Source of the DNA: an uncultured virus (IMG/VR IMGVR_UViG_3300045391_006705)
Lineage: Duplodnaviria; Heunggongvirae; Uroviricota; Caudoviricetes
IMG/VR virus record: IMGVR_UViG_3300045391_006705
DNA: 64,000 nt
Strand: one strand, 5' to 3'
In this document: piece after piece, positions 1-64,000 of the stretch
Layout: every line of letters begins with the position of its first letter
How positions within the stretch are numbered: the first letter of the stretch is position 1
Notes under the pieces: generated by a model
Told to the model about the DNA's origin: nothing
Databases searched by the model: none
Seen by the model: the letters and a program-made list of their open reading frames with translations, nothing else
Program-made: the position numbers and the translations under genes

Positions 1-69
1 TCCACCTCCTTGAACGCGCCACGGACAGGGCCCCGCGCGCGGGTGGCGCGCCGCGCGCGGGGCGTTCGG

Positions 70-438
70 TCAGGACAGCGTCACCGGCTGGTCGCGGACC
101 GGGATCCGGGTGCCGTGGGCGACGTAGCGGAACACGTCGGCCGCGTCCACGTCGTACGCATGGGCCTCGCCCCGCTTGTCGCGGGTGAAGACCCACACCC
201 GGTCGGCCTCCGACAACACGCCCTCGATCCGCTGCGGGTCGCAGACGTTGGGGTACGCGATCCCGTCGTCCGCCTCCTGCTGCTTCACGATCGCGCGAAG
301 CGGGTCGTCCGGCGCCAGCAACCGGACGGGCACGTTGACCTCGATCCACTCGCCCACTTCCTTCCGGAACTGGAGGACGAGGACGGCCCGCGCCTCGGCC
401 AGGGCCTCCGCCGGCGTGCGCTGCTGCTGCATGTGCAT
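70..438 (-). CDS. hypothetical protein (left arm)
   Basis: GGAGGT RBS then ATG at 438; high GC3. Confidence 0.75.
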   Translation of the reverse strand: MHMQQQRTPAEALAEARAVLVLQFRKEVGEWIEVNVPVRLLAPDDPLRAIVKQQEADDGIAYPNVCDPQRIEGVLSEADRVWVFTRDKRGEAHAYDVDAADVFRYVAHGTRIPVRDQPVTLS

Positions 439-518
439 TGACACCTCCCGTCAAGCGGGAATGAAAGGGTGGGCGGGCGGCCCGTTCCCGCGCGGACCGC
501 CCGCCCGAATCGAAACGG

Positions 519-746
519 TCAGGACAGCAACTGCCCGAGCCGGGCGCCCGACGGCTCCCAGGCCGGGTCCAGGCGGCCGCTCGCGAGCCGGTCGGCCATC
601 GTGCGCCGGTACTCGCGCACCGCCCAGGCGGCCTCCACGTCCTGCCGGTACTTGGTCGCGTCCGACAGCGTCGGCTGCTTGCGGGCCGGGCGGCGGCGCG
701 GGGCGGCGGGGGATTGCGATCGGGACAGCGTCAGCTTGATCAACAT
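519..746 (-). CDS. hypothetical protein
   Basis: AAGGAG RBS, ATG, 75 aa. Confidence 0.7.
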   Translation of the reverse strand: MLIKLTLSRSQSPAAPRRRPARKQPTLSDATKYRQDVEAAWAVREYRRTMADRLASGRLDPAWEPSGARLGQLLS

Positions 747-842
747 GCGATGCTCCTTGAAGGTGCCGCGCTCGTAAGAGCGCCCCGGCCGTGGCGCGGC
801 GGCCGGCCGGGGCGGATTTCCAGGGGTGAACGGGCCGGCCGT

Positions 843-1238
843 TCAGCGGCCGGCCGGGGACTTCGGGCCCCGCGCGAACGCGAGCCCGCGCGGCTGGCAC
901 AGATGGCGGAAGAAAGCGTCCGCCGCCGACTGCCGGAGCGTGCCGAAGGCCACCGGCGTCCCCGCCAGGAGGGCGAGGCGCACGACCGTCCAGCCCCAGG
1001 GGTCGGGGCTCGGCAGCCCGAGCGCCATGTTCACGAGCTTGGCCGCCCGCCCGGCGTCCGGCGGCCCGGATCCCAGCGCCAGCGTCACCACCACCTCCGG
1101 CTCGCGCGCCAGCGACTCCGCCCCGCGCATGAGCCAGGCCCACGTCCGCGCCGCGCCCTCGGCCTCCGCCTCGAGCGCGCGGATCGACAGCCGCGCGCAC
1201 CGGTCGGCCAGGCGCAGGTACTGCTGCTCCTGCTGCAT
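843..1238 (-). CDS. hypothetical protein
   Basis: GGGAGG RBS before ATG (MQQEQQYLRL). Confidence 0.7.
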   Translation of the reverse strand: MQQEQQYLRLADRCARLSIRALEAEAEGAARTWAWLMRGAESLAREPEVVVTLALGSGPPDAGRAAKLVNMALGLPSPDPWGWTVVRLALLAGTPVAFGTLRQSAADAFFRHLCQPRGLAFARGPKSPAGR

Positions 1239-1347
1239 TCGTCCCTCCCGTTGGATGGTCTGCGGCGGGCGCCCTCGCGCCCGCCAACGCCGAAACGCGG
1301 GCGGCCCCGGCGAACCGGAACCGCCCGCGCGCCACACGGCTGCGGGC

Positions 1348-1590
1348 CTACGACCAGGGCACCGCCTCCACCAGCGGCGGCCGGACCTCGCGCACCTTGC
1401 GGTGCGGCGGCAGCGGCAACGACGCCACGACGTCGAGGTGGCGGAGCCCCGCCGCGCGCGCCAGCCGGATGTCCTCCGGCGTGGCGACGCGGGTCGAGAC
1501 TTCCTGGAGCCGGCCCCGCTCGTCCCGCACCTCGGCGACGAGTTCCATGCCCACGAGGCGCTTCGAGGTGGGCAGCGATACGATCAACAT
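1348..1590 (-). CDS. hypothetical protein
   Basis: AGGAGGT RBS before ATG (MLIVSLPTSK). Confidence 0.7.
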   Translation of the reverse strand: MLIVSLPTSKRLVGMELVAEVRDERGRLQEVSTRVATPEDIRLARAAGLRHLDVVASLPLPPHRKVREVRPPLVEAVPWS

Positions 1591-1674
1591 GCGGTACCTC
1601 CTGCTAGGAGCCGCGCGCGAAAGGGAAACCCACGGGCGCGGGGCGCGGCGTTCCACGCCCGTGGGGCCTGCGAA

Positions 1675-2127
1675 TCACATGTCGACGTCGCCCAGCCGGA
1701 ACGGCGGGAACGTGTGGTACTGGCCGTGCGCCAACTGGTACCACGCCTCCCGCGCCTGCCGCATCAGCCGCTCCCAATAGGCGTGGCGGCCCTGGCAGCG
1801 GGCGAACTTGGCCTGGCGGAGCGCGTCCCGGCAGTCGAACAGCAACTTCGCGCGCGAGGGCATGACCGCCCGGATCGCGGCCTCCCGCTCGGCCTGGCGC
1901 CGCTCCCAGGCCCGGAACGCCGCCTCGAGCGTGGCGTTCCGCTCCGCATGCCCGTCGGACAGCTTGCGGATCGCCGAGCCGCCGTCCAGGCACGAAGTGG
2001 CCGCCAGCCCGCAGTTCTCGCACACGGCCACGAACCACAACTCGTTCGGCGTGCGCCAGTGCGTCAGCGCCAACCGGCACGGCCGCTCGGGCGGCACGTC
2101 GTTCGGGTCCCAGGCGCGGTCAGTCAC
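1675..2127 (-). CDS. hypothetical protein with CxxC motif
   Basis: Overlaps end of upstream gene; GGAGG RBS; CENC motif. Confidence 0.7.
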   Translation of the reverse strand: MTDRAWDPNDVPPERPCRLALTHWRTPNELWFVAVCENCGLAATSCLDGGSAIRKLSDGHAERNATLEAAFRAWERRQAEREAAIRAVMPSRAKLLFDCRDALRQAKFARCQGRHAYWERLMRQAREAWYQLAHGQYHTFPPFRLGDVDM

Positions 2128-2353
2128 GGCCCCGGCCCTCCTCCACCCACGGGTTGACCCACCGCTCGAACGCGTTCGTGATGCCGAACGCGATCAGGAC
2201 GCTGGCCATGCACCCGAACAACAGGCACCACACCACGTAATGATCGACGGCGCCGAACAGGCAGGCGGCGACGACGCACGTCGCCCCGCCCACCAGCTGG
2301 CACCAGCCCACGAACCGGTCGGTCGCGAGCACCTGCATTTCCTGCGTTTCCAT
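2120..2353 (-). CDS. small membrane protein (2 TM)
   Basis: GGAGGT RBS; two hydrophobic stretches. Confidence 0.7.
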   Translation of the reverse strand: METQEMQVLATDRFVGWCQLVGGATCVVAACLFGAVDHYVVWCLLFGCMASVLIAFGITNAFERWVNPWVEEGRGRD

Positions 2354-2440
2354 ACGAACCTCCGTTCACGAGCCGCGCGCAAGGGAAACCCCACGCCGCC
2401 GGCGCGGCGGTCGACGGCGCGGGGGACTGCGGAATGGAAA

Positions 2441-2776
2441 TCAGCCGCGCGGGAGCGGCACCGGCGGCGGCACGCGCCGCGCGCCGGCGAGGCCCGCGAA
2501 GGCCGTCGTCAGGTGGCACACCGGGATCCGCACGTAGCCGGATTCGATGTACCGGTGGGGCGGGAGCACCGCCCCGAGGCCGACCATCTCGGCCAGCACG
2601 CCCTCGTGCAGCCCGTAGTCGCGGACCGCGACCTCGCTGGCCGCGCGGGGCGGCTCGAGGAAGTTGACGGACACCCGCTCGTCCGCCACCCGGAGCACGG
2701 GCCAGCGGCCGCTCAAGGGAAACCGGCCCGCCAGCGTCAGCGGACCGTCAAGATGCTTCGTGGACACCCGCCACAT
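2441..2776 (-). CDS. hypothetical protein
   Basis: AGGAGGT RBS before ATG (MWRVSTK). Confidence 0.7.
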   Translation of the reverse strand: MWRVSTKHLDGPLTLAGRFPLSGRWPVLRVADERVSVNFLEPPRAASEVAVRDYGLHEGVLAEMVGLGAVLPPHRYIESGYVRIPVCHLTTAFAGLAGARRVPPPVPLPRG

Positions 2777-2866
2777 GCGACACCTCCTGCACAGCCGCGC
2801 GACAAGGGAGCCCACGCCGCCGGCGCGGCGTTCGACGGCGTGGGATTGCGAACCTGCGGAAACCGG

Positions 2867-3115
2867 CTAGTGGACGTCGCGCATCCAGCAGTCGCCGTCG
2901 CACCACCAGCCGAAGGCCCGGGCGCGGGCCTCGGCCAGCGCCAGCGCCTCGCCCGTGGCGTCCTCGGGCAGCGCCAAGAGCGCGTCCAGCGCCTCGTGCG
3001 CCCGCTTGGCGAGCAGCCGCTCGTCCCGGGCCCGCTGCCGCTCCGCCTCCCGGCGGGCGCGGTCCAGCTTGTCCTGCGTCTTGCGCACCAACTGCTGCGC
3101 GGGGGTCATGCGCAT
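2867..3115 (-). CDS. hypothetical coiled-coil protein
   Basis: GAGGT RBS; charged helical sequence. Confidence 0.7.
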   Translation of the reverse strand: MRMTPAQQLVRKTQDKLDRARREAERQRARDERLLAKRAHEALDALLALPEDATGEALALAEARARAFGWWCDGDCWMRDVH

Positions 3116-3218
3116 ACGACACCTCGTGGAATGGGCCGCGCGACGGACTGCTCGAGGCCCCCGGCGCGGCGTGCGGGGGCCCCGGACTTCCGGGGGAAAA
3201 CGGGACGGCCGATCAGGG

Positions 3219-3608
3219 TCAGTTCCGGCGCGTGCCGTAGTTGACCCACGCGTCCATGACCGAGTGCAGCAGCGGATCGCCGGCCGGCAGCGCCACCACC
3301 TGCACGGGCGCACCGTCCCACGCCAGGTAGACGTACGACGTCCGGCCGTTCTGGCTCAGCGTCGGGGCGGCCGAGGCCCCGACCCGCGCGGGCCTGGGCC
3401 GGACGACCGTCCGGAACCGGGGCGCGGCCTGCACCCACTTGAGCCGCTGGTCGAGGGTGTCGTCGCCCGACAGGTCGTCGGGCTGGGCCTCGCGCGCCGG
3501 GACCGACCGCAGCGTCGCGCGCCGGCGCGTGCGCCGCAGGTCCCAGCACACGAGGGAGAGGAACGCGGCCGCCGCCAGGGCGGCGAGGGAAATGCTGCCG
3601 ACCAACAT
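3219..3608 (-). CDS. hypothetical protein with N-terminal TM/signal
   Basis: GGAGGT RBS; MLVGSISLAALAAAAFLSLVCW. Confidence 0.7.
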   Translation of the reverse strand: MLVGSISLAALAAAAFLSLVCWDLRRTRRRATLRSVPAREAQPDDLSGDDTLDQRLKWVQAAPRFRTVVRPRPARVGASAAPTLSQNGRTSYVYLAWDGAPVQVVALPAGDPLLHSVMDAWVNYGTRRN

Positions 3609-3691
3609 GGGACACCTCCACGAAAAGGCGCGCGACCGACGACGGCGGCGGGTGCGCGCGTGACCCCGCCGCCCGATTCCCAGGGTAAATC

Positions 3692-3955
3692 CTAGAGCCG
3701 GCCCGCGACCACGAGCCCGCGCCAGAAGCAGCCCGCCGAGACGACGAGCAGCCCGAGCACGAGCCAGAGCGCCGGATGGGCGCGGAACAACCGGCCGACG
3801 CCGAACTCCGGCCCCACCGCCCACACGGCGACGGCCACCAGCGCCAGGGCGCCGAGCCCGAACGCCCACGCCAGCGGCGCCGGGGCCGCAAGCCCCACCC
3901 ACGCGAGCGCCCCGGTGGCGAACAACGCCAGCGAGGCCAGGAACGACTTCCACAT
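3692..3955 (-). CDS. small membrane protein (about 3 TM)
   Basis: GGAGGT RBS; highly hydrophobic. Confidence 0.7.
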   Translation of the reverse strand: MWKSFLASLALFATGALAWVGLAAPAPLAWAFGLGALALVAVAVWAVGPEFGVGRLFRAHPALWLVLGLLVVSAGCFWRGLVVAGRL

Positions 3956-4067
3956 ACGAACCTCCGGAAAGGGAAAACGAACGGCGGACCGGGCGCCCGC
4001 CAACGCCGAAACGCGGGCGGCCCCGAAGGACCGCCCGCGATTTTTCGGTGCAAAACGGCCGCGCGGA

Positions 4068-4310
4068 TCAGCGGCCGGTCAGGTACGCGAGCTCCGACGC
4101 GAGTTGGCCGGGGCGGACGTCGCCGATCGCGACGAGACCCGAGGCCGTGCGCGCGTAGATGGCGAAGAACCGGCCGACCAGGTCGGTCGATTCCACGCGC
4201 ACCAGCAGCTCGCTCGCCGCCGGAGCGGTCGAGCAGCCGTGCGCGACCTCGAAGGCGTCGGTCATGCGGACGCCCTCGACGTCGAACGCGAGGCGCAATG
4301 CGGTTGCCAT
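4068..4310 (-). CDS. hypothetical protein (second in-frame RBS+ATG at 4424)
   Basis: AAGGAGGT RBS before ATG 4310. Confidence 0.65.
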   Translation of the reverse strand: MATALRLAFDVEGVRMTDAFEVAHGCSTAPAASELLVRVESTDLVGRFFAIYARTASGLVAIGDVRPGQLASELAYLTGR

Positions 4311-4481
4311 GCCTATCACCTCCTTGTCAGGCGGTTGGGGTGGACGGTTGCGGGTCAGTCGCGAACCCAGACCCAGAGGCGGACGTCGAGCCGCCAGGTA
4401 CAGCACGTTCGCCTGCGTTTGCATCGTTCCTCCTTGCGAGTTGTGGGTCGTTGGGCGCGGTCGAACCGCCCCGCGCGGGGA

Positions 4482-4841
4482 TCACTTCAGTCGCTTGAGC
4501 ACCAGCTCCAGGTCCTCGAGCTCGCCCATCAGGCGCCGGGCCTCGAGCCGGTTGTCGCGCAGCAGGGCGTCGAAGTCGACGCGCTTGGGCAGCCGCTCGG
4601 CCGCGTACTCCGGCGTCCTGAGCCGCTCGCGCTCCCGCACGACGAATCCGGCGTCGTCCACGCGGTACCGGACCGCGTAGTCGGGCCGCTGGCCGTCGTA
4701 GCCGGCGGGGTCGTACTGCGGCGGATCCTCCTTCCCCCGCCGGTAGTCCGCCAGTTGCACCTCGATCTGGGCCAGGCGCGCCTTGATCTCGGCGATCCGG
4801 CCCTTCGTGCGGCGCCTCAGCGCCGCCTGGAAATCCTCCAC
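4482..4841 (-). CDS. hypothetical coiled-coil protein
   Basis: GGGAGG RBS, GTG start; high GC3. Confidence 0.7.
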   Translation of the reverse strand: MEDFQAALRRRTKGRIAEIKARLAQIEVQLADYRRGKEDPPQYDPAGYDGQRPDYAVRYRVDDAGFVVRERERLRTPEYAAERLPKRVDFDALLRDNRLEARRLMGELEDLELVLKRLK

Positions 4842-4983
4842 GCCCGTAGCCTCCCGCCACTGGTAGAAACCCCGCGCGCGCGTGGCGCCGCCGCGCGCGG
4901 GGACTGGAACGCCACCAACGCCAAAAGGCGGGCGGCCCCGAAGGACCGCCCGCCAATTTCCCAAGGGTAAACCGCCCGCGCCG

Positions 4984-5193
4984 TCAGCGCTCGAGGCCGA
5001 CCGCGTGCGCGGGGAAGAGCAGCCGCACGACGTCGACGTACTCCTCGGCGCCGAGCCAGTAGACCCGCCGGTAATCGCGGGCGTAGCAGCGGCGCTGCGA
5101 ATCGGCGCCGTTGGCCGCCAGCTTCCGGAGCACGGCCGCGCAGTCGTACCAGTCGCGGGTGTCGATCACGATGTCCCGAGCCTGCGTCTTCAT
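4984..5193 (-). CDS. hypothetical protein
   Basis: GGAGG RBS before ATG (MKTQARD). Confidence 0.7.
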   Translation of the reverse strand: MKTQARDIVIDTRDWYDCAAVLRKLAANGADSQRRCYARDYRRVYWLGAEEYVDVVRLLFPAHAVGLER

Positions 5194-5294
5194 TCGTTCC
5201 TCCGTTGGTGTGGGGTTCCTGCGGGAGTGAGCTCCCAACGCCAAAACGCGGGCGGCCCCGAAGGACCGCCCGCGTGGATCGCTCGCGCCCGAAA

Positions 5295-5585
5295 TTAGCG
5301 CGGGAACCGAAACTCGAAGTCGATCTGCTCCAGCAGATCGTTTGGCGCGCGCCCGATGACCAGGTCGTAAAACCGCATACGAGCGCCGGCACTGCGGGCG
5401 GCAGAAATGCGCGCGGCATCCGCGCGCGAGGCGTCCACGACGACGGTCAGCGAGGCCGCCGAGTCGTCGGGCGCGGGGACGACGGAGACTTGCGCCTCCG
5501 CGCCGAAGGCCTCGGCGAAGGCGCCCGCGACGACCGCGAGCAGGGTGGACAGCGAGTCGGGCGATTCGTCCAGCACGAGCAACAT
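5295..5585 (-). CDS. hypothetical protein
   Basis: GGAGGT RBS; 96 aa. Confidence 0.7.
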   Translation of the reverse strand: MLLVLDESPDSLSTLLAVVAGAFAEAFGAEAQVSVVPAPDDSAASLTVVVDASRADAARISAARSAGARMRFYDLVIGRAPNDLLEQIDFEFRFPR

Positions 5586-6054
5586 GGGACCTCCAAGTGT
5601 GGGTTGTGGGACGGATTCCTGTGGGTAAACTCGATATGCGGATCAGCGCTCAGGCCTCGAGCGCGCGGAACCGGACCGTTAGGCGCGGCGCTCTAGGCCC
5701 GCGCGAGAAGCTCCGGCATGGGCGCACCACAAACCCCGCCCGCGCGCGCGGAGCTCAACTTCCGGCCGCCCAGCTCCCGCCGAGCAGCTCCCGCGAGCAG
5801 CTCCGGCCGCCCGCGAGCTGTCGGAGCTGGCCCCGCTCGCGCGAAGCTGGGGGACGCACGCAAGACCGGATCAGGGCGAGGGCGAGAGCAACAAAGGCCG
5901 TAGGCCCAAACCCCTCCCGCCCTAGCGGATTTTCGGTGCAAATCGGACTGAGCGCTCTACGCCCGTTACCCGCCCGCGCGAGACTCGACTACTTTGGCGT
6001 TGGGGCTAGGCTACTTTGACGCATGGCGCCGTATGGGCCTACCATTGGCCGGAA

Positions 6055-6201
6055 CGGCACGGCGCCACGGCACGGCGCCACGGATCGAGCACGGCGCCAC
6101 GGACGGCACGGACGGCACGGCGCCACGGCACGGCGCCACGGATCGAGCACGGCGCCACGGACGGCACGGACGGCACGGCGCCACAGCACGGCGCCACGGC
6201 G
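6055..6201. repeat. 58-bp tandem repeat (about 2.5 copies) built from GCACGGCGCCAC units
   Basis: Units start at 6055, 6113, 6171. Confidence 0.9.
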
Positions 6202-6270
6202 CGACGTGGCGCGCCTGGTCGATTCATGGCTGTATGATTGATAGCTAAACTACGTGGACGACGGACAACG

Positions 6271-6304
6271 AAAAGCCCCGCAACGTCGGACGTTGCGGGG
6301 CTTT
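6271..6304 (-). terminator. intrinsic terminator (possibly bidirectional)
   Basis: AAAAGCCCCGCAACGT-CGG-ACGTTGCGGGGCTTT just past the stop of 6319..6729. Confidence 0.8.
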
Positions 6305-6318
6305 AGGACTACTGTCGA

Positions 6319-6729
6319 TCAGATGCGAGTCACGTTCGCCAACACGGTACGGTACTGGGCGGCCAAATCGGCGCCTGACAGTCCGAACACGTCGCCCGTG
6401 GTAGGATCACGATAGACGAAACGTGACGCGCGCATCGTCTTTGCGGCAAGCATCGGACTGGCCGGAACGTCCCATGCGGCGAAGTCCACCGCACGCTGTT
6501 GCAACGTCGCGAGCATGTCGGCTGGTATGTCTTGTCCGGTGGCGGCGCATACCGTCACCGTCTTGACGGCGTGCAATGCTTCGCGTGGCGTGACTGCGTT
6601 CGGCCGTTTGGGCGCGTCGGACTGCTTGCCATCGGTCCCGTTGCTGTCGCTGGACTGCTTGTGCGTCACCGTCAGGACCGCGCCGAACACGTCGGCGAAC
6701 GTCGGGGCCTGCTTGCTCTTGCTGGGCAT
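6319..6729 (-). CDS. hypothetical protein, atypical codon usage
   Basis: GGAG RBS, ATG, followed by a terminator. Confidence 0.7.
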   Translation of the reverse strand: MPSKSKQAPTFADVFGAVLTVTHKQSSDSNGTDGKQSDAPKRPNAVTPREALHAVKTVTVCAATGQDIPADMLATLQQRAVDFAAWDVPASPMLAAKTMRASRFVYRDPTTGDVFGLSGADLAAQYRTVLANVTRI

Positions 6730-6747
6730 GGTACTGTCTCCATTGGT

Positions 6748-6849
6748 GGCGCAACGTCATTGCGGCGCGGTGGACTTTCCACCGGCCAACAGTCAGGGAC
6801 GTTGCGCCTAGACCCTGACTGTGCGTCCACCGTCGGTAGTGCGGTGGAC
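6748..6849 (-). ncRNA. putative structured 5' leader (three hairpins plus an 11-bp pseudoknot or alternative pairing)
   Basis: Complementary blocks 6748-6758/6798-6808, 6789-6798/6813-6822, 6768-6774/6778-6784, 6825-6832/6842-6849. Confidence 0.45.
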
Positions 6850-6988
6850 TATGTGTGAAAGCGAGAACGCTACCGGACATGGCAAACCTAGTGCCATCGT
6901 CGCAAGGTTCGATCTAGTGACTTGCGGCGTTGGTCTAGGGTAACATTGTGGCATCGACGCAACGAAAAACGTGGTAGGCGCGCAACAC

Positions 6989-7056
6989 TTGGACGGTGGC
7001 GCGGTGGCGTTGGACGGTGGCGCGGTGGCGTTGGGATGTAGGCGCGGTGGCGCTGG
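6989..7056. repeat. 21-bp tandem repeat TTGGACGGTGGCGCGGTGGCG (2 copies plus 1 degenerate)
   Basis: Direct inspection. Confidence 0.8.
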
Positions 7057-7267
7057 CCGTTAGTTGTTTGCAATCCCCGCAATGGCAAACAATTCCTAAG
7101 TCTCTGGGAGCTCAGGGTTTAGGCCTGGAGGGGTATTTGAATGGGAGCCCCTGGAAAGTCGCCGGCGGCCCAGGTAACCCCATCCAAAAACGCGGCGCAT
7201 TTTTCGGCTAACCCACCTGGTACCAACCACTTCCAACCCTCCATTGGGGGCCCCGCCCCGCCCCCGG

Positions 7268-7368
7268 TTCTCCACCCGTTTCCACCCCTTTTCCACAAAA
7301 GCCGGGCGTCCTGGCTCCCGGGCCGCTAACCCACATCCTTTCAACCGGTTATCCACCCGCTTTCCACC
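7268..7368 (+). promoter_or_regulatory. cluster of DnaA-box-like 9-mers
   Basis: TTTTCCACA (7289-7297) matches TTWTNCACA; TTATCCACC (7349); three further TCCACC variants. Confidence 0.35.
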
Positions 7369-7580
7369 CAAGCGGGGGTGGGCGCCCCGGTCTGGGTTGC
7401 GCGGCCCAGGGGTGGTGCGTCTTCCGGCATGTGCCGACACCGCCTTTACGCCCTCGCGCTCGTGCTGGTCGCCCAGGCCCGGGCCGGGCCGCCGCTGGTG
7501 TGGCTGGGGTACTACGCCTTGGCTGCCGGCTTGCCGGGCCTCGCCTGGCCGGATTCCCCCGCCTAGGCTATTTTGTCGGC

Positions 7581-7763
7581 ATGGGTGCCTGGACGGAGGC
7601 CGAAATCGCGGCCGCGACGCTGTTGGACGAGTGGGTCCGATGCGTGCGGTCGGAAGATTGGCGTGAGGTGCCTGGGAGGCCGTATGATTTCGAGTGTGTC
7701 TGGGTCGGGTGCAGGGGGAGGGTGTTCGGCGTCTTCCGGCGCTACGCCCACGCCGCCGCCTGA
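7581..7763 (+). CDS. helix-Zn-ribbon family paralog 1 (degenerate Cys)
   Basis: TEAEIAAATLLDEW..C. Confidence 0.65.
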   Translation: MGAWTEAEIAAATLLDEWVRCVRSEDWREVPGRPYDFECVWVGCRGRVFGVFRRYAHAAA

Positions 7764-7791
7764 CCCGTTTGCGTAGCGGCCGGAGGCTGAA

Positions 7792-8049
7792 ATGAAAGAC
7801 GCGGCGGCGGCAGCCCAAATACTCACCGGCCTGGTCACCTGCCACGCCTGCCTTGGCAACCAATGGCACTTCTGCGGCTGGGACCAGGGGCTGGACGTCT
7901 GGGATGTCCGCCTCTGGCGCTGCTCCGCCTGCGGCCTTTGCTTGCGGGAGAGCGGCCTTGCCGGCCGGGCCTTGCCAGCCGTCCGGGTGTTGGTGCAGGG
8001 CGGCGACCTGGTCGAACTGTCGTTCGAGGACCAGGGGCTCGAGTGGTGA
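7792..8049 (+). CDS. helix-Zn-ribbon family paralog 2
   Basis: AAAAAQILTGLVT-CHAC...CSAC. Confidence 0.8.
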   Translation: MKDAAAAAQILTGLVTCHACLGNQWHFCGWDQGLDVWDVRLWRCSACGLCLRESGLAGRALPAVRVLVQGGDLVELSFEDQGLEW

Positions 8050-8270
8050 ACCCCGCCCCAGAACCCTGGTCGGACGCCGACCTGGCGGCGGTGACGCTGC
8101 TGGACGGCTGGCTACGCTGCCGATGCGGCTCCGACCAATGGATCGCGGTCACCTACGGCTACCTGTGCGGCCGGCCCCACTGCCTGGAATGGCGGGGCGC
8201 GCGCGGGACCCGCCGCCTGGCCCTGCCGGGCACGATGTTGTGCCGGGTGGCGCAGGTGGGGCGGGGGTGA
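8046..8270 (+). CDS. helix-Zn-ribbon family paralog 3
   Basis: GTGA overlap; DADLAAVTLLDGWLR-CRC...CGRPHC. Confidence 0.75.
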   Translation: MNPAPEPWSDADLAAVTLLDGWLRCRCGSDQWIAVTYGYLCGRPHCLEWRGARGTRRLALPGTMLCRVAQVGRG

Positions 8271-8494
8271 CGGACGCGGCGCTGGCGGCCCAAATGCTGA
8301 CGGGCCTGGTCCACTGCCCCGGCTGCCTGGGCGACGTGTGGGAGTTTTCGTCCCTCGGGCCGGGTCGCGAGTTCGCGCCGCTCGCCTGGCGCTGCGCCGT
8401 TTGCCGTCGGCTTCTGGAGCCGCCGGCGGCGGACTACGTGCGGGAGTTGGCGGAGCCGCGCTATCCCTGGGCCTACCGCATTCGCCTGGTATAA
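8267..8494 (+). CDS. helix-Zn-ribbon family paralog 4
   Basis: GTGA overlap; TDAALAAQMLTGLVH-CPGC...CAVC. Confidence 0.8.
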   Translation: MTDAALAAQMLTGLVHCPGCLGDVWEFSSLGPGREFAPLAWRCAVCRRLLEPPAADYVRELAEPRYPWAYRIRLV

Positions 8495-8495
8495 T
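8487..8495 (+). promoter_or_regulatory. extended -10 promoter element TGnTATAAT
   Basis: TGGTATAAT at the short intergenic gap inside the array. Confidence 0.5.
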
Positions 8496-8522
8496 GGGCC
8501 TTGGGGCGTTAGTTTAGGCGCC

Positions 8523-8765
8523 ATGTTCAACCCGAGCCTGTCCGTCACGGAAGCCGCCGCCGCCAGCCTGCTGGACGGTTGGCTCGCGTGCAGCTGCGGC
8601 AACGACTGGTGGATGGCCCTCGGGTGGGATGTTGTGCTGACCCCAGGGCCGCCCAGCCGAGTGTGGTTCGCCTGCACCGACTGCGGCGTAGTTCGCAGCA
8701 GCCACGTGAACGTGCTGACCCAGCGGGCGGCTGGCGCGCCCTACCGGTTCCGGGTGGCGCGATGA
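8523..8765 (+). CDS. helix-Zn-ribbon family paralog 5
   Basis: TEAAAASLLDGWLA-CSC...CTDC. Confidence 0.8.
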   Translation: MFNPSLSVTEAAAASLLDGWLACSCGNDWWMALGWDVVLTPGPPSRVWFACTDCGVVRSSHVNVLTQRAAGAPYRFRVAR

Positions 8766-8986
8766 GGATCGAGTTCCAGCTGGACGCGACCCAGCTCCAG
8801 CAATTTTTGGCGACCGCCACGGGGATCAGCCGGTGCCGCTACCGGTGGTGTGGCGGCGAGTTGTCCCACCTCCGCCTCCAGGGCCGCCGGCCGTCGCGCG
8901 GCCCGTTCACGGTGACGGCGACGGTGTCGGGAGCCGAGGCGGCGGCGATGCGGCTCGCAGGCGCCGATTTCCGGATCGTGGGATGA
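8762..8986 (+). CDS. hypothetical protein inside the array (not clearly a paralog)
   Basis: ATGA overlaps at both ends; contains AEAAAMRLAG near its C-terminus. Confidence 0.65.
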   Translation: MRIEFQLDATQLQQFLATATGISRCRYRWCGGELSHLRLQGRRPSRGPFTVTATVSGAEAAAMRLAGADFRIVG

Positions 8987-9243
8987 GCGCCGCCTTCGCG
9001 GCCCAAAAGCTGACGGGCCTGGTGACATGCCCCGGCTGTTTGGGGATGGAGTGGGTGTTTGACTGGCGCACGGACGAGGAGCGGCGGCACTGGCACTGCG
9101 CCGGCTGCCAGCGCATCCTTCTCGAGGGCCGGGATCCCCGCCAGGCGGGCGTTTTCGTCCTGGTCGGCCCGCCTGCCTGGACCGTCGGCCACCGGCTCGG
9201 GTACAAGATCCCTTTTGCGGAGCAGCGGCTGGAGTTCCCGTGA
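8983..9243 (+). CDS. helix-Zn-ribbon family paralog 6
   Basis: AAFAAQKLTGLVT-CPGC...CAGC. Confidence 0.85.
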   Translation: MSAAFAAQKLTGLVTCPGCLGMEWVFDWRTDEERRHWHCAGCQRILLEGRDPRQAGVFVLVGPPAWTVGHRLGYKIPFAEQRLEFP

Positions 9244-9524
9244 CCGACGCCACGATGCTGGCGGCCTTCGCGGCCCAGGCCCTCAGCGGCGTGGTCACCT
9301 GCCCTAGCTGCTTGGGGGCGGAATGGGTGTTTGACCTCCCCGAAACGGATTGGCGGTGGCGCCACTGGCACTGCGCGGACTGCCAGCGCATCCTTCTCGA
9401 GGGCCGGGACCAGGACCCGCGTCGGGCGGCCTTTTTCGTCCTGGTCGGCCGACCCGCCTTCACCGCCTACCGGGAACCCAAGTACAGGATTCCTTTTGCG
9501 CAACAGCGGCTGGAGTTCCCGTGA
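9240..9524 (+). CDS. helix-Zn-ribbon family paralog 7 (recent duplicate of 6)
   Basis: CPSC...CADC; shares CQRILLEGRD and IPFAxQRLEFP with paralog 6. Confidence 0.85.
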   Translation: MTDATMLAAFAAQALSGVVTCPSCLGAEWVFDLPETDWRWRHWHCADCQRILLEGRDQDPRRAAFFVLVGRPAFTAYREPKYRIPFAQQRLEFP

Positions 9525-9733
9525 CCGAGGCCGAAGCCGCCGCCACGACGCTCCTCGACCGCTGGTATGACTGCCCCGAATGCGGCGGGGACCGGATGGC
9601 CGTCACCGAGCGCTCCGCCTACCGCGTGGTTTTCCGGTGCCTCGCCTGCTCGGCGCAGTTGAGCTGTGGCATCCTGTATTGGGAACGGAATGTGTGGCAC
9701 GAGCCTGGCGCCTTCCGGCTACGAATACAATGA
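9521..9733 (+). CDS. helix-Zn-ribbon family paralog 8
   Basis: TEAEAAATTLLDRWYD-CPEC...CLAC. Confidence 0.85.
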   Translation: MTEAEAAATTLLDRWYDCPECGGDRMAVTERSAYRVVFRCLACSAQLSCGILYWERNVWHEPGAFRLRIQ

Positions 9734-9954
9734 CCGAGGCCGAAGCCGCCGCCACGACGCTGCTCGACGGCTGGTACCGCTGTCCCTGCGGCGGGGACGA
9801 GTTCCGGGTCGCCGGGCAGATGGTGAGCGACGGCGGGCTCGTGTGCCTCGCCTGCCGGGCGCGGCACTCCTGCGGCCTCTATTACTGGCGGGGCCACCAT
9901 TGGCTGGTGCGGGACGGCGTGTACCGCATGCGGCGGGTCGGGTGGGTACGCTAA
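9730..9954 (+). CDS. helix-Zn-ribbon family paralog 9
   Basis: MTEAEAAATTLLDGWYR-CPC...CLAC. Confidence 0.85.
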   Translation: MTEAEAAATTLLDGWYRCPCGGDEFRVAGQMVSDGGLVCLACRARHSCGLYYWRGHHWLVRDGVYRMRRVGWVR

Positions 9955-10214
9955 CCGAGGCCGAGGCCGCCGCCGCGACGCTGGCCGACGCCTGGTTCCG
10001 CTGTCGGTACTGCGGCGAGGCTGAGTTCCGGCGTCTAGACGCCTGGGCGTTCGGCTGTGCGAACTGCTGGGCCGAGTTCCGCTGCGGCCCGGAGTTCTGG
10101 CACGCGAATCTCTGGCGAGTGGGGAACGTGTGCCGCCTGCGGGTGGAGAACGCAGCGCACGCGCGGCAGCTCGGGGACGTCTACCCATGGGACGGCGGAC
10201 GGGTGCGTGACTGA
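9942..10214 (+). CDS. helix-Zn-ribbon family paralog 10
   Basis: TEAEAAAATLADAWFR-CRYC...CANC. Confidence 0.8.
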   Translation: MGTLTEAEAAAATLADAWFRCRYCGEAEFRRLDAWAFGCANCWAEFRCGPEFWHANLWRVGNVCRLRVENAAHARQLGDVYPWDGGRVRD

Positions 10215-10431
10215 ATCGCGAGACGCGCGGTTGGCCGCCGCCAAGCTCCTCGACTCGCCCTGGATCCACTGCCCGGCCTGCGGCAGCGACACGTGGCTGT
10301 ACGTATATTTCACCGGGGTCCTATACCGTTGCGCCGAATGCCAGGCGGAGCAGCCGGCGCAGCAGGAGTCTTTCGAATGGGTCGTGCCGACCGACGTGAA
10401 CGACCTGCGCATCCGTCTGCGGCGGCCGTGA
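10207..10431 (+). CDS. helix-Zn-ribbon family paralog 11
   Basis: LAAAKLLDSPWIH-CPAC...CAEC. Confidence 0.85.
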   Translation: MTESRDARLAAAKLLDSPWIHCPACGSDTWLYVYFTGVLYRCAECQAEQPAQQESFEWVVPTDVNDLRIRLRRP

Positions 10432-10661
10432 GCGCGCTGCAAGCGGCGGCCCGCCTGGCCGGCTCGCCCTACGAAATGTGCCCCCGCTGCGCCGGCGACC
10501 TGTTCGGCAACCGGACCTCGGGCTACGACACCATGGAGACCTTCCAGTGCATCGCCTGCGGCTGCGGCATCGCGGTTCCCTACGGCACGTTCCAGCGCGA
10601 GTACGCGGGTGTGTACGAAGTCCCGCCCGACCGCTGCGAACTGCTGCGGCTCCGCCGGTGA
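10428..10661 (+). CDS. helix-Zn-ribbon family paralog 12
   Basis: LQAAARLAGSPYEM-CPRC...CIAC. Confidence 0.85.
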   Translation: MSALQAAARLAGSPYEMCPRCAGDLFGNRTSGYDTMETFQCIACGCGIAVPYGTFQREYAGVYEVPPDRCELLRLRR

Positions 10662-10897
10662 CCGACCCCGCCCTGGCGGCCGCCCGGCTCTGGGCCGCCG
10701 CCCTCGAGGATTCGCCCTGGATCCACTGCCCCGAGTGCGGTGGCGACGTGTGGCTCCTGCAGGGGTTCGCGTCGACGCCGTTGCGCTGCGCGGAATGCGG
10801 CGTCGGGCGGGCCTGGTGCCGGCACGGGTGGGATCACGACGGTCCGATCGATGGGCGCGTGCGGCTGTGGCGAGATTTCCGGTGGCTTCGGAAATGA
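10658..10897 (+). CDS. helix-Zn-ribbon family paralog 13
   Basis: AAALEDSPWIH-CPEC...CAEC. Confidence 0.85.
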   Translation: MTDPALAAARLWAAALEDSPWIHCPECGGDVWLLQGFASTPLRCAECGVGRAWCRHGWDHDGPIDGRVRLWRDFRWLRK

Positions 10898-11139
10898 GCG
10901 CCACCGACACCGCCCGCGCGGCGGCCGCCCTCCTGGGCACGCCGGTGCAGGTGACCTGCCCCGCCTGTCGCGGCGGGTTGTGGGCGGGGGTGCTGGCCTA
11001 CCCCCGCTGGTCGTTCGGCCGCTGCCTCTCGTGCGGCTGGTACGAACCGGTGGAGAGCGACCTCATTTCCTACACCGCTTTCGTCGGAGCCCCGCCGGGC
11101 GAATTGCGCGCCCGCCTCTGGGTGGAGCCCGCCAAATGA
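10894..11139 (+). CDS. helix-Zn-ribbon family paralog 14
   Basis: ARAAAALLGTPVQVT-CPAC...CLSC. Confidence 0.85.
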   Translation: MSATDTARAAAALLGTPVQVTCPACRGGLWAGVLAYPRWSFGRCLSCGWYEPVESDLISYTAFVGAPPGELRARLWVEPAK

Positions 11140-11345
11140 CCGACGTCCAGCGGGCCGCCACGCTGCTCACCGGCGCCTACCACTGCGCCTGCCTGGGCGA
11201 CCTCTGGTCCTACGACGTCTCGCGCCTCCGGTGGCGCTGCTGCGCTTGCGGAGCGGAGTTGGTGGTGCCGCCGGCGGACGCGCCCTACGGCCTGCGCCGC
11301 GACACCGCCCTGCCGATGACGGCGCCGCAGCGGCTGTCGGTCTAG
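11136..11345 (+). CDS. helix-Zn-ribbon family paralog 15
   Basis: MTDVQRAATLLTGAYH-CAC...CCAC. Confidence 0.8.
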   Translation: MTDVQRAATLLTGAYHCACLGDLWSYDVSRLRWRCCACGAELVVPPADAPYGLRRDTALPMTAPQRLSV

Positions 11346-11346
11346 C

Positions 11347-12423
11347 TCACCAACTCGAGCCCCCGCCCCCGCCCCCGAAGCTGTCCGACCCGCCGCCGCC
11401 CCAACTCGAGTCGCTCGACGAACTCGAGCTCGAATCGTAGCTGGAATAGCTCGACCGCCGGGATTCCTCCTCCGCTTCCTCCCGCCGCCGGCGTTCCGCT
11501 GCCTCGGCCGCCGCCAGGGCCGCCAGCCGTTCCTGCTCGGCCCGTTCCGCCAACTCGGCGGCCTGCTGGTCGGGGGTGAGGCCCGCCCACCGGACGCGCT
11601 CCCGTTCGGCCGCCTCGGCCGCCGCCTGCTGGCGCCGGGCCTCGGCCGCCTCGCGCTGCCGCTGGGCCTCGGCGTCCCGCAGCGCCTGGAGCCGCCGTTC
11701 CTCCGCCAACCGCCGCGCCTCCTCGGCCCGCCGCCGCGCGGCCCATGCGCGCCACCGGCGCCAGGCCAGGGCGGCCGGCACGGCGACGAGGGCCAGGAGC
11801 CCGAGCACCCAGCCCCACGGCACGTCAATCGGCCTGGACGGGGCGGGCGGGACCACGGGGACCTTGCTCGCCGCATGACGGCGGTCGAACTCCTGGGCGA
11901 TGGCCAGGAGGCCGCCGCCGTAGTCACCCGCCCGGAAGGCGGGGGCGGCGTCCCGGCAGGCCTGGGCCGCGTCGGCGTCCGTCATGTAGCCCTCCGACCC
12001 GGTGGCCACCTCCACCCGGCACTTGTGGCGGTCGAGCACTAGGAGCAGCACGCCGCCCGCGTGGCGGTTCTGGGAGCGGGAATCGGCGGCCTGGGCGACG
12101 AGCCACTTGCGCCCGATCTCGAGCGCCACGTCCGCCTCGTCCCGCTGGCCGGTAGTCGGCAGCACGACGGCGTACAGGGGCAGGGAGTCCCGGTCCCAGA
12201 TCCCGCGCAGCGCGGCCTCGAGGGCGGCGGGGTCCTTCACCGCCCCCGTCGGGTCGACGAGGCGGCCCGTCGGGGCGTCGGGGAACAGCGAGTCGACGCG
12301 GGCGTTGAGGCCGTGGAGCCGGGGTTCCTGCCCGGCGGCCGGGATGGGGAACAGGAGGCCGACGGCCAGGAGCAGGGCCGCCACGAGGGCGAGGCCGAGG
12401 GCCGACTTGGCGGGGCGCGTCAT
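11347..12423 (-). CDS. TPM-domain (YgcG-like) membrane protein
   Basis: Signal peptide; GVLLLV..RVEVATGSEGYMTD..F..GDY; TM helix; C-terminal SFGGGGGGSSW tail. Confidence 0.85.
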   Translation of the reverse strand: MTRPAKSALGLALVAALLLAVGLLFPIPAAGQEPRLHGLNARVDSLFPDAPTGRLVDPTGAVKDPAALEAALRGIWDRDSLPLYAVVLPTTGQRDEADVALEIGRKWLVAQAADSRSQNRHAGGVLLLVLDRHKCRVEVATGSEGYMTDADAAQACRDAAPAFRAGDYGGGLLAIAQEFDRRHAASKVPVVPPAPSRPIDVPWGWVLGLLALVAVPAALAWRRWRAWAARRRAEEARRLAEERRLQALRDAEAQRQREAAEARRQQAAAEAAERERVRWAGLTPDQQAAELAERAEQERLAALAAAEAAERRRREEAEEESRRSSYSSYDSSSSSSSDSSWGGGGSDSFGGGGGGSSW

Positions 12424-12605
12424 CGGACGGCGACCCGGTTGCGCGGCGTCTCGAAGTAGACCAAGCCGCTGGCGGCCTCCTGGAGGCGGTCAGCGAGTTG
12501 GTCGCGCACCCGTTCGACCTCGTCCCGCGTCAGGTATCGGTGGGCGGAGTCGATCACGGCCGTGATGCGCACGGCGCCGGCGTCGACCTCGATCTTCCGT
12601 TTCAT
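12420..12605 (-). CDS. hypothetical protein
   Basis: GAGG RBS; ATGA overlap with the TPM gene. Confidence 0.65.
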   Translation of the reverse strand: MKRKIEVDAGAVRITAVIDSAHRYLTRDEVERVRDQLADRLQEAASGLVYFETPRNRVAVR

Positions 12606-12661
12606 GTGGGTCCTCGTGGTGGTGTCCGGAACATAGACGCGCCGGGCCGCCGGGCGCAACC

Positions 12662-12693
12662 GCGTGATGTTCGGCGGGCCCCGGGCGTCTCTC
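12662..12693 (+). promoter_or_regulatory. class I promoter-like motif CGTGAT-N17-CGTCTCTC (copy 1 of 7)
   Basis: Identical boxes and spacing at 7 intergenic sites. Confidence 0.8.
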
Positions 12694-12716
12694 GTTCGGA
12701 ATTCACGGGAGGTCGG

Positions 12717-13304
12717 GTGGCGGAGGATCGCACGACGCAGTTTTCGGAGCTGTACCGGATCGGGGCCTCGACGCTCCGGCCGGAGCCGATCGTCTTCTAC
12801 AAGCCGAAGAAGACCGGCGACGGGGTGGCGGCGAAGTTCAACCTGACGCTCCGGCCGGTGTACGACCCGGAGGACGGCTTCGTGAAGGAGGTCGACGGGG
12901 GCCTGTTCCTGGACCTGGTGGCGCAGGGCGACACCAACGCGGCGGGCTTCCCGACGTTCAAGTGGACGGACCGGGACACCCTGATCACGGCGAAGTTCGG
13001 GCTGCCCGACGTGTCGGGCCTCCTGGCCGCGATCCGGGATTTTCGCGTCCGGGGCATCGAAGTAGCGACGTATCTACGGGGGAAGGACAAGACGAAGGGG
13101 AACGTGGTCTCGTTCTTCCACAAGTCCGGGGCGGCCGACACGACGGCGATCACCTATACGTTCGACGCCGAGTCGAGCGCCATGCGGCTGTCCAAGTCGC
13201 GGGAGAAGTCCCGGTCGGTGTCGCTGACGCTGGGGGAGGAACTCATCCTCCAGAAGTACCTCGAGTTCGCGCTCGACGCCTTCGTCCGCGTCGGCCTGCG
13301 GTGA
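12717..13304 (+). CDS. Whirly-like single-stranded nucleic-acid-binding protein
   Basis: Motif order FYK..GGLFLDL..FKW..AKFGLPDV..FFH..SVSLTLGEELIL parallels plant Whirly. Confidence 0.55.
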   Translation: MAEDRTTQFSELYRIGASTLRPEPIVFYKPKKTGDGVAAKFNLTLRPVYDPEDGFVKEVDGGLFLDLVAQGDTNAAGFPTFKWTDRDTLITAKFGLPDVSGLLAAIRDFRVRGIEVATYLRGKDKTKGNVVSFFHKSGAADTTAITYTFDAESSAMRLSKSREKSRSVSLTLGEELILQKYLEFALDAFVRVGLR

Positions 13305-13534
13305 ACCGCCGCGCCTGGGCGCTCCTCGCTCTCGGCGTGGCGGCGGTGGTTGGCGGCGGCTGCATCACGCTGCTCGGGGCGGCCTACGCCGTCCTCGGGG
13401 CCTGGTGGTTCGCGCTGCCGTTCCTTTCGGTCGGGTTCGCGCTGGGAAGCAGCGGCACAATCGCCGGGCTGACGGCCCTCCGCTCGCTCCTCGCCGGCCC
13501 GGATCCGGCCGAAAAGAATCCCGCCGATTCGTGA
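13301..13534 (+). CDS. small membrane protein (2 TM)
   Basis: GTGA overlap; hydrophobic. Confidence 0.65.
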   Translation: MNRRAWALLALGVAAVVGGGCITLLGAAYAVLGAWWFALPFLSVGFALGSSGTIAGLTALRSLLAGPDPAEKNPADS

Positions 13535-13709
13535 CGAATCGGCGCGTTGGTCGTAGTACGGGCGAGAAACGCGGCGGACCGCCGCGAATCCCGCCGCACC
13601 GCCCGTTCCGCTAGCAACCGGGCGCAAACACCGCTTCGATCGGCCGCAGTTCGGGGCTGATGGCGCCACAATTCGCTTCGATCGGCCGCACCTCGGGGCC
13701 GATGCGCGC
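13522..13709. repeat. 10-bp inverted repeat (13522-13544) and 42-bp-period direct repeat (13632, 13674)
   Basis: CGCCGATTCG-TGA-CGAATCGGCG; CGCTTCGATCGGCCGCA x2. Confidence 0.8.
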
Positions 13710-13750
13710 ATTTTCCGCCCTCGACGAGGGCGCTTTTGGGATACCAATCG

Positions 13751-14590
13751 ATGGGGATGACGAGGGAACGCTGCGCGGAACTCCTTTCGCGCGGGCTCGC
13801 TCGCGCGTTGGTGGCCGCCGGTCTGCCGCCCTTTGCGGTGACGACGGCGATGGTGCGCGAGTGGCTGCTCGAACCCGAGTTGGGGATAGGGGTTCAGTGT
13901 CGCTCTTCGACTGGCACTGCGCCGACCGCACCGACAGCGGCGACCAGCCAAGCCGCTGAGGGAACGCCGGAAGCGGCGCAGGGCGCTGCGGTAAATTCAA
14001 GGGCAACTGCCGAAGCGCACTGCGAAGAGCGGAGCACTGACTCGGAGACGCTCGCGCGATGGGCTGACGTCTGGCGCTATTGGCTCGAGCTCCTCGGCAA
14101 GGACCCGGCGACGGAGTGCGAGCCGAAGGCGCGGTCGAAGATCGTCGACCGTCTGGCCGCCGGCTTCACGCCGGCCGAATTGCAGGAGGCGCTCCAGCGC
14201 GCCCACCTCCAGCCGGCCCTGGTCCAGCGCAAGCGACTGCTGTCGCCCGCCCGGCCGCTGCAGTCGGACGAGCAGGTGTGCCGCCTCCTGGGCCGGCCGT
14301 ACAAGCGGGCGGCGCGGACGTGGCTCACGCCGTTCGAGGACGCCTGGCAGGCCGAGTACGGGGCGGGGTCGCTCGAGTACGGCGCCTTCGCCAAGTATGC
14401 GGCGCGGCTGGTGGGCGAGCTCGGCGGCCCCGCCGTGCTGGAGGAGTTCAAGGCCTACCTGCGCCAGACGCCGATCGAGTATGTGTCGTGGAGCAAGTTC
14501 GCCTCCGGCTGCGGGGCCGAGGGCGGGTGGCGCACGCGGCCAGGCCGCGCCTCGAAGCGCGCGAGCGCGGGCCTCGACAATGTCTGGTAG
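13751..14590 (+). CDS. putative replisome organiser/replication initiator
   Basis: VWRYW..KARSKIVDRLAAGFTPAEL..LSPARPL resembles the conserved phage replication-protein C-terminal domain. Confidence 0.5.
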   Translation: MGMTRERCAELLSRGLARALVAAGLPPFAVTTAMVREWLLEPELGIGVQCRSSTGTAPTAPTAATSQAAEGTPEAAQGAAVNSRATAEAHCEERSTDSETLARWADVWRYWLELLGKDPATECEPKARSKIVDRLAAGFTPAELQEALQRAHLQPALVQRKRLLSPARPLQSDEQVCRLLGRPYKRAARTWLTPFEDAWQAEYGAGSLEYGAFAKYAARLVGELGGPAVLEEFKAYLRQTPIEYVSWSKFASGCGAEGGWRTRPGRASKRASAGLDNVW

Positions 14591-14849
14591 CGTCCTGACG
14601 CCGGCCCAGGGCTCGGCCCTCCGCCGCCCCGATCCGGAGGCGGAGGCGGCGGCCGCCCGCCTCGCGGGCCTGGATCCGCCCCTGTTCTGCCGCTGCGGCT
14701 GGCACCTCTGGACCCTGTCCCCGGTTTGGGCGTGCTGGCACTGCGGCTGGCAGTTGCCTGTCGGTTTCCACGCCCCCGCGTGCGAGCGTTTCGCCTGCAT
14801 CGACGGGCCCGTGGCGCACGTCTGCCTCTACTTGCTGCGCGTCCCATAG
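14580..14849 (+). CDS. helix-Zn-ribbon family paralog 16
   Basis: EAEAAAARLAGLDPPLF-CRC...CWHC. Confidence 0.75.
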   Translation: MSGSVLTPAQGSALRRPDPEAEAAAARLAGLDPPLFCRCGWHLWTLSPVWACWHCGWQLPVGFHAPACERFACIDGPVAHVCLYLLRVP

Positions 14850-14867
14850 CCCCCACCAGGAGTCGCC

Positions 14868-15812
14868 ATGAAGCTCGCCGCCCTGCTGCTGTGCCTCGCC
14901 CTCCCGCTCGCCGCCCAGCGGCCCGCGCCGCGCCGGATCGAGTTCCGCACCCGCCCCTGGTTCGCGCAGAACGCGCGGAAGGTGCGGGGCGGGCACACGA
15001 GCGGCACGGGGATCTACTACCACGGCGGGCCGGTGCTCGGGGCCGGGACGCGCGTGGCGGCGGTCTACTGGGCCAACGGCGCGATCTACCGGGGCGGCCC
15101 GCAGCCCGGCGCCTTCGGCCCGGGGGCCGACGACGGGTCGCTCGTGGGCGCGTTCCTGCGCGGGCTCGGCGGCTCGCCCTACTACGCCATCAACACCACG
15201 TACACGGACCAGGGCGGCCTCGCGGTGGCCAACCGGGTCGACTACACGCAGTTCTGGGCGGCGGACGTCGGCGTGCCGGCGCCGGGGGCGGTCGCCTCGG
15301 ATGCCGACATGCTCGCGCTGCTCGAGCAGGGCTTCGCCACCGGGCGCCTGGTGTACGACGCCGGCACGGTGTACGCGGTGTTCACGGCCGGCTCGGTGAA
15401 CCTGGGCGGCGGGTTCGGGAGCCAGTACTGCGCCTACCACTCCTGGGGGTCCGTGACGGTGGCCGGGCGGTCGGTCACGGTGCTCTACGCCGCCATGCCG
15501 TACGACTGGTACCGCGCGGACGTCTGCTCGAGCGGCGCGGCGCCGGCCAACGGCGCCTACGACCCGGCGGCCGACGCCGAGGTGTCGACCCTGGCCCACG
15601 AGCTCGAGGAGGCGGCGACCGACGCCCTGGGCTCGGCCTGGTACGACCGCAACGGCTACGAGAACGCCGACAAGTGCGCCTGGACCTACGGGGCCACCTA
15701 CCAGACGGCGGCCGGCGGGGTGGCCAACATGCGCGTCGGCGGCTACGATTTCCTGGTCCAGCGCAATTGGGCGAACGCCGGCCCGGGCGGCTGCTACGTC
15801 GCCTGGCCCTGA
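14868..15812 (+). CDS. secreted Phi-1/EXORDIUM-like protein
   Basis: Signal peptide; YHGGPVL, YCAYHS, LAHELEEAATD, ENADKC, FLVQRNW motifs. Confidence 0.8.
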   Translation: MKLAALLLCLALPLAAQRPAPRRIEFRTRPWFAQNARKVRGGHTSGTGIYYHGGPVLGAGTRVAAVYWANGAIYRGGPQPGAFGPGADDGSLVGAFLRGLGGSPYYAINTTYTDQGGLAVANRVDYTQFWAADVGVPAPGAVASDADMLALLEQGFATGRLVYDAGTVYAVFTAGSVNLGGGFGSQYCAYHSWGSVTVAGRSVTVLYAAMPYDWYRADVCSSGAAPANGAYDPAADAEVSTLAHELEEAATDALGSAWYDRNGYENADKCAWTYGATYQTAAGGVANMRVGGYDFLVQRNWANAGPGGCYVAWP

Positions 15813-15867
15813 CCGGCGCGGGCGGCTATATTCGAGGGAATCCTAGCACGCCCCCGGACCCTTGGCA

Positions 15868-16113
15868 ATGCGCCTCGCCGACCTCCCGCGCCCCACGCCC
15901 GCCGACCTGGCGGCCGCCGCCCTGCTCGATTCCTGGCTCCGGTGCCCGGAGTGCGGGTCCGAGGCGGCGTGGGAGGGCGCGCTGGAGGGCGGGGACGAGG
16001 ACCCGCTCGTCGCCCTGCTCATCTGCTCCGCCTGCCTGCGCTTCCGCACCCACCACGCCCAGGGCCTCCTGGCCCTTCCGGACGACCACGGCGCCTGGCG
16101 GCTCTGCCGATGA
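15868..16113 (+). CDS. helix-Zn-ribbon family paralog 17
   Basis: ADLAAAALLDSWLR-CPEC...CSAC. Confidence 0.85.
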   Translation: MRLADLPRPTPADLAAAALLDSWLRCPECGSEAAWEGALEGGDEDPLVALLICSACLRFRTHHAQGLLALPDDHGAWRLCR

Positions 16114-16340
16114 GCTTGAACGCCCGGCAGTTGGCCGTGCGCACGGCCGCCCAGTTGGCGGGGGACCCGCCGCCGGTGGTGTGCCCGTGCGGGAGCGAGG
16201 AATGGCTCGCCGTTCCGGCCTGCGCCTGGACCTGCTGCGCCTGCGGGGCGCGGGTGTCCGATGGCCTGGGCTTTCGCGTCGTGTGGATGTCGATCCGGAG
16301 CGGCAGCCTCAGGTCCGTCTACCGCCTCCTGGAACGGTGA
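16110..16340 (+). CDS. helix-Zn-ribbon family paralog 18
   Basis: TAAQLAGDPPPVV-CPC...CCAC. Confidence 0.8.
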   Translation: MSLNARQLAVRTAAQLAGDPPPVVCPCGSEEWLAVPACAWTCCACGARVSDGLGFRVVWMSIRSGSLRSVYRLLER

Positions 16341-16576
16341 GCTGGGACGCCGAGGTGGCGGCCGCCAAGCTGCTGGGCGACCCCGTCCCGATCCCCTGCA
16401 GGGAATGCGGCGGCTGGCTGTGGCTGTTTGTGCGGCGGTCCCAGGGCGCGCTGGAGGAATGGCGGTGCGTCGGCTGCGGGTTCCGGTGGCGCATCCTCTC
16501 CCCCGCCGACGACTTCCCGGCCTACGACCACGTCGGCTACGACCCGGACGGGCCGGTCTACCGGCTCTACGAATGA
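16337..16576 (+). CDS. helix-Zn-ribbon family paralog 19
   Basis: AEVAAAKLLGDPVPIP-CREC...CVGC. Confidence 0.85.
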   Translation: MSWDAEVAAAKLLGDPVPIPCRECGGWLWLFVRRSQGALEEWRCVGCGFRWRILSPADDFPAYDHVGYDPDGPVYRLYE

Positions 16577-16713
16577 GCGACGCCGAGCGAGCGGCCGCCA
16601 GGCTGTTGAACGCGCCGGTGCCGGTCTACTGCCCCTGCGGCTCGGACGGGTTCGAGTACGCCGAGGGTTGGGTGTGCGCGCGCTGCTGCCGACGGCTGGC
16701 GTCCGCGCGCTGA
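16573..16713 (+). CDS. helix-Zn-ribbon family paralog 20 (short)
   Basis: MSDAERAAARLLNAPVPVY-CPC...CARC. Confidence 0.8.
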   Translation: MSDAERAAARLLNAPVPVYCPCGSDGFEYAEGWVCARCCRRLASAR

Positions 16714-16739
16714 TGCGACTCTCCAGAGAGGGGTTCGAA

Positions 16740-16768
16740 TTGACACGTATATTGGCATATCGTATTAT
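16740..16768 (+). promoter_or_regulatory. sigma70-type promoter
   Basis: TTGACA-17 nt-TATTAT in an AT-rich island. Confidence 0.8.
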
Positions 16769-16778
16769 GTCAGTTAGG

Positions 16779-17093
16779 ATGGCATCGCTCGCCCCGGCCG
16801 CGTGCCCACTGGATCGGGTTGGGCCCGCTATGCCCGCTGTTCGAGCCCGAGTGACGGAGGCTTCCGTGTGGTCGATCGGTTCCTGGACGGCGTATTGGTC
16901 GGAGGACTCCCGCCGACCGGGGATCGGCAGCCAGCGCGCGACGTTCCGGCGCCCGCGCCGCCGACCGAGGCGGGACGGCACGCTGCCGGACCTGCCGCCG
17001 CCGCGCGCGTTCCGCGAATGGTGGGTCGGGCGGCTCGTGGTCCGGCGGGCGGCGCCTGCGTCGCCGGGGGTCGCCGGGCGACGCAGTAAGTAG
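16779..17093 (+). CDS. hypothetical Arg-rich protein (start uncertain)
   Basis: Good GC3 in the 3' half; follows the sigma70-type promoter. Confidence 0.4.
   Translation: MASLAPAACPLDRVGPAMPAVRARVTEASVWSIGSWTAYWSEDSRRPGIGSQRATFRRPRRRPRRDGTLPDLPPPRAFREWWVGRLVVRRAAPASPGVAGRRSK
17055..17085 (+). promoter_or_regulatory. class II promoter-like motif CCYGCG-N18-CGACSYA (copy 1 of 4)
   Basis: CCTGCG-N18-CGACGCA. Confidence 0.55.
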
Positions 17094-17129
17094 GGGCCCG
17101 CGTCGGGCCCCGTCAAACGGGGGTGGGGC

Positions 17130-17933
17130 ATGGGGACGAACAGGGGTGCGGGGCGCGGCGAGCTCGGGGAATTGCGGGCGGAGGTGGGTCGGTTGCGGGA
17201 GGAGGTGGCGCGGCTGCGGCGGGGCGTCGGGCCGGCCGAGGGAACCGAGCGCCGGCGGCGCGTGCACCTGCACGCGATCCTCGACGCCTCGTTCTCGATG
17301 TCGGGCCTAGTGGACGCGACGCTCGAGGGCTTCAACGGCTTCCTGGCCAGGCAGGCGGCGCTCGGCGGCACGGACTTGGTGGTGTCGCTGCACACCTTCG
17401 GCGCGCCGGAGGACTTCCGGACGGTCTACCGCGCCGTGCCCGCCGCCGAGTGCGGCGAGCTCACCGGCGCCGACTACGTGGCCAACGGCATGAGCACGGC
17501 GCTGGTGGACGCGGTCCTGGACTCGCTCGCCGAGTACAACGGGCGGTCCCGGCGGCGGGACGACGCGGACGCGCACGTGGCGCTGATCATCACGGACGGG
17601 CACGAGAACTCCTCGCGCCGGCGGAAGTCGGAGGCGGTGGCGCTGCTCGACGCGCTCAAGCGCACGGGCCGCTGGACGGTTGCCTACGTCGGCTCGGAGG
17701 CCGGCACCTGGACCGAGGCCCAGGCCTACGGCTTCAGCCTCGGGACCACCTGGACGTACGCGAACACGTCCGACGGCGTGCAGTCCGCCTACACGCTGTG
17801 CAGCAGCGGCCTCTCCGACCTCCGGTCGACGGTCGCGGCCGGCACGTCGTACTCGACCAACACCTTCTTCACGTCGCCGACCTCGACCGCTGCGGCCGGT
17901 ACGTCGGGGACGTCGACGCAGGTCAAGGTCTGA
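17130..17933 (+). CDS. vWA-domain protein
   Basis: MIDAS DASFSM; GMSTALVDAV; IITDGHENSS. Confidence 0.85.
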   Translation: MGTNRGAGRGELGELRAEVGRLREEVARLRRGVGPAEGTERRRRVHLHAILDASFSMSGLVDATLEGFNGFLARQAALGGTDLVVSLHTFGAPEDFRTVYRAVPAAECGELTGADYVANGMSTALVDAVLDSLAEYNGRSRRRDDADAHVALIITDGHENSSRRRKSEAVALLDALKRTGRWTVAYVGSEAGTWTEAQAYGFSLGTTWTYANTSDGVQSAYTLCSSGLSDLRSTVAAGTSYSTNTFFTSPTSTAAAGTSGTSTQVKV

Positions 17934-18181
17934 TGGCGCAGGGCGAGCCGCGCGATTTCGCGCAGCCTACGGGCTGGCTGTGCGGGCGCTGCGGAGCGTC
18001 GAACGCCCCGTGGGTGGCGCGGTGCGCCTGCGTCCCGGCGTCCGGTCGCCCCGCGCCGACGCTGCCGTGGCCGACCCTGCCCTGGCAACCCACGGGGGTG
18101 ACGCCCTTCCCGGCGATCACGGTCGGGAACCCGTGCCCGTACTGCCACGAGTTCGGCTGCACCAAGACTCACATCTTCTGA
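17933..18181 (+). CDS. small Zn-finger protein
   Basis: GWLCGRCGASNAPWVARCAC; CPYC. Confidence 0.7.
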   Translation: MAQGEPRDFAQPTGWLCGRCGASNAPWVARCACVPASGRPAPTLPWPTLPWQPTGVTPFPAITVGNPCPYCHEFGCTKTHIF

Positions 18182-18195
18182 ACCTCCGACGCGCC

Positions 18196-18227
18196 GCGTG
18201 ATGCGGCGACGGGCCCGGGCGTCTCTC
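18196..18227 (+). promoter_or_regulatory. class I promoter-like motif (copy 2)
   Basis: CGTGAT-N17-CGTCTCTC. Confidence 0.8.
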
Positions 18228-18264
18228 CACGAGGCGCTCGGGCCTCTTCTTCGTCCACCACCCT

Positions 18265-18471
18265 ATGACCGTCAATCCCGTTCTCGCCCTCCTCGCCATC
18301 GGCCAGGCCGTCGCGATCGCCGCCTTCGCCGCCGGGGCGCGCCGCGCCGCCGTGCGCGTCGGCGTCACCGACACGGTGCCCTGCCGCGCCTACCGGTTCG
18401 CCGAGCGGGCCGACTCCGCCTACTACCAACTCGACTGTCCGGCCGGGGTCGTGATCGTGGGGCGCCCGTGA
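18265..18471 (+). CDS. small exported/membrane protein
   Basis: N-terminal hydrophobic helix. Confidence 0.6.
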   Translation: MTVNPVLALLAIGQAVAIAAFAAGARRAAVRVGVTDTVPCRAYRFAERADSAYYQLDCPAGVVIVGRP

Positions 18472-18638
18472 CCGGCGCCCTGCTCGACCTGCCGGCGGAG
18501 TACCCGCGCTGCCCGCACCCGAAGCGGAAGCTCCTGGCTTCCGCCCGGAAGGAGGACGCCTGGTTCGGGCCGTACGAGGAGGCGACGTACGAGTGTCTCG
18601 CCTGCGGCGCCCTGCTCACCGTGTGGAAGGACGCGTGA
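18468..18638 (+). CDS. small Zn-binding protein
   Basis: GTGA overlaps; CPH...CLAC. Confidence 0.6.
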   Translation: MTGALLDLPAEYPRCPHPKRKLLASARKEDAWFGPYEEATYECLACGALLTVWKDA

Positions 18639-19063
18639 AGGCGATCGGGCCGGTGCCGGAAGCGGCGCGGGAGGCGCTCGACGCCGAGGGGCGGCCGTTC
18701 GTGCTCGGCGACTTGCGGGAGGCTTTCGCCCAGGGCGTGCTCCACGCGCGCACGTCGCGCCGGGAGGCCGTGTCCCTGGTCGACCTGACCGAGGCGCGCC
18801 TGGACGCCGAGGCCCGGTACCCGGCCTTCCGCGCGGTGCCGAGGGTGCTGCCCGACCCGTTCGACCCCGGGGTCCGCTACGCGGTCCTCGACGGCGTGCT
18901 CGTCGAGTCCGTCTGCGGGGCGGCGTGGGCGAGCGCGGCCGAGCGCGAGGCGCGGGTGCTGGCGGCGGACAAGCTGTTCGACCGGTCGGACCGGGAATCG
19001 GCGGCCCTCGCCGGCATCTGGCGCGACCTCCGGCGCCTTCCGTTCGTGCTGGAGCGGGTGTGA
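18635..19063 (+). CDS. hypothetical protein
   Basis: GTGA overlaps; high GC3. Confidence 0.65.
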   Translation: MKAIGPVPEAAREALDAEGRPFVLGDLREAFAQGVLHARTSRREAVSLVDLTEARLDAEARYPAFRAVPRVLPDPFDPGVRYAVLDGVLVESVCGAAWASAAEREARVLAADKLFDRSDRESAALAGIWRDLRRLPFVLERV

Positions 19064-19566
19064 CGCGCCGGACCGACTTCGCGACGTTGCGCTGCTATCT
19101 CGCGAGCCCCGGCAACCAACTCCAGGCCCACATGGCGGAGCGCGGCGCGGCGACGGCGCTTGCCTCCTGGTTCGGCATCGAGATCGAGTTTCGCGAGGTC
19201 CGGCTATGGGGCCATGCGACGGAAGGCCCCTGCATCGTGCCGGGGCGGAACGCCGTCCTGCTCTCGCTCGCCGGCGCGCTGGCGCAGGCCCAGGGGCACG
19301 GCTCGGTGGTGATCGGGTGCAACGCCGACGACCAGGCCGACTATCCCGACTGCCGCCCTGGGTTTTTGCGGGCGATGCAGGAGGCGCTCGGCTCCGTGGT
19401 TCGCGCGCCGTTGATCGGGATGACGAAGCGCGAGGTCGCGCGGTACGCCCGCGACCTCGGCGTCCCCGTCGAGGCCACGTGGAGTTGCTACCAGCCGCGC
19501 GACGGCGGGCCCTGCGGCGTCTGCGCCGCCTGCCGCCTGCGCGACGACGCCCTCACGACCCCTTGA
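19060..19566 (+). CDS. queC: QueC-like protein lacking the N-terminal PP-loop
   Basis: VPGRNAVLL, DYPDCRP, MTKREV, TWSCY..CGVCAAC; no SGGxDS. Confidence 0.75.
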   Translation: MTRRTDFATLRCYLASPGNQLQAHMAERGAATALASWFGIEIEFREVRLWGHATEGPCIVPGRNAVLLSLAGALAQAQGHGSVVIGCNADDQADYPDCRPGFLRAMQEALGSVVRAPLIGMTKREVARYARDLGVPVEATWSCYQPRDGGPCGVCAACRLRDDALTTP

Positions 19567-19577
19567 CCGGAGTTTCG

Positions 19578-19787
19578 ATGTCGACGACGAAAGAGACGAC
19601 GACCACCTACACGATCGCGCCCGCGAGCCTGCTCGGCGTGGCGTTCGTGGTCCTCAAGCTGACCCACGTCATCAATTGGTCCTGGTGGTGGGTCACGGTC
19701 CCCTTCTGGGGCGGGGCGGCGCTGCTGCTCGGCCTCGCCTTCTTCCTCTTCCTGGTGGCCGTCGTGGCGGCCTCCCTCTCGAGGTAG
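19578..19787 (+). CDS. small phage membrane protein
   Basis: VLKLTHVINWSWWWVTVPFW motif. Confidence 0.75.
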   Translation: MSTTKETTTTYTIAPASLLGVAFVVLKLTHVINWSWWWVTVPFWGGAALLLGLAFFLFLVAVVAASLSR

Positions 19788-19789
19788 CC

Positions 19790-20245
19790 ATGATCGAGGT
19801 GGTGCTGAGCGACTCGGAAATGACGATGGCGGCGCTCGTTGGGGTGCGGCGCCACCTCGACGCATTGCACGCGGACTTGCCGGATGCGTTCGGCGCCCGG
19901 CGAGAAGGCGGGTTCGATCTGCACATCGCGGGTGCCCTGGGGGAAGCCTGCGCGGCGAAGGCCCTGAACCGGTACTGGGACGCCAGCGTCGGCACGTTCA
20001 GGACGCGGGCCGATGTGGGGACGTTCGAGGTGAGGACGCGGTCATCGCACGAGTACGACATGCTGCTGAGGCCGTCGGATGATGGGGCGAAACACTACGT
20101 GCTCGTGACTGGGGCCGCTCCGGGGCCCTGGCGGGTCTGGGGTTATATCAAGGGCGCTGACGGGAAGCGGCCGGAGTTTCTTCGCGAACATGGCCGGCGG
20201 GTGGCGGCGTTTTTCGTACCGAAGGAGGAACTGACGCCGCTATGA
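19790..20245 (+). CDS. putative PD-(D/E)xK-like protein
   Basis: GALGE..ADVGTFEVRTR. Confidence 0.45.
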   Translation: MIEVVLSDSEMTMAALVGVRRHLDALHADLPDAFGARREGGFDLHIAGALGEACAAKALNRYWDASVGTFRTRADVGTFEVRTRSSHEYDMLLRPSDDGAKHYVLVTGAAPGPWRVWGYIKGADGKRPEFLREHGRRVAAFFVPKEELTPL

Positions 20246-21177
20246 AGCTCTGCGCGGTCTACGCAATTGTGCACCTGGCCACCGGTAATTCCTACGTCGG
20301 TAGTTCGCTCGACGTCTTGCGTCGATGGGCGAATCATCGTTCAGCTCTGCGGCGGGGAGCGCATGCAAACGCCCATCTCCAGAACGCCTGGAGAAAATAC
20401 GGCCCGAACGGGTTTCTATGGACCGTCCTAGCCGTGTCTGACCAAGCCGGCCTCCTGGATGAGGAACAGCGGTTCATAGATCTGTACCGGCCGCATTACA
20501 ACAAGGCCTCCGCCAAGGGGCGCTGGCTTGACACCCCGGCGATGAGCGAGCGGATCGCGAAGATGCGGGCGCGCTCCCCAAGCCCGGAAGCCCGCCGAAA
20601 AATCAGCGAGACCTTGCGAGGCAGAAAAGTGCCCAGCGACGTGGTCGCAAAGGTCGTCGCCGCTCGCCTAGTCCGGAGGCCGCCGGTGCCCAATCCTTCC
20701 GGGCTATGCCGGTGCGGCTGCGGCGCAGTAACGCCGCGTTCTAAGCAGACCGTTTTCTCGCGCAACACCATCAAGGGGGAGCATGTGGGCTTCCTGCCAG
20801 GGCACACCTCGCGCTCACCGGAGGCTCGCGTCCGCCTCGCAGACGCCGCGCGGAGGCGGTGGAGGGAAGGCAGCAACGACCACTTGCGAACCTCTCAGAC
20901 TAGAGACAAGCGGTCTAGACCGAAACGGTCCGAGGCACAGCGAGCTGCCCGCAGGAAGGGCGGCAAGCCTGGGCGACGTAGCTCCGTCAGCGTTGGGGAT
21001 GCGTTTGGTCGCCTGGTGGTGGTTTCGAGAGTCGAGGGGCCGACACGACACCCGAAGTGGCTTTGCCTGTGTCGATGCGGCAAGACGGCGACGGTGCAGT
21101 CGTCCAATCTGCGCAATGCCAGCACCCGGTCCTGCGGCTGCTTGAGACGCAAGGGAGGCCCGGATGAGCAAGCGTAA
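20242..21177 (+). CDS. GIY-YIG homing endonuclease with NUMOD3-like repeats
   Basis: AVYAI..SYVGSS..RW..H..N.HLQNAW.KYG; low GC3. Confidence 0.85.
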   Translation: MKLCAVYAIVHLATGNSYVGSSLDVLRRWANHRSALRRGAHANAHLQNAWRKYGPNGFLWTVLAVSDQAGLLDEEQRFIDLYRPHYNKASAKGRWLDTPAMSERIAKMRARSPSPEARRKISETLRGRKVPSDVVAKVVAARLVRRPPVPNPSGLCRCGCGAVTPRSKQTVFSRNTIKGEHVGFLPGHTSRSPEARVRLADAARRRWREGSNDHLRTSQTRDKRSRPKRSEAQRAARRKGGKPGRRSSVSVGDAFGRLVVVSRVEGPTRHPKWLCLCRCGKTATVQSSNLRNASTRSCGCLRRKGGPDEQA

Positions 21178-21490
21178 CCGATACCGCGAGGCGTTCGGCG
21201 TCGTGGGCCTCCGCTGGCGCCGGGGCGACCCGCCCCCGGGCGAGGCCGTGCTCTGCGAAGTCTGGCGTGCGGATTTGAGCATTCCGTCCTGGGGCGCGGG
21301 CAAGATGCCGCGCATCGGCGTGGCCGCCCGCCTCGAGGCCCGATGCTGGGACGGACAGCGGTGGCGCGCGCTGGGGCCGTCTGGGCTATACGACCCGACG
21401 CCTGGCACGGTGCGGCGTTGGGCATCCCTGGGCCGGCGGTGGTGGCACGGCACGCTGACCCTAGACGGCTGGAATGAGGAGACGGAATGA
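21164..21490 (+). CDS. hypothetical protein
   Basis: GGGAGG RBS; overlapping neighbours. Confidence 0.6.
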   Translation: MSKRNRYREAFGVVGLRWRRGDPPPGEAVLCEVWRADLSIPSWGAGKMPRIGVAARLEARCWDGQRWRALGPSGLYDPTPGTVRRWASLGRRWWHGTLTLDGWNEETE

Positions 21491-21732
21491 AGGGGCTGAA
21501 GGTGACGGACCGGCCGGACGGGTCGACCGAGATAGAGATTTCGGGCGAGGTGGCGGAGCAGTTGGGGCTCAAGGTGGGCGACCGCCTCGTGTGGACGGTG
21601 GCGGACGGCGTGCAGGTGCGGAAGCGGTCGGCGCGGTACCAGCTGAAGGAAGGGGAGTTCGAATCCTTCGTGGTGGCGGTGCCGGAGAAGCCCAAGCGGA
21701 AGCGCAAGAAATCCAAAACGGGAGACGCATGA
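21487..21732 (+). CDS. AbrB/MazE-like DNA-binding protein
   Basis: IEISGEVAEQLGLKVGDRLVWTV. Confidence 0.6.
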   Translation: MKGLKVTDRPDGSTEIEISGEVAEQLGLKVGDRLVWTVADGVQVRKRSARYQLKEGEFESFVVAVPEKPKRKRKKSKTGDA

Positions 21733-22265
21733 ACGTGGACGTGGACAACCTGCTGTCCGAGGCGTGGGGCATCATCGCCCAGACGGGCGGCGGCGGCATG
21801 GGCGGCGACGGGTGGGAGCGCGAGCCCGAGGCCTGGCAGCAGGCGGCCGCGCGCTGGCGCGACCGCTACCTGGCGCACCTCCGCGAAAAGGCCCTGGAGC
21901 CGGTCGCGGCGCCGGCGGGATTCCCGACGGTGGATTCCGGGCTGGAGGAGATCGCGGCCCAGATCCACAAGACGGCGGTGGAGCACGGGTGGTGGGAGGC
22001 GGAGCGCAACGTGGGCGAGGTCATGATGCTCATGGTGTCGGAGCTGTCCGAGGCGTTCGAGCACTACCGGAACGGGCGCGGCCTCGACGAGATCTTCTAC
22101 CATCCCGACGGCAAGATCGACGGCGTGCCGGTCGAGCTCGGGGACTGCCTGATCCGCATCCTGGATTTCTGCCACCACCACCGGATCCCCCTGATGGGCG
22201 CGACGATCGCCAAGATGCGCTACAACGAGGGGCGTCCCTACCGCCATGGCGGGAAGCGATGCTGA
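21729..22265 (+). CDS. MazG-like NTP pyrophosphohydrolase
   Basis: LMVSELSEAFE..ELGDCLIRILD..YN..RPYRHG. Confidence 0.8.
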   Translation: MNVDVDNLLSEAWGIIAQTGGGGMGGDGWEREPEAWQQAAARWRDRYLAHLREKALEPVAAPAGFPTVDSGLEEIAAQIHKTAVEHGWWEAERNVGEVMMLMVSELSEAFEHYRNGRGLDEIFYHPDGKIDGVPVELGDCLIRILDFCHHHRIPLMGATIAKMRYNEGRPYRHGGKRC

Positions 22266-22525
22266 CCCGGCGCGAGCGGCGGTACAACTTCATCGCCGAG
22301 GTGGAGGCGGAGCTGGACCGGGCGTACGCGAAGCACGGCGACGGGCTCTGGGGCCGCCACGAGTTCTACGGCATCCTGAAGGAGGAGGTGGACGAGCTGT
22401 GGGACGCCATCAAGGCCGACGCGCCGCGCGAGCAGCTGATGTTCGAATTGCGCCAGGTGGTCGCCATGTGCGTCCGGTACGTCGAGACGGGCGACCGGTA
22501 CCGGGATGCTGCGGCTGCCGGCTAG
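22259..22525 (+). CDS. second MazG-like (all-alpha NTP-PPase) protein
   Basis: HEFYGILKEEVDELWD..ELRQVVAM. Confidence 0.65.
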   Translation: MLTRRERRYNFIAEVEAELDRAYAKHGDGLWGRHEFYGILKEEVDELWDAIKADAPREQLMFELRQVVAMCVRYVETGDRYRDAAAAG

Positions 22526-22868
22526 ATCCGAGGTCGCGCGGTTCCGGGCCTTCACCGTCGTGTGGGACACGCCCCTGGGCGCCCCGCTCGTCATCGCCGC
22601 CGGCACGTTCGACCAGGTCGGCAACGCCTACTCGCTCGCCTTCTGCCTTCCGGAATTCATTCCCGAGTTGCCCGACCGCATCGGCATGTTCTGCGACCCG
22701 GCGCGGCGGCACCGCCTTGTCCTGGCGGACTATTGCCCGTCGGCGCAGTGGCACGAGAGCGGCGGCCTTGACGAATGCTGCCTCGTCGCCGGCCACGTCG
22801 GCCCGCATATCGACTACCGCGTCTACCGGCGATGGGACGACGGGGCGGAGGGCGTCGTTTCGGCGTGA
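22506..22868 (+). CDS. hypothetical protein
   Basis: ORF, high GC3. Confidence 0.6.
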   Translation: MLRLPARSEVARFRAFTVVWDTPLGAPLVIAAGTFDQVGNAYSLAFCLPEFIPELPDRIGMFCDPARRHRLVLADYCPSAQWHESGGLDECCLVAGHVGPHIDYRVYRRWDDGAEGVVSA

Positions 22869-22894
22869 TGGCGGGGTGCGCCCGGGCGTCTCTC
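22863..22894 (+). promoter_or_regulatory. class I promoter-like motif (copy 3)
   Basis: CGTGAT-N17-CGTCTCTC. Confidence 0.8.
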
Positions 22895-22968
22895 CGGCGG
22901 GGGCGCGCGGGGTGTGCACCTGGGGCAGGGTCGTGGCGCGCCGGCCCCACACAACTTAGGAGGAACGA

Positions 22969-23196
22969 ATGCGGCATCGGCCGAGCTTCGGTCCGCGCGG
23001 CCTCGTGTGCCAAGCGGCGCTCCGGCGCGAAAAGCGGGTGATGGATCCGGTGACGAAACTGGCGGGTCGGTGCGGCGAGTGCAAGGCGTGCTGGCGGCTG
23101 TTCGTGCACGTGCTGCGGGCGCAGGGCCGCCCGATGCCGCGCGCGCGGCGGGATGGCTCCATCGCGGGGTTCGTGTTCGTGCGGCGGGGCGGGTGA
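22969..23196 (+). CDS. small Cys-containing protein
   Basis: AGGAGG RBS; CGECKAC. Confidence 0.6.
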   Translation: MRHRPSFGPRGLVCQAALRREKRVMDPVTKLAGRCGECKACWRLFVHVLRAQGRPMPRARRDGSIAGFVFVRRGG

Positions 23197-23688
23197 ATGG
23201 CGGCGTTCCGCGAGGCGTTCGGCGACCTGTTCGAGATGGAGGCGGACCTCGTGTGCGTCCTCGTCAATCTGGTGGTGCGCGCCAACGGCAAGAACGTCAT
23301 GGGCGCGGGCCAGGCCAACCGGGCGGCGAAGCTGTTCCCCGGCCTCGAGCGCGCCGTGGGCCAGGCCTTCCTCGAGCGGGGCAAGGCCTTCGTCGACCTC
23401 GGCCGCTGGCGCCGGTTCGACCTCGGGACGGAGCAGCGGCTCGCGGCCTTCCCGACCAAGCGGCACTGGATCGAGCCGGGTTCGACGGAACTCATCGAGT
23501 TGTCTGCCAGGCAGCTCATGGCCTTCCTGGATTCCGAAGCGGGCCGCGACGTGGCGACCGTGCTGCTGCCGCGCCCCGGGTGCGGCCTGGGGTCGCTCGA
23601 CTGGGCGGGCACGGTCCGCCCGCTGCTCGAGCCGATCCTCGACGAGCGCGTGATCGTGACGGCGCACGAGACGGAGCGGCCGGCGTGA
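23197..23688 (+). CDS. macro domain (ADP-ribose-processing) protein
   Basis: GDLF..N..VMGAGQA..FPTK..LPRPGCGLGSLDW. Confidence 0.85.
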   Translation: MAAFREAFGDLFEMEADLVCVLVNLVVRANGKNVMGAGQANRAAKLFPGLERAVGQAFLERGKAFVDLGRWRRFDLGTEQRLAAFPTKRHWIEPGSTELIELSARQLMAFLDSEAGRDVATVLLPRPGCGLGSLDWAGTVRPLLEPILDERVIVTAHETERPA

Positions 23689-23818
23689 CCGCGCGCCGGG
23701 CGGCGGGCTTCGCCTGCTGCACGCTGCTGCCGTGGCTGGCGGTCGTGGCGCTGCCGCCGGTGTCGGCGGTCCTCGCCGTGGCGGCCTGCATGTACTGCGC
23801 GCCGAGGCTCGTGTGCCG

Positions 23819-24394
23819 GTGAGCCTCCGCGACGCGGTGGTGTGGCATCCCACGATGCTCCCGCCCTCGGGGCTGCCGGAGCGCTTCCTCGACGCGACGC
23901 CGTCCGGCATCGGCAACGCCGCGATCCGGGCGGTGGTCGACCGCTACCTCGCCGCCTTCTGGCGGGAGGCGTCGGCGGGCATCGCGCCGGCGTTCTTCGG
24001 CAAGCCGGGCGAGTGGAAGACCTACGGCGCGGCGGTGATCGTGCGCTACGCGCTGTCGCAGCGGCTGCCGGTGGCGTTCGTCGAGTGCGGCCCGTGGTTC
24101 CTGCGGGCGGACGCGCTCTTCTACGCGGTCGAGGGGCCGAGGATGCTGGACGACCTGGCGCGCGCGCCGTTCGTCGTCCTCGACGACGTGACGCAGGTCC
24201 AGCCGAGCACGCGGGCGGCCGAACTGATGGCGAACGTGCTCGCGGTCCGCTTCGGCGCCCAGCGGCCGACCCTGGTCACCGGGAACGCCCCGATGCGGGC
24301 GGCCGAGGACCTGCGGCGGTTCGGGGAGCTGTACCGGGCCGACTTCGCGCGGCGGCTGCGGCACGGCTCGACGGGCTACTGGGCGGCGGTGTAG
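23819..24394 (+). CDS. DnaC/IstB-like helicase-loader ATPase
   Basis: Variant Walker A GKPGEWKT; Walker B VVLDD; R..PTLVTGN. Confidence 0.75.
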   Translation: MSLRDAVVWHPTMLPPSGLPERFLDATPSGIGNAAIRAVVDRYLAAFWREASAGIAPAFFGKPGEWKTYGAAVIVRYALSQRLPVAFVECGPWFLRADALFYAVEGPRMLDDLARAPFVVLDDVTQVQPSTRAAELMANVLAVRFGAQRPTLVTGNAPMRAAEDLRRFGELYRADFARRLRHGSTGYWAAV

Positions 24395-24395
24395 G

Positions 24396-24797
24396 ATGTT
24401 CACGGACTGGCGGTGGTGGGGCATTCGGGAGGTCGACATGGCGGACGTGGAAGCGGGATCGCGGACGGTGGAGTTCCTGGTCACCGTGCCGGAGGACGGC
24501 GTGGTGGCGGTCAAGTGGAGCAAGCCGCTCGGACGGCCCAAGTCGCACGCCTATCAGGAGTTGGCCAACCTGCTAGAGGAACTCGACGGGGTGGAATGGC
24601 TGGACGTCGGGCGGTATTCGGCCCACCTGGGCCTGGCCGACCACGTGACGCGCCTGGGACCCCTGGCCCGGGAGGTCCACGAGGCGCTGTCGGACGCGCT
24701 CCTGCCGGGCCGGCCGCTCTGCCAGGCGATCAAGTTCGCCGTCATCGACCCCGAGTTCACCGTCACCCTGGCCGCTCTGCCGGCGGGGGCGGATTGA
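24396..24797 (+). CDS. hypothetical protein
   Basis: ORF, high GC3. Confidence 0.65.
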   Translation: MFTDWRWWGIREVDMADVEAGSRTVEFLVTVPEDGVVAVKWSKPLGRPKSHAYQELANLLEELDGVEWLDVGRYSAHLGLADHVTRLGPLAREVHEALSDALLPGRPLCQAIKFAVIDPEFTVTLAALPAGAD

Positions 24798-24814
24798 CGG
24801 CCTCCGGGGGCTGA

Positions 24815-24845
24815 CCCGCGTTCGGCGGTCGTCCGGGGCGACGTA
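24815..24845 (+). promoter_or_regulatory. class II promoter-like motif (copy 2)
   Basis: CCCGCG-N18-CGACGTA. Confidence 0.6.
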
Positions 24846-24870
24846 TTGATAGGCCGTCCCCGGAGCCGCC

Positions 24871-25356
24871 GTGGCCAAGACGTTCTTCCCACAGCAGCGA
24901 CAGTTGACCTGCGTCGTGGCCGCCCTCCGGAGCGTGCTTGCGACGCAGTTCGGCGTTGCCATCCGGGAGGACCTGCTGCGGTTCGCGGGGGACGACGCGC
25001 AGGCGCCGATCGTCAAATTCGGGGCGGGCACGGGCCAGATCCGCCAGATGCTCGACGTCGCCAACCGGGCGGCGAACACCGGCCCGCGCTGGCGGCTCCG
25101 CGTCCGGCAGCGGGCGACGGTGGCGGACTTGGCGCGCGAGGTCCGGGACGGTCGCGTCCCCATGGCCCACATCGCGATCGCCGACCGGGACGACATCCGG
25201 CACATGGTCGTGGTCTGCGGCTACCGCCCGGGCCGCGTCCGCTACTTCGACCCGGCCACGGGCCGCCGCCGCTGGGTCGGGGCGGGCGCCTTCCGGGCGG
25301 TCTGGCTGGACCCGACCGGCGCCACCTGGCTCGCGGTCGTCACCGACGGGAGATAA
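24871..25356 (+). CDS. C39-like cysteine peptidase
   Basis: Q..TCVVAAL, HMVVV, YFDPA. Confidence 0.75.
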   Translation: MAKTFFPQQRQLTCVVAALRSVLATQFGVAIREDLLRFAGDDAQAPIVKFGAGTGQIRQMLDVANRAANTGPRWRLRVRQRATVADLAREVRDGRVPMAHIAIADRDDIRHMVVVCGYRPGRVRYFDPATGRRRWVGAGAFRAVWLDPTGATWLAVVTDGR

Positions 25357-25360
25357 CGCC

Positions 25361-25594
25361 ATGCGAACGATCAACTTGCTCCGCGCCTCGGTCGAGGACC
25401 GCGCGACGTGCAACGCGAAGGTCTGGTTCGACGGCGCGCCGCTGTCCTACTGCGTCGCGGCGGACGCCGAGGCCGGCTGGGTCGACGTCCGGGTTCGGCT
25501 GGACGAGATTCCGGGGCTCGAGGGCGAGCGTTGGCTGGGCCGGTCGCTCGAGCGCCGGTGGGGCCTGGTCGAGATCCGGCTGGAGGTCGAATGA
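25361..25594 (+). CDS. hypothetical protein
   Basis: RBS; ATGA overlap. Confidence 0.65.
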   Translation: MRTINLLRASVEDRATCNAKVWFDGAPLSYCVAADAEAGWVDVRVRLDEIPGLEGERWLGRSLERRWGLVEIRLEVE

Positions 25595-26061
25595 AGCTCC
25601 CCGGCCGCTTTCTCATGTCGCATCCGCACTATTGCGCGTGCGGCCGCTGCAAGGAGGACCGGCGCCGCAAGCACGGCCACCGGGACGGCGGGTCCGACCC
25701 GGCGGCCGACGCCCTGGTGCGCCGGCACACGTTCGCCTGGCAGATCTTCCACGACGAGAAGGGCAAGGCCTCGATGGCCCGGTCGCTCCTCGTCTACTGG
25801 ACCCTCCAGACGTCGGTGCTGCTCTGGATCCCGTGGGTCGGGGCCGGCGCCCTGGCGCTGGCGGGGAGCATCCAGACGGCCTTGATCGCCTGGGCGGCGG
25901 GCCCACGGATCGCCGCCTACCTCGGTCCGCAGGTGGCGGCCGTGGGGTCGGCGGTGGCCTCCGCCTTCCGCAAGGACCGGGATCCCGCGCTGGGGATCGA
26001 GCCGACCGACCTCGCCGTCCCTGGAACCGATCCGGCGGCCGACCCGGCGGCGCCGTCGTGA
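25591..26061 (+). CDS. putative holin (2 TM)
   Basis: GKASMARSLL then hydrophobic helices; directly upstream of the lysin. Confidence 0.5.
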   Translation: MKLPGRFLMSHPHYCACGRCKEDRRRKHGHRDGGSDPAADALVRRHTFAWQIFHDEKGKASMARSLLVYWTLQTSVLLWIPWVGAGALALAGSIQTALIAWAAGPRIAAYLGPQVAAVGSAVASAFRKDRDPALGIEPTDLAVPGTDPAADPAAPS

Positions 26062-26576
26062 TCGCCGAGGCCTGGCCGCGCGTCCGGGCGGTGGCGTACG
26101 CCTTCCGGAACTTCACCGAGCTGCCGCCGGCCTCCAACCGGGGCCAGGTGGTCGACCGGTTGCAGGAATTCGCGGGCCTCGACCCCAAGGGCGCCAACCC
26201 CTGGTGCGCCTGCGCGGTCTACTACGCCGGGTTCCACGGCCTGCTCGACCCGATCGCAGGCGCGAGCGCCTGGCCGCTGCCGAAGACGGCGTCGTGCGCC
26301 CTGCTCGGCCAGTTCGCGCGGGCCAAGGGCGTCCTGGTGGCGGAGCCGGCCGAGGGCGACGTGTTCCTCCTCTTCTACCCCAAGCTCAAGCGGTTCGCCC
26401 ACACCGGCTTTGTGATCGGGCGGAACGCCGACGGCTCGTGGCGGACGCTCGAAGGGAACACCTCGAAGCCTGGCGACACCAATCCCGCCACCCAGCGCGA
26501 GGGGTGGGGTTGGTTCGAACGGTCGCGGCGTTTCGGCGTCGAGGACCGCTTCATCCGGTGGTTGCCTTTGCTCTAG
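26058..26576 (+). CDS. CHAP-domain endolysin
   Basis: N.G..V..PWCACAV..GDVF..HTGFV..TLEGNT. Confidence 0.8.
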   Translation: MIAEAWPRVRAVAYAFRNFTELPPASNRGQVVDRLQEFAGLDPKGANPWCACAVYYAGFHGLLDPIAGASAWPLPKTASCALLGQFARAKGVLVAEPAEGDVFLLFYPKLKRFAHTGFVIGRNADGSWRTLEGNTSKPGDTNPATQREGWGWFERSRRFGVEDRFIRWLPLL

Positions 26577-26784
26577 CGATCCGGAATGTCGGGCCGTCGG
26601 GCGGCCAAACGAGCTCGAAGAACCAGACCGTAAGGGCGGTTCCGCTTATGTAGGTGAACGTATCGCAGCCGGCGCACACGATGCTCTGGTTGTCGGAGGC
26701 GATGCGGTAGCGGTCGCCGCCGCAGGCGTGGCACCGGCGCCACCGGTCCTCGAGCGTGGCGGCGGCCGCCTCGGCTTCGGACAT
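26551..26784 (-). CDS. helix-Zn-ribbon family paralog 21 (isolated, opposite strand)
   Basis: MSEAEAAAATLEDRWRR-CHAC...CAGC. Confidence 0.8.
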   Translation of the reverse strand: MSEAEAAAATLEDRWRRCHACGGDRYRIASDNQSIVCAGCDTFTYISGTALTVWFFELVWPPDGPTFRIARAKATTG

Positions 26785-26839
26785 GGGCATGCGGCAAGGT
26801 AACCCCGGTCGGGCCTTCGAGGCCAGGCCGGGGATTTTT

Positions 26840-26871
26840 GCGTGATGGCCGCCCGTCCCCGGGCGTCTCTC
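26840..26871 (+). promoter_or_regulatory. class I promoter-like motif (copy 4), abutting the primase start
   Basis: CGTGAT-N17-CGTCTCTC, GTG at 26873. Confidence 0.8.
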
Positions 26872-26872
26872 C

Positions 26873-28975
26873 GTGGACCTCACCCCGGAAGGCGTATTGT
26901 CGGTGTCGGACGCGGTGCTCGCTCGTTACATGACGCTCTTCGAGGGGCGGGACGATCAGTACGCCCAGGGGTACGTGGACGAGCGAAAGCCGTGGAAGAA
27001 CCGGTACCGAACCGTCAACGCGCCCCTGACGCCGGACGTCGTCCGTCGCCACATCGATGGGGAGGAGACGTTCGGCCTGTACTGCGAGCGGAACGGTCTG
27101 GCGAAGTGGCTCGCCCTTGACTTCGACTCGCCGAAGGACGAGAACGGCCATCCGGTGGACGGCGGGTATGAGGTGGCGGCCGCCGAGGCGGCGGCCTTCC
27201 GGGCGGACCTGCTGCGCAAGGGGCTGTTCACCCATGTGGAGCGGTCCCGGTCCGGGAACGGCGTCCACGTCTGGGGCTTCCTCGACGGGTGGGTCGACGC
27301 GCGGGAACTCGCCGGCCTCGTCGCCCGGCTCCTCCGGCCGGAGTTCAAGACCGTCGACAAGGGCAAGATCTACCCGCCGCTCCGCCAGTCCGGCAATTCG
27401 ATCCTGATCTGCTTCCCCTACGCGGGCGAGGCGGTCGAGCGCGGCAATTCGATGTTCCTCGACGACGCCGGGGCCGAGATCCCGCTCGAGGCGTTCCTCG
27501 ACCAGGTGCGGGTCAACCCGGCCAGCGTGCTGGCGCGGGTCGGGGCGGAGGCCCTGGCGGCGGCTCCGGCGCGGCCCGGCGCTCGCGAACCGGGCGCGGC
27601 GTCCTTCGCGCCGGACCTGCGGGTGGGGGAGTTCGAGGGGCGGCCCAAGGTGCTCGGGACCGGGATCATGAAGATGCTGTCGCCCTTCGGCTGCAACGTC
27701 ATGCGGCAGATCTGGCTCAACCAGCACGACTCGAGCCTCGTCGGCGAGCCGGCCTGGCACGCGATGCTGCTCCAACTCTCGGCCTTCAAGCACGGCCGGG
27801 ACGCGGCCCACGCGCTGTTCCGCAGCCACAAGTACTACGACGAACGGGGCTGCGACGAGAAGTTCGACCATGCGGCGCAGAACCCGCCGCACGGCTGCCA
27901 GTACCTGCACGAGAACTTCCCGCAGTTCAAGTGCGCGGGCTGCCCGATGACGGCGCCGTACCGGCGGGGCTACCAGTCCCTGACGCAATTGTGCGGCGAG
28001 TCGCCGGAGGAGCTCCGCCGGGCGCTCTACAAGAAGGACCTCGAGCGCATCCGCCGCCTCGACGCCTCGCCGACGCCGGCGGGCATCACGAGCGGCATCC
28101 CCGGCGTGGACGACCAGTTCCGGCTCGTGCCCGGCGACTTCGTGGCGATCGGGGCGCAGCCGTCGATCGGAAAGACCGCCCTCGGCGTCCACATGGTGAA
28201 CACCGTGGCGCCGACGGGCGTCGACGTGGCCGTGTTCAGCGCCGAGTCGGGGCCGGTGAGCTTCCACAACCGCCAGATCGCCCACCGGGCCGGCATCGAC
28301 TCCTACGCCCTGACCGGCACCCGGTCGCAGGGCGGCCAGAAGGTCCGTCTGAGTGCGGAGGAGTGGGCGGCCGTGGAGGAGGCGACCGACTGGCTCGAGG
28401 GGCAGCCGATCTGGGAGAACTACACGACGGCCAGCCCCGAGCGGATCTACGACGCCATCGAGGCGATGCTCTGCGGCCGCCGGCGGCCGCTCACCGACCC
28501 GGCCCTGGTCCTGTTCGACTACTTCCAGTACGCGCAGCCGATCGACGACGACCGGAAGGTCGAGCCGCACGTCGTGCTCGCGCGCGCCTCGCACGCCTTC
28601 AAGTGCGTGACGAAGGTGGTCGAGCACCCGCTCGTGGTGTTCGCGCAGCTGATCCGCGAGTCCGAGGGCGACGACGACCCGAAGATCAACTGGTGGCGCG
28701 GGACGGCGCGGCTGGAGCACGACATCGACGGCGGGATCATCATGACCGGCGAGCGGATGCCGGGCCGGCACGTGCCGCGCCGCATCCACTGCGTCAAGCG
28801 GCGCGAGGGGCAGGTCGGCTGGAAGCAGGACCTGCTCCTCGAGCAGTCGACGTGCCGGTTCGAGGGGCCGCCGGCCCAGGCGGCGCCGGCGGGCGAGCAG
28901 CTGCACGACCCGCCGTGGGAGACCGGGGCGGGCCAGATGACGCTGGTGAAGCCCAGCGACGACGTGCCGTGGTGA
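26873..28975 (+). CDS. AEP (TOTE-type) primase + PriL-like Cys domain + DnaB-like helicase fusion
   Basis: LDFD, ERSRSGNGVHVW; C..C..C..CP; Walker A AQPSIGKT, FDYFQ, AQLIR, EHDID. Confidence 0.85.
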   Translation: MDLTPEGVLSVSDAVLARYMTLFEGRDDQYAQGYVDERKPWKNRYRTVNAPLTPDVVRRHIDGEETFGLYCERNGLAKWLALDFDSPKDENGHPVDGGYEVAAAEAAAFRADLLRKGLFTHVERSRSGNGVHVWGFLDGWVDARELAGLVARLLRPEFKTVDKGKIYPPLRQSGNSILICFPYAGEAVERGNSMFLDDAGAEIPLEAFLDQVRVNPASVLARVGAEALAAAPARPGAREPGAASFAPDLRVGEFEGRPKVLGTGIMKMLSPFGCNVMRQIWLNQHDSSLVGEPAWHAMLLQLSAFKHGRDAAHALFRSHKYYDERGCDEKFDHAAQNPPHGCQYLHENFPQFKCAGCPMTAPYRRGYQSLTQLCGESPEELRRALYKKDLERIRRLDASPTPAGITSGIPGVDDQFRLVPGDFVAIGAQPSIGKTALGVHMVNTVAPTGVDVAVFSAESGPVSFHNRQIAHRAGIDSYALTGTRSQGGQKVRLSAEEWAAVEEATDWLEGQPIWENYTTASPERIYDAIEAMLCGRRRPLTDPALVLFDYFQYAQPIDDDRKVEPHVVLARASHAFKCVTKVVEHPLVVFAQLIRESEGDDDPKINWWRGTARLEHDIDGGIIMTGERMPGRHVPRRIHCVKRREGQVGWKQDLLLEQSTCRFEGPPAQAAPAGEQLHDPPWETGAGQMTLVKPSDDVPW

Positions 28976-29000
28976 GCGACCGGCTACAACAGGAGGCGGG

Positions 29001-31484
29001 ATGACGGGCGGGGTGGCGGAGGCGGTCGGGCAACGGCGGCTGGAGCGGCTCCCGTCGGGCGAATCGGTGTGGGTGACCGAAACCGACGGCGCGGGCACGC
29101 CGCGCATGATCGAGCAGCAGATGGCGGTCGGCCGGAAGAACGGCCGGGCCGTGACGCTCGCCATCCGGCAGTTCTACGTCTGCCGGGACTCGGAGGTCCA
29201 GCACTACCTCGACTGGCTCGAGACCCTGCCGAGGGACGGGCGCGGGCGGCGCCAACTGGGGTGGGACACCGAGACGTCCGGGATCCACTGGCGGAAGGAG
29301 AAGATCGCGACGGAGCAGTTCGGCAACCCGTTCGCGGACGACCCCCGCGCCTACACGTTCGACGTCCGGTGCCTGTCGGCGGCCGCGCTCGCGCGGGTGA
29401 TGGCGCCGGTCGACGACCCGTCGTTCGTCAAGCTGGTCCAGCACGGCAAGTTCGAGTGCCTCTACGCCATGCACCACCTGGGCGCGCGGCCGACGATGCT
29501 CATCGACACCCAGGTGGCCGAGTTGGTGATCCGTACCGGGCTCCTGCCCGGCGGCGACGGGGACGGCGGCGGCGACGGCCAGGACCGCCGCGCCTACGGC
29601 GCCTGCTCCATGAAGAAGCTCGTCGAGCGGCGCTGCGGCGGCCTCGACATCGACAAGGACCACGACCTCCGCGTCTCCTTCTACGTCACGCCGCCGGGAC
29701 AGCATTCCGTCCGGCAGGTGCTCTACGCCGGTTCCGACACGATCCACCCGTTCTACATCTGGCGCGACCAGCAGCGCGACGTGGACGCCCGGGCGCTCCG
29801 GTCCGTCCTGGCGGTCGAGTTCGAGCTCATCCCGGTCCTCGCCGAGATGGAGATCGCGGGCATGGCCTTCGATTCCGAGGCCTGGATCACGCTCTGGCAG
29901 GAGGCGGTGGAGCAGCAGGACCGGATCGAGCGGCGGCTCGACGCCATGTTCCTCGTCGTCCAGGGCGACTTGTTCAACGGCACGCTGGTCGACGACTCGC
30001 CGTCGCGGCCGTGCACGATCTGCGGCGGGTCCGGCAAGCGGCAGGGCCGGGGCGAGTGCGACTACTGCGGCGGCACCGGCCGCACGCGCGGCCAGGGCGT
30101 CCGGCCGCTCTACACCGCCGGCAAGGGCAAGAACGCCAAGCCGCGCCCGTTGAACTGGGGGTCCTCGGCCCAGGTCAAGTGGGCCCTCCGGCAGTACTGC
30201 GCGGCCGTGGCCTGGCCGATCACCCTCGTCACCACCGAGAAGGAACTGCTCGACCTCAAGCGGCGGCTCGGCGTGGAGTGGCTCCGGCGCCGGAAGTTGA
30301 TCGGCTTCGACGAGGAGGGCCGTCTGCTCGACGCCGCCGGGAAGCCCCTCGCCGCCATCCCGGACGAACTCGCGGAACAGGTGCCCGACTACGTCATTCC
30401 GGAGGAGACCCACTGCCTCCTGCTGTCTGCCGACCACAAGGACCTGACCCTCCGGAAGATCCGGGGGCAGTTGCCGAAGGACTTCGTGGAACTGATCCTG
30501 GACTACTCCGAGACGAAGGCCAAGCTCGGCACGTTCGGGATCGACTTCCTCAAGAACGTGCACGACGACGGCCGGGTGCGGTTCGAGTTCCACCAGGCCG
30601 TGACCGCGACTGGCCGCCTCAGCGCGAGTCCCAACGGAATGAACATCCCGAGGGACGAGCGATACCGCGCGTGCTTCCGCGCCGGCAAGGGTAAGAAGTT
30701 GTGCATCGCGGACTACAGCCAGCAGGAGCCTCGTCTATCCGCCGTTGTATCGCAGGACGAACTCTACCTCCGCAACTATCGCAACGGTGACGACCTCTAC
30801 GTCGTGCTCACGGAGGAGATGGTGGGCTACCGGCCCGACGTCCATGCCGAGGACGAAGAATTTCGCAAGAAATCCAAGAAGGACAGGCAGTCGACAAAAT
30901 CCACTGCACTCGGGCTCGGGTACAGAATGGGAAAGGGTAAACTACGCGACAAGCTGACGTACGACCTGGGCGAGCCGGTGACGTTTGAGGCGGCCTCCCA
31001 GCAGCACGACGCCTATCTGAGCCGATGCCCTGGCATCAAGACGTTCCAAGAACTCTGCTTCGAGAAAGCTAATCCAGAGTCTGAAACTGCCGTGCGGATC
31101 TGGGACGAGTACCTCGGACAGGCGGTGACCTTCATCGAGAGCCCGTGCGGCCGCAAGCGGTTTTTTGCCCCCGATTCTCTGAGCGTCTACACCGAGGCCT
31201 GCAACTTTCCTATCCAAGCGGCCGGGGCCACAATGACGAAGAGCGCCATGTGCCTGATCACCAGGGAGATCCGGCGACGCGGCTGGGCCGGTCGCGCCTA
31301 CATCGTAAACGCCATTCACGACGAGTTGGTCGTCGAAGCCGACGCCGACATCGCGCCAGAGGTGGCGGTCATGATGAAAGAGGAGATGGAGCGTTCCGGG
31401 TCGCATTACCTGAGAGGGGTAGTACCGGCTATCGCGGACTTCGCTACGACCGACGGAACGGCGGATTGCTGGGTGAAGGGCTGA
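29001..31484 (+). CDS. polA: family A DNA polymerase with 3'-5' exonuclease
   Basis: DTETSG exo I; TATGRLS; ADYSQQEPR; KSTALGLGY; NFPIQ; IHDELV. Confidence 0.95.
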   Translation: MTGGVAEAVGQRRLERLPSGESVWVTETDGAGTPRMIEQQMAVGRKNGRAVTLAIRQFYVCRDSEVQHYLDWLETLPRDGRGRRQLGWDTETSGIHWRKEKIATEQFGNPFADDPRAYTFDVRCLSAAALARVMAPVDDPSFVKLVQHGKFECLYAMHHLGARPTMLIDTQVAELVIRTGLLPGGDGDGGGDGQDRRAYGACSMKKLVERRCGGLDIDKDHDLRVSFYVTPPGQHSVRQVLYAGSDTIHPFYIWRDQQRDVDARALRSVLAVEFELIPVLAEMEIAGMAFDSEAWITLWQEAVEQQDRIERRLDAMFLVVQGDLFNGTLVDDSPSRPCTICGGSGKRQGRGECDYCGGTGRTRGQGVRPLYTAGKGKNAKPRPLNWGSSAQVKWALRQYCAAVAWPITLVTTEKELLDLKRRLGVEWLRRRKLIGFDEEGRLLDAAGKPLAAIPDELAEQVPDYVIPEETHCLLLSADHKDLTLRKIRGQLPKDFVELILDYSETKAKLGTFGIDFLKNVHDDGRVRFEFHQAVTATGRLSASPNGMNIPRDERYRACFRAGKGKKLCIADYSQQEPRLSAVVSQDELYLRNYRNGDDLYVVLTEEMVGYRPDVHAEDEEFRKKSKKDRQSTKSTALGLGYRMGKGKLRDKLTYDLGEPVTFEAASQQHDAYLSRCPGIKTFQELCFEKANPESETAVRIWDEYLGQAVTFIESPCGRKRFFAPDSLSVYTEACNFPIQAAGATMTKSAMCLITREIRRRGWAGRAYIVNAIHDELVVEADADIAPEVAVMMKEEMERSGSHYLRGVVPAIADFATTDGTADCWVKG

Positions 31485-31855
31485 TGGACTGCACCCGTTG
31501 CCGCTTGCATGCGGCCCGCCACCCACGGACCATCGACGGCCGGCGCGAGATCCTGTGCGGCCCGTGCCTCCTCGCCATGTCGCAGGCGGATCGCCACGCC
31601 GTGGGCGAGACGATGGCGTTGCGGCGGGAGGAGTACCGACGCCTCATGGCGGAGGCGAAGGCCGAGTACGACGCCTGGCAGGCCGCCTTCACCGCCGGCA
31701 TCCGCGACCGCCTGTCGCGCGCCGACGCGCGCCGGACGCTCCTCGGCCTCCCGACCGGGGCCGAATTGGAGCGCGAGTTCCCCACCGCGCGCACGCAAGC
31801 CCCCAACAACGGAGCACCCGAATGCGAGAACGATCGAAGCCGGATCCGCAGCTGA
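31484..31855 (+). CDS. hypothetical Zn-binding protein
   Basis: CTRC..CGPC; TGATG coupling. Confidence 0.65.
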   Translation: MDCTRCRLHAARHPRTIDGRREILCGPCLLAMSQADRHAVGETMALRREEYRRLMAEAKAEYDAWQAAFTAGIRDRLSRADARRTLLGLPTGAELEREFPTARTQAPNNGAPECENDRSRIRS

Positions 31856-32256
31856 GTTCCGACCCCGCCGTGTGGGAGGCCGCGCCGCCCACCGAGGCGG
31901 CCACGCGGCACCCGCCCAAGGGCACGGGCCCGAGGCTCGAGTACCGGGCGTACGTGCGGTACTCCAATGCGGGCGTGCCGCACGTGGCGACGGCGGTCGT
32001 GCCGCAGTTCGCGCCGTCGGTCGGGCCGGACGGCAAGCCGCTCGGCCAGGCCGTCAACCACGAGAAGCGGCTGCGGCGCGCGCTCGCCACGGCCCTCGGC
32101 CTGGCGTCGCCCCGGGCGCGGCGGCGCGGCAAGCGCGTCCTCGACGCGGCGGTGCGGCACTGGCGCGCGCGGCTCGAGGAGCGGCAGGCGGCGGCGGCCA
32201 GGGAAGCGGAGCAACTCGCCGCCGAGGTGCGCGCGTCCGGCGGGGAGGGGGCATGA
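31822..32256 (+). CDS. hypothetical basic protein
   Basis: GGAG RBS. Confidence 0.6.
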   Translation: MRERSKPDPQLSSDPAVWEAAPPTEAATRHPPKGTGPRLEYRAYVRYSNAGVPHVATAVVPQFAPSVGPDGKPLGQAVNHEKRLRRALATALGLASPRARRRGKRVLDAAVRHWRARLEERQAAAAREAEQLAAEVRASGGEGA

Positions 32257-32612
32257 AGGCCCACGCGTTCGACGTCGTCGCCCAGATGCGCGGCGGGCCC
32301 GAGATGAAGGGCGGCCGGTGCAGCTACTGCGGGTCGATGTCGCTCGAGCGGGCGCTCGAGCTCCTCAAGACGCCGGGCACGCGGTACGAGGGCCGGCCGT
32401 GGCACACGGGCTGGCCGGACCGCTTCGTCTTCGACGGCCAGGCGTTCTACTCCGAGCACCTTCGGGACGCGACCGACGAGGACCTGGCCCGCTGGAACCT
32501 GATCGCCAAGCCGCTCCTCGGCATCGGCTTCGTGCGCGAATCCGACGACCCGACCGACTTCTACTTCGAGGCGCCCGCGCCGGACCACCAGGCCGACGGG
32601 GTCGTGCCGTGA
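32253..32612 (+). CDS. hypothetical protein (CSYC motif)
   Basis: ATGA overlap. Confidence 0.7.
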   Translation: MKAHAFDVVAQMRGGPEMKGGRCSYCGSMSLERALELLKTPGTRYEGRPWHTGWPDRFVFDGQAFYSEHLRDATDEDLARWNLIAKPLLGIGFVRESDDPTDFYFEAPAPDHQADGVVP

Positions 32613-33364
32613 GCGGGCGGCGCGCGAAGCGGCGGCCGGCGGCCGAGCCGGCCGCGAATCCGCCCGAGCCGTGGAAGCGCTGCTCGGGCTGCGGGAAGGA
32701 GTCGGACGAATGCCTCTACGAGGCAAATCCGCTGCGGCCCGAGGCGGGGGGCGCCCGGCTGTGCCCGGCGTGCGCGGTCGAGCGCTGGCCCTGCCCCGTC
32801 TACTTCGTCTTCCACGCCGCCGTGCCCGACGAGGTCCGGCGGGCGCTCCGGTCCTGGGACGAACTCCAGCGCCTCCGCCGGTGGTTCGGCGGCACGCGGC
32901 CGTTCCCGATCCACGTCTACCACCGGCGGGAGGCGGAGACGCTCGCCTTCCAACTGCTGTACGACACGGCGCACCACGGGAGCGGCCGGCCGGTCGAGCC
33001 GTACAGCTACCGGGGCTGGTGCAGCTACCGCGAGATCGTGCTCCTGTGGGACGAGACCGAGACGGTCGACTCGATCCGGTGGCTCGCCCTCCACGAGTGC
33101 GCGCACCACGCCTGCAGCGCGTCGAAGATGATCGACGCCGCCATGGAGGCGGAGAACGCGAACGAGGGCCGCACGACCTACGAATGGAAGGACGACGTCG
33201 GCCACGAGGCCGATTCGGAGGAGCGGCTCGTCAACCGCGTGGCCACCGCCCACATGGGCGGGCGCGAATATGCGCGCCCGTGGTGGCGGCCCCGCGTCAA
33301 GGCCTACCTGGAAGGGCGGCCGATGCCGCCGGACCCCCACGCACCCGAGCCGGAGCCCGCATGA
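32609..33364 (+). CDS. Zn-finger + HExxH metallopeptidase-like protein
   Basis: CSGC..CPAC; LHECAHH..EE. Confidence 0.6.
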   Translation: MSGRRAKRRPAAEPAANPPEPWKRCSGCGKESDECLYEANPLRPEAGGARLCPACAVERWPCPVYFVFHAAVPDEVRRALRSWDELQRLRRWFGGTRPFPIHVYHRREAETLAFQLLYDTAHHGSGRPVEPYSYRGWCSYREIVLLWDETETVDSIRWLALHECAHHACSASKMIDAAMEAENANEGRTTYEWKDDVGHEADSEERLVNRVATAHMGGREYARPWWRPRVKAYLEGRPMPPDPHAPEPEPA

Positions 33365-33657
33365 AGCGCAGCAGCGCGGCGAAGCGCGCCTTCGACGCCG
33401 AAGGGCCGCTCCTCGTCGTGGGCCACATCTGGCAGTTCGACGGCGCCGGCGTGCGCCGGTACATCGTCCGGCGGTACCGGGAATCCGGCCGCTCGACGCT
33501 CTCCGAGCTCCACTACGTGGAGCGCGGGGCCGATTTCTGCCTCGCGTGTCTGTCGACCGACGTCGACGCCAAGTTCTACGGCGTCGGCGGGACGCCGCCG
33601 AGGAAGTTCTACCGTTGCCGGTCCTGCGAGGCCGCCTGGTGGGTGCTGCCGGCGTGA
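33361..33657 (+). CDS. Zn-ribbon protein
   Basis: CLAC..CRSC. Confidence 0.65.
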   Translation: MKRSSAAKRAFDAEGPLLVVGHIWQFDGAGVRRYIVRRYRESGRSTLSELHYVERGADFCLACLSTDVDAKFYGVGGTPPRKFYRCRSCEAAWWVLPA

Positions 33658-33683
33658 TGATCGCCGGGCCCCGGGCGTCTCTC
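33652..33683 (+). promoter_or_regulatory. class I promoter-like motif (copy 5)
   Basis: CGTGAT-N17-CGTCTCTC. Confidence 0.8.
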
Positions 33684-33708
33684 GCGTAGGGCAACCACGG
33701 GCGGGGTC

Positions 33709-34059
33709 GTGACGTTCCACTACGGATTGGTCGACTCGGACGAGGCGCGCGAGATCTACGCGAAGCTCCTCGCCGACTGGGTGGCGAAGTTCCGGAAGTC
33801 GTGGGAGAAGCACCACGCCGGCCTGGCGCCGACGGAGGAGAACATCGGCCGGGCCTACAAGGGCTGGTGGATGACGGTGGGGCCGACGTCCTTCAAGACG
33901 CCGGCCGACGCGAACCGGTTCAAGGCCGACCTGCGGGCGGCCGTGGTGGCGGAACTCGCCTCCATCACCGAGCGGCGCGAGGGCGAGTCCGTCTCGGTGA
34001 CCGTCAAGGTCAAGGGCATGGACACGGGCATCCTCGGCAAGTTGGGCGGCGATGGCTGA
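33709..34059 (+). CDS. hypothetical protein
   Basis: High GC3. Confidence 0.7.
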   Translation: MTFHYGLVDSDEAREIYAKLLADWVAKFRKSWEKHHAGLAPTEENIGRAYKGWWMTVGPTSFKTPADANRFKADLRAAVVAELASITERREGESVSVTVKVKGMDTGILGKLGGDG

Positions 34060-34621
34060 GTCCCTCGACGCCCTGACCGAGCCGTCGCCGACGGAGAAGG
34101 AGCGCGTCTACTACGACAACCTCCAGGTGCCGGTCAACCCGAACTACGACTTCGAGGCGGATCCCGGCGACCAGCAGTTCGAGTACGCGAACCCCGTCCA
34201 CCTCTCGAACAAGCTGGTCCTCTACACCAACGCCGCGATCCTGCTGGCGCGGAACATCGTGTCGCTGGCGCGGAAGCGCGAGCGGCTGCGGCTCGAGAAG
34301 AAGGAGGTCGACCGGAAGTTGCGGGACCTCCGCCGCGACGTCCTGGTGAAGAACCCGGCGCCGCCGTCGGCGGCGAAGAACCTCCTCCTCACCGACGCCT
34401 TCATGGCCCGGGCCCTGGAGTCCGAGGGGCTGCTCACCGGCTACCAGGAGTTCGAGCGGCGGAGCGCCGAGCTCGAGGACCAGGTCGAGGCGCTCAAGGA
34501 CGAGGGCGAGAACCTCCGGTTCACGATGCAGACGATCCAGTTGGCGGCGTCGAACGTGACCAACGCGCTGAGCTGGACGAAGGCGGAGGCGCGCATGACC
34601 GGCCGCGTCAATGGACCGTGA
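34052..34621 (+). CDS. coiled-coil protein
   Basis: Heptad-rich; high GC3. Confidence 0.75.
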   Translation: MAESLDALTEPSPTEKERVYYDNLQVPVNPNYDFEADPGDQQFEYANPVHLSNKLVLYTNAAILLARNIVSLARKRERLRLEKKEVDRKLRDLRRDVLVKNPAPPSAAKNLLLTDAFMARALESEGLLTGYQEFERRSAELEDQVEALKDEGENLRFTMQTIQLAASNVTNALSWTKAEARMTGRVNGP

Positions 34622-34994
34622 CGAGCCGGAATGGGGACGGACGTCCGCTGACGTGGGAGGAGGACTTCCGCCGGAACCAGCTGACGCTGGAGATCGGCCA
34701 GGGGACCTCGCCAAGCACGAACGGCGCGAACGGGACGTCTCCGACGCCACCCGCCGGGCCGTCCTCGACCGGGACGGCGGCCAGTGCCAAGCCTGCGGCG
34801 CCGTCTCCGGCCTCCAACTCCACCACCTCGAGTTCCGCTCCCAGGGCGGGGGGCACGGACGGGACAACCTCGTCACCCTCTGCTTCCGCTGCCACCGGCG
34901 CCTCCACGACGGGTTCCTCGACGTCGAGTACGTGGAGTGGAAGCCCGGCCGCTGGGCCTTCTTCTGCCGGCGCGGGCCGGCCCGCAACCCGTAA
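34611..34994 (+). CDS. HNH endonuclease
   Basis: VLDRDGGQCQAC..HH..RSQGG..NLVTLCFRCH..H. Confidence 0.85.
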   Translation: MDRDEPEWGRTSADVGGGLPPEPADAGDRPGDLAKHERRERDVSDATRRAVLDRDGGQCQACGAVSGLQLHHLEFRSQGGGHGRDNLVTLCFRCHRRLHDGFLDVEYVEWKPGRWAFFCRRGPARNP

Positions 34995-35004
34995 AGGAGC
35001 CGAC

Positions 35005-35505
35005 GTGAACCTGCCAGCCGTCAAGGAATACGCCGCCGAGCTCGGCGCCCTGATCGACCGGGTCGACCACGGTCAGCACAGCATCGCCCAGATGAAGGCG
35101 CTGATGCGGGCCGCCGACCAGGCCGGCGAGCGGGAGCAGCAACTCCGCCTGGCCCAGCAGAAGGCGAATGCGGAGAAGCAGCTCGAGCAACTCATGGCCG
35201 CGCTCCGGTCCCACGCGCGGCGCGACGACCTCGAGGCGGCGCGGACGCTGCACTTCGACATCGCCGCCCGGATCGACCTCGCCCTGGAGGAATACCTCCG
35301 CTGGCGCCGGGCCCTGGCCGAGTTCGAGTTCGACGCCTCGGAGGACCGGTTCCTGCCGGCCGAGGACGCCGAGCCGGGCCCCGGCCAGCTTCGCGTCACG
35401 CGGGCCGCCGCCGAGACCGGCCTCGACCGCCACAAGCGGCTCGCCGAACGGCGGGTCGAGCACGCGGCGGCCCTGGTGCCCGAGCGGCCCGTGGTGCTCG
35501 TGTGA
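35005..35505 (+). CDS. hypothetical helical protein
   Basis: AAGGAG RBS, GTG start. Confidence 0.7.
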   Translation: MNLPAVKEYAAELGALIDRVDHGQHSIAQMKALMRAADQAGEREQQLRLAQQKANAEKQLEQLMAALRSHARRDDLEAARTLHFDIAARIDLALEEYLRWRRALAEFEFDASEDRFLPAEDAEPGPGQLRVTRAAAETGLDRHKRLAERRVEHAAALVPERPVVLV

Positions 35506-35918
35506 GGTCGGGGACGCTCGCGGCCTGCGTCGGCGCGGCCGTCGGCGGCCTCCTGGCCCTCGGCACGGCGCTCGCCGCCTCCTGCATGAGCGGCGGTCCG
35601 GGCGCGGCCGCTCCCTCCACCTTCGCGTGGCTGGCCGTCCGCAACGAGGGCATGGGCCCCGTCCGGGTCTACGACGGCAACGGCGCCATCGTGGGCACGA
35701 TCGACGTCGGCGGCGCGCGCCGCTGCCTCCGCTTCCAGGCCGGATCCGCCGAGGTCCGATTCCACCTCGTCGCGGGGCTCGATGGCGACGATGCCTGGAC
35801 CCAGCCGGTGTCGGTCGAGCCCGGCCAGGTCTGGCGGATCGAGGTCGGCCCCGGCCACGCGCGGCTCCGCTACGACGCCCTGAGCCTGGTGCCGGACCGC
35901 CCGGGGTCGTGCGGATGA
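35502..35918 (+). CDS. putative lipoprotein
   Basis: Hydrophobic signal ending LAASC. Confidence 0.6.
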   Translation: MRSGTLAACVGAAVGGLLALGTALAASCMSGGPGAAAPSTFAWLAVRNEGMGPVRVYDGNGAIVGTIDVGGARRCLRFQAGSAEVRFHLVAGLDGDDAWTQPVSVEPGQVWRIEVGPGHARLRYDALSLVPDRPGSCG

Positions 35919-36103
35919 TCTTCGAGACGGAGGAGGAACTCGCGCGGGCGGTCATTGCCGCCGTCGACGCCCTCAATTACGCCCTGCGGCGGGCCTCGGA
36001 TGCCGACCTCCATTGCACCGTGACCACCAGCGAGCGGCGCGAACTCGGGCGGCTGCCGCACCTGGTGATCGTGCACGCGGACGTTTTCAAGCGACTCCCA
36101 TAG
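35915..36103 (+). CDS. hypothetical protein
   Basis: ATGA overlap. Confidence 0.65.
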   Translation: MIFETEEELARAVIAAVDALNYALRRASDADLHCTVTTSERRELGRLPHLVIVHADVFKRLP

Positions 36104-36111
36104 GAGCATCA

Positions 36112-36744
36112 GTGGACATTCTGGGGTTGAGCGGCAAGGCGCAGGTCGGCAAGGACTACATCTTCGAGCATTACCTCGCGGTACACTACCACCGCGTGGC
36201 CCTGGCTGACCATTTCAAGATCGCGACGATCGGGCGCGGGGAGGCGACGCGCGAGGAGGTCTTCGTCACCAAGCCGCCGCACGTGCGGGCGGCGCTCCAG
36301 CGCATGGGCACGGAGGAGGGCCGGAACCTCTACGGCGAGGACATCTGGTGCCGGACGACGTTCGCCTGGCTGGAGCATTGGGCCGCCACCTGGAAGATAG
36401 AGGCCTTCTGCATCGTCGACTGCCGCTTCCGGAACGAGGTCGAATTCATCCAGCGGCACGGCGGCAAGGTCGTCCGCATCGTGGCCCCGACGCGGGCCGC
36501 CGACAGTTCGCTCGACGACCGGGCGCGGGCCCACCAGAGCGAGACGGAACTGGACGACTTCGACGGCTTCGACTTCTACGTGGTCAACGAGCCGGGCGCC
36601 TTCATCTCGGACCTCCAGCACCAGTTGGACTACGGGTACGTCTACCCACCCGGCTTCGACGCCGCCCAGGTGGCGGAGTTGCGCCGGCGCGAGGCCGAGG
36701 TCGCCGCCCAGGCCCGAGCGCGCCTCGCGGGGGCGGCCGCATGA
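36112..36744 (+). CDS. deoxynucleoside monophosphate kinase
   Basis: GLSGKAQVGKD; LQRMGTE; DCRFRNE; HQSET. Confidence 0.9.
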   Translation: MDILGLSGKAQVGKDYIFEHYLAVHYHRVALADHFKIATIGRGEATREEVFVTKPPHVRAALQRMGTEEGRNLYGEDIWCRTTFAWLEHWAATWKIEAFCIVDCRFRNEVEFIQRHGGKVVRIVAPTRAADSSLDDRARAHQSETELDDFDGFDFYVVNEPGAFISDLQHQLDYGYVYPPGFDAAQVAELRRREAEVAAQARARLAGAAA

Positions 36745-37472
36745 GCCGGCAGACGCTGATCGTCGACCTCGACGGCACCATCGTCAAGTGCGGCAGGTAC
36801 TACAACCAGGCCAACGCCATGATCGCCGCCGGCATCGCCGAGGCCTTCGGCGTCAGGGAGGCGCACGCCCGCGAGCTGATGGAGTGGCTCGACGTCTGGG
36901 CGATCCGGGCCCAGGCGGAGGCCGGCTTCACGCGCGAGCGGTTCCCCCGCTCGATGGGCGCGGCCGTCCTGGCCGCCGGCGTCGTCATGGCCGACCGGGC
37001 CGACCCGGCGATCGCCCACTGGGCCTACAAGACGGCCGACGCCGTGTTCGAGGCGCCGTACGAGCCCTTCGACGGGGCCCTGGACGCCCTCCGCGCCTAC
37101 CGGGACGCGGGTTGGCGGCTCGTCGTCTACACCAAGGGGGATCCGGAGATCCAGGCGCGGAAGGTCGACATCAACGGCATCCGGGACCTCGTCGACGCGG
37201 TCGAGATCACGCCCGCCAAGACGGTCGACACGCTCCGCGCCCTGCTCGAGCGGCACGACGTCGACGTCCTGGCCTCGGCGTACGTCGGGGACTCCGTGCG
37301 CGACGACATGACGCCGGCCAACGCGCTCGGCCTCTACGCCGTCCGCGTCCGGCAGGCGCCGGAGGACCACTGGGGCCACGAGGCGCTCGAGGACGCCGTC
37401 TCGGACGCGGTCATCGACGCCCTGGCGGACCTGCCGCGCGTCCTGGCCCCCGCCGGCGGCAACCCCGGATGA
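36741..37472 (+). CDS. HAD-superfamily hydrolase
   Basis: DLDGT; TKG; VGDS..DD. Confidence 0.9.
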   Translation: MSRQTLIVDLDGTIVKCGRYYNQANAMIAAGIAEAFGVREAHARELMEWLDVWAIRAQAEAGFTRERFPRSMGAAVLAAGVVMADRADPAIAHWAYKTADAVFEAPYEPFDGALDALRAYRDAGWRLVVYTKGDPEIQARKVDINGIRDLVDAVEITPAKTVDTLRALLERHDVDVLASAYVGDSVRDDMTPANALGLYAVRVRQAPEDHWGHEALEDAVSDAVIDALADLPRVLAPAGGNPG

Positions 37473-38047
37473 CGCCCCGCCGGCGCAAGGCGGGCGGCCG
37501 CGTGACCGAGCGCGTCCTGGCCTTCGACATCTCCAGCGTGTGCGTGGGCTGGTCTGTCTGGGTGAACGGCGAACTCGAGCGCCACGGCAAGTTCGGCCAG
37601 CAGGGCGAAGACCACGGCGAGCGCCTCGCGTGCTTCCGCCACTGGCTCCTGGGCACCTTCAAGCAGTTCACGCCGGACCAGGTGGTGTACGAGCGGCCGT
37701 ACTCCGGCCGGCGCCGGAACGCCTACGGCGTGCTGCAACTCTACGTGGCGGCCCTGCTCATCGCCCATTGGGAGCATTTCGAGCGGGAGATCCCCGTGGC
37801 GAACTCCGTGCCGGCCCGCGAGGTCAAGCGCCGGAACCGGATGCGCAAGGGCAAAGACCACGAGGCCAACAAGCGGATCGCGGTGCTGCTCGCCAACCGG
37901 CTCTACGGCCTCCGGCTCAAGTACAAGTCCAACGACCGGAAGAAGGCCGTCAGCCAGGACGACGTCGCGGACGCGATCCTGCTCGGGCGCGCCTGGCTCC
38001 TGGCCGAGCGGCCGTTCCTGGTGCCCGACGACCGCGACGACGACTGA
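37469..38047 (+). CDS. RuvC-like Holliday junction resolvase
   Basis: VLAFDIS..GW; VYE; DDVADAI. Confidence 0.8.
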   Translation: MTPRRRKAGGRVTERVLAFDISSVCVGWSVWVNGELERHGKFGQQGEDHGERLACFRHWLLGTFKQFTPDQVVYERPYSGRRRNAYGVLQLYVAALLIAHWEHFEREIPVANSVPAREVKRRNRMRKGKDHEANKRIAVLLANRLYGLRLKYKSNDRKKAVSQDDVADAILLGRAWLLAERPFLVPDDRDDD

Positions 38048-38058
38048 GGTAACGCCTC

Positions 38059-38340
38059 CTGAACGAGGACCATCTGCTGTCGCGCATCGCCATCGACCAA
38101 CTCCTGGCGCCGCTGCCCGAGGCCGACCGGACCATGATCCTCCTGATCTCCCAGGTGGAGCTGCCGGCCGACTGGGGCGGGCGCCCGATCACGTACGCCG
38201 AGGTCGGGGCCTACATCGGTCTGCGCTTCGAGGGGAAGGTGCTGTCCGAGGCCGCGATCCGCTACCGCCGGGACGAAATCATGAAGCGCCTGCGCGGTGA
38301 GCGCGGCGACCTGCGGCGCGCGGCGCGCAAGGGGGCCTGA
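38059..38340 (+). CDS. stand-alone sigma region-4-like HTH protein (probable CTG start)
   Basis: LPEADRTMILL..ITYAEVG..LSEAAIRYRRDEIMKRLR; GAGGT 8 nt before CTG 38059. Confidence 0.65.
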   Translation: MNEDHLLSRIAIDQLLAPLPEADRTMILLISQVELPADWGGRPITYAEVGAYIGLRFEGKVLSEAAIRYRRDEIMKRLRGERGDLRRAARKGA

Positions 38341-38465
38341 TGCTGACGATCCTGTTCCTGCCGGTCCTCCTGGCCGACGCCCTCGGCCTGGCCGCCCTCG
38401 CCGCCCTGCTCAACTCCTTCCTGCCGCCGGCGGACGTCCGCCGCGCGAGGCGCCCCGGCCGCTGA
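38340..38465 (+). CDS. small hydrophobic peptide
   Basis: TGATG coupling; MLTILFLPVLLADALGLAALAALL. Confidence 0.5.
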   Translation: MLTILFLPVLLADALGLAALAALLNSFLPPADVRRARRPGR

Positions 38466-38569
38466 GGCCGTAGGCGGGCCCCGCGCGGGCCCCGAATCGC
38501 CGAAAATCCGGAAGAACGCCGGAAAACCGCCCCGAACGGGGCGAAAACCGCCCGGCTGCGCCCCGCGCG

Positions 38570-38600
38570 CCTGCGCGGGCGCCGCGTCCCGGGCGACGTA
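38570..38600 (+). promoter_or_regulatory. class II promoter-like motif (copy 3)
   Basis: CCTGCG-N18-CGACGTA. Confidence 0.65.
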
Positions 38601-38636
38601 CCCACAGGGCCCCGAACGAGCGGCCCCGGTCCCGAC

Positions 38637-39011
38637 ATGGACGACACACGATTCAACGACATGTACCTGCCCAGGTACAAGGCCGTGATCGAGGCGCTTG
38701 CCCGCAAGGTGGCGCGCCGCAACCACGAGCTCTACGAGGACCTGGTCCAGACCGGGTACATCGCCCTGTGGCAGCTGGAGCCCGAGCACGCGACCCAGAA
38801 CGAGGACGCGTGGATCCGGTCGCTCATCTACAACAAGATGGTGAGCGTCTGGCGGCGCGAGAAGCGCCGGGCCAACGAGTCCCTGGAGACGATGCTCGAG
38901 CGCGGCGCCCAGGTGGCGGAGAACGACGCGGGCGAGGCGCAGATCATCGTGCCGCGCGGCGGTCGCCGGCGGACGCCGCCGGCCGACTACGACACGGGGG
39001 AGGAGGAGTGA
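38637..39011 (+). CDS. stand-alone sigma region-2 protein
   Basis: Y..VI..LARK..EDLVQTGYIALW..WI..I.NKM..WRRE; no region 4. Confidence 0.8.
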   Translation: MDDTRFNDMYLPRYKAVIEALARKVARRNHELYEDLVQTGYIALWQLEPEHATQNEDAWIRSLIYNKMVSVWRREKRRANESLETMLERGAQVAENDAGEAQIIVPRGGRRRTPPADYDTGEEE

Positions 39012-39015
39012 CCGG

Positions 39016-40179
39016 ATGACCGAACCGAAGCGGCGCGCGCAGAAGACGTACCGCCAGCCGATCGCGTACGAGATCGGGAAGGACCTGCCGCAGGAGCAGT
39101 ACGAGGCGATCATGGTGGCCGTCGGCGACTGGTTCCGCGAGTGGCGGGCCACCGACGAGCCGATGGCCGACGCCCGGTTCCGGATCAAGTGCTGCCTCGA
39201 GGGGACGACGATCGAGGGGCAGCCGTGGTTCAGCGCCTGGAACTCGACGTTCGCGGCGCGGATGCGGATGCTCTGCCGGTTCGACATCGAGAAGATGCAG
39301 CCCATCCGGACCGGGGACGAGAAGCGCCGGCAGCGGAAGCAGGCGACGCGGGAGAAGGAGTACGCCGCCCGGCGCGCCGGCAACGCGGCCAACGACCCGC
39401 ACATCCCCGAGCTGACGAAGGGCGAGCTCAACGGCGCCGTGAATTACGGCACGAAGGCCCTCCCCGTCACGGACGCCGAGCAGCGGACGTGGGAGGAGTA
39501 CCGGGACGCCTACCTCATCCAGTTCCCCGAGTTGCGGACGGTGAACGCGAAGGGGGAGCTGTCCATGCTCTGCGACCTGCACGTGGTGCACGAGCGGAAC
39601 CGGCTCAAGCTGCTCAAGGGGGAGCGGATCGACGCCAACGCGCTGCTCGACACCACGCGCATGATCGCGGACCTCAAAAAGGCGCTCGGCATCCATCCGG
39701 ACCAACTGCAGAAGCGGGTCGACAAGGACCGCACGGGCTCCCTGGCCGACGCGGTCGCGCGGTTCGAGTCGATGCCGCAGGCGGTGCGGGACAAGTTCCT
39801 GGCCGAGGAACTCCTCCTGCTGTGGCAGATGTACCAGACGCCGTCGCCGCGCGGGGACGGATCGGGCTACCAACTGGACGAGGTGGGGCTGTTCGGCGCC
39901 ACGCGGTGCGCCACCTGCGCCTGCGCGAAGTGCGGCCACGTGAACTTCCGGGGCCTCTCGGTCGAGCAGATCCAGGGGTGGCTCGAGAAGAAGCGGTACC
40001 TCGTGCCGGACGAGGACCCGGTTCCGGAGACGGCCGGCGGCGACCTTGACACGCAGACGGGGCCGGATGCGCCTGCGCCGGAATCGACCGGGGGCCCCGC
40101 CGCGCCGTCCTCGGAGCCCGCGCCGGGCGGCGACCCGGCCGAGCCGGGGCATCGCGACTTTTCGGAGAACGACGACTGA
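39016..40179 (+). CDS. putative terminase small subunit
   Basis: Directly upstream of TerL; LKKALGI..QL motif; CxxC x2. Confidence 0.5.
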   Translation: MTEPKRRAQKTYRQPIAYEIGKDLPQEQYEAIMVAVGDWFREWRATDEPMADARFRIKCCLEGTTIEGQPWFSAWNSTFAARMRMLCRFDIEKMQPIRTGDEKRRQRKQATREKEYAARRAGNAANDPHIPELTKGELNGAVNYGTKALPVTDAEQRTWEEYRDAYLIQFPELRTVNAKGELSMLCDLHVVHERNRLKLLKGERIDANALLDTTRMIADLKKALGIHPDQLQKRVDKDRTGSLADAVARFESMPQAVRDKFLAEELLLLWQMYQTPSPRGDGSGYQLDEVGLFGATRCATCACAKCGHVNFRGLSVEQIQGWLEKKRYLVPDEDPVPETAGGDLDTQTGPDAPAPESTGGPAAPSSEPAPGGDPAEPGHRDFSENDD

Positions 40180-42359
40180 TGCTCGGCCGCATCATTTGGG
40201 ACGACCCGGACCTGGCGACGGTCCTCAAGGAGCCGCCGCTGACGGCCGAGGACATCGTGTCGGCGGACGTCGTCGGCCGGCCGGTCGTGCGGTTCCGGCT
40301 CGGGTACAACCAGGCCCTGGTCGCGCTCTCCGGCGTCGTCTCGGTGCCGCACGAGCGCCTCATGATCAACACCATGATGCTCGGGGCGCCGGAGAACATC
40401 AACGTCTCGAGCCGTGGCACGGCGAAGTCGACGACGGTGTGCGTCCTCGGGGCGTCGCTCCTGGCGATCCTCTATGGCAAGAAGCGCATCGTGACGCTGT
40501 CGGCCACCGGTTTCCGTGGTGGGCAGAACATATTCAATGAGTTGGAGCGCTGGGCCACCGGCGGTCGCTGGGACGACCAGGAGGACGTCGACCTCGCGGC
40601 CCGCTGCATCCAGCGGCAGGCGCCGCCCTCCAAGTCCCTCGTCCACCGGGGCCAGACGGCCTGGCAGATCGAGTTCGGGTCGCACTCGATCATGCGGACG
40701 CTGCCGACCAACAACGAGGACAAGATCCGGGGCGAGCGGGCCCAGGTCGTGTTCTTCGACGAGGCCAACACGGCCGACCCGACGCTGATCGACAAGGTCA
40801 TCAAGCCCTTCCTCAACGTGAAGACGGGCATGGCCACCGGCGGCGCGACGTCCGCCGCCAACATGGTGTTCTTCACCACCACGATCGACTATTCGTGGCG
40901 GCAGTTCATGCAGAAGGTGCAGGCGGCGCGGGACGCCCTGCAGCGCGACTTCGACGCCCGGCGCGCGGCCCTGCGCGGGGACTGGGCGACCTACGCGGAC
41001 CTCGAGCGGAACGACATCCTCGGGTCGACGTACGCCTGCTACGACTACACGGACACCATCGTCCGGGAGCGCGTCACGGCGCGGGACGGCCGCCGGTGGA
41101 AGGTGAACTACCCCAACGCCAACGTCCTCTTGGGGCGCCCGGCGCTCAAGTTCCGCGACTTCCCGCGCGGCATCCCGTTCTCGCGGCGCGGCCCGGACGG
41201 CCGGGTCCAGCGCGATGCGCCGACGGTGCGGGCGCTCACCACCTACGGCGTCGACAAGGACCGGATCGAGCGCGACCTGTATAGCGGCTCCGTGGAGGAG
41301 GCGATCTGGCTGGCGGAGCAGCGGAACGTCGTCGACACGGCGGGCGGCGACGTGTACCCGCACGGCCTGATGGACAAGGTCGCGAGCTTCGCCAACAACG
41401 CGATCCTGCCGTGGATCGAGTGCGGCGCCCGCTGGAAGGAGGCCTATTCGGAGGACCGGGGCTACTTCGCGCCGGTGATGTACGAATGCGAGGATCCCTG
41501 CGTCCTCGGCGTCGACGTCGCCTCCGGCGCCCGCGACTTCGCGGCCTTCACCGTCATCCGGATCGGCCCCATCGCGGAGGGGGAGTTCGACCCCATGGGG
41601 ACCAAGGCCCTCGGGCGCACCGACTGGTCGAACGTCGTGTGGTGCGAGCAGCACCGGCTGCTCAGCTACAAGGACATCGCCGACAAGATCCACGCCCTGC
41701 GCGCCCGCTACAACCTCTACAGCGTCCACGAGCCGTGGAAGGACGACTGGGAGTGGTGCCGGGCCATCGGGATGGACGACCGGGGCGGCGGCCGGGCGGT
41801 GCGCGACGCCCTGATCCACCTCGACCGCGCCGACGAGGAGCTCGACGGCCAGGTGCGGATCTACGATCCGTTCGACGACGACCCGAAGGTGCAGGGCTTC
41901 AAGCGGGCGCCGAACCTCCCGATCCTGGACCTCATCGCCGCCCAGGACACCACGAACGACCGCCTGGTCGAGTTCACCCTGGCCCAGATGAAGGTGGGCC
42001 GGCTCTACCTCCCCAAGTGGCTCGAGGAATCGCAGCGGCCGGACCGCGACCCGAAGGTCGCCCCCGGCTACCTCGGCACCCGCGTGCTGGAGAGCCAACT
42101 GCGCCGGATCCAGCAGGAGCCCACCGCCCGGGCCCGGAAGTTCTACATGCCCGGCAACACCGAGGACGTCAAGAACAAGAAGGACGCGTTCTCGAGCTTC
42201 ATCTACGCCGCCAAGCAGCTGCGCGCGCACCTGCTGCGGGTCAAGTCGATCGAGGACCGGCCGCCGAACATGGGCGCGTCGGTCTCGCGCGTCAACTCCA
42301 AGCGAGGGATGGGATATGGACCAGGACGAGGCACCAGGGCGCCCGGAAGCCGCCTCTGA
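40179..42359 (+). CDS. terL: terminase large subunit
   Basis: SRGTAKST, IRGER..FFDEA, LGVDVA, KKDAFSS. Confidence 0.9.
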   Translation: MLGRIIWDDPDLATVLKEPPLTAEDIVSADVVGRPVVRFRLGYNQALVALSGVVSVPHERLMINTMMLGAPENINVSSRGTAKSTTVCVLGASLLAILYGKKRIVTLSATGFRGGQNIFNELERWATGGRWDDQEDVDLAARCIQRQAPPSKSLVHRGQTAWQIEFGSHSIMRTLPTNNEDKIRGERAQVVFFDEANTADPTLIDKVIKPFLNVKTGMATGGATSAANMVFFTTTIDYSWRQFMQKVQAARDALQRDFDARRAALRGDWATYADLERNDILGSTYACYDYTDTIVRERVTARDGRRWKVNYPNANVLLGRPALKFRDFPRGIPFSRRGPDGRVQRDAPTVRALTTYGVDKDRIERDLYSGSVEEAIWLAEQRNVVDTAGGDVYPHGLMDKVASFANNAILPWIECGARWKEAYSEDRGYFAPVMYECEDPCVLGVDVASGARDFAAFTVIRIGPIAEGEFDPMGTKALGRTDWSNVVWCEQHRLLSYKDIADKIHALRARYNLYSVHEPWKDDWEWCRAIGMDDRGGGRAVRDALIHLDRADEELDGQVRIYDPFDDDPKVQGFKRAPNLPILDLIAAQDTTNDRLVEFTLAQMKVGRLYLPKWLEESQRPDRDPKVAPGYLGTRVLESQLRRIQQEPTARARKFYMPGNTEDVKNKKDAFSSFIYAAKQLRAHLLRVKSIEDRPPNMGASVSRVNSKRGMGYGPGRGTRAPGSRL

Positions 42360-42576
42360 GGACGGGCTGACGGACGGCATGAAGGCGGAACTCGAGGCGC
42401 GGTTCGAGGAGTTCGAGACCGGCATGCGGGACGACCCCGCCTTCGACCCCCAGGCGTACGTGCGCCGGATCGTGGGGGAGCGCAACATGCTCGCCGCCAC
42501 CGCGCACCTCGTCGGGGTGCGCCTCGCGCGCATGCGCCGGGCCGCCAAGAGCAAGGGATTCGACGTCGGCATCTGA
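42316..42576 (+). CDS. hypothetical protein
   Basis: High GC3; overlaps TerL end. Confidence 0.6.
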   Translation: MDQDEAPGRPEAASEDGLTDGMKAELEARFEEFETGMRDDPAFDPQAYVRRIVGERNMLAATAHLVGVRLARMRRAAKSKGFDVGI

Positions 42577-42609
42577 GGCAGGACCACCCCATAACGGAAA
42601 GGAACGGAA

Positions 42610-44316
42610 ATGCGACCAGCCACCCTGCTCGCGGCCCTCGCCCTGTGCGTCGCGGCCTGCTCCAGCCCGGACGCCCCGCTGCGGGCTCCCGGGGCCGCCC
42701 GCGCCGACTTGCGCGGCGACGGCGATTACATCGTCCGCCTCCGGAAGGGCGCGGCCGCCGGCGCCGACCTCGCCGCCGAGCACGGCGCCGCCCCGCGCTA
42801 CGTCTACCGGCTGGTGTTCCAGGGCTTCGCGGCCCGCCTGACGGCCGGCCAGGCGGCGGCCCTGGCCGCCGATCCGAGGGTGCTGTCCGTCACGCCGGAC
42901 GGCCGGGTGTACCCGACCACGGACGAGGTCTCGCCCAGCTGGGGGCTCGACCGCGTCGACCAGCGGACCCTGCCGCTCAACGGCGTCTACGCCTACGCCG
43001 ATTCCGGCGCCGGCGTGACCGTGTACGACATCGACACCGGCATCGATTCCGTGCATTCGGATTTCGCCGGTCGCGTCGGGCAGGGCACGACCTTCGTCGC
43101 CGACGGCAACGGCACCCAGGACTGCAACGGGCACGGGACGCACACGGCCGGCACCATCGGCGGCCGGGTCTACGGGGTGGCCAAGGGCGTGACCCTGGTG
43201 CCCGTCCGCGTCTTCGGCTGCAGCGGCGGCGCCGACTACAGCACCGTGATCGCGGCCGTCGAATGGGTCACGGCGAACGCGCACCGGCCGGCCGTCGTGA
43301 ACATGTCGCTCGGCGGCCCGTTCGACCAGGCGACGGACGACGCGGTCGCGGCCTCCATCGCGGCGGGCATCGTCTACTCGATCAGCGCCGGCAACTCCGG
43401 CACCGACGCCTGCACCCAGAGCCCGGCGGCGACCCCGGCGGCGATCACGGTCGGGGCGACGGACATCAACGACGCCAAGCCTTCGTGGTCGAACTTCGGG
43501 CCGTGCGTGGACCTCTGGGCGCCCGGCGTCGGCATCACGTCCGACTGGTACACCGGCGGCACCGCCATCCTGAGCGGCACGTCCATGGCGGCGCCCCACG
43601 TCACGGGCGCGGCGGCGAGGGTCCTGGGCGCCAGCCCCGGCCTGTCGCCGGCGCAGGTGGACTCGGTCGTCAAGGCCCGGTCCACGAAGAGCGCCCTCGT
43701 GGATTCGGTCCTCGTCGGCGACCTGCTCTACACCGGCTACGACACCATGGCCGTTCCGCCGCCCTCCAGCCGCCCGACCGCCGATTTCACCTGGTCGTGC
43801 GTGACCACGCGGTGCGCCTTCCGGGACGCGAGCACGACGCCCGACACGTCGCACATCGTCTCCTGGAACTGGCGCTTCGATGACAACGATCCGTCGTCGG
43901 CGCAGAACCCGTCGGCGGCGTTCCACTACGGCGCCCAGCCGGGGCAGTGCTGCACCTCGACGCACGTGACCCTGTCGGTCGTGAACTCGTGGGGCCTCGG
44001 GAACCAGGTCTCGAAGACCCTCAACCTGATCTCCCCCATCGCCCTTTCCGCCGCCGCGCGGCGCGCCAAGGGGACGGACTACGTCGATCTCACCTGGGCC
44101 GGCGCGCGGGGCGACACCGTCCTCGTCTACCGCCAGGCCGTCGGTGGGGTGAGTTCCCTGGTCAGCTACCACCTGCCCAACACCGGCCGGTTCACGGACC
44201 AACTGCCCAAGCTCAGCGGCCGGACGGCCAACGGCATCACGTGGTACTACAGCCTGTGCGAGTTCGCGGCGCTGTACGCCGACTGGCAGTGCGCGATCTT
44301 CCTCCAGGCCAAGTGA
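42610..44316 (+). CDS. subtilisin-like S8 protease lipoprotein (I9 propeptide, PKD-like C-terminus)
   Basis: Lipobox VAAC; WGLDRVDQ, DTG, HGTHTAG, GTSMAAPHV. Confidence 0.95.
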   Translation: MRPATLLAALALCVAACSSPDAPLRAPGAARADLRGDGDYIVRLRKGAAAGADLAAEHGAAPRYVYRLVFQGFAARLTAGQAAALAADPRVLSVTPDGRVYPTTDEVSPSWGLDRVDQRTLPLNGVYAYADSGAGVTVYDIDTGIDSVHSDFAGRVGQGTTFVADGNGTQDCNGHGTHTAGTIGGRVYGVAKGVTLVPVRVFGCSGGADYSTVIAAVEWVTANAHRPAVVNMSLGGPFDQATDDAVAASIAAGIVYSISAGNSGTDACTQSPAATPAAITVGATDINDAKPSWSNFGPCVDLWAPGVGITSDWYTGGTAILSGTSMAAPHVTGAAARVLGASPGLSPAQVDSVVKARSTKSALVDSVLVGDLLYTGYDTMAVPPPSSRPTADFTWSCVTTRCAFRDASTTPDTSHIVSWNWRFDDNDPSSAQNPSAAFHYGAQPGQCCTSTHVTLSVVNSWGLGNQVSKTLNLISPIALSAAARRAKGTDYVDLTWAGARGDTVLVYRQAVGGVSSLVSYHLPNTGRFTDQLPKLSGRTANGITWYYSLCEFAALYADWQCAIFLQAK

Positions 44317-44987
44317 TGGGCGTGCGCACCTTCTGGATGGAGCCGACCGCCGAGGTGGCGGTCCGGCTCCGGGTCTACGAGTCGCGCGAGTGCCCCGGCG
44401 ACCCGACCGCCTATCCGGCGTGCCACGCCGGGGCGGTGATCGAGCAACGGGCGCCGCGATCCGACTGGGTCGAGGACCTGCCCGGCGGCACGCATCGCCA
44501 GCGGGACGAGCGTGTTCTCGCGACCGATCCCCGCTGGCCGGCCGCCTGCGAGGCCTGCGGCCGCCCCTTCGGGCCGGAGGCGCGGCGGCAGGTGTGGGCC
44601 GAGCGGCTCTACGCCGGGGCGCCGGAGGGGCGGCCGTTGCGGATCCGCGACTTTCCCGTCGGGGCGCTGTGGTCCGAGCCGCACCTGGAGGAGCATCCGG
44701 CGTACGTCGGGCCGGACGGGCTGAGCCTGCACGTCCGGACGCCGGGCGGCGTGTGGTGCATCGACTCCCAGGCGTCGAACTGCACCCGCGACCAGAACGT
44801 CCCGGTCGAGGGCGAGCCGGGCGTGACGCGCTTCACGCGCACGCACTATTGCTGGCCGCGCAAGGGCGACCCCCGCACGGAGCCGGTCGACGTGGCGAAG
44901 GAGCACGGGCCGACCTGCTCGGCGGGCGCGGGATCGATCATCTGCGGCGACTACCATGGATTTCTCCGCAACGGGGAACTGACGTAA
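44316..44987 (+). CDS. Cys/His-rich hypothetical protein
   Basis: WCIDSQASNC..HYCW..CSAGAGSI..YHGFLRNG. Confidence 0.75.
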   Translation: MGVRTFWMEPTAEVAVRLRVYESRECPGDPTAYPACHAGAVIEQRAPRSDWVEDLPGGTHRQRDERVLATDPRWPAACEACGRPFGPEARRQVWAERLYAGAPEGRPLRIRDFPVGALWSEPHLEEHPAYVGPDGLSLHVRTPGGVWCIDSQASNCTRDQNVPVEGEPGVTRFTRTHYCWPRKGDPRTEPVDVAKEHGPTCSAGAGSIICGDYHGFLRNGELT

Positions 44988-45020
44988 CGCGCCGCAGGGG
45001 CGGCGGACTGGGAGGTGGGG

Positions 45021-46874
45021 ATGGGACGAAAGAAGAAGGGGCCGGCGGCGCCGGCGGAACCGACGGTCGCGCCCGTCGCCACGGGCGGCGGCGTCTCGCG
45101 CGGGCGTTCGGCCCGGCGGCGGCTCGACCCGATCACGATCCGGGACGACCCGGAAGGCGTGGTCGCCGAGGTGCGGGGCGAGCGGCCGCTCCTGTCGGCG
45201 TTCCTGCCCGGGCCGGAGAACGAGCACCTGCGGCGGCAGATCCTGCAGACGGGCGTGTACCGGCCGAAGATCGGCCGGGAGGTCCGCATCGCCACCCAGC
45301 CGCGCGGCGACGGCGAGCACGAGATCATCCAGATGGCCGCCGTCGTGGCGCGCAATCCCGGCACGATCCAGGACATCATCGGCGCCTTCGACGACCTCGC
45401 GCAGATCAGTTCGACGCCGAAGGTGATCGAGGTCCAGCAGCACTGGAACATCTACAACAACATCGGCGTCATCAACGCCTCGGTGAACAAGCTCGCCGCC
45501 CTGCTCTCGGCCGGCGGCAGCTTCAAGGTGCGGACGGCCCGCAAGGGCAAGAAGCAGAAGGCACGCGAGGAGCTCCAGGCGGCCCTCGACGAGGTCAACA
45601 CCAACGTCAACAACGCGCCGGTCGACGGCGTGGTGACGGGCGTCCGGGGCCTCAAGGCCGTGACCCAGCAGGGCGTCCGGCAGGGGCTCGTCGAGGGCGA
45701 CTGGTTCGGCCGCACCCTCTGGTCCAAGCACAAGGTGCGGGACATCGGCGTCTTCTCCCTCCCGATGCTCATCCAGCAGATCTCGACCTCCAACATGGAG
45801 CCCATTCCCGAGATCCTGACCTCCAACCTCGAGGCCTGGTACTGGCGGCCCGACCAGCAGCTGATCCAGCAGCTGACGCAGCCCAAGGACGCCGTCGTCC
45901 GCGACCTCCTCAAGCGGTATGTCGACTCGAAGACCCTGGCCGCCCTCAAGAAGGACGGCAAGGTCTTCCTCGACCAGTCGCTCCTGCTCCACGTCAAGCA
46001 CCGTGGGATCGCCAACAACCCGTACGGCGAGTCGTTCATCAAGCCGTCGCTCTACGCCGTCGCCTTCAAGCGGGCCGTCGAGCAACTCGACCTGGTGATG
46101 ATCAACTCGCTCATCAACCGCCTCACCATCGTCCAGGTCGGGTCGTCGAGCAAGGACTCGCCCTACTCGGACCCGGCGGTGGCCGCCGCCCGGCAGGCCC
46201 TCATGCAGTCGTTCTTCGACGACACGGGCCCGAACATGACGATCATCTGGCAGGGCGACGACGTGAAGGTGACCGACGTCGGGGCCCACGCCACCGTGGC
46301 CACGCTCGACGGCCGGCACAAGGTCGGCGAGCAGATGATCAAGGAGGCGCTCGGCATTCCGGACGCGCTCCTCACCGGCGCGTCGGCCGACGGCAAGGCC
46401 TCGGCCTTCGCCTCGCTCCTGTCCGTCGGCTCGGCCCTCGACGAGCTCAAGACCGGCTTCGAGGGCGTCTGGACGACCCTCGGCCAGCGGGTGGCGGAGG
46501 AGAACGGCTACACCGACGTCGAGATCATCTACGAGTACGACAACGCGCAGATCCTCGACCACACCGAAGAACGCAACCAGGCGAGGCTCGATTACGTTAC
46601 GGGCGCCATGTCGATCCGGTCGCTGATCCTGGCGCGCGGCCAGGATCCGGACGCCGAGTTCCGCCAGGCGTGCTTCGAGCGCGGGCTCGACCCCGAGACG
46701 GCGCTGTGGAAGGACGCCTTCGCGCCGATCAAGGGCCTGCCCGGCCAGGGCCAGGACGGCAATCCGCCGGGCCTCAACAACAACCCGACCCCGTCGGGCC
46801 GCACGCCGGACTCGGTCACGGGGCGGCCGGCCAAGCCGCCGACCGAGACGAAGACGCCGGTCGAGAATAAGTGA
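45021..46874 (+). CDS. portal protein
   Basis: Size and position; LHVKH..PYGES; IKEALGIP. Confidence 0.75.
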   Translation: MGRKKKGPAAPAEPTVAPVATGGGVSRGRSARRRLDPITIRDDPEGVVAEVRGERPLLSAFLPGPENEHLRRQILQTGVYRPKIGREVRIATQPRGDGEHEIIQMAAVVARNPGTIQDIIGAFDDLAQISSTPKVIEVQQHWNIYNNIGVINASVNKLAALLSAGGSFKVRTARKGKKQKAREELQAALDEVNTNVNNAPVDGVVTGVRGLKAVTQQGVRQGLVEGDWFGRTLWSKHKVRDIGVFSLPMLIQQISTSNMEPIPEILTSNLEAWYWRPDQQLIQQLTQPKDAVVRDLLKRYVDSKTLAALKKDGKVFLDQSLLLHVKHRGIANNPYGESFIKPSLYAVAFKRAVEQLDLVMINSLINRLTIVQVGSSSKDSPYSDPAVAAARQALMQSFFDDTGPNMTIIWQGDDVKVTDVGAHATVATLDGRHKVGEQMIKEALGIPDALLTGASADGKASAFASLLSVGSALDELKTGFEGVWTTLGQRVAEENGYTDVEIIYEYDNAQILDHTEERNQARLDYVTGAMSIRSLILARGQDPDAEFRQACFERGLDPETALWKDAFAPIKGLPGQGQDGNPPGLNNNPTPSGRTPDSVTGRPAKPPTETKTPVENK

Positions 46875-46892
46875 CCCGAGGGCGCCCGGATC

Positions 46893-46924
46893 GCGTGATG
46901 TCGCGCGTGGTCCGGGCGTCTCTC
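46893..46924 (+). promoter_or_regulatory. class I promoter-like motif (copy 6)
   Basis: CGTGAT-N17-CGTCTCTC. Confidence 0.8.
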
Positions 46925-46940
46925 CTTGACGGGGGTGGGG

Positions 46941-47309
46941 ATGGGGCTATTCGGGGAGGCTGGGCGCCAGCCGGCGTCCGAGCGCGACGTTCTCGCGCGC
47001 TTGGAGGCCATCGAGCGGCGGCTCGACGAGGATCGGGGCTACACCGCCAGGGTGCTCGACTCGCTGCTCCAGGGGTCGGGCGCGCACGTGAACGTGACCG
47101 CGCAGTTGGTGGAGCACGTCACGGCGCGGCACCAGGAGGTCCGGGCGAACTTCGAAGCCCTGGCCGTGGCGCTCAACCTGATCGCCGACCGCCTGCAGGA
47201 CCTGTCGCGCGACTTCCGCACGGCGGAGGGGCGGGCCCAGGCCGCCGAGCGCGAGGCCCAGGACCAGCGGCCGATCGTGATCATGCCCGACGCCGGGGAG
47301 CGGCACTGA
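46941..47309 (+). CDS. coiled-coil hypothetical protein
   Basis: High GC3; TGATG coupling to the MTase. Confidence 0.65.
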   Translation: MGLFGEAGRQPASERDVLARLEAIERRLDEDRGYTARVLDSLLQGSGAHVNVTAQLVEHVTARHQEVRANFEALAVALNLIADRLQDLSRDFRTAEGRAQAAEREAQDQRPIVIMPDAGERH

Positions 47310-49225
47310 TGCCGCCGCGCGCGTTGGAACTCTGCGCAGGCGTCGGCGGGCTGAGCGCCGGGCTCCGGAACGCCGGGTGGGAGATCGCGGGCCACGCCGA
47401 GATCGACGCCTTCGCCCGCCGCGTCCTGGAGGCGCGGTTCCCCGGGGTGCCGCTGTACGGCGACGTGGCGGAGATGGACGGGCGGGCGTTCGTGCGCGAC
47501 CACGGGTCGGTCGACCTCGTGTCGTTCGGCGCCCCGTGCCAGAACCTGTCGGTCGCGGGCCGCCGGGAGGGCATCCACGGCGAGAAGTCCTCGCTCTTCT
47601 TCGAGTGCGTCCGCGTGTTCGAGGAGACGGGCGCCGCGTACGCCTTGTACGAAAACGTCTTCGGACTCTATTCGTCCAGCAAGGGGGCCGATTTTGCCGC
47701 CGTCCTCACGTCGCTCCTCGGAAGCGAAGTCCAAGTCCCCGTCGATCCAAAGGGTCGACCCAGGAAATGGACCGGTGCTGGTCTGGTTCGCGACGAATCT
47801 TCCGGAAGGGCCGTGGCATGGCGGACCCTCGACGCCCAGCACTGGGTCCCCCAGCGGCGGCGTCGCGTCTTTGTGCTCGCTGCTCGAGCCGGAGGGGTCG
47901 ATCCCGCAGCGGTATTGCTTGAGTGGGAAGGCCTGCGCGGGGATCATTCGCCGGGCGGCCAGGCGGGGGAAGCGCCTGCCGGTTGTGCTTGCGGCGGCGC
48001 TTGCGGCCAGGGTGCTGACGGACCGCAAGGCGGTGACGCCGGAGGACGTTGCGGCTGCGGAGGCGATTGCGGCTGCGGGCGCCGGGTCGTGAGCTTCTAC
48101 TCGCACTCGAACGGCGAGGACATGCACCGCGAGCGGATGGACGTCGCGCCGCCGATCACGGTCGGGTCCACGCGGCCGGAGACGGCGAACCCGCCGGCGG
48201 TCCTGTGCTACGACGCGCGCGGGAACGGCGACGGCCGCACCGCCAGCACGATCACCGGCGACCACGAACGGCGCGTGACCGACTACACGACCATCGTCTT
48301 CGACTCGAAGCAGTCCGGCGAGTCGGGGGTCGGCCTGGCGCCGACGCTGCGGGCGATGGTGCACGACGGCAGCCACATGAACGGCGGCGGTCAACTGGCC
48401 GTCGTGCGGACGGCCTACGCCCTCGGGAGCCACGCGAGTTGCGCCGAGGGCGCGATCGTCAACGCATCCCACACCTCGGGCGGCCCGGTCGGCCTCAACG
48501 TCAGCACCGACTTGGCCTACACCCTCCGTGCCGATCGCCAGCAGGGCGTCGTCTCGACCTCGGCCTACTTTCTCGCCAACACAAGCAGCGGCGGCGATGC
48601 GACCGCCGCGACGTTCGCCACGACCACGACGACGGCGACCATCTCCGCTTCCAATGCGTCGAGCTCGGGCAGCGACGGCACCACCGCCATCGTCTTCGAC
48701 GCGGTCCAGATCACGCATCCCGAGAACCGGTCCACGGTCCTTCCCGGCCAGCCCTGCCCCACGCTCAACGCCGAGTCCAAGCTCCGCGTGGCCCGGATGC
48801 GGGCGTTCGGCGACTACGTGGAGGACGGCACCGCCAGCGCGCTCAAGGCGCGCGACTACAAGGACGCGACCGACCTGGTGTACGAGGCGGGTGTCGACGG
48901 GCAGTTCGCCCCCGGCGTAGCCGGGACGCTCGGCGCCCTCGGGGGCGGCGGGCGCGGGCATCGGCTCGACCTCGACAGCTGCGGGGCCTACCCCGTCACG
49001 TTCGGGGTGCCGAGGCGGTTGCTGCCGGTCGAGTGCGAACGCCTGCAGGGCTGGGAGGACAACTGGACCGACGTCCCGGACCCGGAGACCGGCAAGCCGG
49101 CGTCCGATTCCCAGCGGTACCGGTGCGCCGGCAACGGCGTGTGCACGCCGGTGGCCGAATGGGTCGGCCGGCGGCTGCTGGCCGCCATCACGCGCGCCGC
49201 CGGAGGTCCGGATGCCGAAGGATAG
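47309..49225 (+). CDS. C5 cytosine DNA methyltransferase with long modular variable region
   Basis: LELCAGVGG, GAPCQNLS, ENV, PQRRRRVF, RRLLPVECERLQG, RYRCAGNGV. Confidence 0.9.
   Translation: MPPRALELCAGVGGLSAGLRNAGWEIAGHAEIDAFARRVLEARFPGVPLYGDVAEMDGRAFVRDHGSVDLVSFGAPCQNLSVAGRREGIHGEKSSLFFECVRVFEETGAAYALYENVFGLYSSSKGADFAAVLTSLLGSEVQVPVDPKGRPRKWTGAGLVRDESSGRAVAWRTLDAQHWVPQRRRRVFVLAARAGGVDPAAVLLEWEGLRGDHSPGGQAGEAPAGCACGGACGQGADGPQGGDAGGRCGCGGDCGCGRRVVSFYSHSNGEDMHRERMDVAPPITVGSTRPETANPPAVLCYDARGNGDGRTASTITGDHERRVTDYTTIVFDSKQSGESGVGLAPTLRAMVHDGSHMNGGGQLAVVRTAYALGSHASCAEGAIVNASHTSGGPVGLNVSTDLAYTLRADRQQGVVSTSAYFLANTSSGGDATAATFATTTTTATISASNASSSGSDGTTAIVFDAVQITHPENRSTVLPGQPCPTLNAESKLRVARMRAFGDYVEDGTASALKARDYKDATDLVYEAGVDGQFAPGVAGTLGALGGGGRGHRLDLDSCGAYPVTFGVPRRLLPVECERLQGWEDNWTDVPDPETGKPASDSQRYRCAGNGVCTPVAEWVGRRLLAAITRAAGGPDAEG
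47694..48092 (+). CDS. alternative-frame ORF nested in the MTase
   Basis: SLCSLLE..IPQRYCLSGKACAGIIRRAARRGKRLP; GC3 bias of the MTase frame drops over the overlap. Confidence 0.55.
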   Translation: MPPSSRRSSEAKSKSPSIQRVDPGNGPVLVWFATNLPEGPWHGGPSTPSTGSPSGGVASLCSLLEPEGSIPQRYCLSGKACAGIIRRAARRGKRLPVVLAAALAARVLTDRKAVTPEDVAAAEAIAAAGAGS

Positions 49226-49415
49226 GCTCCAGGAGTTCTACGTCGAGGCGACGGTCAAGATCCAGACCAACGCCATCGTCCGGGCGGCCTCCCTGGCCGA
49301 GGCCGTCGAGAAGGCCAAGGCCCTGGACGCCACGGATTTCGTCACCATCCTCGGCGACTACCAGGACGGCGCCCTCGTCGTCACCGGCGTCCACGCGCCG
49401 TACGAGAGCCTTTGA
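49212..49415 (+). CDS. hypothetical protein
   Basis: GGAGGT RBS. Confidence 0.7.
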   Translation: MPKDRLQEFYVEATVKIQTNAIVRAASLAEAVEKAKALDATDFVTILGDYQDGALVVTGVHAPYESL

Positions 49416-50308
49416 CCGACTACTGCCACTACGTGCCGGGTGGCGGGCTCGGCGACCTCGTCCGGGAACTGCTGCGGAACGGCGCCCTGGGCGTCTTGAA
49501 ACGCTGGAAGTTGGAGCATCCGCGCGACTCGCTGCGCGTCGTGCTCATGAGCCATAATCCGGCCGCCAAGGATCTCCTCGTCGGCCAGGATTGGATCGAC
49601 GAGGTCGTGGCGCCGCCGTTCGACGTCGCGGCCGACCCGCGCTGGGCGTCCTGCTACGAGCGGCACGCGGCGCTGTTCGAAGGGCGGCGGGAACTGCGGT
49701 TCGTGCTGCCCGAGGCCAAGTCGCTCTACCGCGCCGACATGAACGCCCTGCGGCCGCCTCCCGGCCCGGGACGGGCGGTGACGACGATCCCGCCGGTCGG
49801 GATGGCGGTCGACGTCGCGCTGTCGCGCCAGGAGCGCGACGTGGCGGATTTCCACGCGGGGTGCGTGGTGCTGCACCCGTTCGGCGGGCATTCGGCCAAG
49901 TGGTTCCCGCCCGACCTCATCGAATGGGTGGCGGAGCGCGCCGGACCGCGCCGCCTGCTCCTCGCCGCCGACTACGCGCGGCCGGGGCACGGGGACGAGA
50001 TCGACGCCGTGCCGGGGCTCCAGCCGAGGACCTTCGGCGCCCGGGTGTTCGTCGAAGTCTGCCGGCGCGCGCGGGCCGTGGTCGGCGCCGAGTCGGCGGC
50101 CTACTACGTGGCGGCCATGTGGGGCGTGCCGACGGCCATGCTCTGGGCCGGGGCCGGCGAGTACCGGCTCAAGCTCGAGGGCCGGAGCGACTGGGACTTC
50201 TACTTCGGCGAGGGGGACGGGCGGAACCTGTTCCTGCCGCTCCCGCCGCTGATGACGGACGGGGACCGGGGGGTCCTCGGGGAGTGGCTGGCCCGCCACG
50301 CGGGCTGA
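49412..50308 (+). CDS. GT9-like glycosyltransferase
   Basis: GGLGD; VVLHP.G...K.F; VVGAES...AAMWGVPT. Confidence 0.7.
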   Translation: MTDYCHYVPGGGLGDLVRELLRNGALGVLKRWKLEHPRDSLRVVLMSHNPAAKDLLVGQDWIDEVVAPPFDVAADPRWASCYERHAALFEGRRELRFVLPEAKSLYRADMNALRPPPGPGRAVTTIPPVGMAVDVALSRQERDVADFHAGCVVLHPFGGHSAKWFPPDLIEWVAERAGPRRLLLAADYARPGHGDEIDAVPGLQPRTFGARVFVEVCRRARAVVGAESAAYYVAAMWGVPTAMLWAGAGEYRLKLEGRSDWDFYFGEGDGRNLFLPLPPLMTDGDRGVLGEWLARHAG

Positions 50309-50338
50309 GGGAACGCGGGACGACACGGGGAGGGGCGG

Positions 50339-51079
50339 ATGGGGGAGGATTTCGAGACGGTCGAGACGGTGTGCGTGTGCGGGGCGCTGGAGGCCGACTG
50401 GCTGGACGAGAGCGAGGGCCTGCCGATCGGCGGCTGCCGCGCGTGCGGCCACATCCGGACGCTACGCCGGGCGAGGGACTACGAGTCGCTCTACGTCGAG
50501 GGCGAGCGTTACCACGTCCAGGAAATGGAGAAGATCGGCCGCGACCACTACACGGACCGGTTCGAGCACGACTACGAGGTCGCCCAACTGCGGATCCCGA
50601 AGCTGCTGGGCCGCCGCCGGTCCCTGGACGTCGGGTGCGCCAACGGCGCCTTCGTCCAGGCGATGCAGGAGCGCGGGTTCCGGGCCGAGGGGCTCGAGCT
50701 CAACCCCGGCATGGCGCGCTGGGCGGCCGCCAAGACCGGCGCGAAAATCCATACGAGCTGGGAGACCGTCGTCCCGTGGTTCGACTACGTCACCTACCAC
50801 GACTGCCTCGAGCACGTCGTCGACGTCAACGCCGAGTTGCAGCGGGTCCGGCGCCACATGCGGCCCGGCGCCATGCTCGTCGTCGACCAGCCGGACGCGG
50901 CCCAGGTGTTCGGGCCCGGCGCCCCGGCCAGCCACCACAAGAAGTCGCGGCAGCACTTGCACTACTTCACGGCCGAGGCCATGAGCCGCGTGCTCGAGCG
51001 GAACGGCTTCGTAGTCGACGACGTCCAGCGGCCGCTCGTCGGCAAGATCGTCCACTACGCGTTCCGGGTGTGGGCGTGA
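50339..51079 (+). CDS. class I SAM-dependent methyltransferase
   Basis: N-terminal CxC..CxxC; LDVGCANG; LEHV; HLHYF. Confidence 0.85.
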   Translation: MGEDFETVETVCVCGALEADWLDESEGLPIGGCRACGHIRTLRRARDYESLYVEGERYHVQEMEKIGRDHYTDRFEHDYEVAQLRIPKLLGRRRSLDVGCANGAFVQAMQERGFRAEGLELNPGMARWAAAKTGAKIHTSWETVVPWFDYVTYHDCLEHVVDVNAELQRVRRHMRPGAMLVVDQPDAAQVFGPGAPASHHKKSRQHLHYFTAEAMSRVLERNGFVVDDVQRPLVGKIVHYAFRVWA

Positions 51080-51507
51080 CGGCGGTCGCGATGACGAAGC
51101 GCTGCACCGGTTGCGGCGCGGTGCGGCCGCTCGATCGGGAGAATTTTCGGCGGAATTCCGACAAGGCGGACGGCTTTACCGAGCAGTGCACGGACTGCGT
51201 CCGGGACGCGCAGCGCTCGTGGAACCGCAAGCATCGCTACGGCATGACGCAGGCCGAGTACGACGGGCACCTCCGCGCCCAGGGCGGCCGGTGCGCGATC
51301 TGCCAGGAACCGGAGACGATGGATCGACAGCGGGCGAACGGCGGCTCGATCTCCCTCGCGGTGGACCATGATCACGAGACGGGCGTCGTCCGGGGGCTCT
51401 TGTGCGCGCGGTGCAACCGGGCGGTGGGGCTCCTGCGGGACAACCCGGACTATTGCCAGGCGGCGGCCGAGTACCTGCGGCGCTTCCGGCGGGCCCGGGC
51501 CGCGTGA
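51076..51507 (+). CDS. endonuclease VII-family nuclease
   Basis: YG.T..Y..QGGRCAIC..VDHDH.TG.VRGLLC.RCN. Confidence 0.9.
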   Translation: MTAVAMTKRCTGCGAVRPLDRENFRRNSDKADGFTEQCTDCVRDAQRSWNRKHRYGMTQAEYDGHLRAQGGRCAICQEPETMDRQRANGGSISLAVDHDHETGVVRGLLCARCNRAVGLLRDNPDYCQAAAEYLRRFRRARAA

Positions 51508-52478
51508 AGCCGCTGCGGGTGGCGCTCCCGCTCGGGATCGGCGACGCCTTGTGGAGTTGCATGAAGCTGCGCGCCCTCTCCGAATACCACGGTGGGGCGC
51601 CGGTGGAGGCGCACATCAACGCCAGTCCGAACCACGCCACCGTCGGGTACCTGGAGATCGTGCCGTTCATCGCGAAGGCGGTGCAGTCGAAGGCGGCCCC
51701 GAACGACATTTGGCGGCAACTCCCGCCGAATCACAGGTACCCGCGCTGGTCCACCCTCAAGGGGTCGGCCGGCTGGGAGGGCTTCGACTACGTCCTCGTC
51801 GCCAACGGGCATCTCGAGCGCGGGGAGCACATCTCGACCTACCTGCCCGAGCTCAACGCCGCGCTCGGACGGGACGCGACCGACTACTGCTATGAGCACG
51901 CGATCAAGCCGAGGGACGCCGCCTACGCGCGGTCCTTCGCGGACGACGTGGCGGCGGCCGGGTCGCCGGTCGTCCTGCTCTACGCCAGCGGCGTCGGCCC
52001 CAACCACGGGTTCCACAACGGCACCTGGCGCGTCGAGGACTGGGCCGCCACCGCCCGCCTCCTGATGGCGGAGGGGATCCGGCCGCTCCTGGTCGGGGCG
52101 AACACCACGGACGACCTCGGGCAGCGCGACCTGATCGCGCGCCACATGGGCGACGACTTCGCCGGCGTCGAGGACACCGTCGGGCGCACGAACATCCCGC
52201 AGTACGTGTGGCTGATCGAGCGGGCGGCGGTGTGGATCGGGCTCAATTCCGGCGGGGGCATCGTCTCCGCCATGCGCGGGACGCCGACGGTCATGTTCTG
52301 GTCCGATTCGGCGCACCCGATCTACGGCGTCGACCCGAGGAACATGCTGCACACCGACATGAAGACCGGGTTCCTGGCCCCGTGGCAGTTGGAACCCTAC
52401 CGCACCCTGTCCTTCGGCAGCCCGGAACTGACCCCGAGGAACGCGGTCGCGCGGGCGCTGGAAGTCATGCGACGCTGA
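51504..52478 (+). CDS. GT9-like glycosyltransferase
   Basis: GIGDALW; VGRT; WIGLNSG..MRGTPTV. Confidence 0.75.
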   Translation: MKPLRVALPLGIGDALWSCMKLRALSEYHGGAPVEAHINASPNHATVGYLEIVPFIAKAVQSKAAPNDIWRQLPPNHRYPRWSTLKGSAGWEGFDYVLVANGHLERGEHISTYLPELNAALGRDATDYCYEHAIKPRDAAYARSFADDVAAAGSPVVLLYASGVGPNHGFHNGTWRVEDWAATARLLMAEGIRPLLVGANTTDDLGQRDLIARHMGDDFAGVEDTVGRTNIPQYVWLIERAAVWIGLNSGGGIVSAMRGTPTVMFWSDSAHPIYGVDPRNMLHTDMKTGFLAPWQLEPYRTLSFGSPELTPRNAVARALEVMRR

Positions 52479-52491
52479 CGCCGGAGGGCGA

Positions 52492-52938
52492 ATGCAATGG
52501 GACGAGACGGTGGCCTCGCGCTGCCGGTACGGCGACGTGGCCGGGCGCCTGTTCGACGGCGCCGACGTCATCTTCGAAAGCAGCGAGGACGACTACCAGG
52601 GGTTCGCGAACGTCTTCGCGCAACTCCGGGACGGCCGATTCTGCCACTACGAATGGACCTACGGTTCCTGCTCGGGCTGCGACGAGTGGGAGGATCGCGG
52701 CCTGAGCGACGACGAGATCGAGGCCGAGATGCGGCGCGCCGCCGTGTTCTTCGAGGACGTCGCCACGGTGCGCCGCTACCTCAACCTGGCGGACGAGTTC
52801 CAAGGGGCGGGCGTCCCCTCCGCCAACTCCCCGACCAACGGGGCCATCGCCGGCGCGCTGCGGACCCTGTGCGGCGGCGCCGCCGGGGATTTCGTCCGCA
52901 TCGGCGAGGCGTTCGTCGAATGGCTTCGGACCCGATGA
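52492..52938 (+). CDS. hypothetical protein
   Basis: GGAGG RBS; YGSCSGCD motif. Confidence 0.7.
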   Translation: MQWDETVASRCRYGDVAGRLFDGADVIFESSEDDYQGFANVFAQLRDGRFCHYEWTYGSCSGCDEWEDRGLSDDEIEAEMRRAAVFFEDVATVRRYLNLADEFQGAGVPSANSPTNGAIAGALRTLCGGAAGDFVRIGEAFVEWLRTR

Positions 52939-52951
52939 TCAGGAGAGCCGC

Positions 52952-53590
52952 ATGCTGACCGTGGAAGTGAGGCCCGTCGCCGTCGGCCTCGTCGAAGGCG
53001 AGACCGTGCAACTCGAGGCCGTGGTGCGGAACTCGGCCGGCCATCCGGTCAGGGGCCAGGAGGTCACCTGGTCCTCGGACCGGCCGGACATCGCGTCGGT
53101 CGACGCGGGCGGCCGCGTGACGGGCGGTCCCGTCGCCGGGACGGCCACGCTGCGCGCCTGGTGCATGTCGCGCGGGTCCGCCCCCGTGACCGCGACTTGC
53201 ACCGGCCCCGCCGCCCAGGCCCCGGTGCCGCCCGCCTCCGAGCCGGCGGCCGGCGCGGCGGCCGGCTACGAGGTGCGCCCGCTGGCGCTCGAGGCGTCGG
53301 CCGGCACCGAGGTGGCCGTCGACGCCCAGCTGGTCGACGCGGCGGGCGCCCCACTGCGCGAGCCGGGGCGGGTCGTGATGTGGGACGTCAACGATCCGGA
53401 GGCCGTGGTCCTGCCGCGCGAGACGCTCACCGACGGGGACGGCGTCGCGTCCGCGACCCTGCGGCTCGGCACCCTGCCCGGCACCACGGTCGTCGTCACG
53501 GCGGTCGACGAGACGGGCGTGTCGGGCGCGGGCCCGGGCGTGCTCGTGACCGCCACGCCGCCCTGGTGGCGCCGCCGCCGGGGCGAATGA
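52952..53590 (+). CDS. Ig-like (Big_2 + Big_1-type) domain protein
   Basis: GETVQLEA..VTWSSD.PDIASVD..G.VTG; TDGDGVA. Confidence 0.8.
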   Translation: MLTVEVRPVAVGLVEGETVQLEAVVRNSAGHPVRGQEVTWSSDRPDIASVDAGGRVTGGPVAGTATLRAWCMSRGSAPVTATCTGPAAQAPVPPASEPAAGAAAGYEVRPLALEASAGTEVAVDAQLVDAAGAPLREPGRVVMWDVNDPEAVVLPRETLTDGDGVASATLRLGTLPGTTVVVTAVDETGVSGAGPGVLVTATPPWWRRRRGE

Positions 53591-53890
53591 ATGGGCGACA
53601 TGGGTGACGTCGCCAGCCCGGCGCAATGGGCGGCCGAGCGGTTGAATCCCCGGTGGGAGATCAGCCACGTGGACCGGCCCCGGTTCGGCCTGGCCGCCGG
53701 CATCCTCGTCGGCCGTATCGTCGACCGTCGGTTCCAAGTGCTGCGGTTCACCACGGGACTCGTCAGCTTCTACGTCCACGAGCCCGACGGCCGGGTGTGG
53801 GGCTACGACTCGCAGGTGCCGGTCGAGGGGACGGACGAGGATGTCGTCGAGTGGCTCGCGCACGTCTACTTCCGATGCAAGGGGTTGTGA
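53591..53890 (+). CDS. hypothetical protein
   Basis: ORF in operon. Confidence 0.6.
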   Translation: MGDMGDVASPAQWAAERLNPRWEISHVDRPRFGLAAGILVGRIVDRRFQVLRFTTGLVSFYVHEPDGRVWGYDSQVPVEGTDEDVVEWLAHVYFRCKGL

Positions 53891-53897
53891 AAGGGTT

Positions 53898-55259
53898 ATG
53901 AAACGGATCCTGATCCTGGGGGACGCCGGCTGCCGCACCGGCTTCGCGCGCGTGGTGAAGGGCGTGGCCGACCGCCTCCACGCCACGGGCGAGTGGGAGG
54001 TCGCGGTCCGGGCCATCAACTACCGCGACGGCCACGGCATCGACTACGCCTACGACGTGCAGCCGGTCTCGTACGGCGGGCCCGATCCGCTCGGCACGGG
54101 GGCGGTCCCCTACTTCATCGAGGAGCTCAGGCCCGACGTCCTCTGGTCCGTCCACGACCCGTGGAACCTGTCCGCCTACGCGCTCGAGAAGCCGCCCGAG
54201 CTGCCGAGCGTGGCCTACGTGCCCGTCGACTGCCCGGCGGTGAAGTGGGACTACGCCCTGGCCCTCGGCGCCTGGTCCCGCGTCGCCGCCTACACCTGGT
54301 TCGGCGCGCGGGAACTCGCCGCCTCTGTCCAGGACGCCGTCGACGTGCTCGTCGAGACGACGGCGGACGTCGTGTCGAGGGACGCCCGCATGCGGACGCT
54401 CAAGGTGCCGGTGGGGATGGGGCGCCGGGCGCTCACCGTCCGGCCGTCGCGCCTGGCGCGCCTGCAGAACCTCGGCGCCTGGAGCGTGATCCCCCACGGG
54501 TTCGACCGGGGGGTGTTCGGCCCGCGCAAGAAGGCCGAGTGCCGCCGGGAGTTCGGCTTCGACGAGGGGGCCTTCGTCGTCGGCGTGGTCGGCGGCAACC
54601 ACCAGCGGAAGCGGCTCGACCTGGCCTTCCGCGCCTTCGCCGAGTTCGCGGCCGACGTACCGGAGGCCATGCTGGCGCTCCATTGCTACGGCGGGGACCA
54701 GGGCGGCTACGACCTGGCCGCCCTCACGCGGCTCTACGGCCTCGGCGACCGGGTCGCCGCCGTCCATTGGCAGCGGCCGGCGCTCGCCGAGGACGAACTG
54801 GCGACGCTGTACAACTGCTTCGACGTCCTGCTCAACACGTCCGGCGGCGAGGGCTTCAACCTGCCGGCGGTCGAGGCGGCGGCCTGCGGCGTGCCGCAGG
54901 TCGTGCCGGACTGGGCGGGGACGCGCGAGATTTGGCAGCATCACGGCCTGCTCATCCCGGTCGAGGGGTGGCGCCACGCCGTCGACTTCCTCAACACGGC
55001 CCACTGCAACGTCTCGCCGTCGGGCGCCGCCGCGCACCTGCGCAGGCTCCACGCGGAGGAGGCTTTCCGCTGGATGATGTCCGCCCGCGCCGTCGACCGC
55101 GCCGACGCCCTCCCGACCTGGGACGAGGTGGGGGACGGGTTCGCGCGCCTACTCGAGGCGGCGATCGCCGAGCCGGACGAGGCGGCGAGCCTCCAGGACG
55201 CCCTCGACGTCCGCGTCCGGCCGGAGTTCACCGAGGTGAGCCCCAGGCACGCCCGATGA
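53898..55259 (+). CDS. GT4-like glycosyltransferase
   Basis: TGFARV; RKRLD; EGFNLPAVEAAACGVP. Confidence 0.9.
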   Translation: MKRILILGDAGCRTGFARVVKGVADRLHATGEWEVAVRAINYRDGHGIDYAYDVQPVSYGGPDPLGTGAVPYFIEELRPDVLWSVHDPWNLSAYALEKPPELPSVAYVPVDCPAVKWDYALALGAWSRVAAYTWFGARELAASVQDAVDVLVETTADVVSRDARMRTLKVPVGMGRRALTVRPSRLARLQNLGAWSVIPHGFDRGVFGPRKKAECRREFGFDEGAFVVGVVGGNHQRKRLDLAFRAFAEFAADVPEAMLALHCYGGDQGGYDLAALTRLYGLGDRVAAVHWQRPALAEDELATLYNCFDVLLNTSGGEGFNLPAVEAAACGVPQVVPDWAGTREIWQHHGLLIPVEGWRHAVDFLNTAHCNVSPSGAAAHLRRLHAEEAFRWMMSARAVDRADALPTWDEVGDGFARLLEAAIAEPDEAASLQDALDVRVRPEFTEVSPRHAR

Positions 55260-55579
55260 GCGGGTCTCCGGCATCGGTCGACCGGCGGCGGCTCTGGGTC
55301 GAGGGCGGTCGGCTCATCGTCGAGTACGAGGACGGCCGGGCGACCCTGGTCCCCACGGTGGCCGTCGTGGTGGAGGCCGGCCACTTCCCGCGCGGCGCTT
55401 CGGCCGGCCGGAGCCGGGTCGTCCGCATCCAGGACGCGGACTTCGACGTCTGGCTGGCCGGGCGCCTGTACCGGTGCTCCGGCCAGGGGATCAAAGTCCG
55501 CGTGACCGAGGCCGACGCCGCCGCCCTGCGCCTGATGGGCGTCCTCTGGGACTACAAGGAGCGGATTCTGGCCTATTAG
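55256..55579 (+). CDS. hypothetical protein
   Basis: ATGA overlap. Confidence 0.65.
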   Translation: MSGSPASVDRRRLWVEGGRLIVEYEDGRATLVPTVAVVVEAGHFPRGASAGRSRVVRIQDADFDVWLAGRLYRCSGQGIKVRVTEADAAALRLMGVLWDYKERILAY

Positions 55580-55622
55580 CACCGGGTTTCCCAGGCTTCG
55601 ACGCCCTCCGAACCCCCCGCTT

Positions 55623-55653
55623 CCTGCGTTTGGCGGGCCACCCCGGCGACCTA
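55623..55653 (+). promoter_or_regulatory. class II promoter-like motif (copy 4), ahead of head genes
   Basis: CCTGCG-N18-CGACCTA. Confidence 0.65.
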
Positions 55654-55696
55654 TCCCATAGATGCCAACGGGATAGCCAGCATTGGGGGATGGGTC

Positions 55697-57295
55697 ATGG
55701 TGATCGACTGGACGAAAGTCAGCGTCGAACTGCGTCAACAGATCGAAGCGCGGCTGCCGTCCGGGGCGACCATCGAGAACCTCCGGTTCGCCGACGCGCG
55801 GCTGGTGAGCGTCGAGCCCTTCCCCGCCGCCACGGTCGGCGACGAGGCCTCCGAGGTCCGGGCCGCGATGGAACGGGCGGGCGGGCCCCCGATGGTGACC
55901 GACGGCCGGCCGACGATCCTCCGGGTCGTGGCCTGGATGGCGCACGAGGGGATCAACAAGAACCGGCTCGCCTTCACGCGCGAGGACCTGACCAAGGCCG
56001 CCGCGAAGATCAAGGAGCCGGACTTCCTGCCGATGGACTTCAACCATTCGGCGGTGGACGAACGGTTCGGCGCCCAGAAGGCGATCGGCGTCTGGTACCG
56101 GGCCGACATGGCCCAGGACCCCGAGGCCGGCGGCGCGTGGGGCATCCTCGCCACCGGCATGATGTGGTCCTGGCTCAACCCGGACATCGCCGACACGCTG
56201 CTCGCCGAGCAGGCCCGGAACGGCCGCATGGACTTCTCGATGGCCTGCATCGCCGGCGGCGTGACGCTCAAGTACGACGCCAACGGGCCGTACGAAGAGG
56301 CCCGCGACACGACCTTCTTCACGCTGTCCGCCCTGGACGTGCCGCCCGCCGACGTCCACGCGACCGGCAAGGGCGTCGAGGGAGCCACGGACCCCGGCGT
56401 CGAGGATCGGCTCCGCCAGGAGCTGAAGGGCGCCGAGGCGCCCGCCCCGGACGCGCTGCCGGCCGCGCCGAGCGCGCCGCAGCCCGATTCGCTCGCCGCA
56501 CTCGAACTCGCCGCCGACGGTTCCGGGCCCGCCCCGGTCCCCGCCGGCCAAACGCCGAACGGGGCTTCCGCGCCGCCGGCATCGAACGGAGGAATGATGG
56601 AAGAACTGCTCGCTCAGCTCAAGGCGCTCTCCGAGAAGGCCAGCGAGATCGCCGATGCGAACCTGAAGGAGTCGCTGACGGCGGCGCTCGACGCGAAGGT
56701 CACCGAGCTGCTCGCCAAGATCGAGGAGAAGGCCCAGGCCAAGACCGCCCGCGAGGCGGAACTCGAGGCCCAGGTGGCCGACCTCGCCGCCCAGGTGGAG
56801 GCCGCCAAGGTGGCCGCCGCCGCGACGAAGGACGAGGCCGTGGCCGCCGTCGAGGCGAAGCTCGCCGAGGCCGAGGCCAAGCTGACGGAGATGTCGGTCG
56901 CCAAGGACGCCCTGGCCGCCACCGTCGAGCAGGCGAACGCCGAGGTGGAGCGGTTGAACGGCGAACTGACGGCCGCCGCCGAGGCGCTCGCGGGCTACCG
57001 CGCGGCCGAGGCGAAGCAGGCCCAGGACGAGAAGCTCGCCTCGCGCATCGCCGAGCTGCCCGAGGCCTACCGCGCCGCGTTCGGCGCCCGGTCGGCCGAG
57101 GAGCAGGACAAGGCCCGCGCCCGCTGGTCCGAGATGACCGACGAGCAGTGGGAGGCCTTCAAGGCGGACATCGGCTTCATGCCGACGGCCCGGTCCTATT
57201 TCGCGCGGTCGCAGGACGAGGGACGCCTCCCGACGGGCGGCGGCAGCAACACCGGTACGGCTCGCGAGCGTCTCGCGCAGTTCCGGGACCGCTAA
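55697..57295 (+). CDS. prohead protease-scaffold fusion
   Basis: N-terminal NKN..F..DFNH..IG..FSM; C-terminal Ala/Glu/Lys coiled coil. Confidence 0.75.
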   Translation: MVIDWTKVSVELRQQIEARLPSGATIENLRFADARLVSVEPFPAATVGDEASEVRAAMERAGGPPMVTDGRPTILRVVAWMAHEGINKNRLAFTREDLTKAAAKIKEPDFLPMDFNHSAVDERFGAQKAIGVWYRADMAQDPEAGGAWGILATGMMWSWLNPDIADTLLAEQARNGRMDFSMACIAGGVTLKYDANGPYEEARDTTFFTLSALDVPPADVHATGKGVEGATDPGVEDRLRQELKGAEAPAPDALPAAPSAPQPDSLAALELAADGSGPAPVPAGQTPNGASAPPASNGGMMEELLAQLKALSEKASEIADANLKESLTAALDAKVTELLAKIEEKAQAKTAREAELEAQVADLAAQVEAAKVAAAATKDEAVAAVEAKLAEAEAKLTEMSVAKDALAATVEQANAEVERLNGELTAAAEALAGYRAAEAKQAQDEKLASRIAELPEAYRAAFGARSAEEQDKARARWSEMTDEQWEAFKADIGFMPTARSYFARSQDEGRLPTGGGSNTGTARERLAQFRDR

Positions 57296-57362
57296 GGCGA
57301 CACCGCAGCACGACGACGCACGCCCTTAACCGTATCACGAACGCTCGACAGGAGACACCACG

Positions 57363-57884
57363 ATGAGCAAGATGCACATCGCCAACTATCAGGACGCGCC
57401 GCGCTGGAGCTGCGTGGCCGCCGCCGACATGGACCTCGGCGAAGTCGTCAAGATCACGACGGGCGCCGTCACCGGCCAGCGGTACGCGGCCCGCGTGACC
57501 GCCGCCGGGGACGTCCAGAAGCCGGGCCTCTGGGGCGTCGTGATGAAGATCTCGGCGGACCCCTTCCAGGTCTCGACCTCCAACGTCAATACGGACCTCG
57601 GCAACCGCGTCGTGTCCGTCAAGTCGGGCGACGCCGTGGTCCAGGTGGCCGCCGGCGCGATCGTCGAGTACGACCCGTCGCTGTTCCACTCGTCGCTCGA
57701 TCCGTCGAACGGCGGCACGACCCCGACGGTCGGCGACTCCCTCGGCGTCAACACGACCGGCACGACCGCCAAGTGGTCGACGGCCGCCGCGACCTCGCTC
57801 TCCGGCGTCGGCACCACGATCAACGTCGCCCGCGTCTTCCGGACGTTCGGCACGAAGGTCCTGGTCCAGCTGGTCGAGGACTAA
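57363..57884 (+). CDS. putative head decoration/cement protein
   Basis: Position between scaffold and capsid; Thr/Gly/Val-rich. Confidence 0.55.
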   Translation: MSKMHIANYQDAPRWSCVAAADMDLGEVVKITTGAVTGQRYAARVTAAGDVQKPGLWGVVMKISADPFQVSTSNVNTDLGNRVVSVKSGDAVVQVAAGAIVEYDPSLFHSSLDPSNGGTTPTVGDSLGVNTTGTTAKWSTAAATSLSGVGTTINVARVFRTFGTKVLVQLVED

Positions 57885-58049
57885 GCGTCTCGGTAGCAGC
57901 GTGACGCGGCCCGGCGCCTGACGCGCCGGGCGGGGCGGGCGTTCGAGCGGTTCACGAGTTTTCCAGGCGTTTCACGGGCGCCCGGCAGGGGCCGGGGCCG
58001 TCACACGATCACTCTCCGAGTGTGACTCGGGTGGGGTGGAGGAACAAAC

Positions 58050-59030
58050 ATGACGAACTTCCGGAAGGCCTCCTGGTCCGACGAGAAGATCAAGAGCTGC
58101 CAGCAGGAGCTCGACAATCTCTTCTTCGAGGCCGTCGGCCGTGGCGAGAAGCGGATGAACCCGCACGCGACCGACGTCCTGAACAAGGACCGGGTCGACA
58201 TCGCCCAGACGATCATCAACCTGATCGAGCAGCAGCTGGCCAACACGGACCCGCTCCCGCTCATGGTGGACCAGGTCACGGGCGACATCCGCAACAACTA
58301 CGTGTGGCAGGAGCTGAGCTCCGCGCTCCGGGTCGTGTCCCGCAGCTACGGCAGCAAGCCGTTGAGCCAGCGGCTCGACTTCAAGGAATACTCGATGAGC
58401 ACCACGATGAAGGAAGTGGGCGTCGAGATTCCGCTCGAGGAAGTCTTCTCGGGCCGCCAGACCCCGTCCCTCGCCGCCGCCGAGATGGCGGTCGCGATCG
58501 GCCGGTACCGCGTCTCGAACACCCTCGACCTGATCGACGCGGCCGTCCCGGCCTCGACGGCGGACCGGTCGGGCGTCTCGGGCTACACCCTCCGGTACGT
58601 CACCGGCGGCGCGCTCAGCCAGGCCACCCTCGACAAGGCCATCGACGGCATGCGCGACGAGTCGGACGAGGTCACGATCATCGGGCGCCACATCAACATC
58701 TTCCCGGCGATCCGCGCCTTCACCCAGCTGTCCGTCGACCAGCTGGACGTCCTCGGCGATCGCGGCGTCGTCGGCCAGTACCACGGCGCCAACATCCTCA
58801 CGCTGCAGGACCCGTACGCGCGGCGTTCGGCCGACCACGTGATCCGCAAGGACCGCGTGTACCTCGCCTCGGGCACCCACGGCTGCCTCTACATGACGAA
58901 GCCCGTCGACTTCCTCAACTACAGCTTCGTGGATCCCCGGACGGCGACGTTCGGCGCGGGGCTGCGGCTCGAGGACGGGATCCTCATGTTCGACCCGTAC
59001 CGCTACCGCATCATCGAGCTCAGCATCTAA
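58050..59030 (+). CDS. major capsid protein
   Basis: 326 aa; strong RBS; position; GVVGQYHGANI. Confidence 0.75.
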   Translation: MTNFRKASWSDEKIKSCQQELDNLFFEAVGRGEKRMNPHATDVLNKDRVDIAQTIINLIEQQLANTDPLPLMVDQVTGDIRNNYVWQELSSALRVVSRSYGSKPLSQRLDFKEYSMSTTMKEVGVEIPLEEVFSGRQTPSLAAAEMAVAIGRYRVSNTLDLIDAAVPASTADRSGVSGYTLRYVTGGALSQATLDKAIDGMRDESDEVTIIGRHINIFPAIRAFTQLSVDQLDVLGDRGVVGQYHGANILTLQDPYARRSADHVIRKDRVYLASGTHGCLYMTKPVDFLNYSFVDPRTATFGAGLRLEDGILMFDPYRYRIIELSI

Positions 59031-59248
59031 CGCTGGGGTCGGCGCGGGACAAGCAGGACGCTCGCGGGAGCCTGGAGCTCGGTCTCCCGGCTCCCGCGAG
59101 TCGCAGGATGCCGCAGTTTGCGGGTTTGCACGTTTCGTTCGCACGGGCTACGCGGGCCCGGCCGGCGCCGCCGGCGGATCGCGGGGGAAGCAGGGCCTTT
59201 CGCGCACCCTCGGGTGCCAGTCACCAACCCAAAGGCAGGGAGTCCACA

Positions 59249-59884
59249 ATGTCGAAGAAGCAGAACGGCGAGCTCGATCTCGCCGCCGTCGCCGCCGCCC
59301 TGGCGTCGCTCACGGCCCCGAAGGAGAAGGCGATGGTCGGCGTCCGCAACATCTGCGGGTCGACCGTGTCGCTGCCGCCCTTCGCCGGCGAGCCGGACAT
59401 CGCGCTCCACCCGTACGACCCGGCGGATCCCAACTCGGTGGCCATCATCTCCGTCGCCCGCTGGCTGCAGGTCCGCAAGTCGGGCCTCTACGGCCAGGGC
59501 CTGGTGGAGCGGTTCGACGAGGTGCTCGACGGCTCGACGCCGCGCGCGCCCGAGGACCGGCCCGAGACCGGGCACCCGGACCACGAGAAGAACCGCCTCC
59601 CGGACCCGGTCGCCTTCATCGAGCAGACCGACGAGGGCGAGATGCGCGCCCGGATCATGGAGATCACGTCCGAGAACCAGCTCCACCACATCCTCGGCAC
59701 CGTCGACGCCAAGATGAAGGCCCTCGAGGCCCAGTTCCGCGCCGAGGGCGACCCGACCGCCTCGCGGCGCGCCGTCCGCGAACTGCCGATGAAGTACCAG
59801 GCCGCCGACCAGATCGCGCAGCAGCGGCTGGAGCAGATCGCCCGGACGAACGTGACGGAACTCAAGTCGCCGCGCAAGGACTGA
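59249..59884 (+). CDS. hypothetical virion-assembly protein
   Basis: GGGAG RBS; position after capsid. Confidence 0.65.
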   Translation: MSKKQNGELDLAAVAAALASLTAPKEKAMVGVRNICGSTVSLPPFAGEPDIALHPYDPADPNSVAIISVARWLQVRKSGLYGQGLVERFDEVLDGSTPRAPEDRPETGHPDHEKNRLPDPVAFIEQTDEGEMRARIMEITSENQLHHILGTVDAKMKALEAQFRAEGDPTASRRAVRELPMKYQAADQIAQQRLEQIARTNVTELKSPRKD

Positions 59885-59909
59885 GCGGCCGAGCCGGCGG
59901 AGGCCCTAG

Positions 59910-60341
59910 GTGAACACGCAACAGGTGATCCAACTCCTCCGCCGGAAGATCCTCACCGTCGACACGTCCGTCGCCTTCGAGGACGCCGACCTGCTGGCGG
60001 AGATCGAGGACGCTCGCGCGTTCCTTGAGGCGAAGGCCGTGGCCGGCATGGCCGGCTACGTGATCGACCCGACGGACACGACCGACGGGATCGCGCCCGA
60101 CATGACGTCGCAGCACGCGCTCATCGCCACGTACCAGGCGGCGATCTTCCTCCTCCAGCAGCGCTACGCCGACCTGACGCAGGCGGGCGCGCTCGGCGTC
60201 GTGTGGCGCTCCGGCCTCGAGGAGGAGTCGACCGTGACGGCGGAGAAGGCCTACCGGACGGCCATCGGCGCCATCCAGCTGGACCTGGACAAGCTGATCC
60301 TGGTCCAGAACAAGGCCACCTTCGCCATCAGGCAGACCTGA
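59910..60341 (+). CDS. putative head-tail adaptor
   Basis: Size, position, helical pattern. Confidence 0.55.
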   Translation: MNTQQVIQLLRRKILTVDTSVAFEDADLLAEIEDARAFLEAKAVAGMAGYVIDPTDTTDGIAPDMTSQHALIATYQAAIFLLQQRYADLTQAGALGVVWRSGLEEESTVTAEKAYRTAIGAIQLDLDKLILVQNKATFAIRQT

Positions 60342-60841
60342 TGCCGAAGGGGGACGCCGTCGCCGCCGCCATCGCGGCCAGGGTCCGGGCGAGCGACGAG
60401 ACCATCGTCCTGGCCTTCCCGTCGGCGCGCGCGGCCCTGCCGACGGGCCCCGCCGCCCTGCCCGCCTCGCCGATGACGGGCGCCGCGCCGGCGATCACGC
60501 TCGCGGGGACGGCCCCGGCGCCAGAATGGCCGCCCAGGACCGTCCAGTGCCTATGGCTCGACGCCCCGCTGTCGGAGACGCCCGATCCGTGGGTCCGGGA
60601 CGCGCGGGTCGGGTGGGTCGACGGGGCGCAGGCTCTCGCCCGCGTGCTGTGGGCCGACGTGGCGATCGACGCCGACGACCCGGCCGAGGGCACGTGGGTC
60701 GACCGGGCCCAGGACGTCCAGCACCGGGGCACCGCGTGGCGCGTGATCCGGATCGAGCGCATGGGGCCGAGCTTCCGCGCCCCGCACAGCGTGTCCGTCT
60801 GGCTGAAGGGGGCGAACCTCGAGGGCCAGCGGCTCGGCTGA
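60341..60841 (+). CDS. putative head-closure protein
   Basis: Position; HRGTAWRVIRI. Confidence 0.5.
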   Translation: MPKGDAVAAAIAARVRASDETIVLAFPSARAALPTGPAALPASPMTGAAPAITLAGTAPAPEWPPRTVQCLWLDAPLSETPDPWVRDARVGWVDGAQALARVLWADVAIDADDPAEGTWVDRAQDVQHRGTAWRVIRIERMGPSFRAPHSVSVWLKGANLEGQRLG

Positions 60842-60861
60842 TCCGCGAACGGGGAGGGCAC

Positions 60862-61068
60862 GTGGGGGATCCTAGGGAACTCGACCCGCTCGAGCGGCTC
60901 GAAAAGGACGTGAACGCCGCCATCAAGGCGCTCCTGTCCGAGATGGAGATCGCCGCCCGGACCCCGCCCATGGACGCCTGCCACCCCTACGAGTGCGAGC
61001 GCCGGCGCAAGCTGGTGATCCGCACCGTCTGGGCCCTGGGCCGCCGCCTCCGGCCGGAGGGCGAATGA
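60862..61068 (+). CDS. hypothetical protein
   Basis: GGAGG RBS; ATGA overlap. Confidence 0.6.
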   Translation: MGDPRELDPLERLEKDVNAAIKALLSEMEIAARTPPMDACHPYECERRRKLVIRTVWALGRRLRPEGE

Positions 61069-61697
61069 CGACCCAGTCCGACTTCTCGAGCCGCAACGTC
61101 GAGAACTCCGTCGCCGTCGCCCTGACCCGGAACCTCCTCGCCCTCGGCTACCTGATCTACTGGGCCCAGGCCGACGGGGTCGAGACCCCCGACGGGTTCT
61201 ACGGCTCCTACGCGGCCAACCAGGCCGCCCTGCAGTCGGACGCGACGTTCGCCGCCAGGTTGGCGGCGGCCAAGGGGTTGCTGACCGTGCGCGGGCCGCT
61301 CTCTGCGTCCCCGGCCTTCGTGACGCGACCCAGTAGTAGCGGCACGGTCGGCCCGCAGGACGAGATCCCGATCCCGGCCGTGGCCGTCCAGGTGGGCGGC
61401 GCCGCCCCGACCGGCAACTACGAGCTCGGCTCGCGCCTCAAGTGGCGCGCCCGGACCCTCTCCATCTCCGCCTTCGCGCGGTCGCTCGAGGAGCACGACC
61501 TCCTCAAGGACGCCCTGGCCGAGTACCTGGACGAGGATGTGGAGATCGACGTCCTGGACCACGACGGCGGCTCCCTGGCGGTGCTCGGCAGCGTCCGGGT
61601 CGTCGAACCGGCCGTCGAGGACAACATCCAGGTCCGTGGCACCCAGTTCACGACGTACGGCCTCGAGCTCACCGCGCACCTTGAGTATGTCGCGTGA
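61065..61697 (+). CDS. putative tail terminator/completion protein
   Basis: PAVAVQ..YELG..ISAFARS; position before tail tube. Confidence 0.55.
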   Translation: MTTQSDFSSRNVENSVAVALTRNLLALGYLIYWAQADGVETPDGFYGSYAANQAALQSDATFAARLAAAKGLLTVRGPLSASPAFVTRPSSSGTVGPQDEIPIPAVAVQVGGAAPTGNYELGSRLKWRARTLSISAFARSLEEHDLLKDALAEYLDEDVEIDVLDHDGGSLAVLGSVRVVEPAVEDNIQVRGTQFTTYGLELTAHLEYVA

Positions 61698-61723
61698 TTC
61701 GATGGGCTTGTCGGGCGTCTCTC
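61692..61723 (+). promoter_or_regulatory. class I promoter-like motif (copy 7)
   Basis: CGTGAT-N17-CGTCTCTC. Confidence 0.8.
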
Positions 61724-61748
61724 CGGTGAATTCTCACCGGGGGAAAGA

Positions 61749-62408
61749 GTGGTCGAAAAACAGTGTCGCACATGCGGGGTCGCGAAGGCCGTCGAGGATT
61801 TTTACGTCAGGCGAGCCAGCCCGGATGGGCGCCAGGCAGAATGCAAGGCCTGCCGCATAAAATCGAACAGACGCCGGACGGAGCGACGTTGTCCGAGGTG
61901 CGGAATCGTCAAGTCGCGTGAAGCATTCGGGGCCAATCGGAGCCAGGCGCACGGGCTGCAGACCTACTGCAAGGGTTGCGTGGCGGAAGCCGTGGAGGCT
62001 GCAGGCACGGACGCACGGCGACGTTGCGCAAAATGCGGTGCGGAGAAGGGGCTCGGAGAGTTCTATCGCAACCCAGCCGGCTTCGACGGAAGGCAGCGAT
62101 ACTGCAAGGCGTGCCAGAAGTCTCTGAGCCAGGAACGGTACCGGGGTCTGCGAGCCAAGGTCCTCCGAGCCTACGGCGGCGATTCACCGAAATGCGCCTG
62201 TTGTCCGGAGGCCGATGACCGGTTCCTGTGCGTCGATCACATCGGCAACGACGGCCGCGCGCACCGCAAACGGATTGGCCCCGCCGCGAATCAACTCTAC
62301 GCCTGGCTCGTGAAGCACGCATTCCCGCCTGGATTCCAGTTGCTCTGCTACAACTGCAACATGGGCAAGGCGCACTTCGGGCAGTGTCCCCACCGGCTCG
62401 GAACCTAA
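61749..62408 (+). CDS. HNH homing endonuclease with 3 N-terminal Zn-finger repeats
   Basis: CxxC..F..G.Q..CK.C x3; CVDHI..QLLCYNCN..K; low GC3. Confidence 0.85.
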   Translation: MVEKQCRTCGVAKAVEDFYVRRASPDGRQAECKACRIKSNRRRTERRCPRCGIVKSREAFGANRSQAHGLQTYCKGCVAEAVEAAGTDARRRCAKCGAEKGLGEFYRNPAGFDGRQRYCKACQKSLSQERYRGLRAKVLRAYGGDSPKCACCPEADDRFLCVDHIGNDGRAHRKRIGPAANQLYAWLVKHAFPPGFQLLCYNCNMGKAHFGQCPHRLGT

Positions 62409-62438
62409 CAAGTTACATTACCTGGAGGGCGTAAGTCC

Positions 62439-63764
62439 ATGGGAAAGCAAATTTTGTCCTCGGACAAGATCGTTCGGCTGAACAACTATTCCCTCCTGGG
62501 TCTGGTTCAGTCGAGCGACCTCGCTCCGAACTTCGGCGCGCAGGACATCAACGAACTCGGCCGCATCGAGCGCGTGGACACCGCCTACGAGCTCGAGAGC
62601 TCCGGCTCGTTCACGCTCGAGAGCTCGGGCGGCATGGCCGGCCTCCTGGCCCGCATGCTCCCGACTCGCACCGCCTCGGCCTTCACCGGCTTCCTCTACT
62701 CCGGCGCCGGCGCCAGCACGAACAAGAACGCCTACACGATCACCGAGGCGGACGTCCACGAGCTCCAGTTCGACATCGTCCAGTATGAGCAGCCCGACCA
62801 GGCGAACTTCACCCGGTCGGTCGTCGTGCCGCGCGCCTTCCCGGCCACCATCACCGGCCGGCTCGACGCCAACGGCATGGGCACCGAGACGATCAACTGG
62901 CAGGCGCAGGAGCTCTACGGCTTCGACACGCCGTACCACGACGTGATCATGACGACGGCGACCCGCACCACGTCGACCACCGCCACCGTCCTCGATACCA
63001 CGGTCACCTCGGCCGCGTACACGCTGATCTACGTCTGGATCGACGAGGTCCGCTACCGCACGGTCAACACCGACCCGAGCTACGTGACCTTCGCGGCGAA
63101 CGTCATCACGTTCGTCGGCGGCGACACGATTCCGGCCGACGCCATCGTCCGCGCCGTGGCCTACAAGACCACGAGCCCCTCGACGACCTTCCCGCAGTTG
63201 GTGGCCGACCAGCGCGGCACCGTCGCCTTCTACATCAAGGGGTGGCAGGCCGACATGTTCCTCGGCGTCGCCGACGTCGACAACCCGTCCAACACCGAGC
63301 GGCTGCAGAAGGTGCAGTCGGCCGACTGGTCGATCGATTTCAATCTCCAGCCCCTTCGCCAGATCCTCAAGAACACGGCGGGCACGGCGATCTACTGCCG
63401 CGTCCCGACCACGCCGTACGTCGTCTCGCTCACCTGCTCGCTGTATGAGAGCGACTGGGCCGAGTGGCGGAAGATCCTGAACGCGGACGGGGCCTCGACC
63501 CCGAAGTTCCCGACCTCCGGCAACGACGTGTACACGGATTCGTACGACTGGGCCCCGACGAACCTCAAGGGTTCGAGCGACGTCCCGCTGATCAGCGTGC
63601 TTCGCTACTACACCAAGGCCGGCAACCTCCTGCAGTCGGTCAAGTTCTCCGACCTGCGCATGGAGTCCCAGTCCGACCGGATCGCGGTCGGCGGCCGGGC
63701 CGAGATCCAGCTGGGCCTGCGCGGCACGAAGTTCGAATTCGAGGGCGCGAACCCGACTGCCTGA
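62439..63764 (+). CDS. major tail (tube) protein
   Basis: 441 aa Thr-rich; INELG; position; followed by a terminator. Confidence 0.65.
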   Translation: MGKQILSSDKIVRLNNYSLLGLVQSSDLAPNFGAQDINELGRIERVDTAYELESSGSFTLESSGGMAGLLARMLPTRTASAFTGFLYSGAGASTNKNAYTITEADVHELQFDIVQYEQPDQANFTRSVVVPRAFPATITGRLDANGMGTETINWQAQELYGFDTPYHDVIMTTATRTTSTTATVLDTTVTSAAYTLIYVWIDEVRYRTVNTDPSYVTFAANVITFVGGDTIPADAIVRAVAYKTTSPSTTFPQLVADQRGTVAFYIKGWQADMFLGVADVDNPSNTERLQKVQSADWSIDFNLQPLRQILKNTAGTAIYCRVPTTPYVVSLTCSLYESDWAEWRKILNADGASTPKFPTSGNDVYTDSYDWAPTNLKGSSDVPLISVLRYYTKAGNLLQSVKFSDLRMESQSDRIAVGGRAEIQLGLRGTKFEFEGANPTA

Positions 63765-63780
63765 TCGCGGTAGCGACGGA

Positions 63781-63815
63781 CAAGGCCCCGGCAATATGCC
63801 GGGGCCTTTGTTTTC
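63781..63815 (+). terminator. intrinsic terminator
   Basis: AAGGCCCCGGCA-ATA-TGCCGGGGCCTT-TGTTTT. Confidence 0.85.
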
Positions 63816-63999
63816 AATCCCCGTCCGATTCGCAGATCTCCCGAAACTCCCGGTGGAGTTGCCAAGCGGCATAGAGGCAGAGGGCGGCGAAACTTGCCCC
63901 GGGCCAGCCGAAATAGCGCAGGCAGGCAGAGGCCAACAGGCTGATGATGGCGAGGTTGATCCAGGTGACGACGTGGAACGTCCGCCGGTCCGCCGTTCG
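63814..63999 (-). CDS. 3' end of a small membrane protein (start outside window)
   Basis: Open frame VVTWINLAIISLLASA..FAALCLYAAWQ converging on the terminator. Confidence 0.5.
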   Translation of the reverse strand, partial: RTADRRTFHVVTWINLAIISLLASACLRYFGWPGASFAALCLYAAWQLHREFREICESDGD

Positions 64000-64000
64000 C

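What the first reader, a model, noticed from the sequence alone, without database searches (positions are those of the whole stretch)
7581..16713. Array of about 21 diverged 'helix + zinc-ribbon' mini-proteins: a candidate undescribed effector or adaptor library
Seen: 15 short ORFs in 7581-11345, one at 14580, four at 15868-16713 and one on the opposite strand at 26551-26784 share one architecture. Each has an N-terminal Ala-rich helix (consensus about T-E/D-A-E-x-A-A-A-x-L-L-D/T/G-x-W/P), then Cx(1-2)C, about 10-25 variable residues, CxxC, and a highly variable tail often ending in an aromatic-R-hydrophobic-R strand. Most are chained by ATGA/GTGA overlaps. The supplied ORF track hides them inside longer shadow ORFs. 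Inference: a constant docking module with variable specificity surfaces, expressed near the start of the rightward arm. This would suit a library of host-takeover or anti-defence proteins, or exchangeable adaptors for one shared partner. I do not recognise it as a named family.
Basis: partly seen in the sequence, partly recalled or inferred. Interest (0 to 1): 0.92.

Follow-up and report, generated by a model that had tools for sequence, protein, structure and literature searches.

The report
Phage array of zinc-ribbon mini-proteins
An uncultured high-GC soil phage gives about a fifth of its genes to 21 diverged copies of one small, unnamed zinc-binding protein at the start of its main gene arm; they are probably a toolkit of small binders aimed at the host cell, but their function is untested.

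Summary
Twenty-one ORFs of 46-94 aa form one homologous family: 15 in 7581-11345, one at 14580, four at 15868-16713, and one on the minus strand at 26551-26784. Every member is recovered by a leave-one-out profile (E 1e-16 to 1e-6). A six-frame scan finds these 21 and nothing else, and all have coding-type GC3 of 0.80-0.97.

Each member has an N-terminal helix with an Ala/Ala/Ala/Leu face, a C4 zinc ribbon, a variable hairpin and tail, and a conserved Arg-containing last strand. No member passes a Pfam, PHROGs, NCBIfam or PADLOC threshold. Fold searches return only generic zinc ribbons (Rpb9, TFIIS, NrdR type).

The host record is a roughly 73-kb phage contig with primase-helicase, PolA, TerL and QueC. 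Eleven firm relatives lie on other soil-metagenome contigs, apparently also in clusters. One 1.4-kb contig carries three in a row.

A near-identical contig lacks exactly one member (281 bp), so copy number varies in nature.

Function is inferred only. The most likely reading is early, translationally coupled, diversified binders for host takeover or counter-defence. Large paralog arrays of zinc ribbons in phages are already in print (phage G), so this is a new, unnamed family of a known kind.

The parts
7581..7763 (+). m01, 60 aa. Degenerate member: 3 Cys, first knuckle lost one Cys, second is C-x4-C.
   Evidence: Leave-one-out HMM E 8.5e-7. GC3 0.82. Best paralog m03, E 3.5e-10.
7792..8049 (+). 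m02, 85 aa, 'LTGLVxC' subtype. It has a GGAGG upstream.
   Evidence: Leave-one-out E 4.1e-11. SD-like core present.
8046..8270 (+). m03, 74 aa. Second knuckle is C-x4-C.
   Evidence: Leave-one-out E 7.6e-10. GTGA overlap with m02.
8267..8494 (+). m04, 75 aa, 'LTGLVxC' subtype.
   Evidence: Leave-one-out E 7.7e-14.
8523..8765 (+). m05, 80 aa.
   Evidence: Leave-one-out E 9.3e-10.
8762..8986 (+). x5b, 74 aa. It is coupled into the chain by ATGA overlaps on both sides but is not a significant member. It may be a chimera or relic carrying a fossil N-terminal helix near its C-terminus.
   Evidence: Leave-one-out E 7.5. hhalign residues 55-68 match family positions 1-14, probability 8%. GC3 0.89.
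8983..9243 (+). m06, 86 aa. Closest paralog of m07.
   Evidence: blastp against m07: 68.5% identity, E 2e-41.
9240..9524 (+). m07, 94 aa. This member is absent from the near-identical contig L026.
   Evidence: L026 equals window 8324-9248 plus 9530-11292, so 281 bp are missing. AF2 model pLDDT 75.2.
9521..9733 (+). m08, 70 aa, canonical member.
   Evidence: AF2 model pLDDT 86.7, pTM 0.69. A 236-nt contig from a soil RNA library covers 9522-9730 at 100% identity.
9730..9954 (+). m09, 74 aa.
   Evidence: Leave-one-out E 8.9e-15.
9942..10214 (+). m10, 90 aa. Start is uncertain; the GTG at 9942 overlaps m09 by 13 nt.
   Evidence: Leave-one-out E 4.4e-9. Start candidates.
10207..10431 (+). m11, 74 aa, 'AAAKLLDSPW' subtype.
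   Evidence: Leave-one-out E 1.3e-16. Groups with outside proteins P0043 and P0062, support 98/85.
10428..10661 (+). m12, 77 aa.
   Evidence: Leave-one-out E 1.8e-8.
10658..10897 (+). m13, 79 aa.
   Evidence: Leave-one-out E 4.2e-10.
10894..11139 (+). m14, 81 aa.
   Evidence: Leave-one-out E 2.3e-9.
11136..11345 (+). m15, 69 aa, last member of block 1.
   Evidence: Leave-one-out E 1.6e-10.
14580..14849 (+). m16, 89 aa, a solitary member. It overlaps the end of the 13736-14590 gene by 11 nt.
   Evidence: Leave-one-out E 9.6e-7. Coordinates.
15868..16113 (+). m17, 81 aa, first member of block 2.
   Evidence: Leave-one-out E 1.6e-8.
16110..16340 (+). m18, 76 aa.
   Evidence: Leave-one-out E 7.1e-10.
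16337..16576 (+). m19, 79 aa.
   Evidence: Leave-one-out E 7.6e-13.
16573..16713 (+). m20, 46 aa. Helix and zinc ribbon only, with no tail.
   Evidence: Leave-one-out E 2e-11.
26551..26784 (-). m21, 77 aa. Isolated member on the opposite strand, just upstream of the primase-helicase gene.
   Evidence: Leave-one-out E 2.4e-12. GC3 0.83.
5590..7428 (.). Non-coding divergent control region between the leftward and rightward arms, except for one minus-strand ORF at 6319-6729. It holds 58-nt x3 and 21-nt x3 tandem repeats and four TCCACCC copies.

Best explanation
The window is most of a roughly 73-kb uncultured, probably lytic, high-GC soil phage.

Shown or predicted here:
- The 21 genes encode one previously unnamed family of 46-94-residue proteins.
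- The common scaffold is a short N-terminal helix with a small-residue face (A4, A7, A8, L11 in m08 numbering), a C4 zinc ribbon (C18, C21, C40, C43, with G-G-D-x-W after the first knuckle), and a final beta strand with a near-invariant Arg.
- Between these scaffold parts, the hairpin between the knuckles and the tail are hypervariable in sequence and length.

Inferred:
- The genes are transcribed with the first genes of the rightward arm.
- They are translated mainly by termination-reinitiation through 4-nt stop/start overlaps, because most lack their own Shine-Dalgarno site.
- Each member acts as a small zinc-stabilised binding module whose variable surface recognises a different host protein or nucleic-acid target. 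Together they would form a host-takeover or counter-defence toolkit.
- The conserved helix is either a shared docking element or a structural cap.

Partly shown:
- The array grows by duplication of one- or two-gene units and shrinks by recombination between the repeated gene junctions. Natural variants differ in copy number.
- The main subtypes are older than the split between the phages that carry them.
For: Family and coding reality.

Scaffold against variable sites: column entropies are 0-0.7 bits at A4, A7, A8, L11, C18, C21, C40, C43 and R66, against 2.5-3.6 bits in the hairpin (27-37) and tail (45-60).

Fold: the AF2 model of m08 has pLDDT 86.7, with helix 3-10 and five strands. The m07 model has pLDDT 75.2, with helix 2-16 and three strands. 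A family profile against PDB sequences gives the Rpb9 zinc ribbon as best hit, E 6.8e-4.

Phage context and position: AEP primase-DnaB, PolA, QueC, endonuclease VII, DNA methylases and TerL. The array follows the 1.8-kb control region and precedes the nucleotide and replication genes.

Coupling: 14 of 16 overlapping in-block junctions are 4-nt overlaps, against 20 of 68 among other plus-strand neighbours.

Not uniformly basic: pI 4.8-8.8 and net charge -5 to +3, with 0-7 Trp per protein (1 or more in 20 of 21, 3 or more in 17 of 21). This fits protein-binding surfaces better than bulk DNA binding.

Turnover: L026 is otherwise near-identical (2 SNPs in 2,688 nt) but lacks exactly m07. Its junction is a hybrid that an assembler could not produce from a 3-nt overlap. 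Best-paralog pattern m01~m03 and m02~m04, with the DNA repeat families linking them spaced 477 and 475 nt; m11~m13 spaced 457 nt, beside a weaker m12~m14 link (E 7.8e-6). This points to duplication of two-gene units.

Relatives: 11 firm outside members were found in a 1.84-billion-protein profile search. They share contig lengths in groups (8164 bp x3, 5086 bp x2, 17023 bp x2). L025, from a different 74%-GC phage fragment, has three consecutive members after a Thg1 gene. In the tree, outside members nest inside window subtypes, and starred branches force at least 3 label changes.

Weak expression hint: one soil metatranscriptome contig covers m08 at 100% identity.
Against: No function-bearing homolog was found by sequence or fold.

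Only 4 of 22 chain ORFs have an SD-like core. That matches the 13% background (p 0.30), whereas 50 of 91 other genes have one. Translation therefore rests on coupling alone and could be weak.

Early timing is inferred from gene order only. The sigma-70 scan found no promoter directly upstream of the array; its best site (11 of 12 matches) lies after the array, at 16740-16768.

The RNA-library contig may be carried-over DNA, and its internal joint runs through a 31-nt repeat, so it looks like a k=31 assembly artefact.

Pairwise dN/dS of 13 paralog pairs is 0.29-1.0. This gives no proof of positive selection, and dS is compressed by the extreme GC3.

The host is unknown, and no relative was found in 185,579 species genomes by two motif scans or in IMG/VR.

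m01 and m03 have damaged knuckles and may be decaying.
Confidence: 0.45

Rival explanations
1. The proteins are sequence-specific transcription factors, or RNA-polymerase-binding regulators of the phage's own programme. Each zinc ribbon would read a different DNA site or modulate RNAP. This is what Iyer et al. proposed for the phage G zinc-ribbon expansion.
For: The family profile's best PDB hits are transcription-type zinc ribbons: Rpb9 E 6.8e-4, then TFIIS, RPA12 and TFIIB. The NrdR zinc ribbon superposes at 1.3-1.6 A over 40-41 columns, but at Foldseek E about 0.5. The phage G passage suggests specific TFs or structural DNA-binding proteins (PMC7824862). The phage carries its own sigma-like gene at 38637-39011.
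Against: 14 of 21 members have net charge 0 or below, or pI under 7, and none is strongly basic. None of the similarity scores is above generic zinc-ribbon level. A 73-kb phage would hardly need 21 specific regulators. No repeated operator set matching 21 factors was seen in the repeat scan of 5500-17500.
Confidence: 0.2
2. The conserved N-terminal helix is a capsid-targeting or processing signal, and the proteins are packaged and injected with the DNA as variable internal proteins. The analogy is the T4 internal proteins, which have a constant targeting peptide and variable bodies (recalled from memory, not checked in a paper here).
For: The N-terminus is constant while the body is variable. 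A large S8 protease gene lies beside TerL in the late region, at 42610-44316.
Against: The genes lie at the start of the arm, 25-30 kb upstream of the packaging and head genes, and are chained to each other rather than to late genes. Several members carry extra residues before the helix (m05, m16, m17). No cleavage motif was identified. The S8 protein has an I9 propeptide typical of secreted subtilases.
Confidence: 0.07
3. The array is largely neutral or selfish duplication of a single small gene, with most copies functionally redundant or decaying.
For: A natural variant lacks m07. m01 and m03 have damaged knuckles, and x5b looks like a relic. dN/dS reaches 1.0 for some pairs. SD sites are mostly missing.
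Against: All 21 ORFs are intact despite divergence down to about 20-40% identity. Scaffold residues are near-invariant. Subtypes are shared with other phage contigs. Phage genomes are under strong size constraint.
Confidence: 0.08
4. The ORFs are not genes. They would be chance open frames or a DNA-level repeat in GC-rich sequence.
For: High-GC DNA carries many long shadow ORFs, and SD sites are few.
Against: Conservation is at the protein level, with invariant Cys codons at 20-40% identity. GC3 is 0.80-0.97. No shadow frame hits the HMM. The AF2 fold is confident. Homologs occur on other contigs.
Confidence: 0.02

Closest known systems
Lineage-specific expansion (about 35 copies) of a zinc ribbon in Bacillus jumbo phage G (Iyer et al. 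2021, Viruses 13:63, PMC7824862; passage read)
   Same: Many paralogous copies of a small zinc-ribbon protein within one phage genome, with function unknown.
   Different: There is no detectable sequence relationship. The family HMM run over the whole 497,513-bp phage G record gives one candidate at E 0.03. The present phage is about 73 kb, not a jumbo phage. The present family adds a conserved N-terminal helix and a conserved last strand. The paper's supplement listing the phage G copies was not seen.
C4 zinc ribbons of the Rpb9 / TFIIS / RPA12 / TFIIB / NrdR / eS27 type
   Same: Two Cys knuckles flank a beta hairpin. The profile hits Rpb9 at E 6.8e-4, and the NrdR ribbon superposes at 1.3-1.6 A over about 40 columns.
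   Different: The scores are at generic-fold level: Foldseek best E 0.14, VIA best Z 3.8. The family has its own N-terminal helix and C-terminal strands. The proteins are stand-alone phage genes.
Lar restriction-alleviation protein family (Pfam PF14354), a small phage zinc-ribbon protein
   Same: A small phage-encoded C4 zinc-ribbon protein linked to counter-defence.
   Different: Only 1 of 22 ORFs hits PF14354, at E 0.0059 and 17.3 bits against a cut-off of 28.6. Lar is a single-copy gene, not an array (recalled).
Other expanded mini-protein arrays noted earlier in this scan (e1-5374971, e1-5557283, e1-5365129): unrelated families in large phages
   Same: Tens of diverged copies of a small Cys-rich or other domain, in tandem blocks in uncultured or jumbo phages, read as host-directed proteins.
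   Different: These are different sequence families; no shared words with this window's m08 were found. Those are unchecked AI notes, and parts of some were later withdrawn.

Membership tests
C4 zinc ribbon fold (generic) | Two Cys pairs (CxxC or CxC knuckles) spaced by a beta hairpin | tested here: met
   19 of 21 members have C-x(1-2)-C ... C-x2-C. m01 and m03 deviate.
C4 zinc ribbon fold (generic) | Predicted beta-hairpin ribbon around the knuckles | tested here: met
   AF2 gives m08 strands at 26-31, 35-40 and 46-50 (pLDDT 86.7), and m07 three strands. This is a prediction only; zinc binding was not measured.
Rpb9 / TFIIS-type transcription zinc ribbons | Significant sequence or fold match to the family | tested here: inconclusive
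   Profile against PDB: Rpb9 E 6.8e-4, 23 bits over positions 20-53 only. Pfam Zn_ribbon_RPB9 and TFIIS are below cut-off. Foldseek E is 0.14 or worse.
Lar_restr_allev (PF14354) | Pfam score at or above the gathering cut-off (28.6 bits) | tested here: not met
   1 of 22 ORFs hits, at 17.3 bits and E 0.0059.
Zn_ribbon_IS1595 (PF12760) | Pfam score at or above the gathering cut-off (25.4 bits) | tested here: not met
   5 of 22 ORFs give weak hits; the best is 22.0 bits.
DUF7567 (PF24451) | Pfam score at or above the gathering cut-off (27 bits) | tested here: not met
   m11 only, 23.4 bits over 30 of 131 profile positions.
Phage G zinc-ribbon expansion (Iyer et al. 2021) | Detectable homology to the phage G copies | tested here: not met
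   Family HMM over the whole JN638751 record: one candidate, E 0.03.
Phage G zinc-ribbon expansion (Iyer et al. 2021) | Many paralogous zinc-ribbon genes in one phage genome (the phenomenon) | tested here: met
   21 copies in 64 kb.
Any PHROG / NCBIfam / PADLOC family | Profile hit at the library's threshold | tested here: not met
   PHROGs: 0 of 22 at E<=0.01. NCBIfam: best 0.00017, far below cut-offs. PADLOC: only Cas10 at E 0.025.
Early host-takeover / anti-defence gene set (functional class) | Early transcription and a host target | not testable with these tools
   Only gene order and one RNA-library contig bear on this.

The most novel reading that the evidence does not exclude
The family is a combinatorial adaptor library. 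The invariant Ala-face helix (A4, A7, A8, L11) would dock every member onto one shared machine, such as host RNAP, a protease or a phage enzyme. The hypervariable zinc-ribbon hairpin and tail of each member would recruit or block a different host target. Phages would hold a stock of at least three ancient subtypes and shuffle them by junction-repeat recombination.
Probability: 0.12. Interest if true: 0.85.

Novelty: new variant of a known kind. Interest (0 to 1): 0.55.

Why it matters
About 19% of the predicted genes (21 of 113) and about 4.9 kb (7.7%) of this 64-kb window belong to one unnamed mini-protein family. That is a very large investment for a phage that is not a jumbo phage.

The family has a confidently predicted fold and a clear split between constant and variable sites. 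It also shows natural copy-number variation, and it has relatives that cluster in other soil phages.

These features make it a tractable candidate for finding new small inhibitors of host or defence proteins. It is also a model for how phage gene arrays are born and lost. Its value is limited for now, because the host is unknown and nothing about function is measured.

Tried and rejected
- Homodimer test: complex prediction with two copies of m08 gave no answer (score 0.15, mark 0.42). It is not used either way.
- Own genome: none is held for this window.
- Cultured-phage relatives: TerL tblastn and megablast of 7400-17000 against 50,697 phage records found no match.
- Distant phage loci: 23 IMG/VR loci sharing the 17130-17933 gene at 26-33% identity hold no family member; the best is E 0.0027.
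- IMG/VR scans with P0022, P0032, A6, A8 and P0057 returned only two unrelated loci, L024 and L030, which the HMM does not recognise.
- GTDB species genomes: two motif scans found nothing. These were motif-based, so sensitivity is limited.
- Word-based protein search with A4 returned only the window's own proteins plus P0022.
- ESM Atlas gave only unnamed clusters at 0.94-0.95.
- Fold searches: PDB Foldseek had 0 hits at E<=0.001. VIA-align over 48,161 chains had 0 at Z>=5. BFVD's best was E 0.055.
- Long multi-stretch hits of the profile search: 46 were scanned and are generic multi-zinc-ribbon proteins (DZR, IS1595, TFIIB, Lar and similar), giving no informative fusion. Eight of the 90 hits were not examined.
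- The 'goes back 209' joint in the RNA contig is rejected as evidence of an m08 duplication, because m08 and m09 share an exact 31-nt run, which equals Logan's k.
- No read-level support for the m07-less form was seen in runs X1-X3, which are contigs only.
- Literature: searches for 'bacteriophage + zinc ribbon + paralogous + tandem array' found 0 papers. 'Lineage-specific expansion + zinc ribbon + jumbo phage' found 1. 'paralog + 121Q + phage G + tandem' found 2 listings, which were not read.
- The contigs holding the outside relatives (8164, 5086, 17023, 17090 and 14872 bp) could not be fetched, so their array sizes remain inferred.

Full report
**What the window is.** The window is 64 kb at about 71% G+C with no tRNA genes. 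A GC3-based ORF picker gives 113 densely packed genes: a leftward arm at 70-6729 and a long rightward arm at 7429-63764. Pfam and PHROGs identify phage functions on the rightward arm:
- QueC, a GIY-YIG/HNH homing endonuclease, and a pyrophosphatase
- an AEP-primase/DnaB fusion (26873-28975) and DNA polymerase A (29001-31484)
- dNMP kinase and a RuvC-like resolvase
- a sigma-70 region-2 protein (38637-39011)
- large terminase (40179-42359) and an S8 protease
- C5 and other methyltransferases, endonuclease VII, and a glycosyltransferase

No whole genome is held for the window. The window's proteins sit on a 73,482-bp JGI contig. No cultured phage is similar.

**The observation.** A regex scan of all six frames for C-x(1-2)-C, 8-32 residues, then C-x2-C, preceded by at least 4 Ala, gave 23 matches. 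Nineteen lie at the reported places and 4 elsewhere. After fixing starts, the set is 21 ORFs of 46-94 aa.
- Leave-one-out profiles recover 21 of 21, at E 1.3e-16 to 9.6e-7 with Z=1000.
- A profile of all 21 finds exactly these 21 among 6,892 six-frame fragments, at E<=8e-11. The next window fragment is E 0.47, and no shadow frame scores.
- GC3 is 0.80-0.97 and GC2 0.50-0.66 in every frame.
- The chain 7581-11345 holds a sixteenth ORF, 8762-8986. It is coupled on both sides but is not a significant member (E 7.5). Its last 20 residues resemble the family's N-terminal helix (hhalign probability 8%), so it may be a recombination relic.
- Fourteen of the 16 overlapping in-block junctions are ATGA/GTGA overlaps.

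**Anatomy.** Near-invariant positions, in m08 numbering, are A4, A7, A8, L11, C18, C21, C40, C43 and R66. Common residues are [D/G]13, W15, P19, G22-G23-D24, W26, W/F38, G44 and P61. The hairpin (27-37) and the stretch 45-60 have entropies of 2.5-3.6 bits and many indels.
- AlphaFold2 with the 21-row alignment gives m08 pLDDT 86.7 and pTM 0.69. The model has helix 3-10 (low confidence, 55), then strands at 26-31, 35-40, 46-50, 58-61 and 64-68.
- m07 with a 32-row alignment gives pLDDT 75.2, with helix 2-16 and three strands.
- The proteins are not uniformly basic (pI 4.8-8.8, net charge -5 to +3), and most are rich in Trp.
- m01 and m03 have damaged knuckles.

**Comparison with known families.** Nothing passes a curated threshold.
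- Pfam: 0 of 22. The best hits are DUF7567 at 23.4 bits (cut-off 27) and Zn_ribbon_IS1595 at 22.0 bits (cut-off 25.4). One weak Lar hit scores 17.3 bits (cut-off 28.6).
- PHROGs: 0 of 22. NCBIfam and PADLOC: nothing.
- Fold searches give only generic zinc ribbons. Foldseek against PDB has best E 0.14 (RPA12), and NrdR ribbons superpose at 1.3-1.6 A over about 40 columns. VIA-align over 48,161 chains has best Z 3.8. BFVD's best is E 0.055.
- The family profile against PDB sequences puts the Rpb9 ribbon first, at E 6.8e-4.

The core is therefore an ordinary C4 zinc ribbon. The N-terminal helix and C-terminal strands are the family's own.

**Relatives.** A profile search of 1.84 billion representative proteins gave 90 hits at E<=1e-3. 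I read the sequences of 39 and ran Pfam on 46 longer ones. Eight were not examined.
- Seventeen hits are the window's own proteins or a one-residue variant.
- The long multi-stretch hits are generic multi-zinc-ribbon proteins that match only profile positions 16-56.
- Eleven small proteins share the full architecture: P0022, P0023, P0032, P0038, P0043, P0045, P0047, P0057, P0061, P0062 and P0073.
- Each of the 11 is seen on one or two contigs from JGI or Logan assemblies. This suggests clusters, but I could not fetch those contigs.
- One fetched contig (L025, 1,452 bp, 74% GC) shows a Thg1 gene (Pfam E 6.6e-26) followed by three consecutive members, the last cut by the contig end.
- In a maximum-likelihood tree of 33 rows, outside members nest within window subtypes. 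P0022 falls inside the 'LTGLVxC' clade (97/91), and P0043 and P0062 group with m11 (98/85). Starred branches force at least three label changes. Long branches make other placements unsafe. At least two subtypes therefore predate the split of the phages that carry them.

**Array dynamics.** Contig L026 (2,688 bp) equals window 8324-9248 (2 SNPs) joined to 9530-11292 (0 differences), so it lacks exactly the 281-bp m07 unit. The two junctions share a 25-nt exact run. L026's junction keeps the m07-type base after that run and then continues as m08, and an assembler cannot produce this from a 3-nt overlap. This is a natural copy-number variant. Best-paralog relations (m01~m03 and m02~m04, and m11~m13 with a weaker m12~m14 link at E 7.8e-6) and DNA repeat spacings of 477, 475 and 457 nt indicate duplication of two-gene units. 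Pairwise dN/dS for 13 pairs is 0.29-1.0. dS is compressed by codon bias, so this shows neither strong constraint nor positive selection.

**Expression.** Only 4 of 22 chain ORFs have an SD-like core, which matches the 13% background (p 0.30). In contrast, 50 of 91 other genes have one. Translation must rely mostly on stop/start coupling. The sigma-70 consensus scan shows no site directly upstream of the array; its best site (TTGACA-17-TATTAT) is just after it, at 16740-16768. Three soil DNA data sets hold the stretch, with word shares of 0.95, 0.82 and 0.38; one may be the source sample. One soil metatranscriptome has a 236-nt contig identical to m08. That contig may be DNA carry-over, and its internal joint runs through a 31-nt repeat shared by m08 and m09, so I discount the joint.

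**Interpretation.** Shown or predicted here: a real, unnamed, zinc-ribbon-based family; 21 intact copies; a constant scaffold with variable surfaces; clustering in other soil phage contigs; and natural gain or loss of copies. Inferred: early expression, from gene order, and function as diversified small binders for host takeover or counter-defence (confidence 0.45). The rivals are specific transcription or RNAP regulators (0.2), neutral or decaying duplicates (0.08), packaged internal proteins with an N-terminal targeting signal (0.07), and non-genes (0.02).

**Novelty.** The phenomenon is in print. Iyer et al. 2021 (PMC7824862, passage read) describe a roughly 35-copy zinc-ribbon expansion in phage G and suggest TFs or DNA-binding proteins. 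The present family is not detectably related to it: the HMM over the whole phage G record gives a best E of 0.03. Earlier notes of this scan list other, unrelated mini-protein arrays in large phages. I therefore rate this a new variant of a known kind. What is unusual is the share of a mid-sized phage genome it occupies, 21 of 113 genes.

Noticed in passing
window 6047-6220 and 6989-7052: Three tandem 58-nt repeats and three tandem 21-nt repeats lie in the 1.8-kb non-coding region between the two arms. They look like iterons or operators and could mark an origin or the early control region.
   Followed up: no
window 7271-7369: Four copies of TCCACCC lie within 100 nt, just upstream of the first rightward ORF. 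The motif is not enriched window-wide: 15 found against 11 expected.
   Followed up: partly
window 16740-16768: A near-consensus sigma-70-type promoter (TTGACA, 17 nt, TATTAT; 11 of 12 matches) sits immediately after the last array member and before gene 17130-17933.
   Followed up: no
window 8762-8986: This non-member ORF is embedded in the chain. Its C-terminal residues 55-68 resemble the family's N-terminal helix. L026 and run X2 carry a non-synonymous C>A change at 8946 within it.
   Followed up: partly
window 11347-12659 (minus strand): A TPM-domain protein (Pfam E 3.8e-15) with a Gly/Ser-rich tail, plus a 79-aa partner gene, lie on the opposite strand. They are inserted directly after array block 1.
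   Followed up: no
window 14868-15812: A 314-aa protein with an N-terminal hydrophobic leader weakly matches Phi_1 (phosphate-induced protein 1) at E 6.9e-5, 22.8 bits against a cut-off of 25. It lies between m16 and block 2.
   Followed up: partly
window 18635-21177: The QueC match in 19060-19566 starts only at profile position 92 of 210. The preceding ORF, 18635-19063, overlaps it by 4 nt, and a GIY-YIG/HNH homing endonuclease lies at 20242-21177. QueC may be split or truncated; this was not examined.
   Followed up: no
window 26873-28975: The replicative protein is a fusion of an AEP primase of the TOTE-conflict-system type (E 2.8e-20) with a DnaB-like helicase. m21 sits alone on the opposite strand just upstream of it.
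   Followed up: no
L025 79-879: A phage-borne Thg1-like tRNA-His guanylyltransferase (Pfam E 6.6e-26) is translationally coupled to a three-member array in a different 74%-GC contig.
   Followed up: partly
L026 (whole) against window 8324-11292: This near-identical contig lacks exactly one array member (281 bp) and has a hybrid junction.
   Followed up: yes
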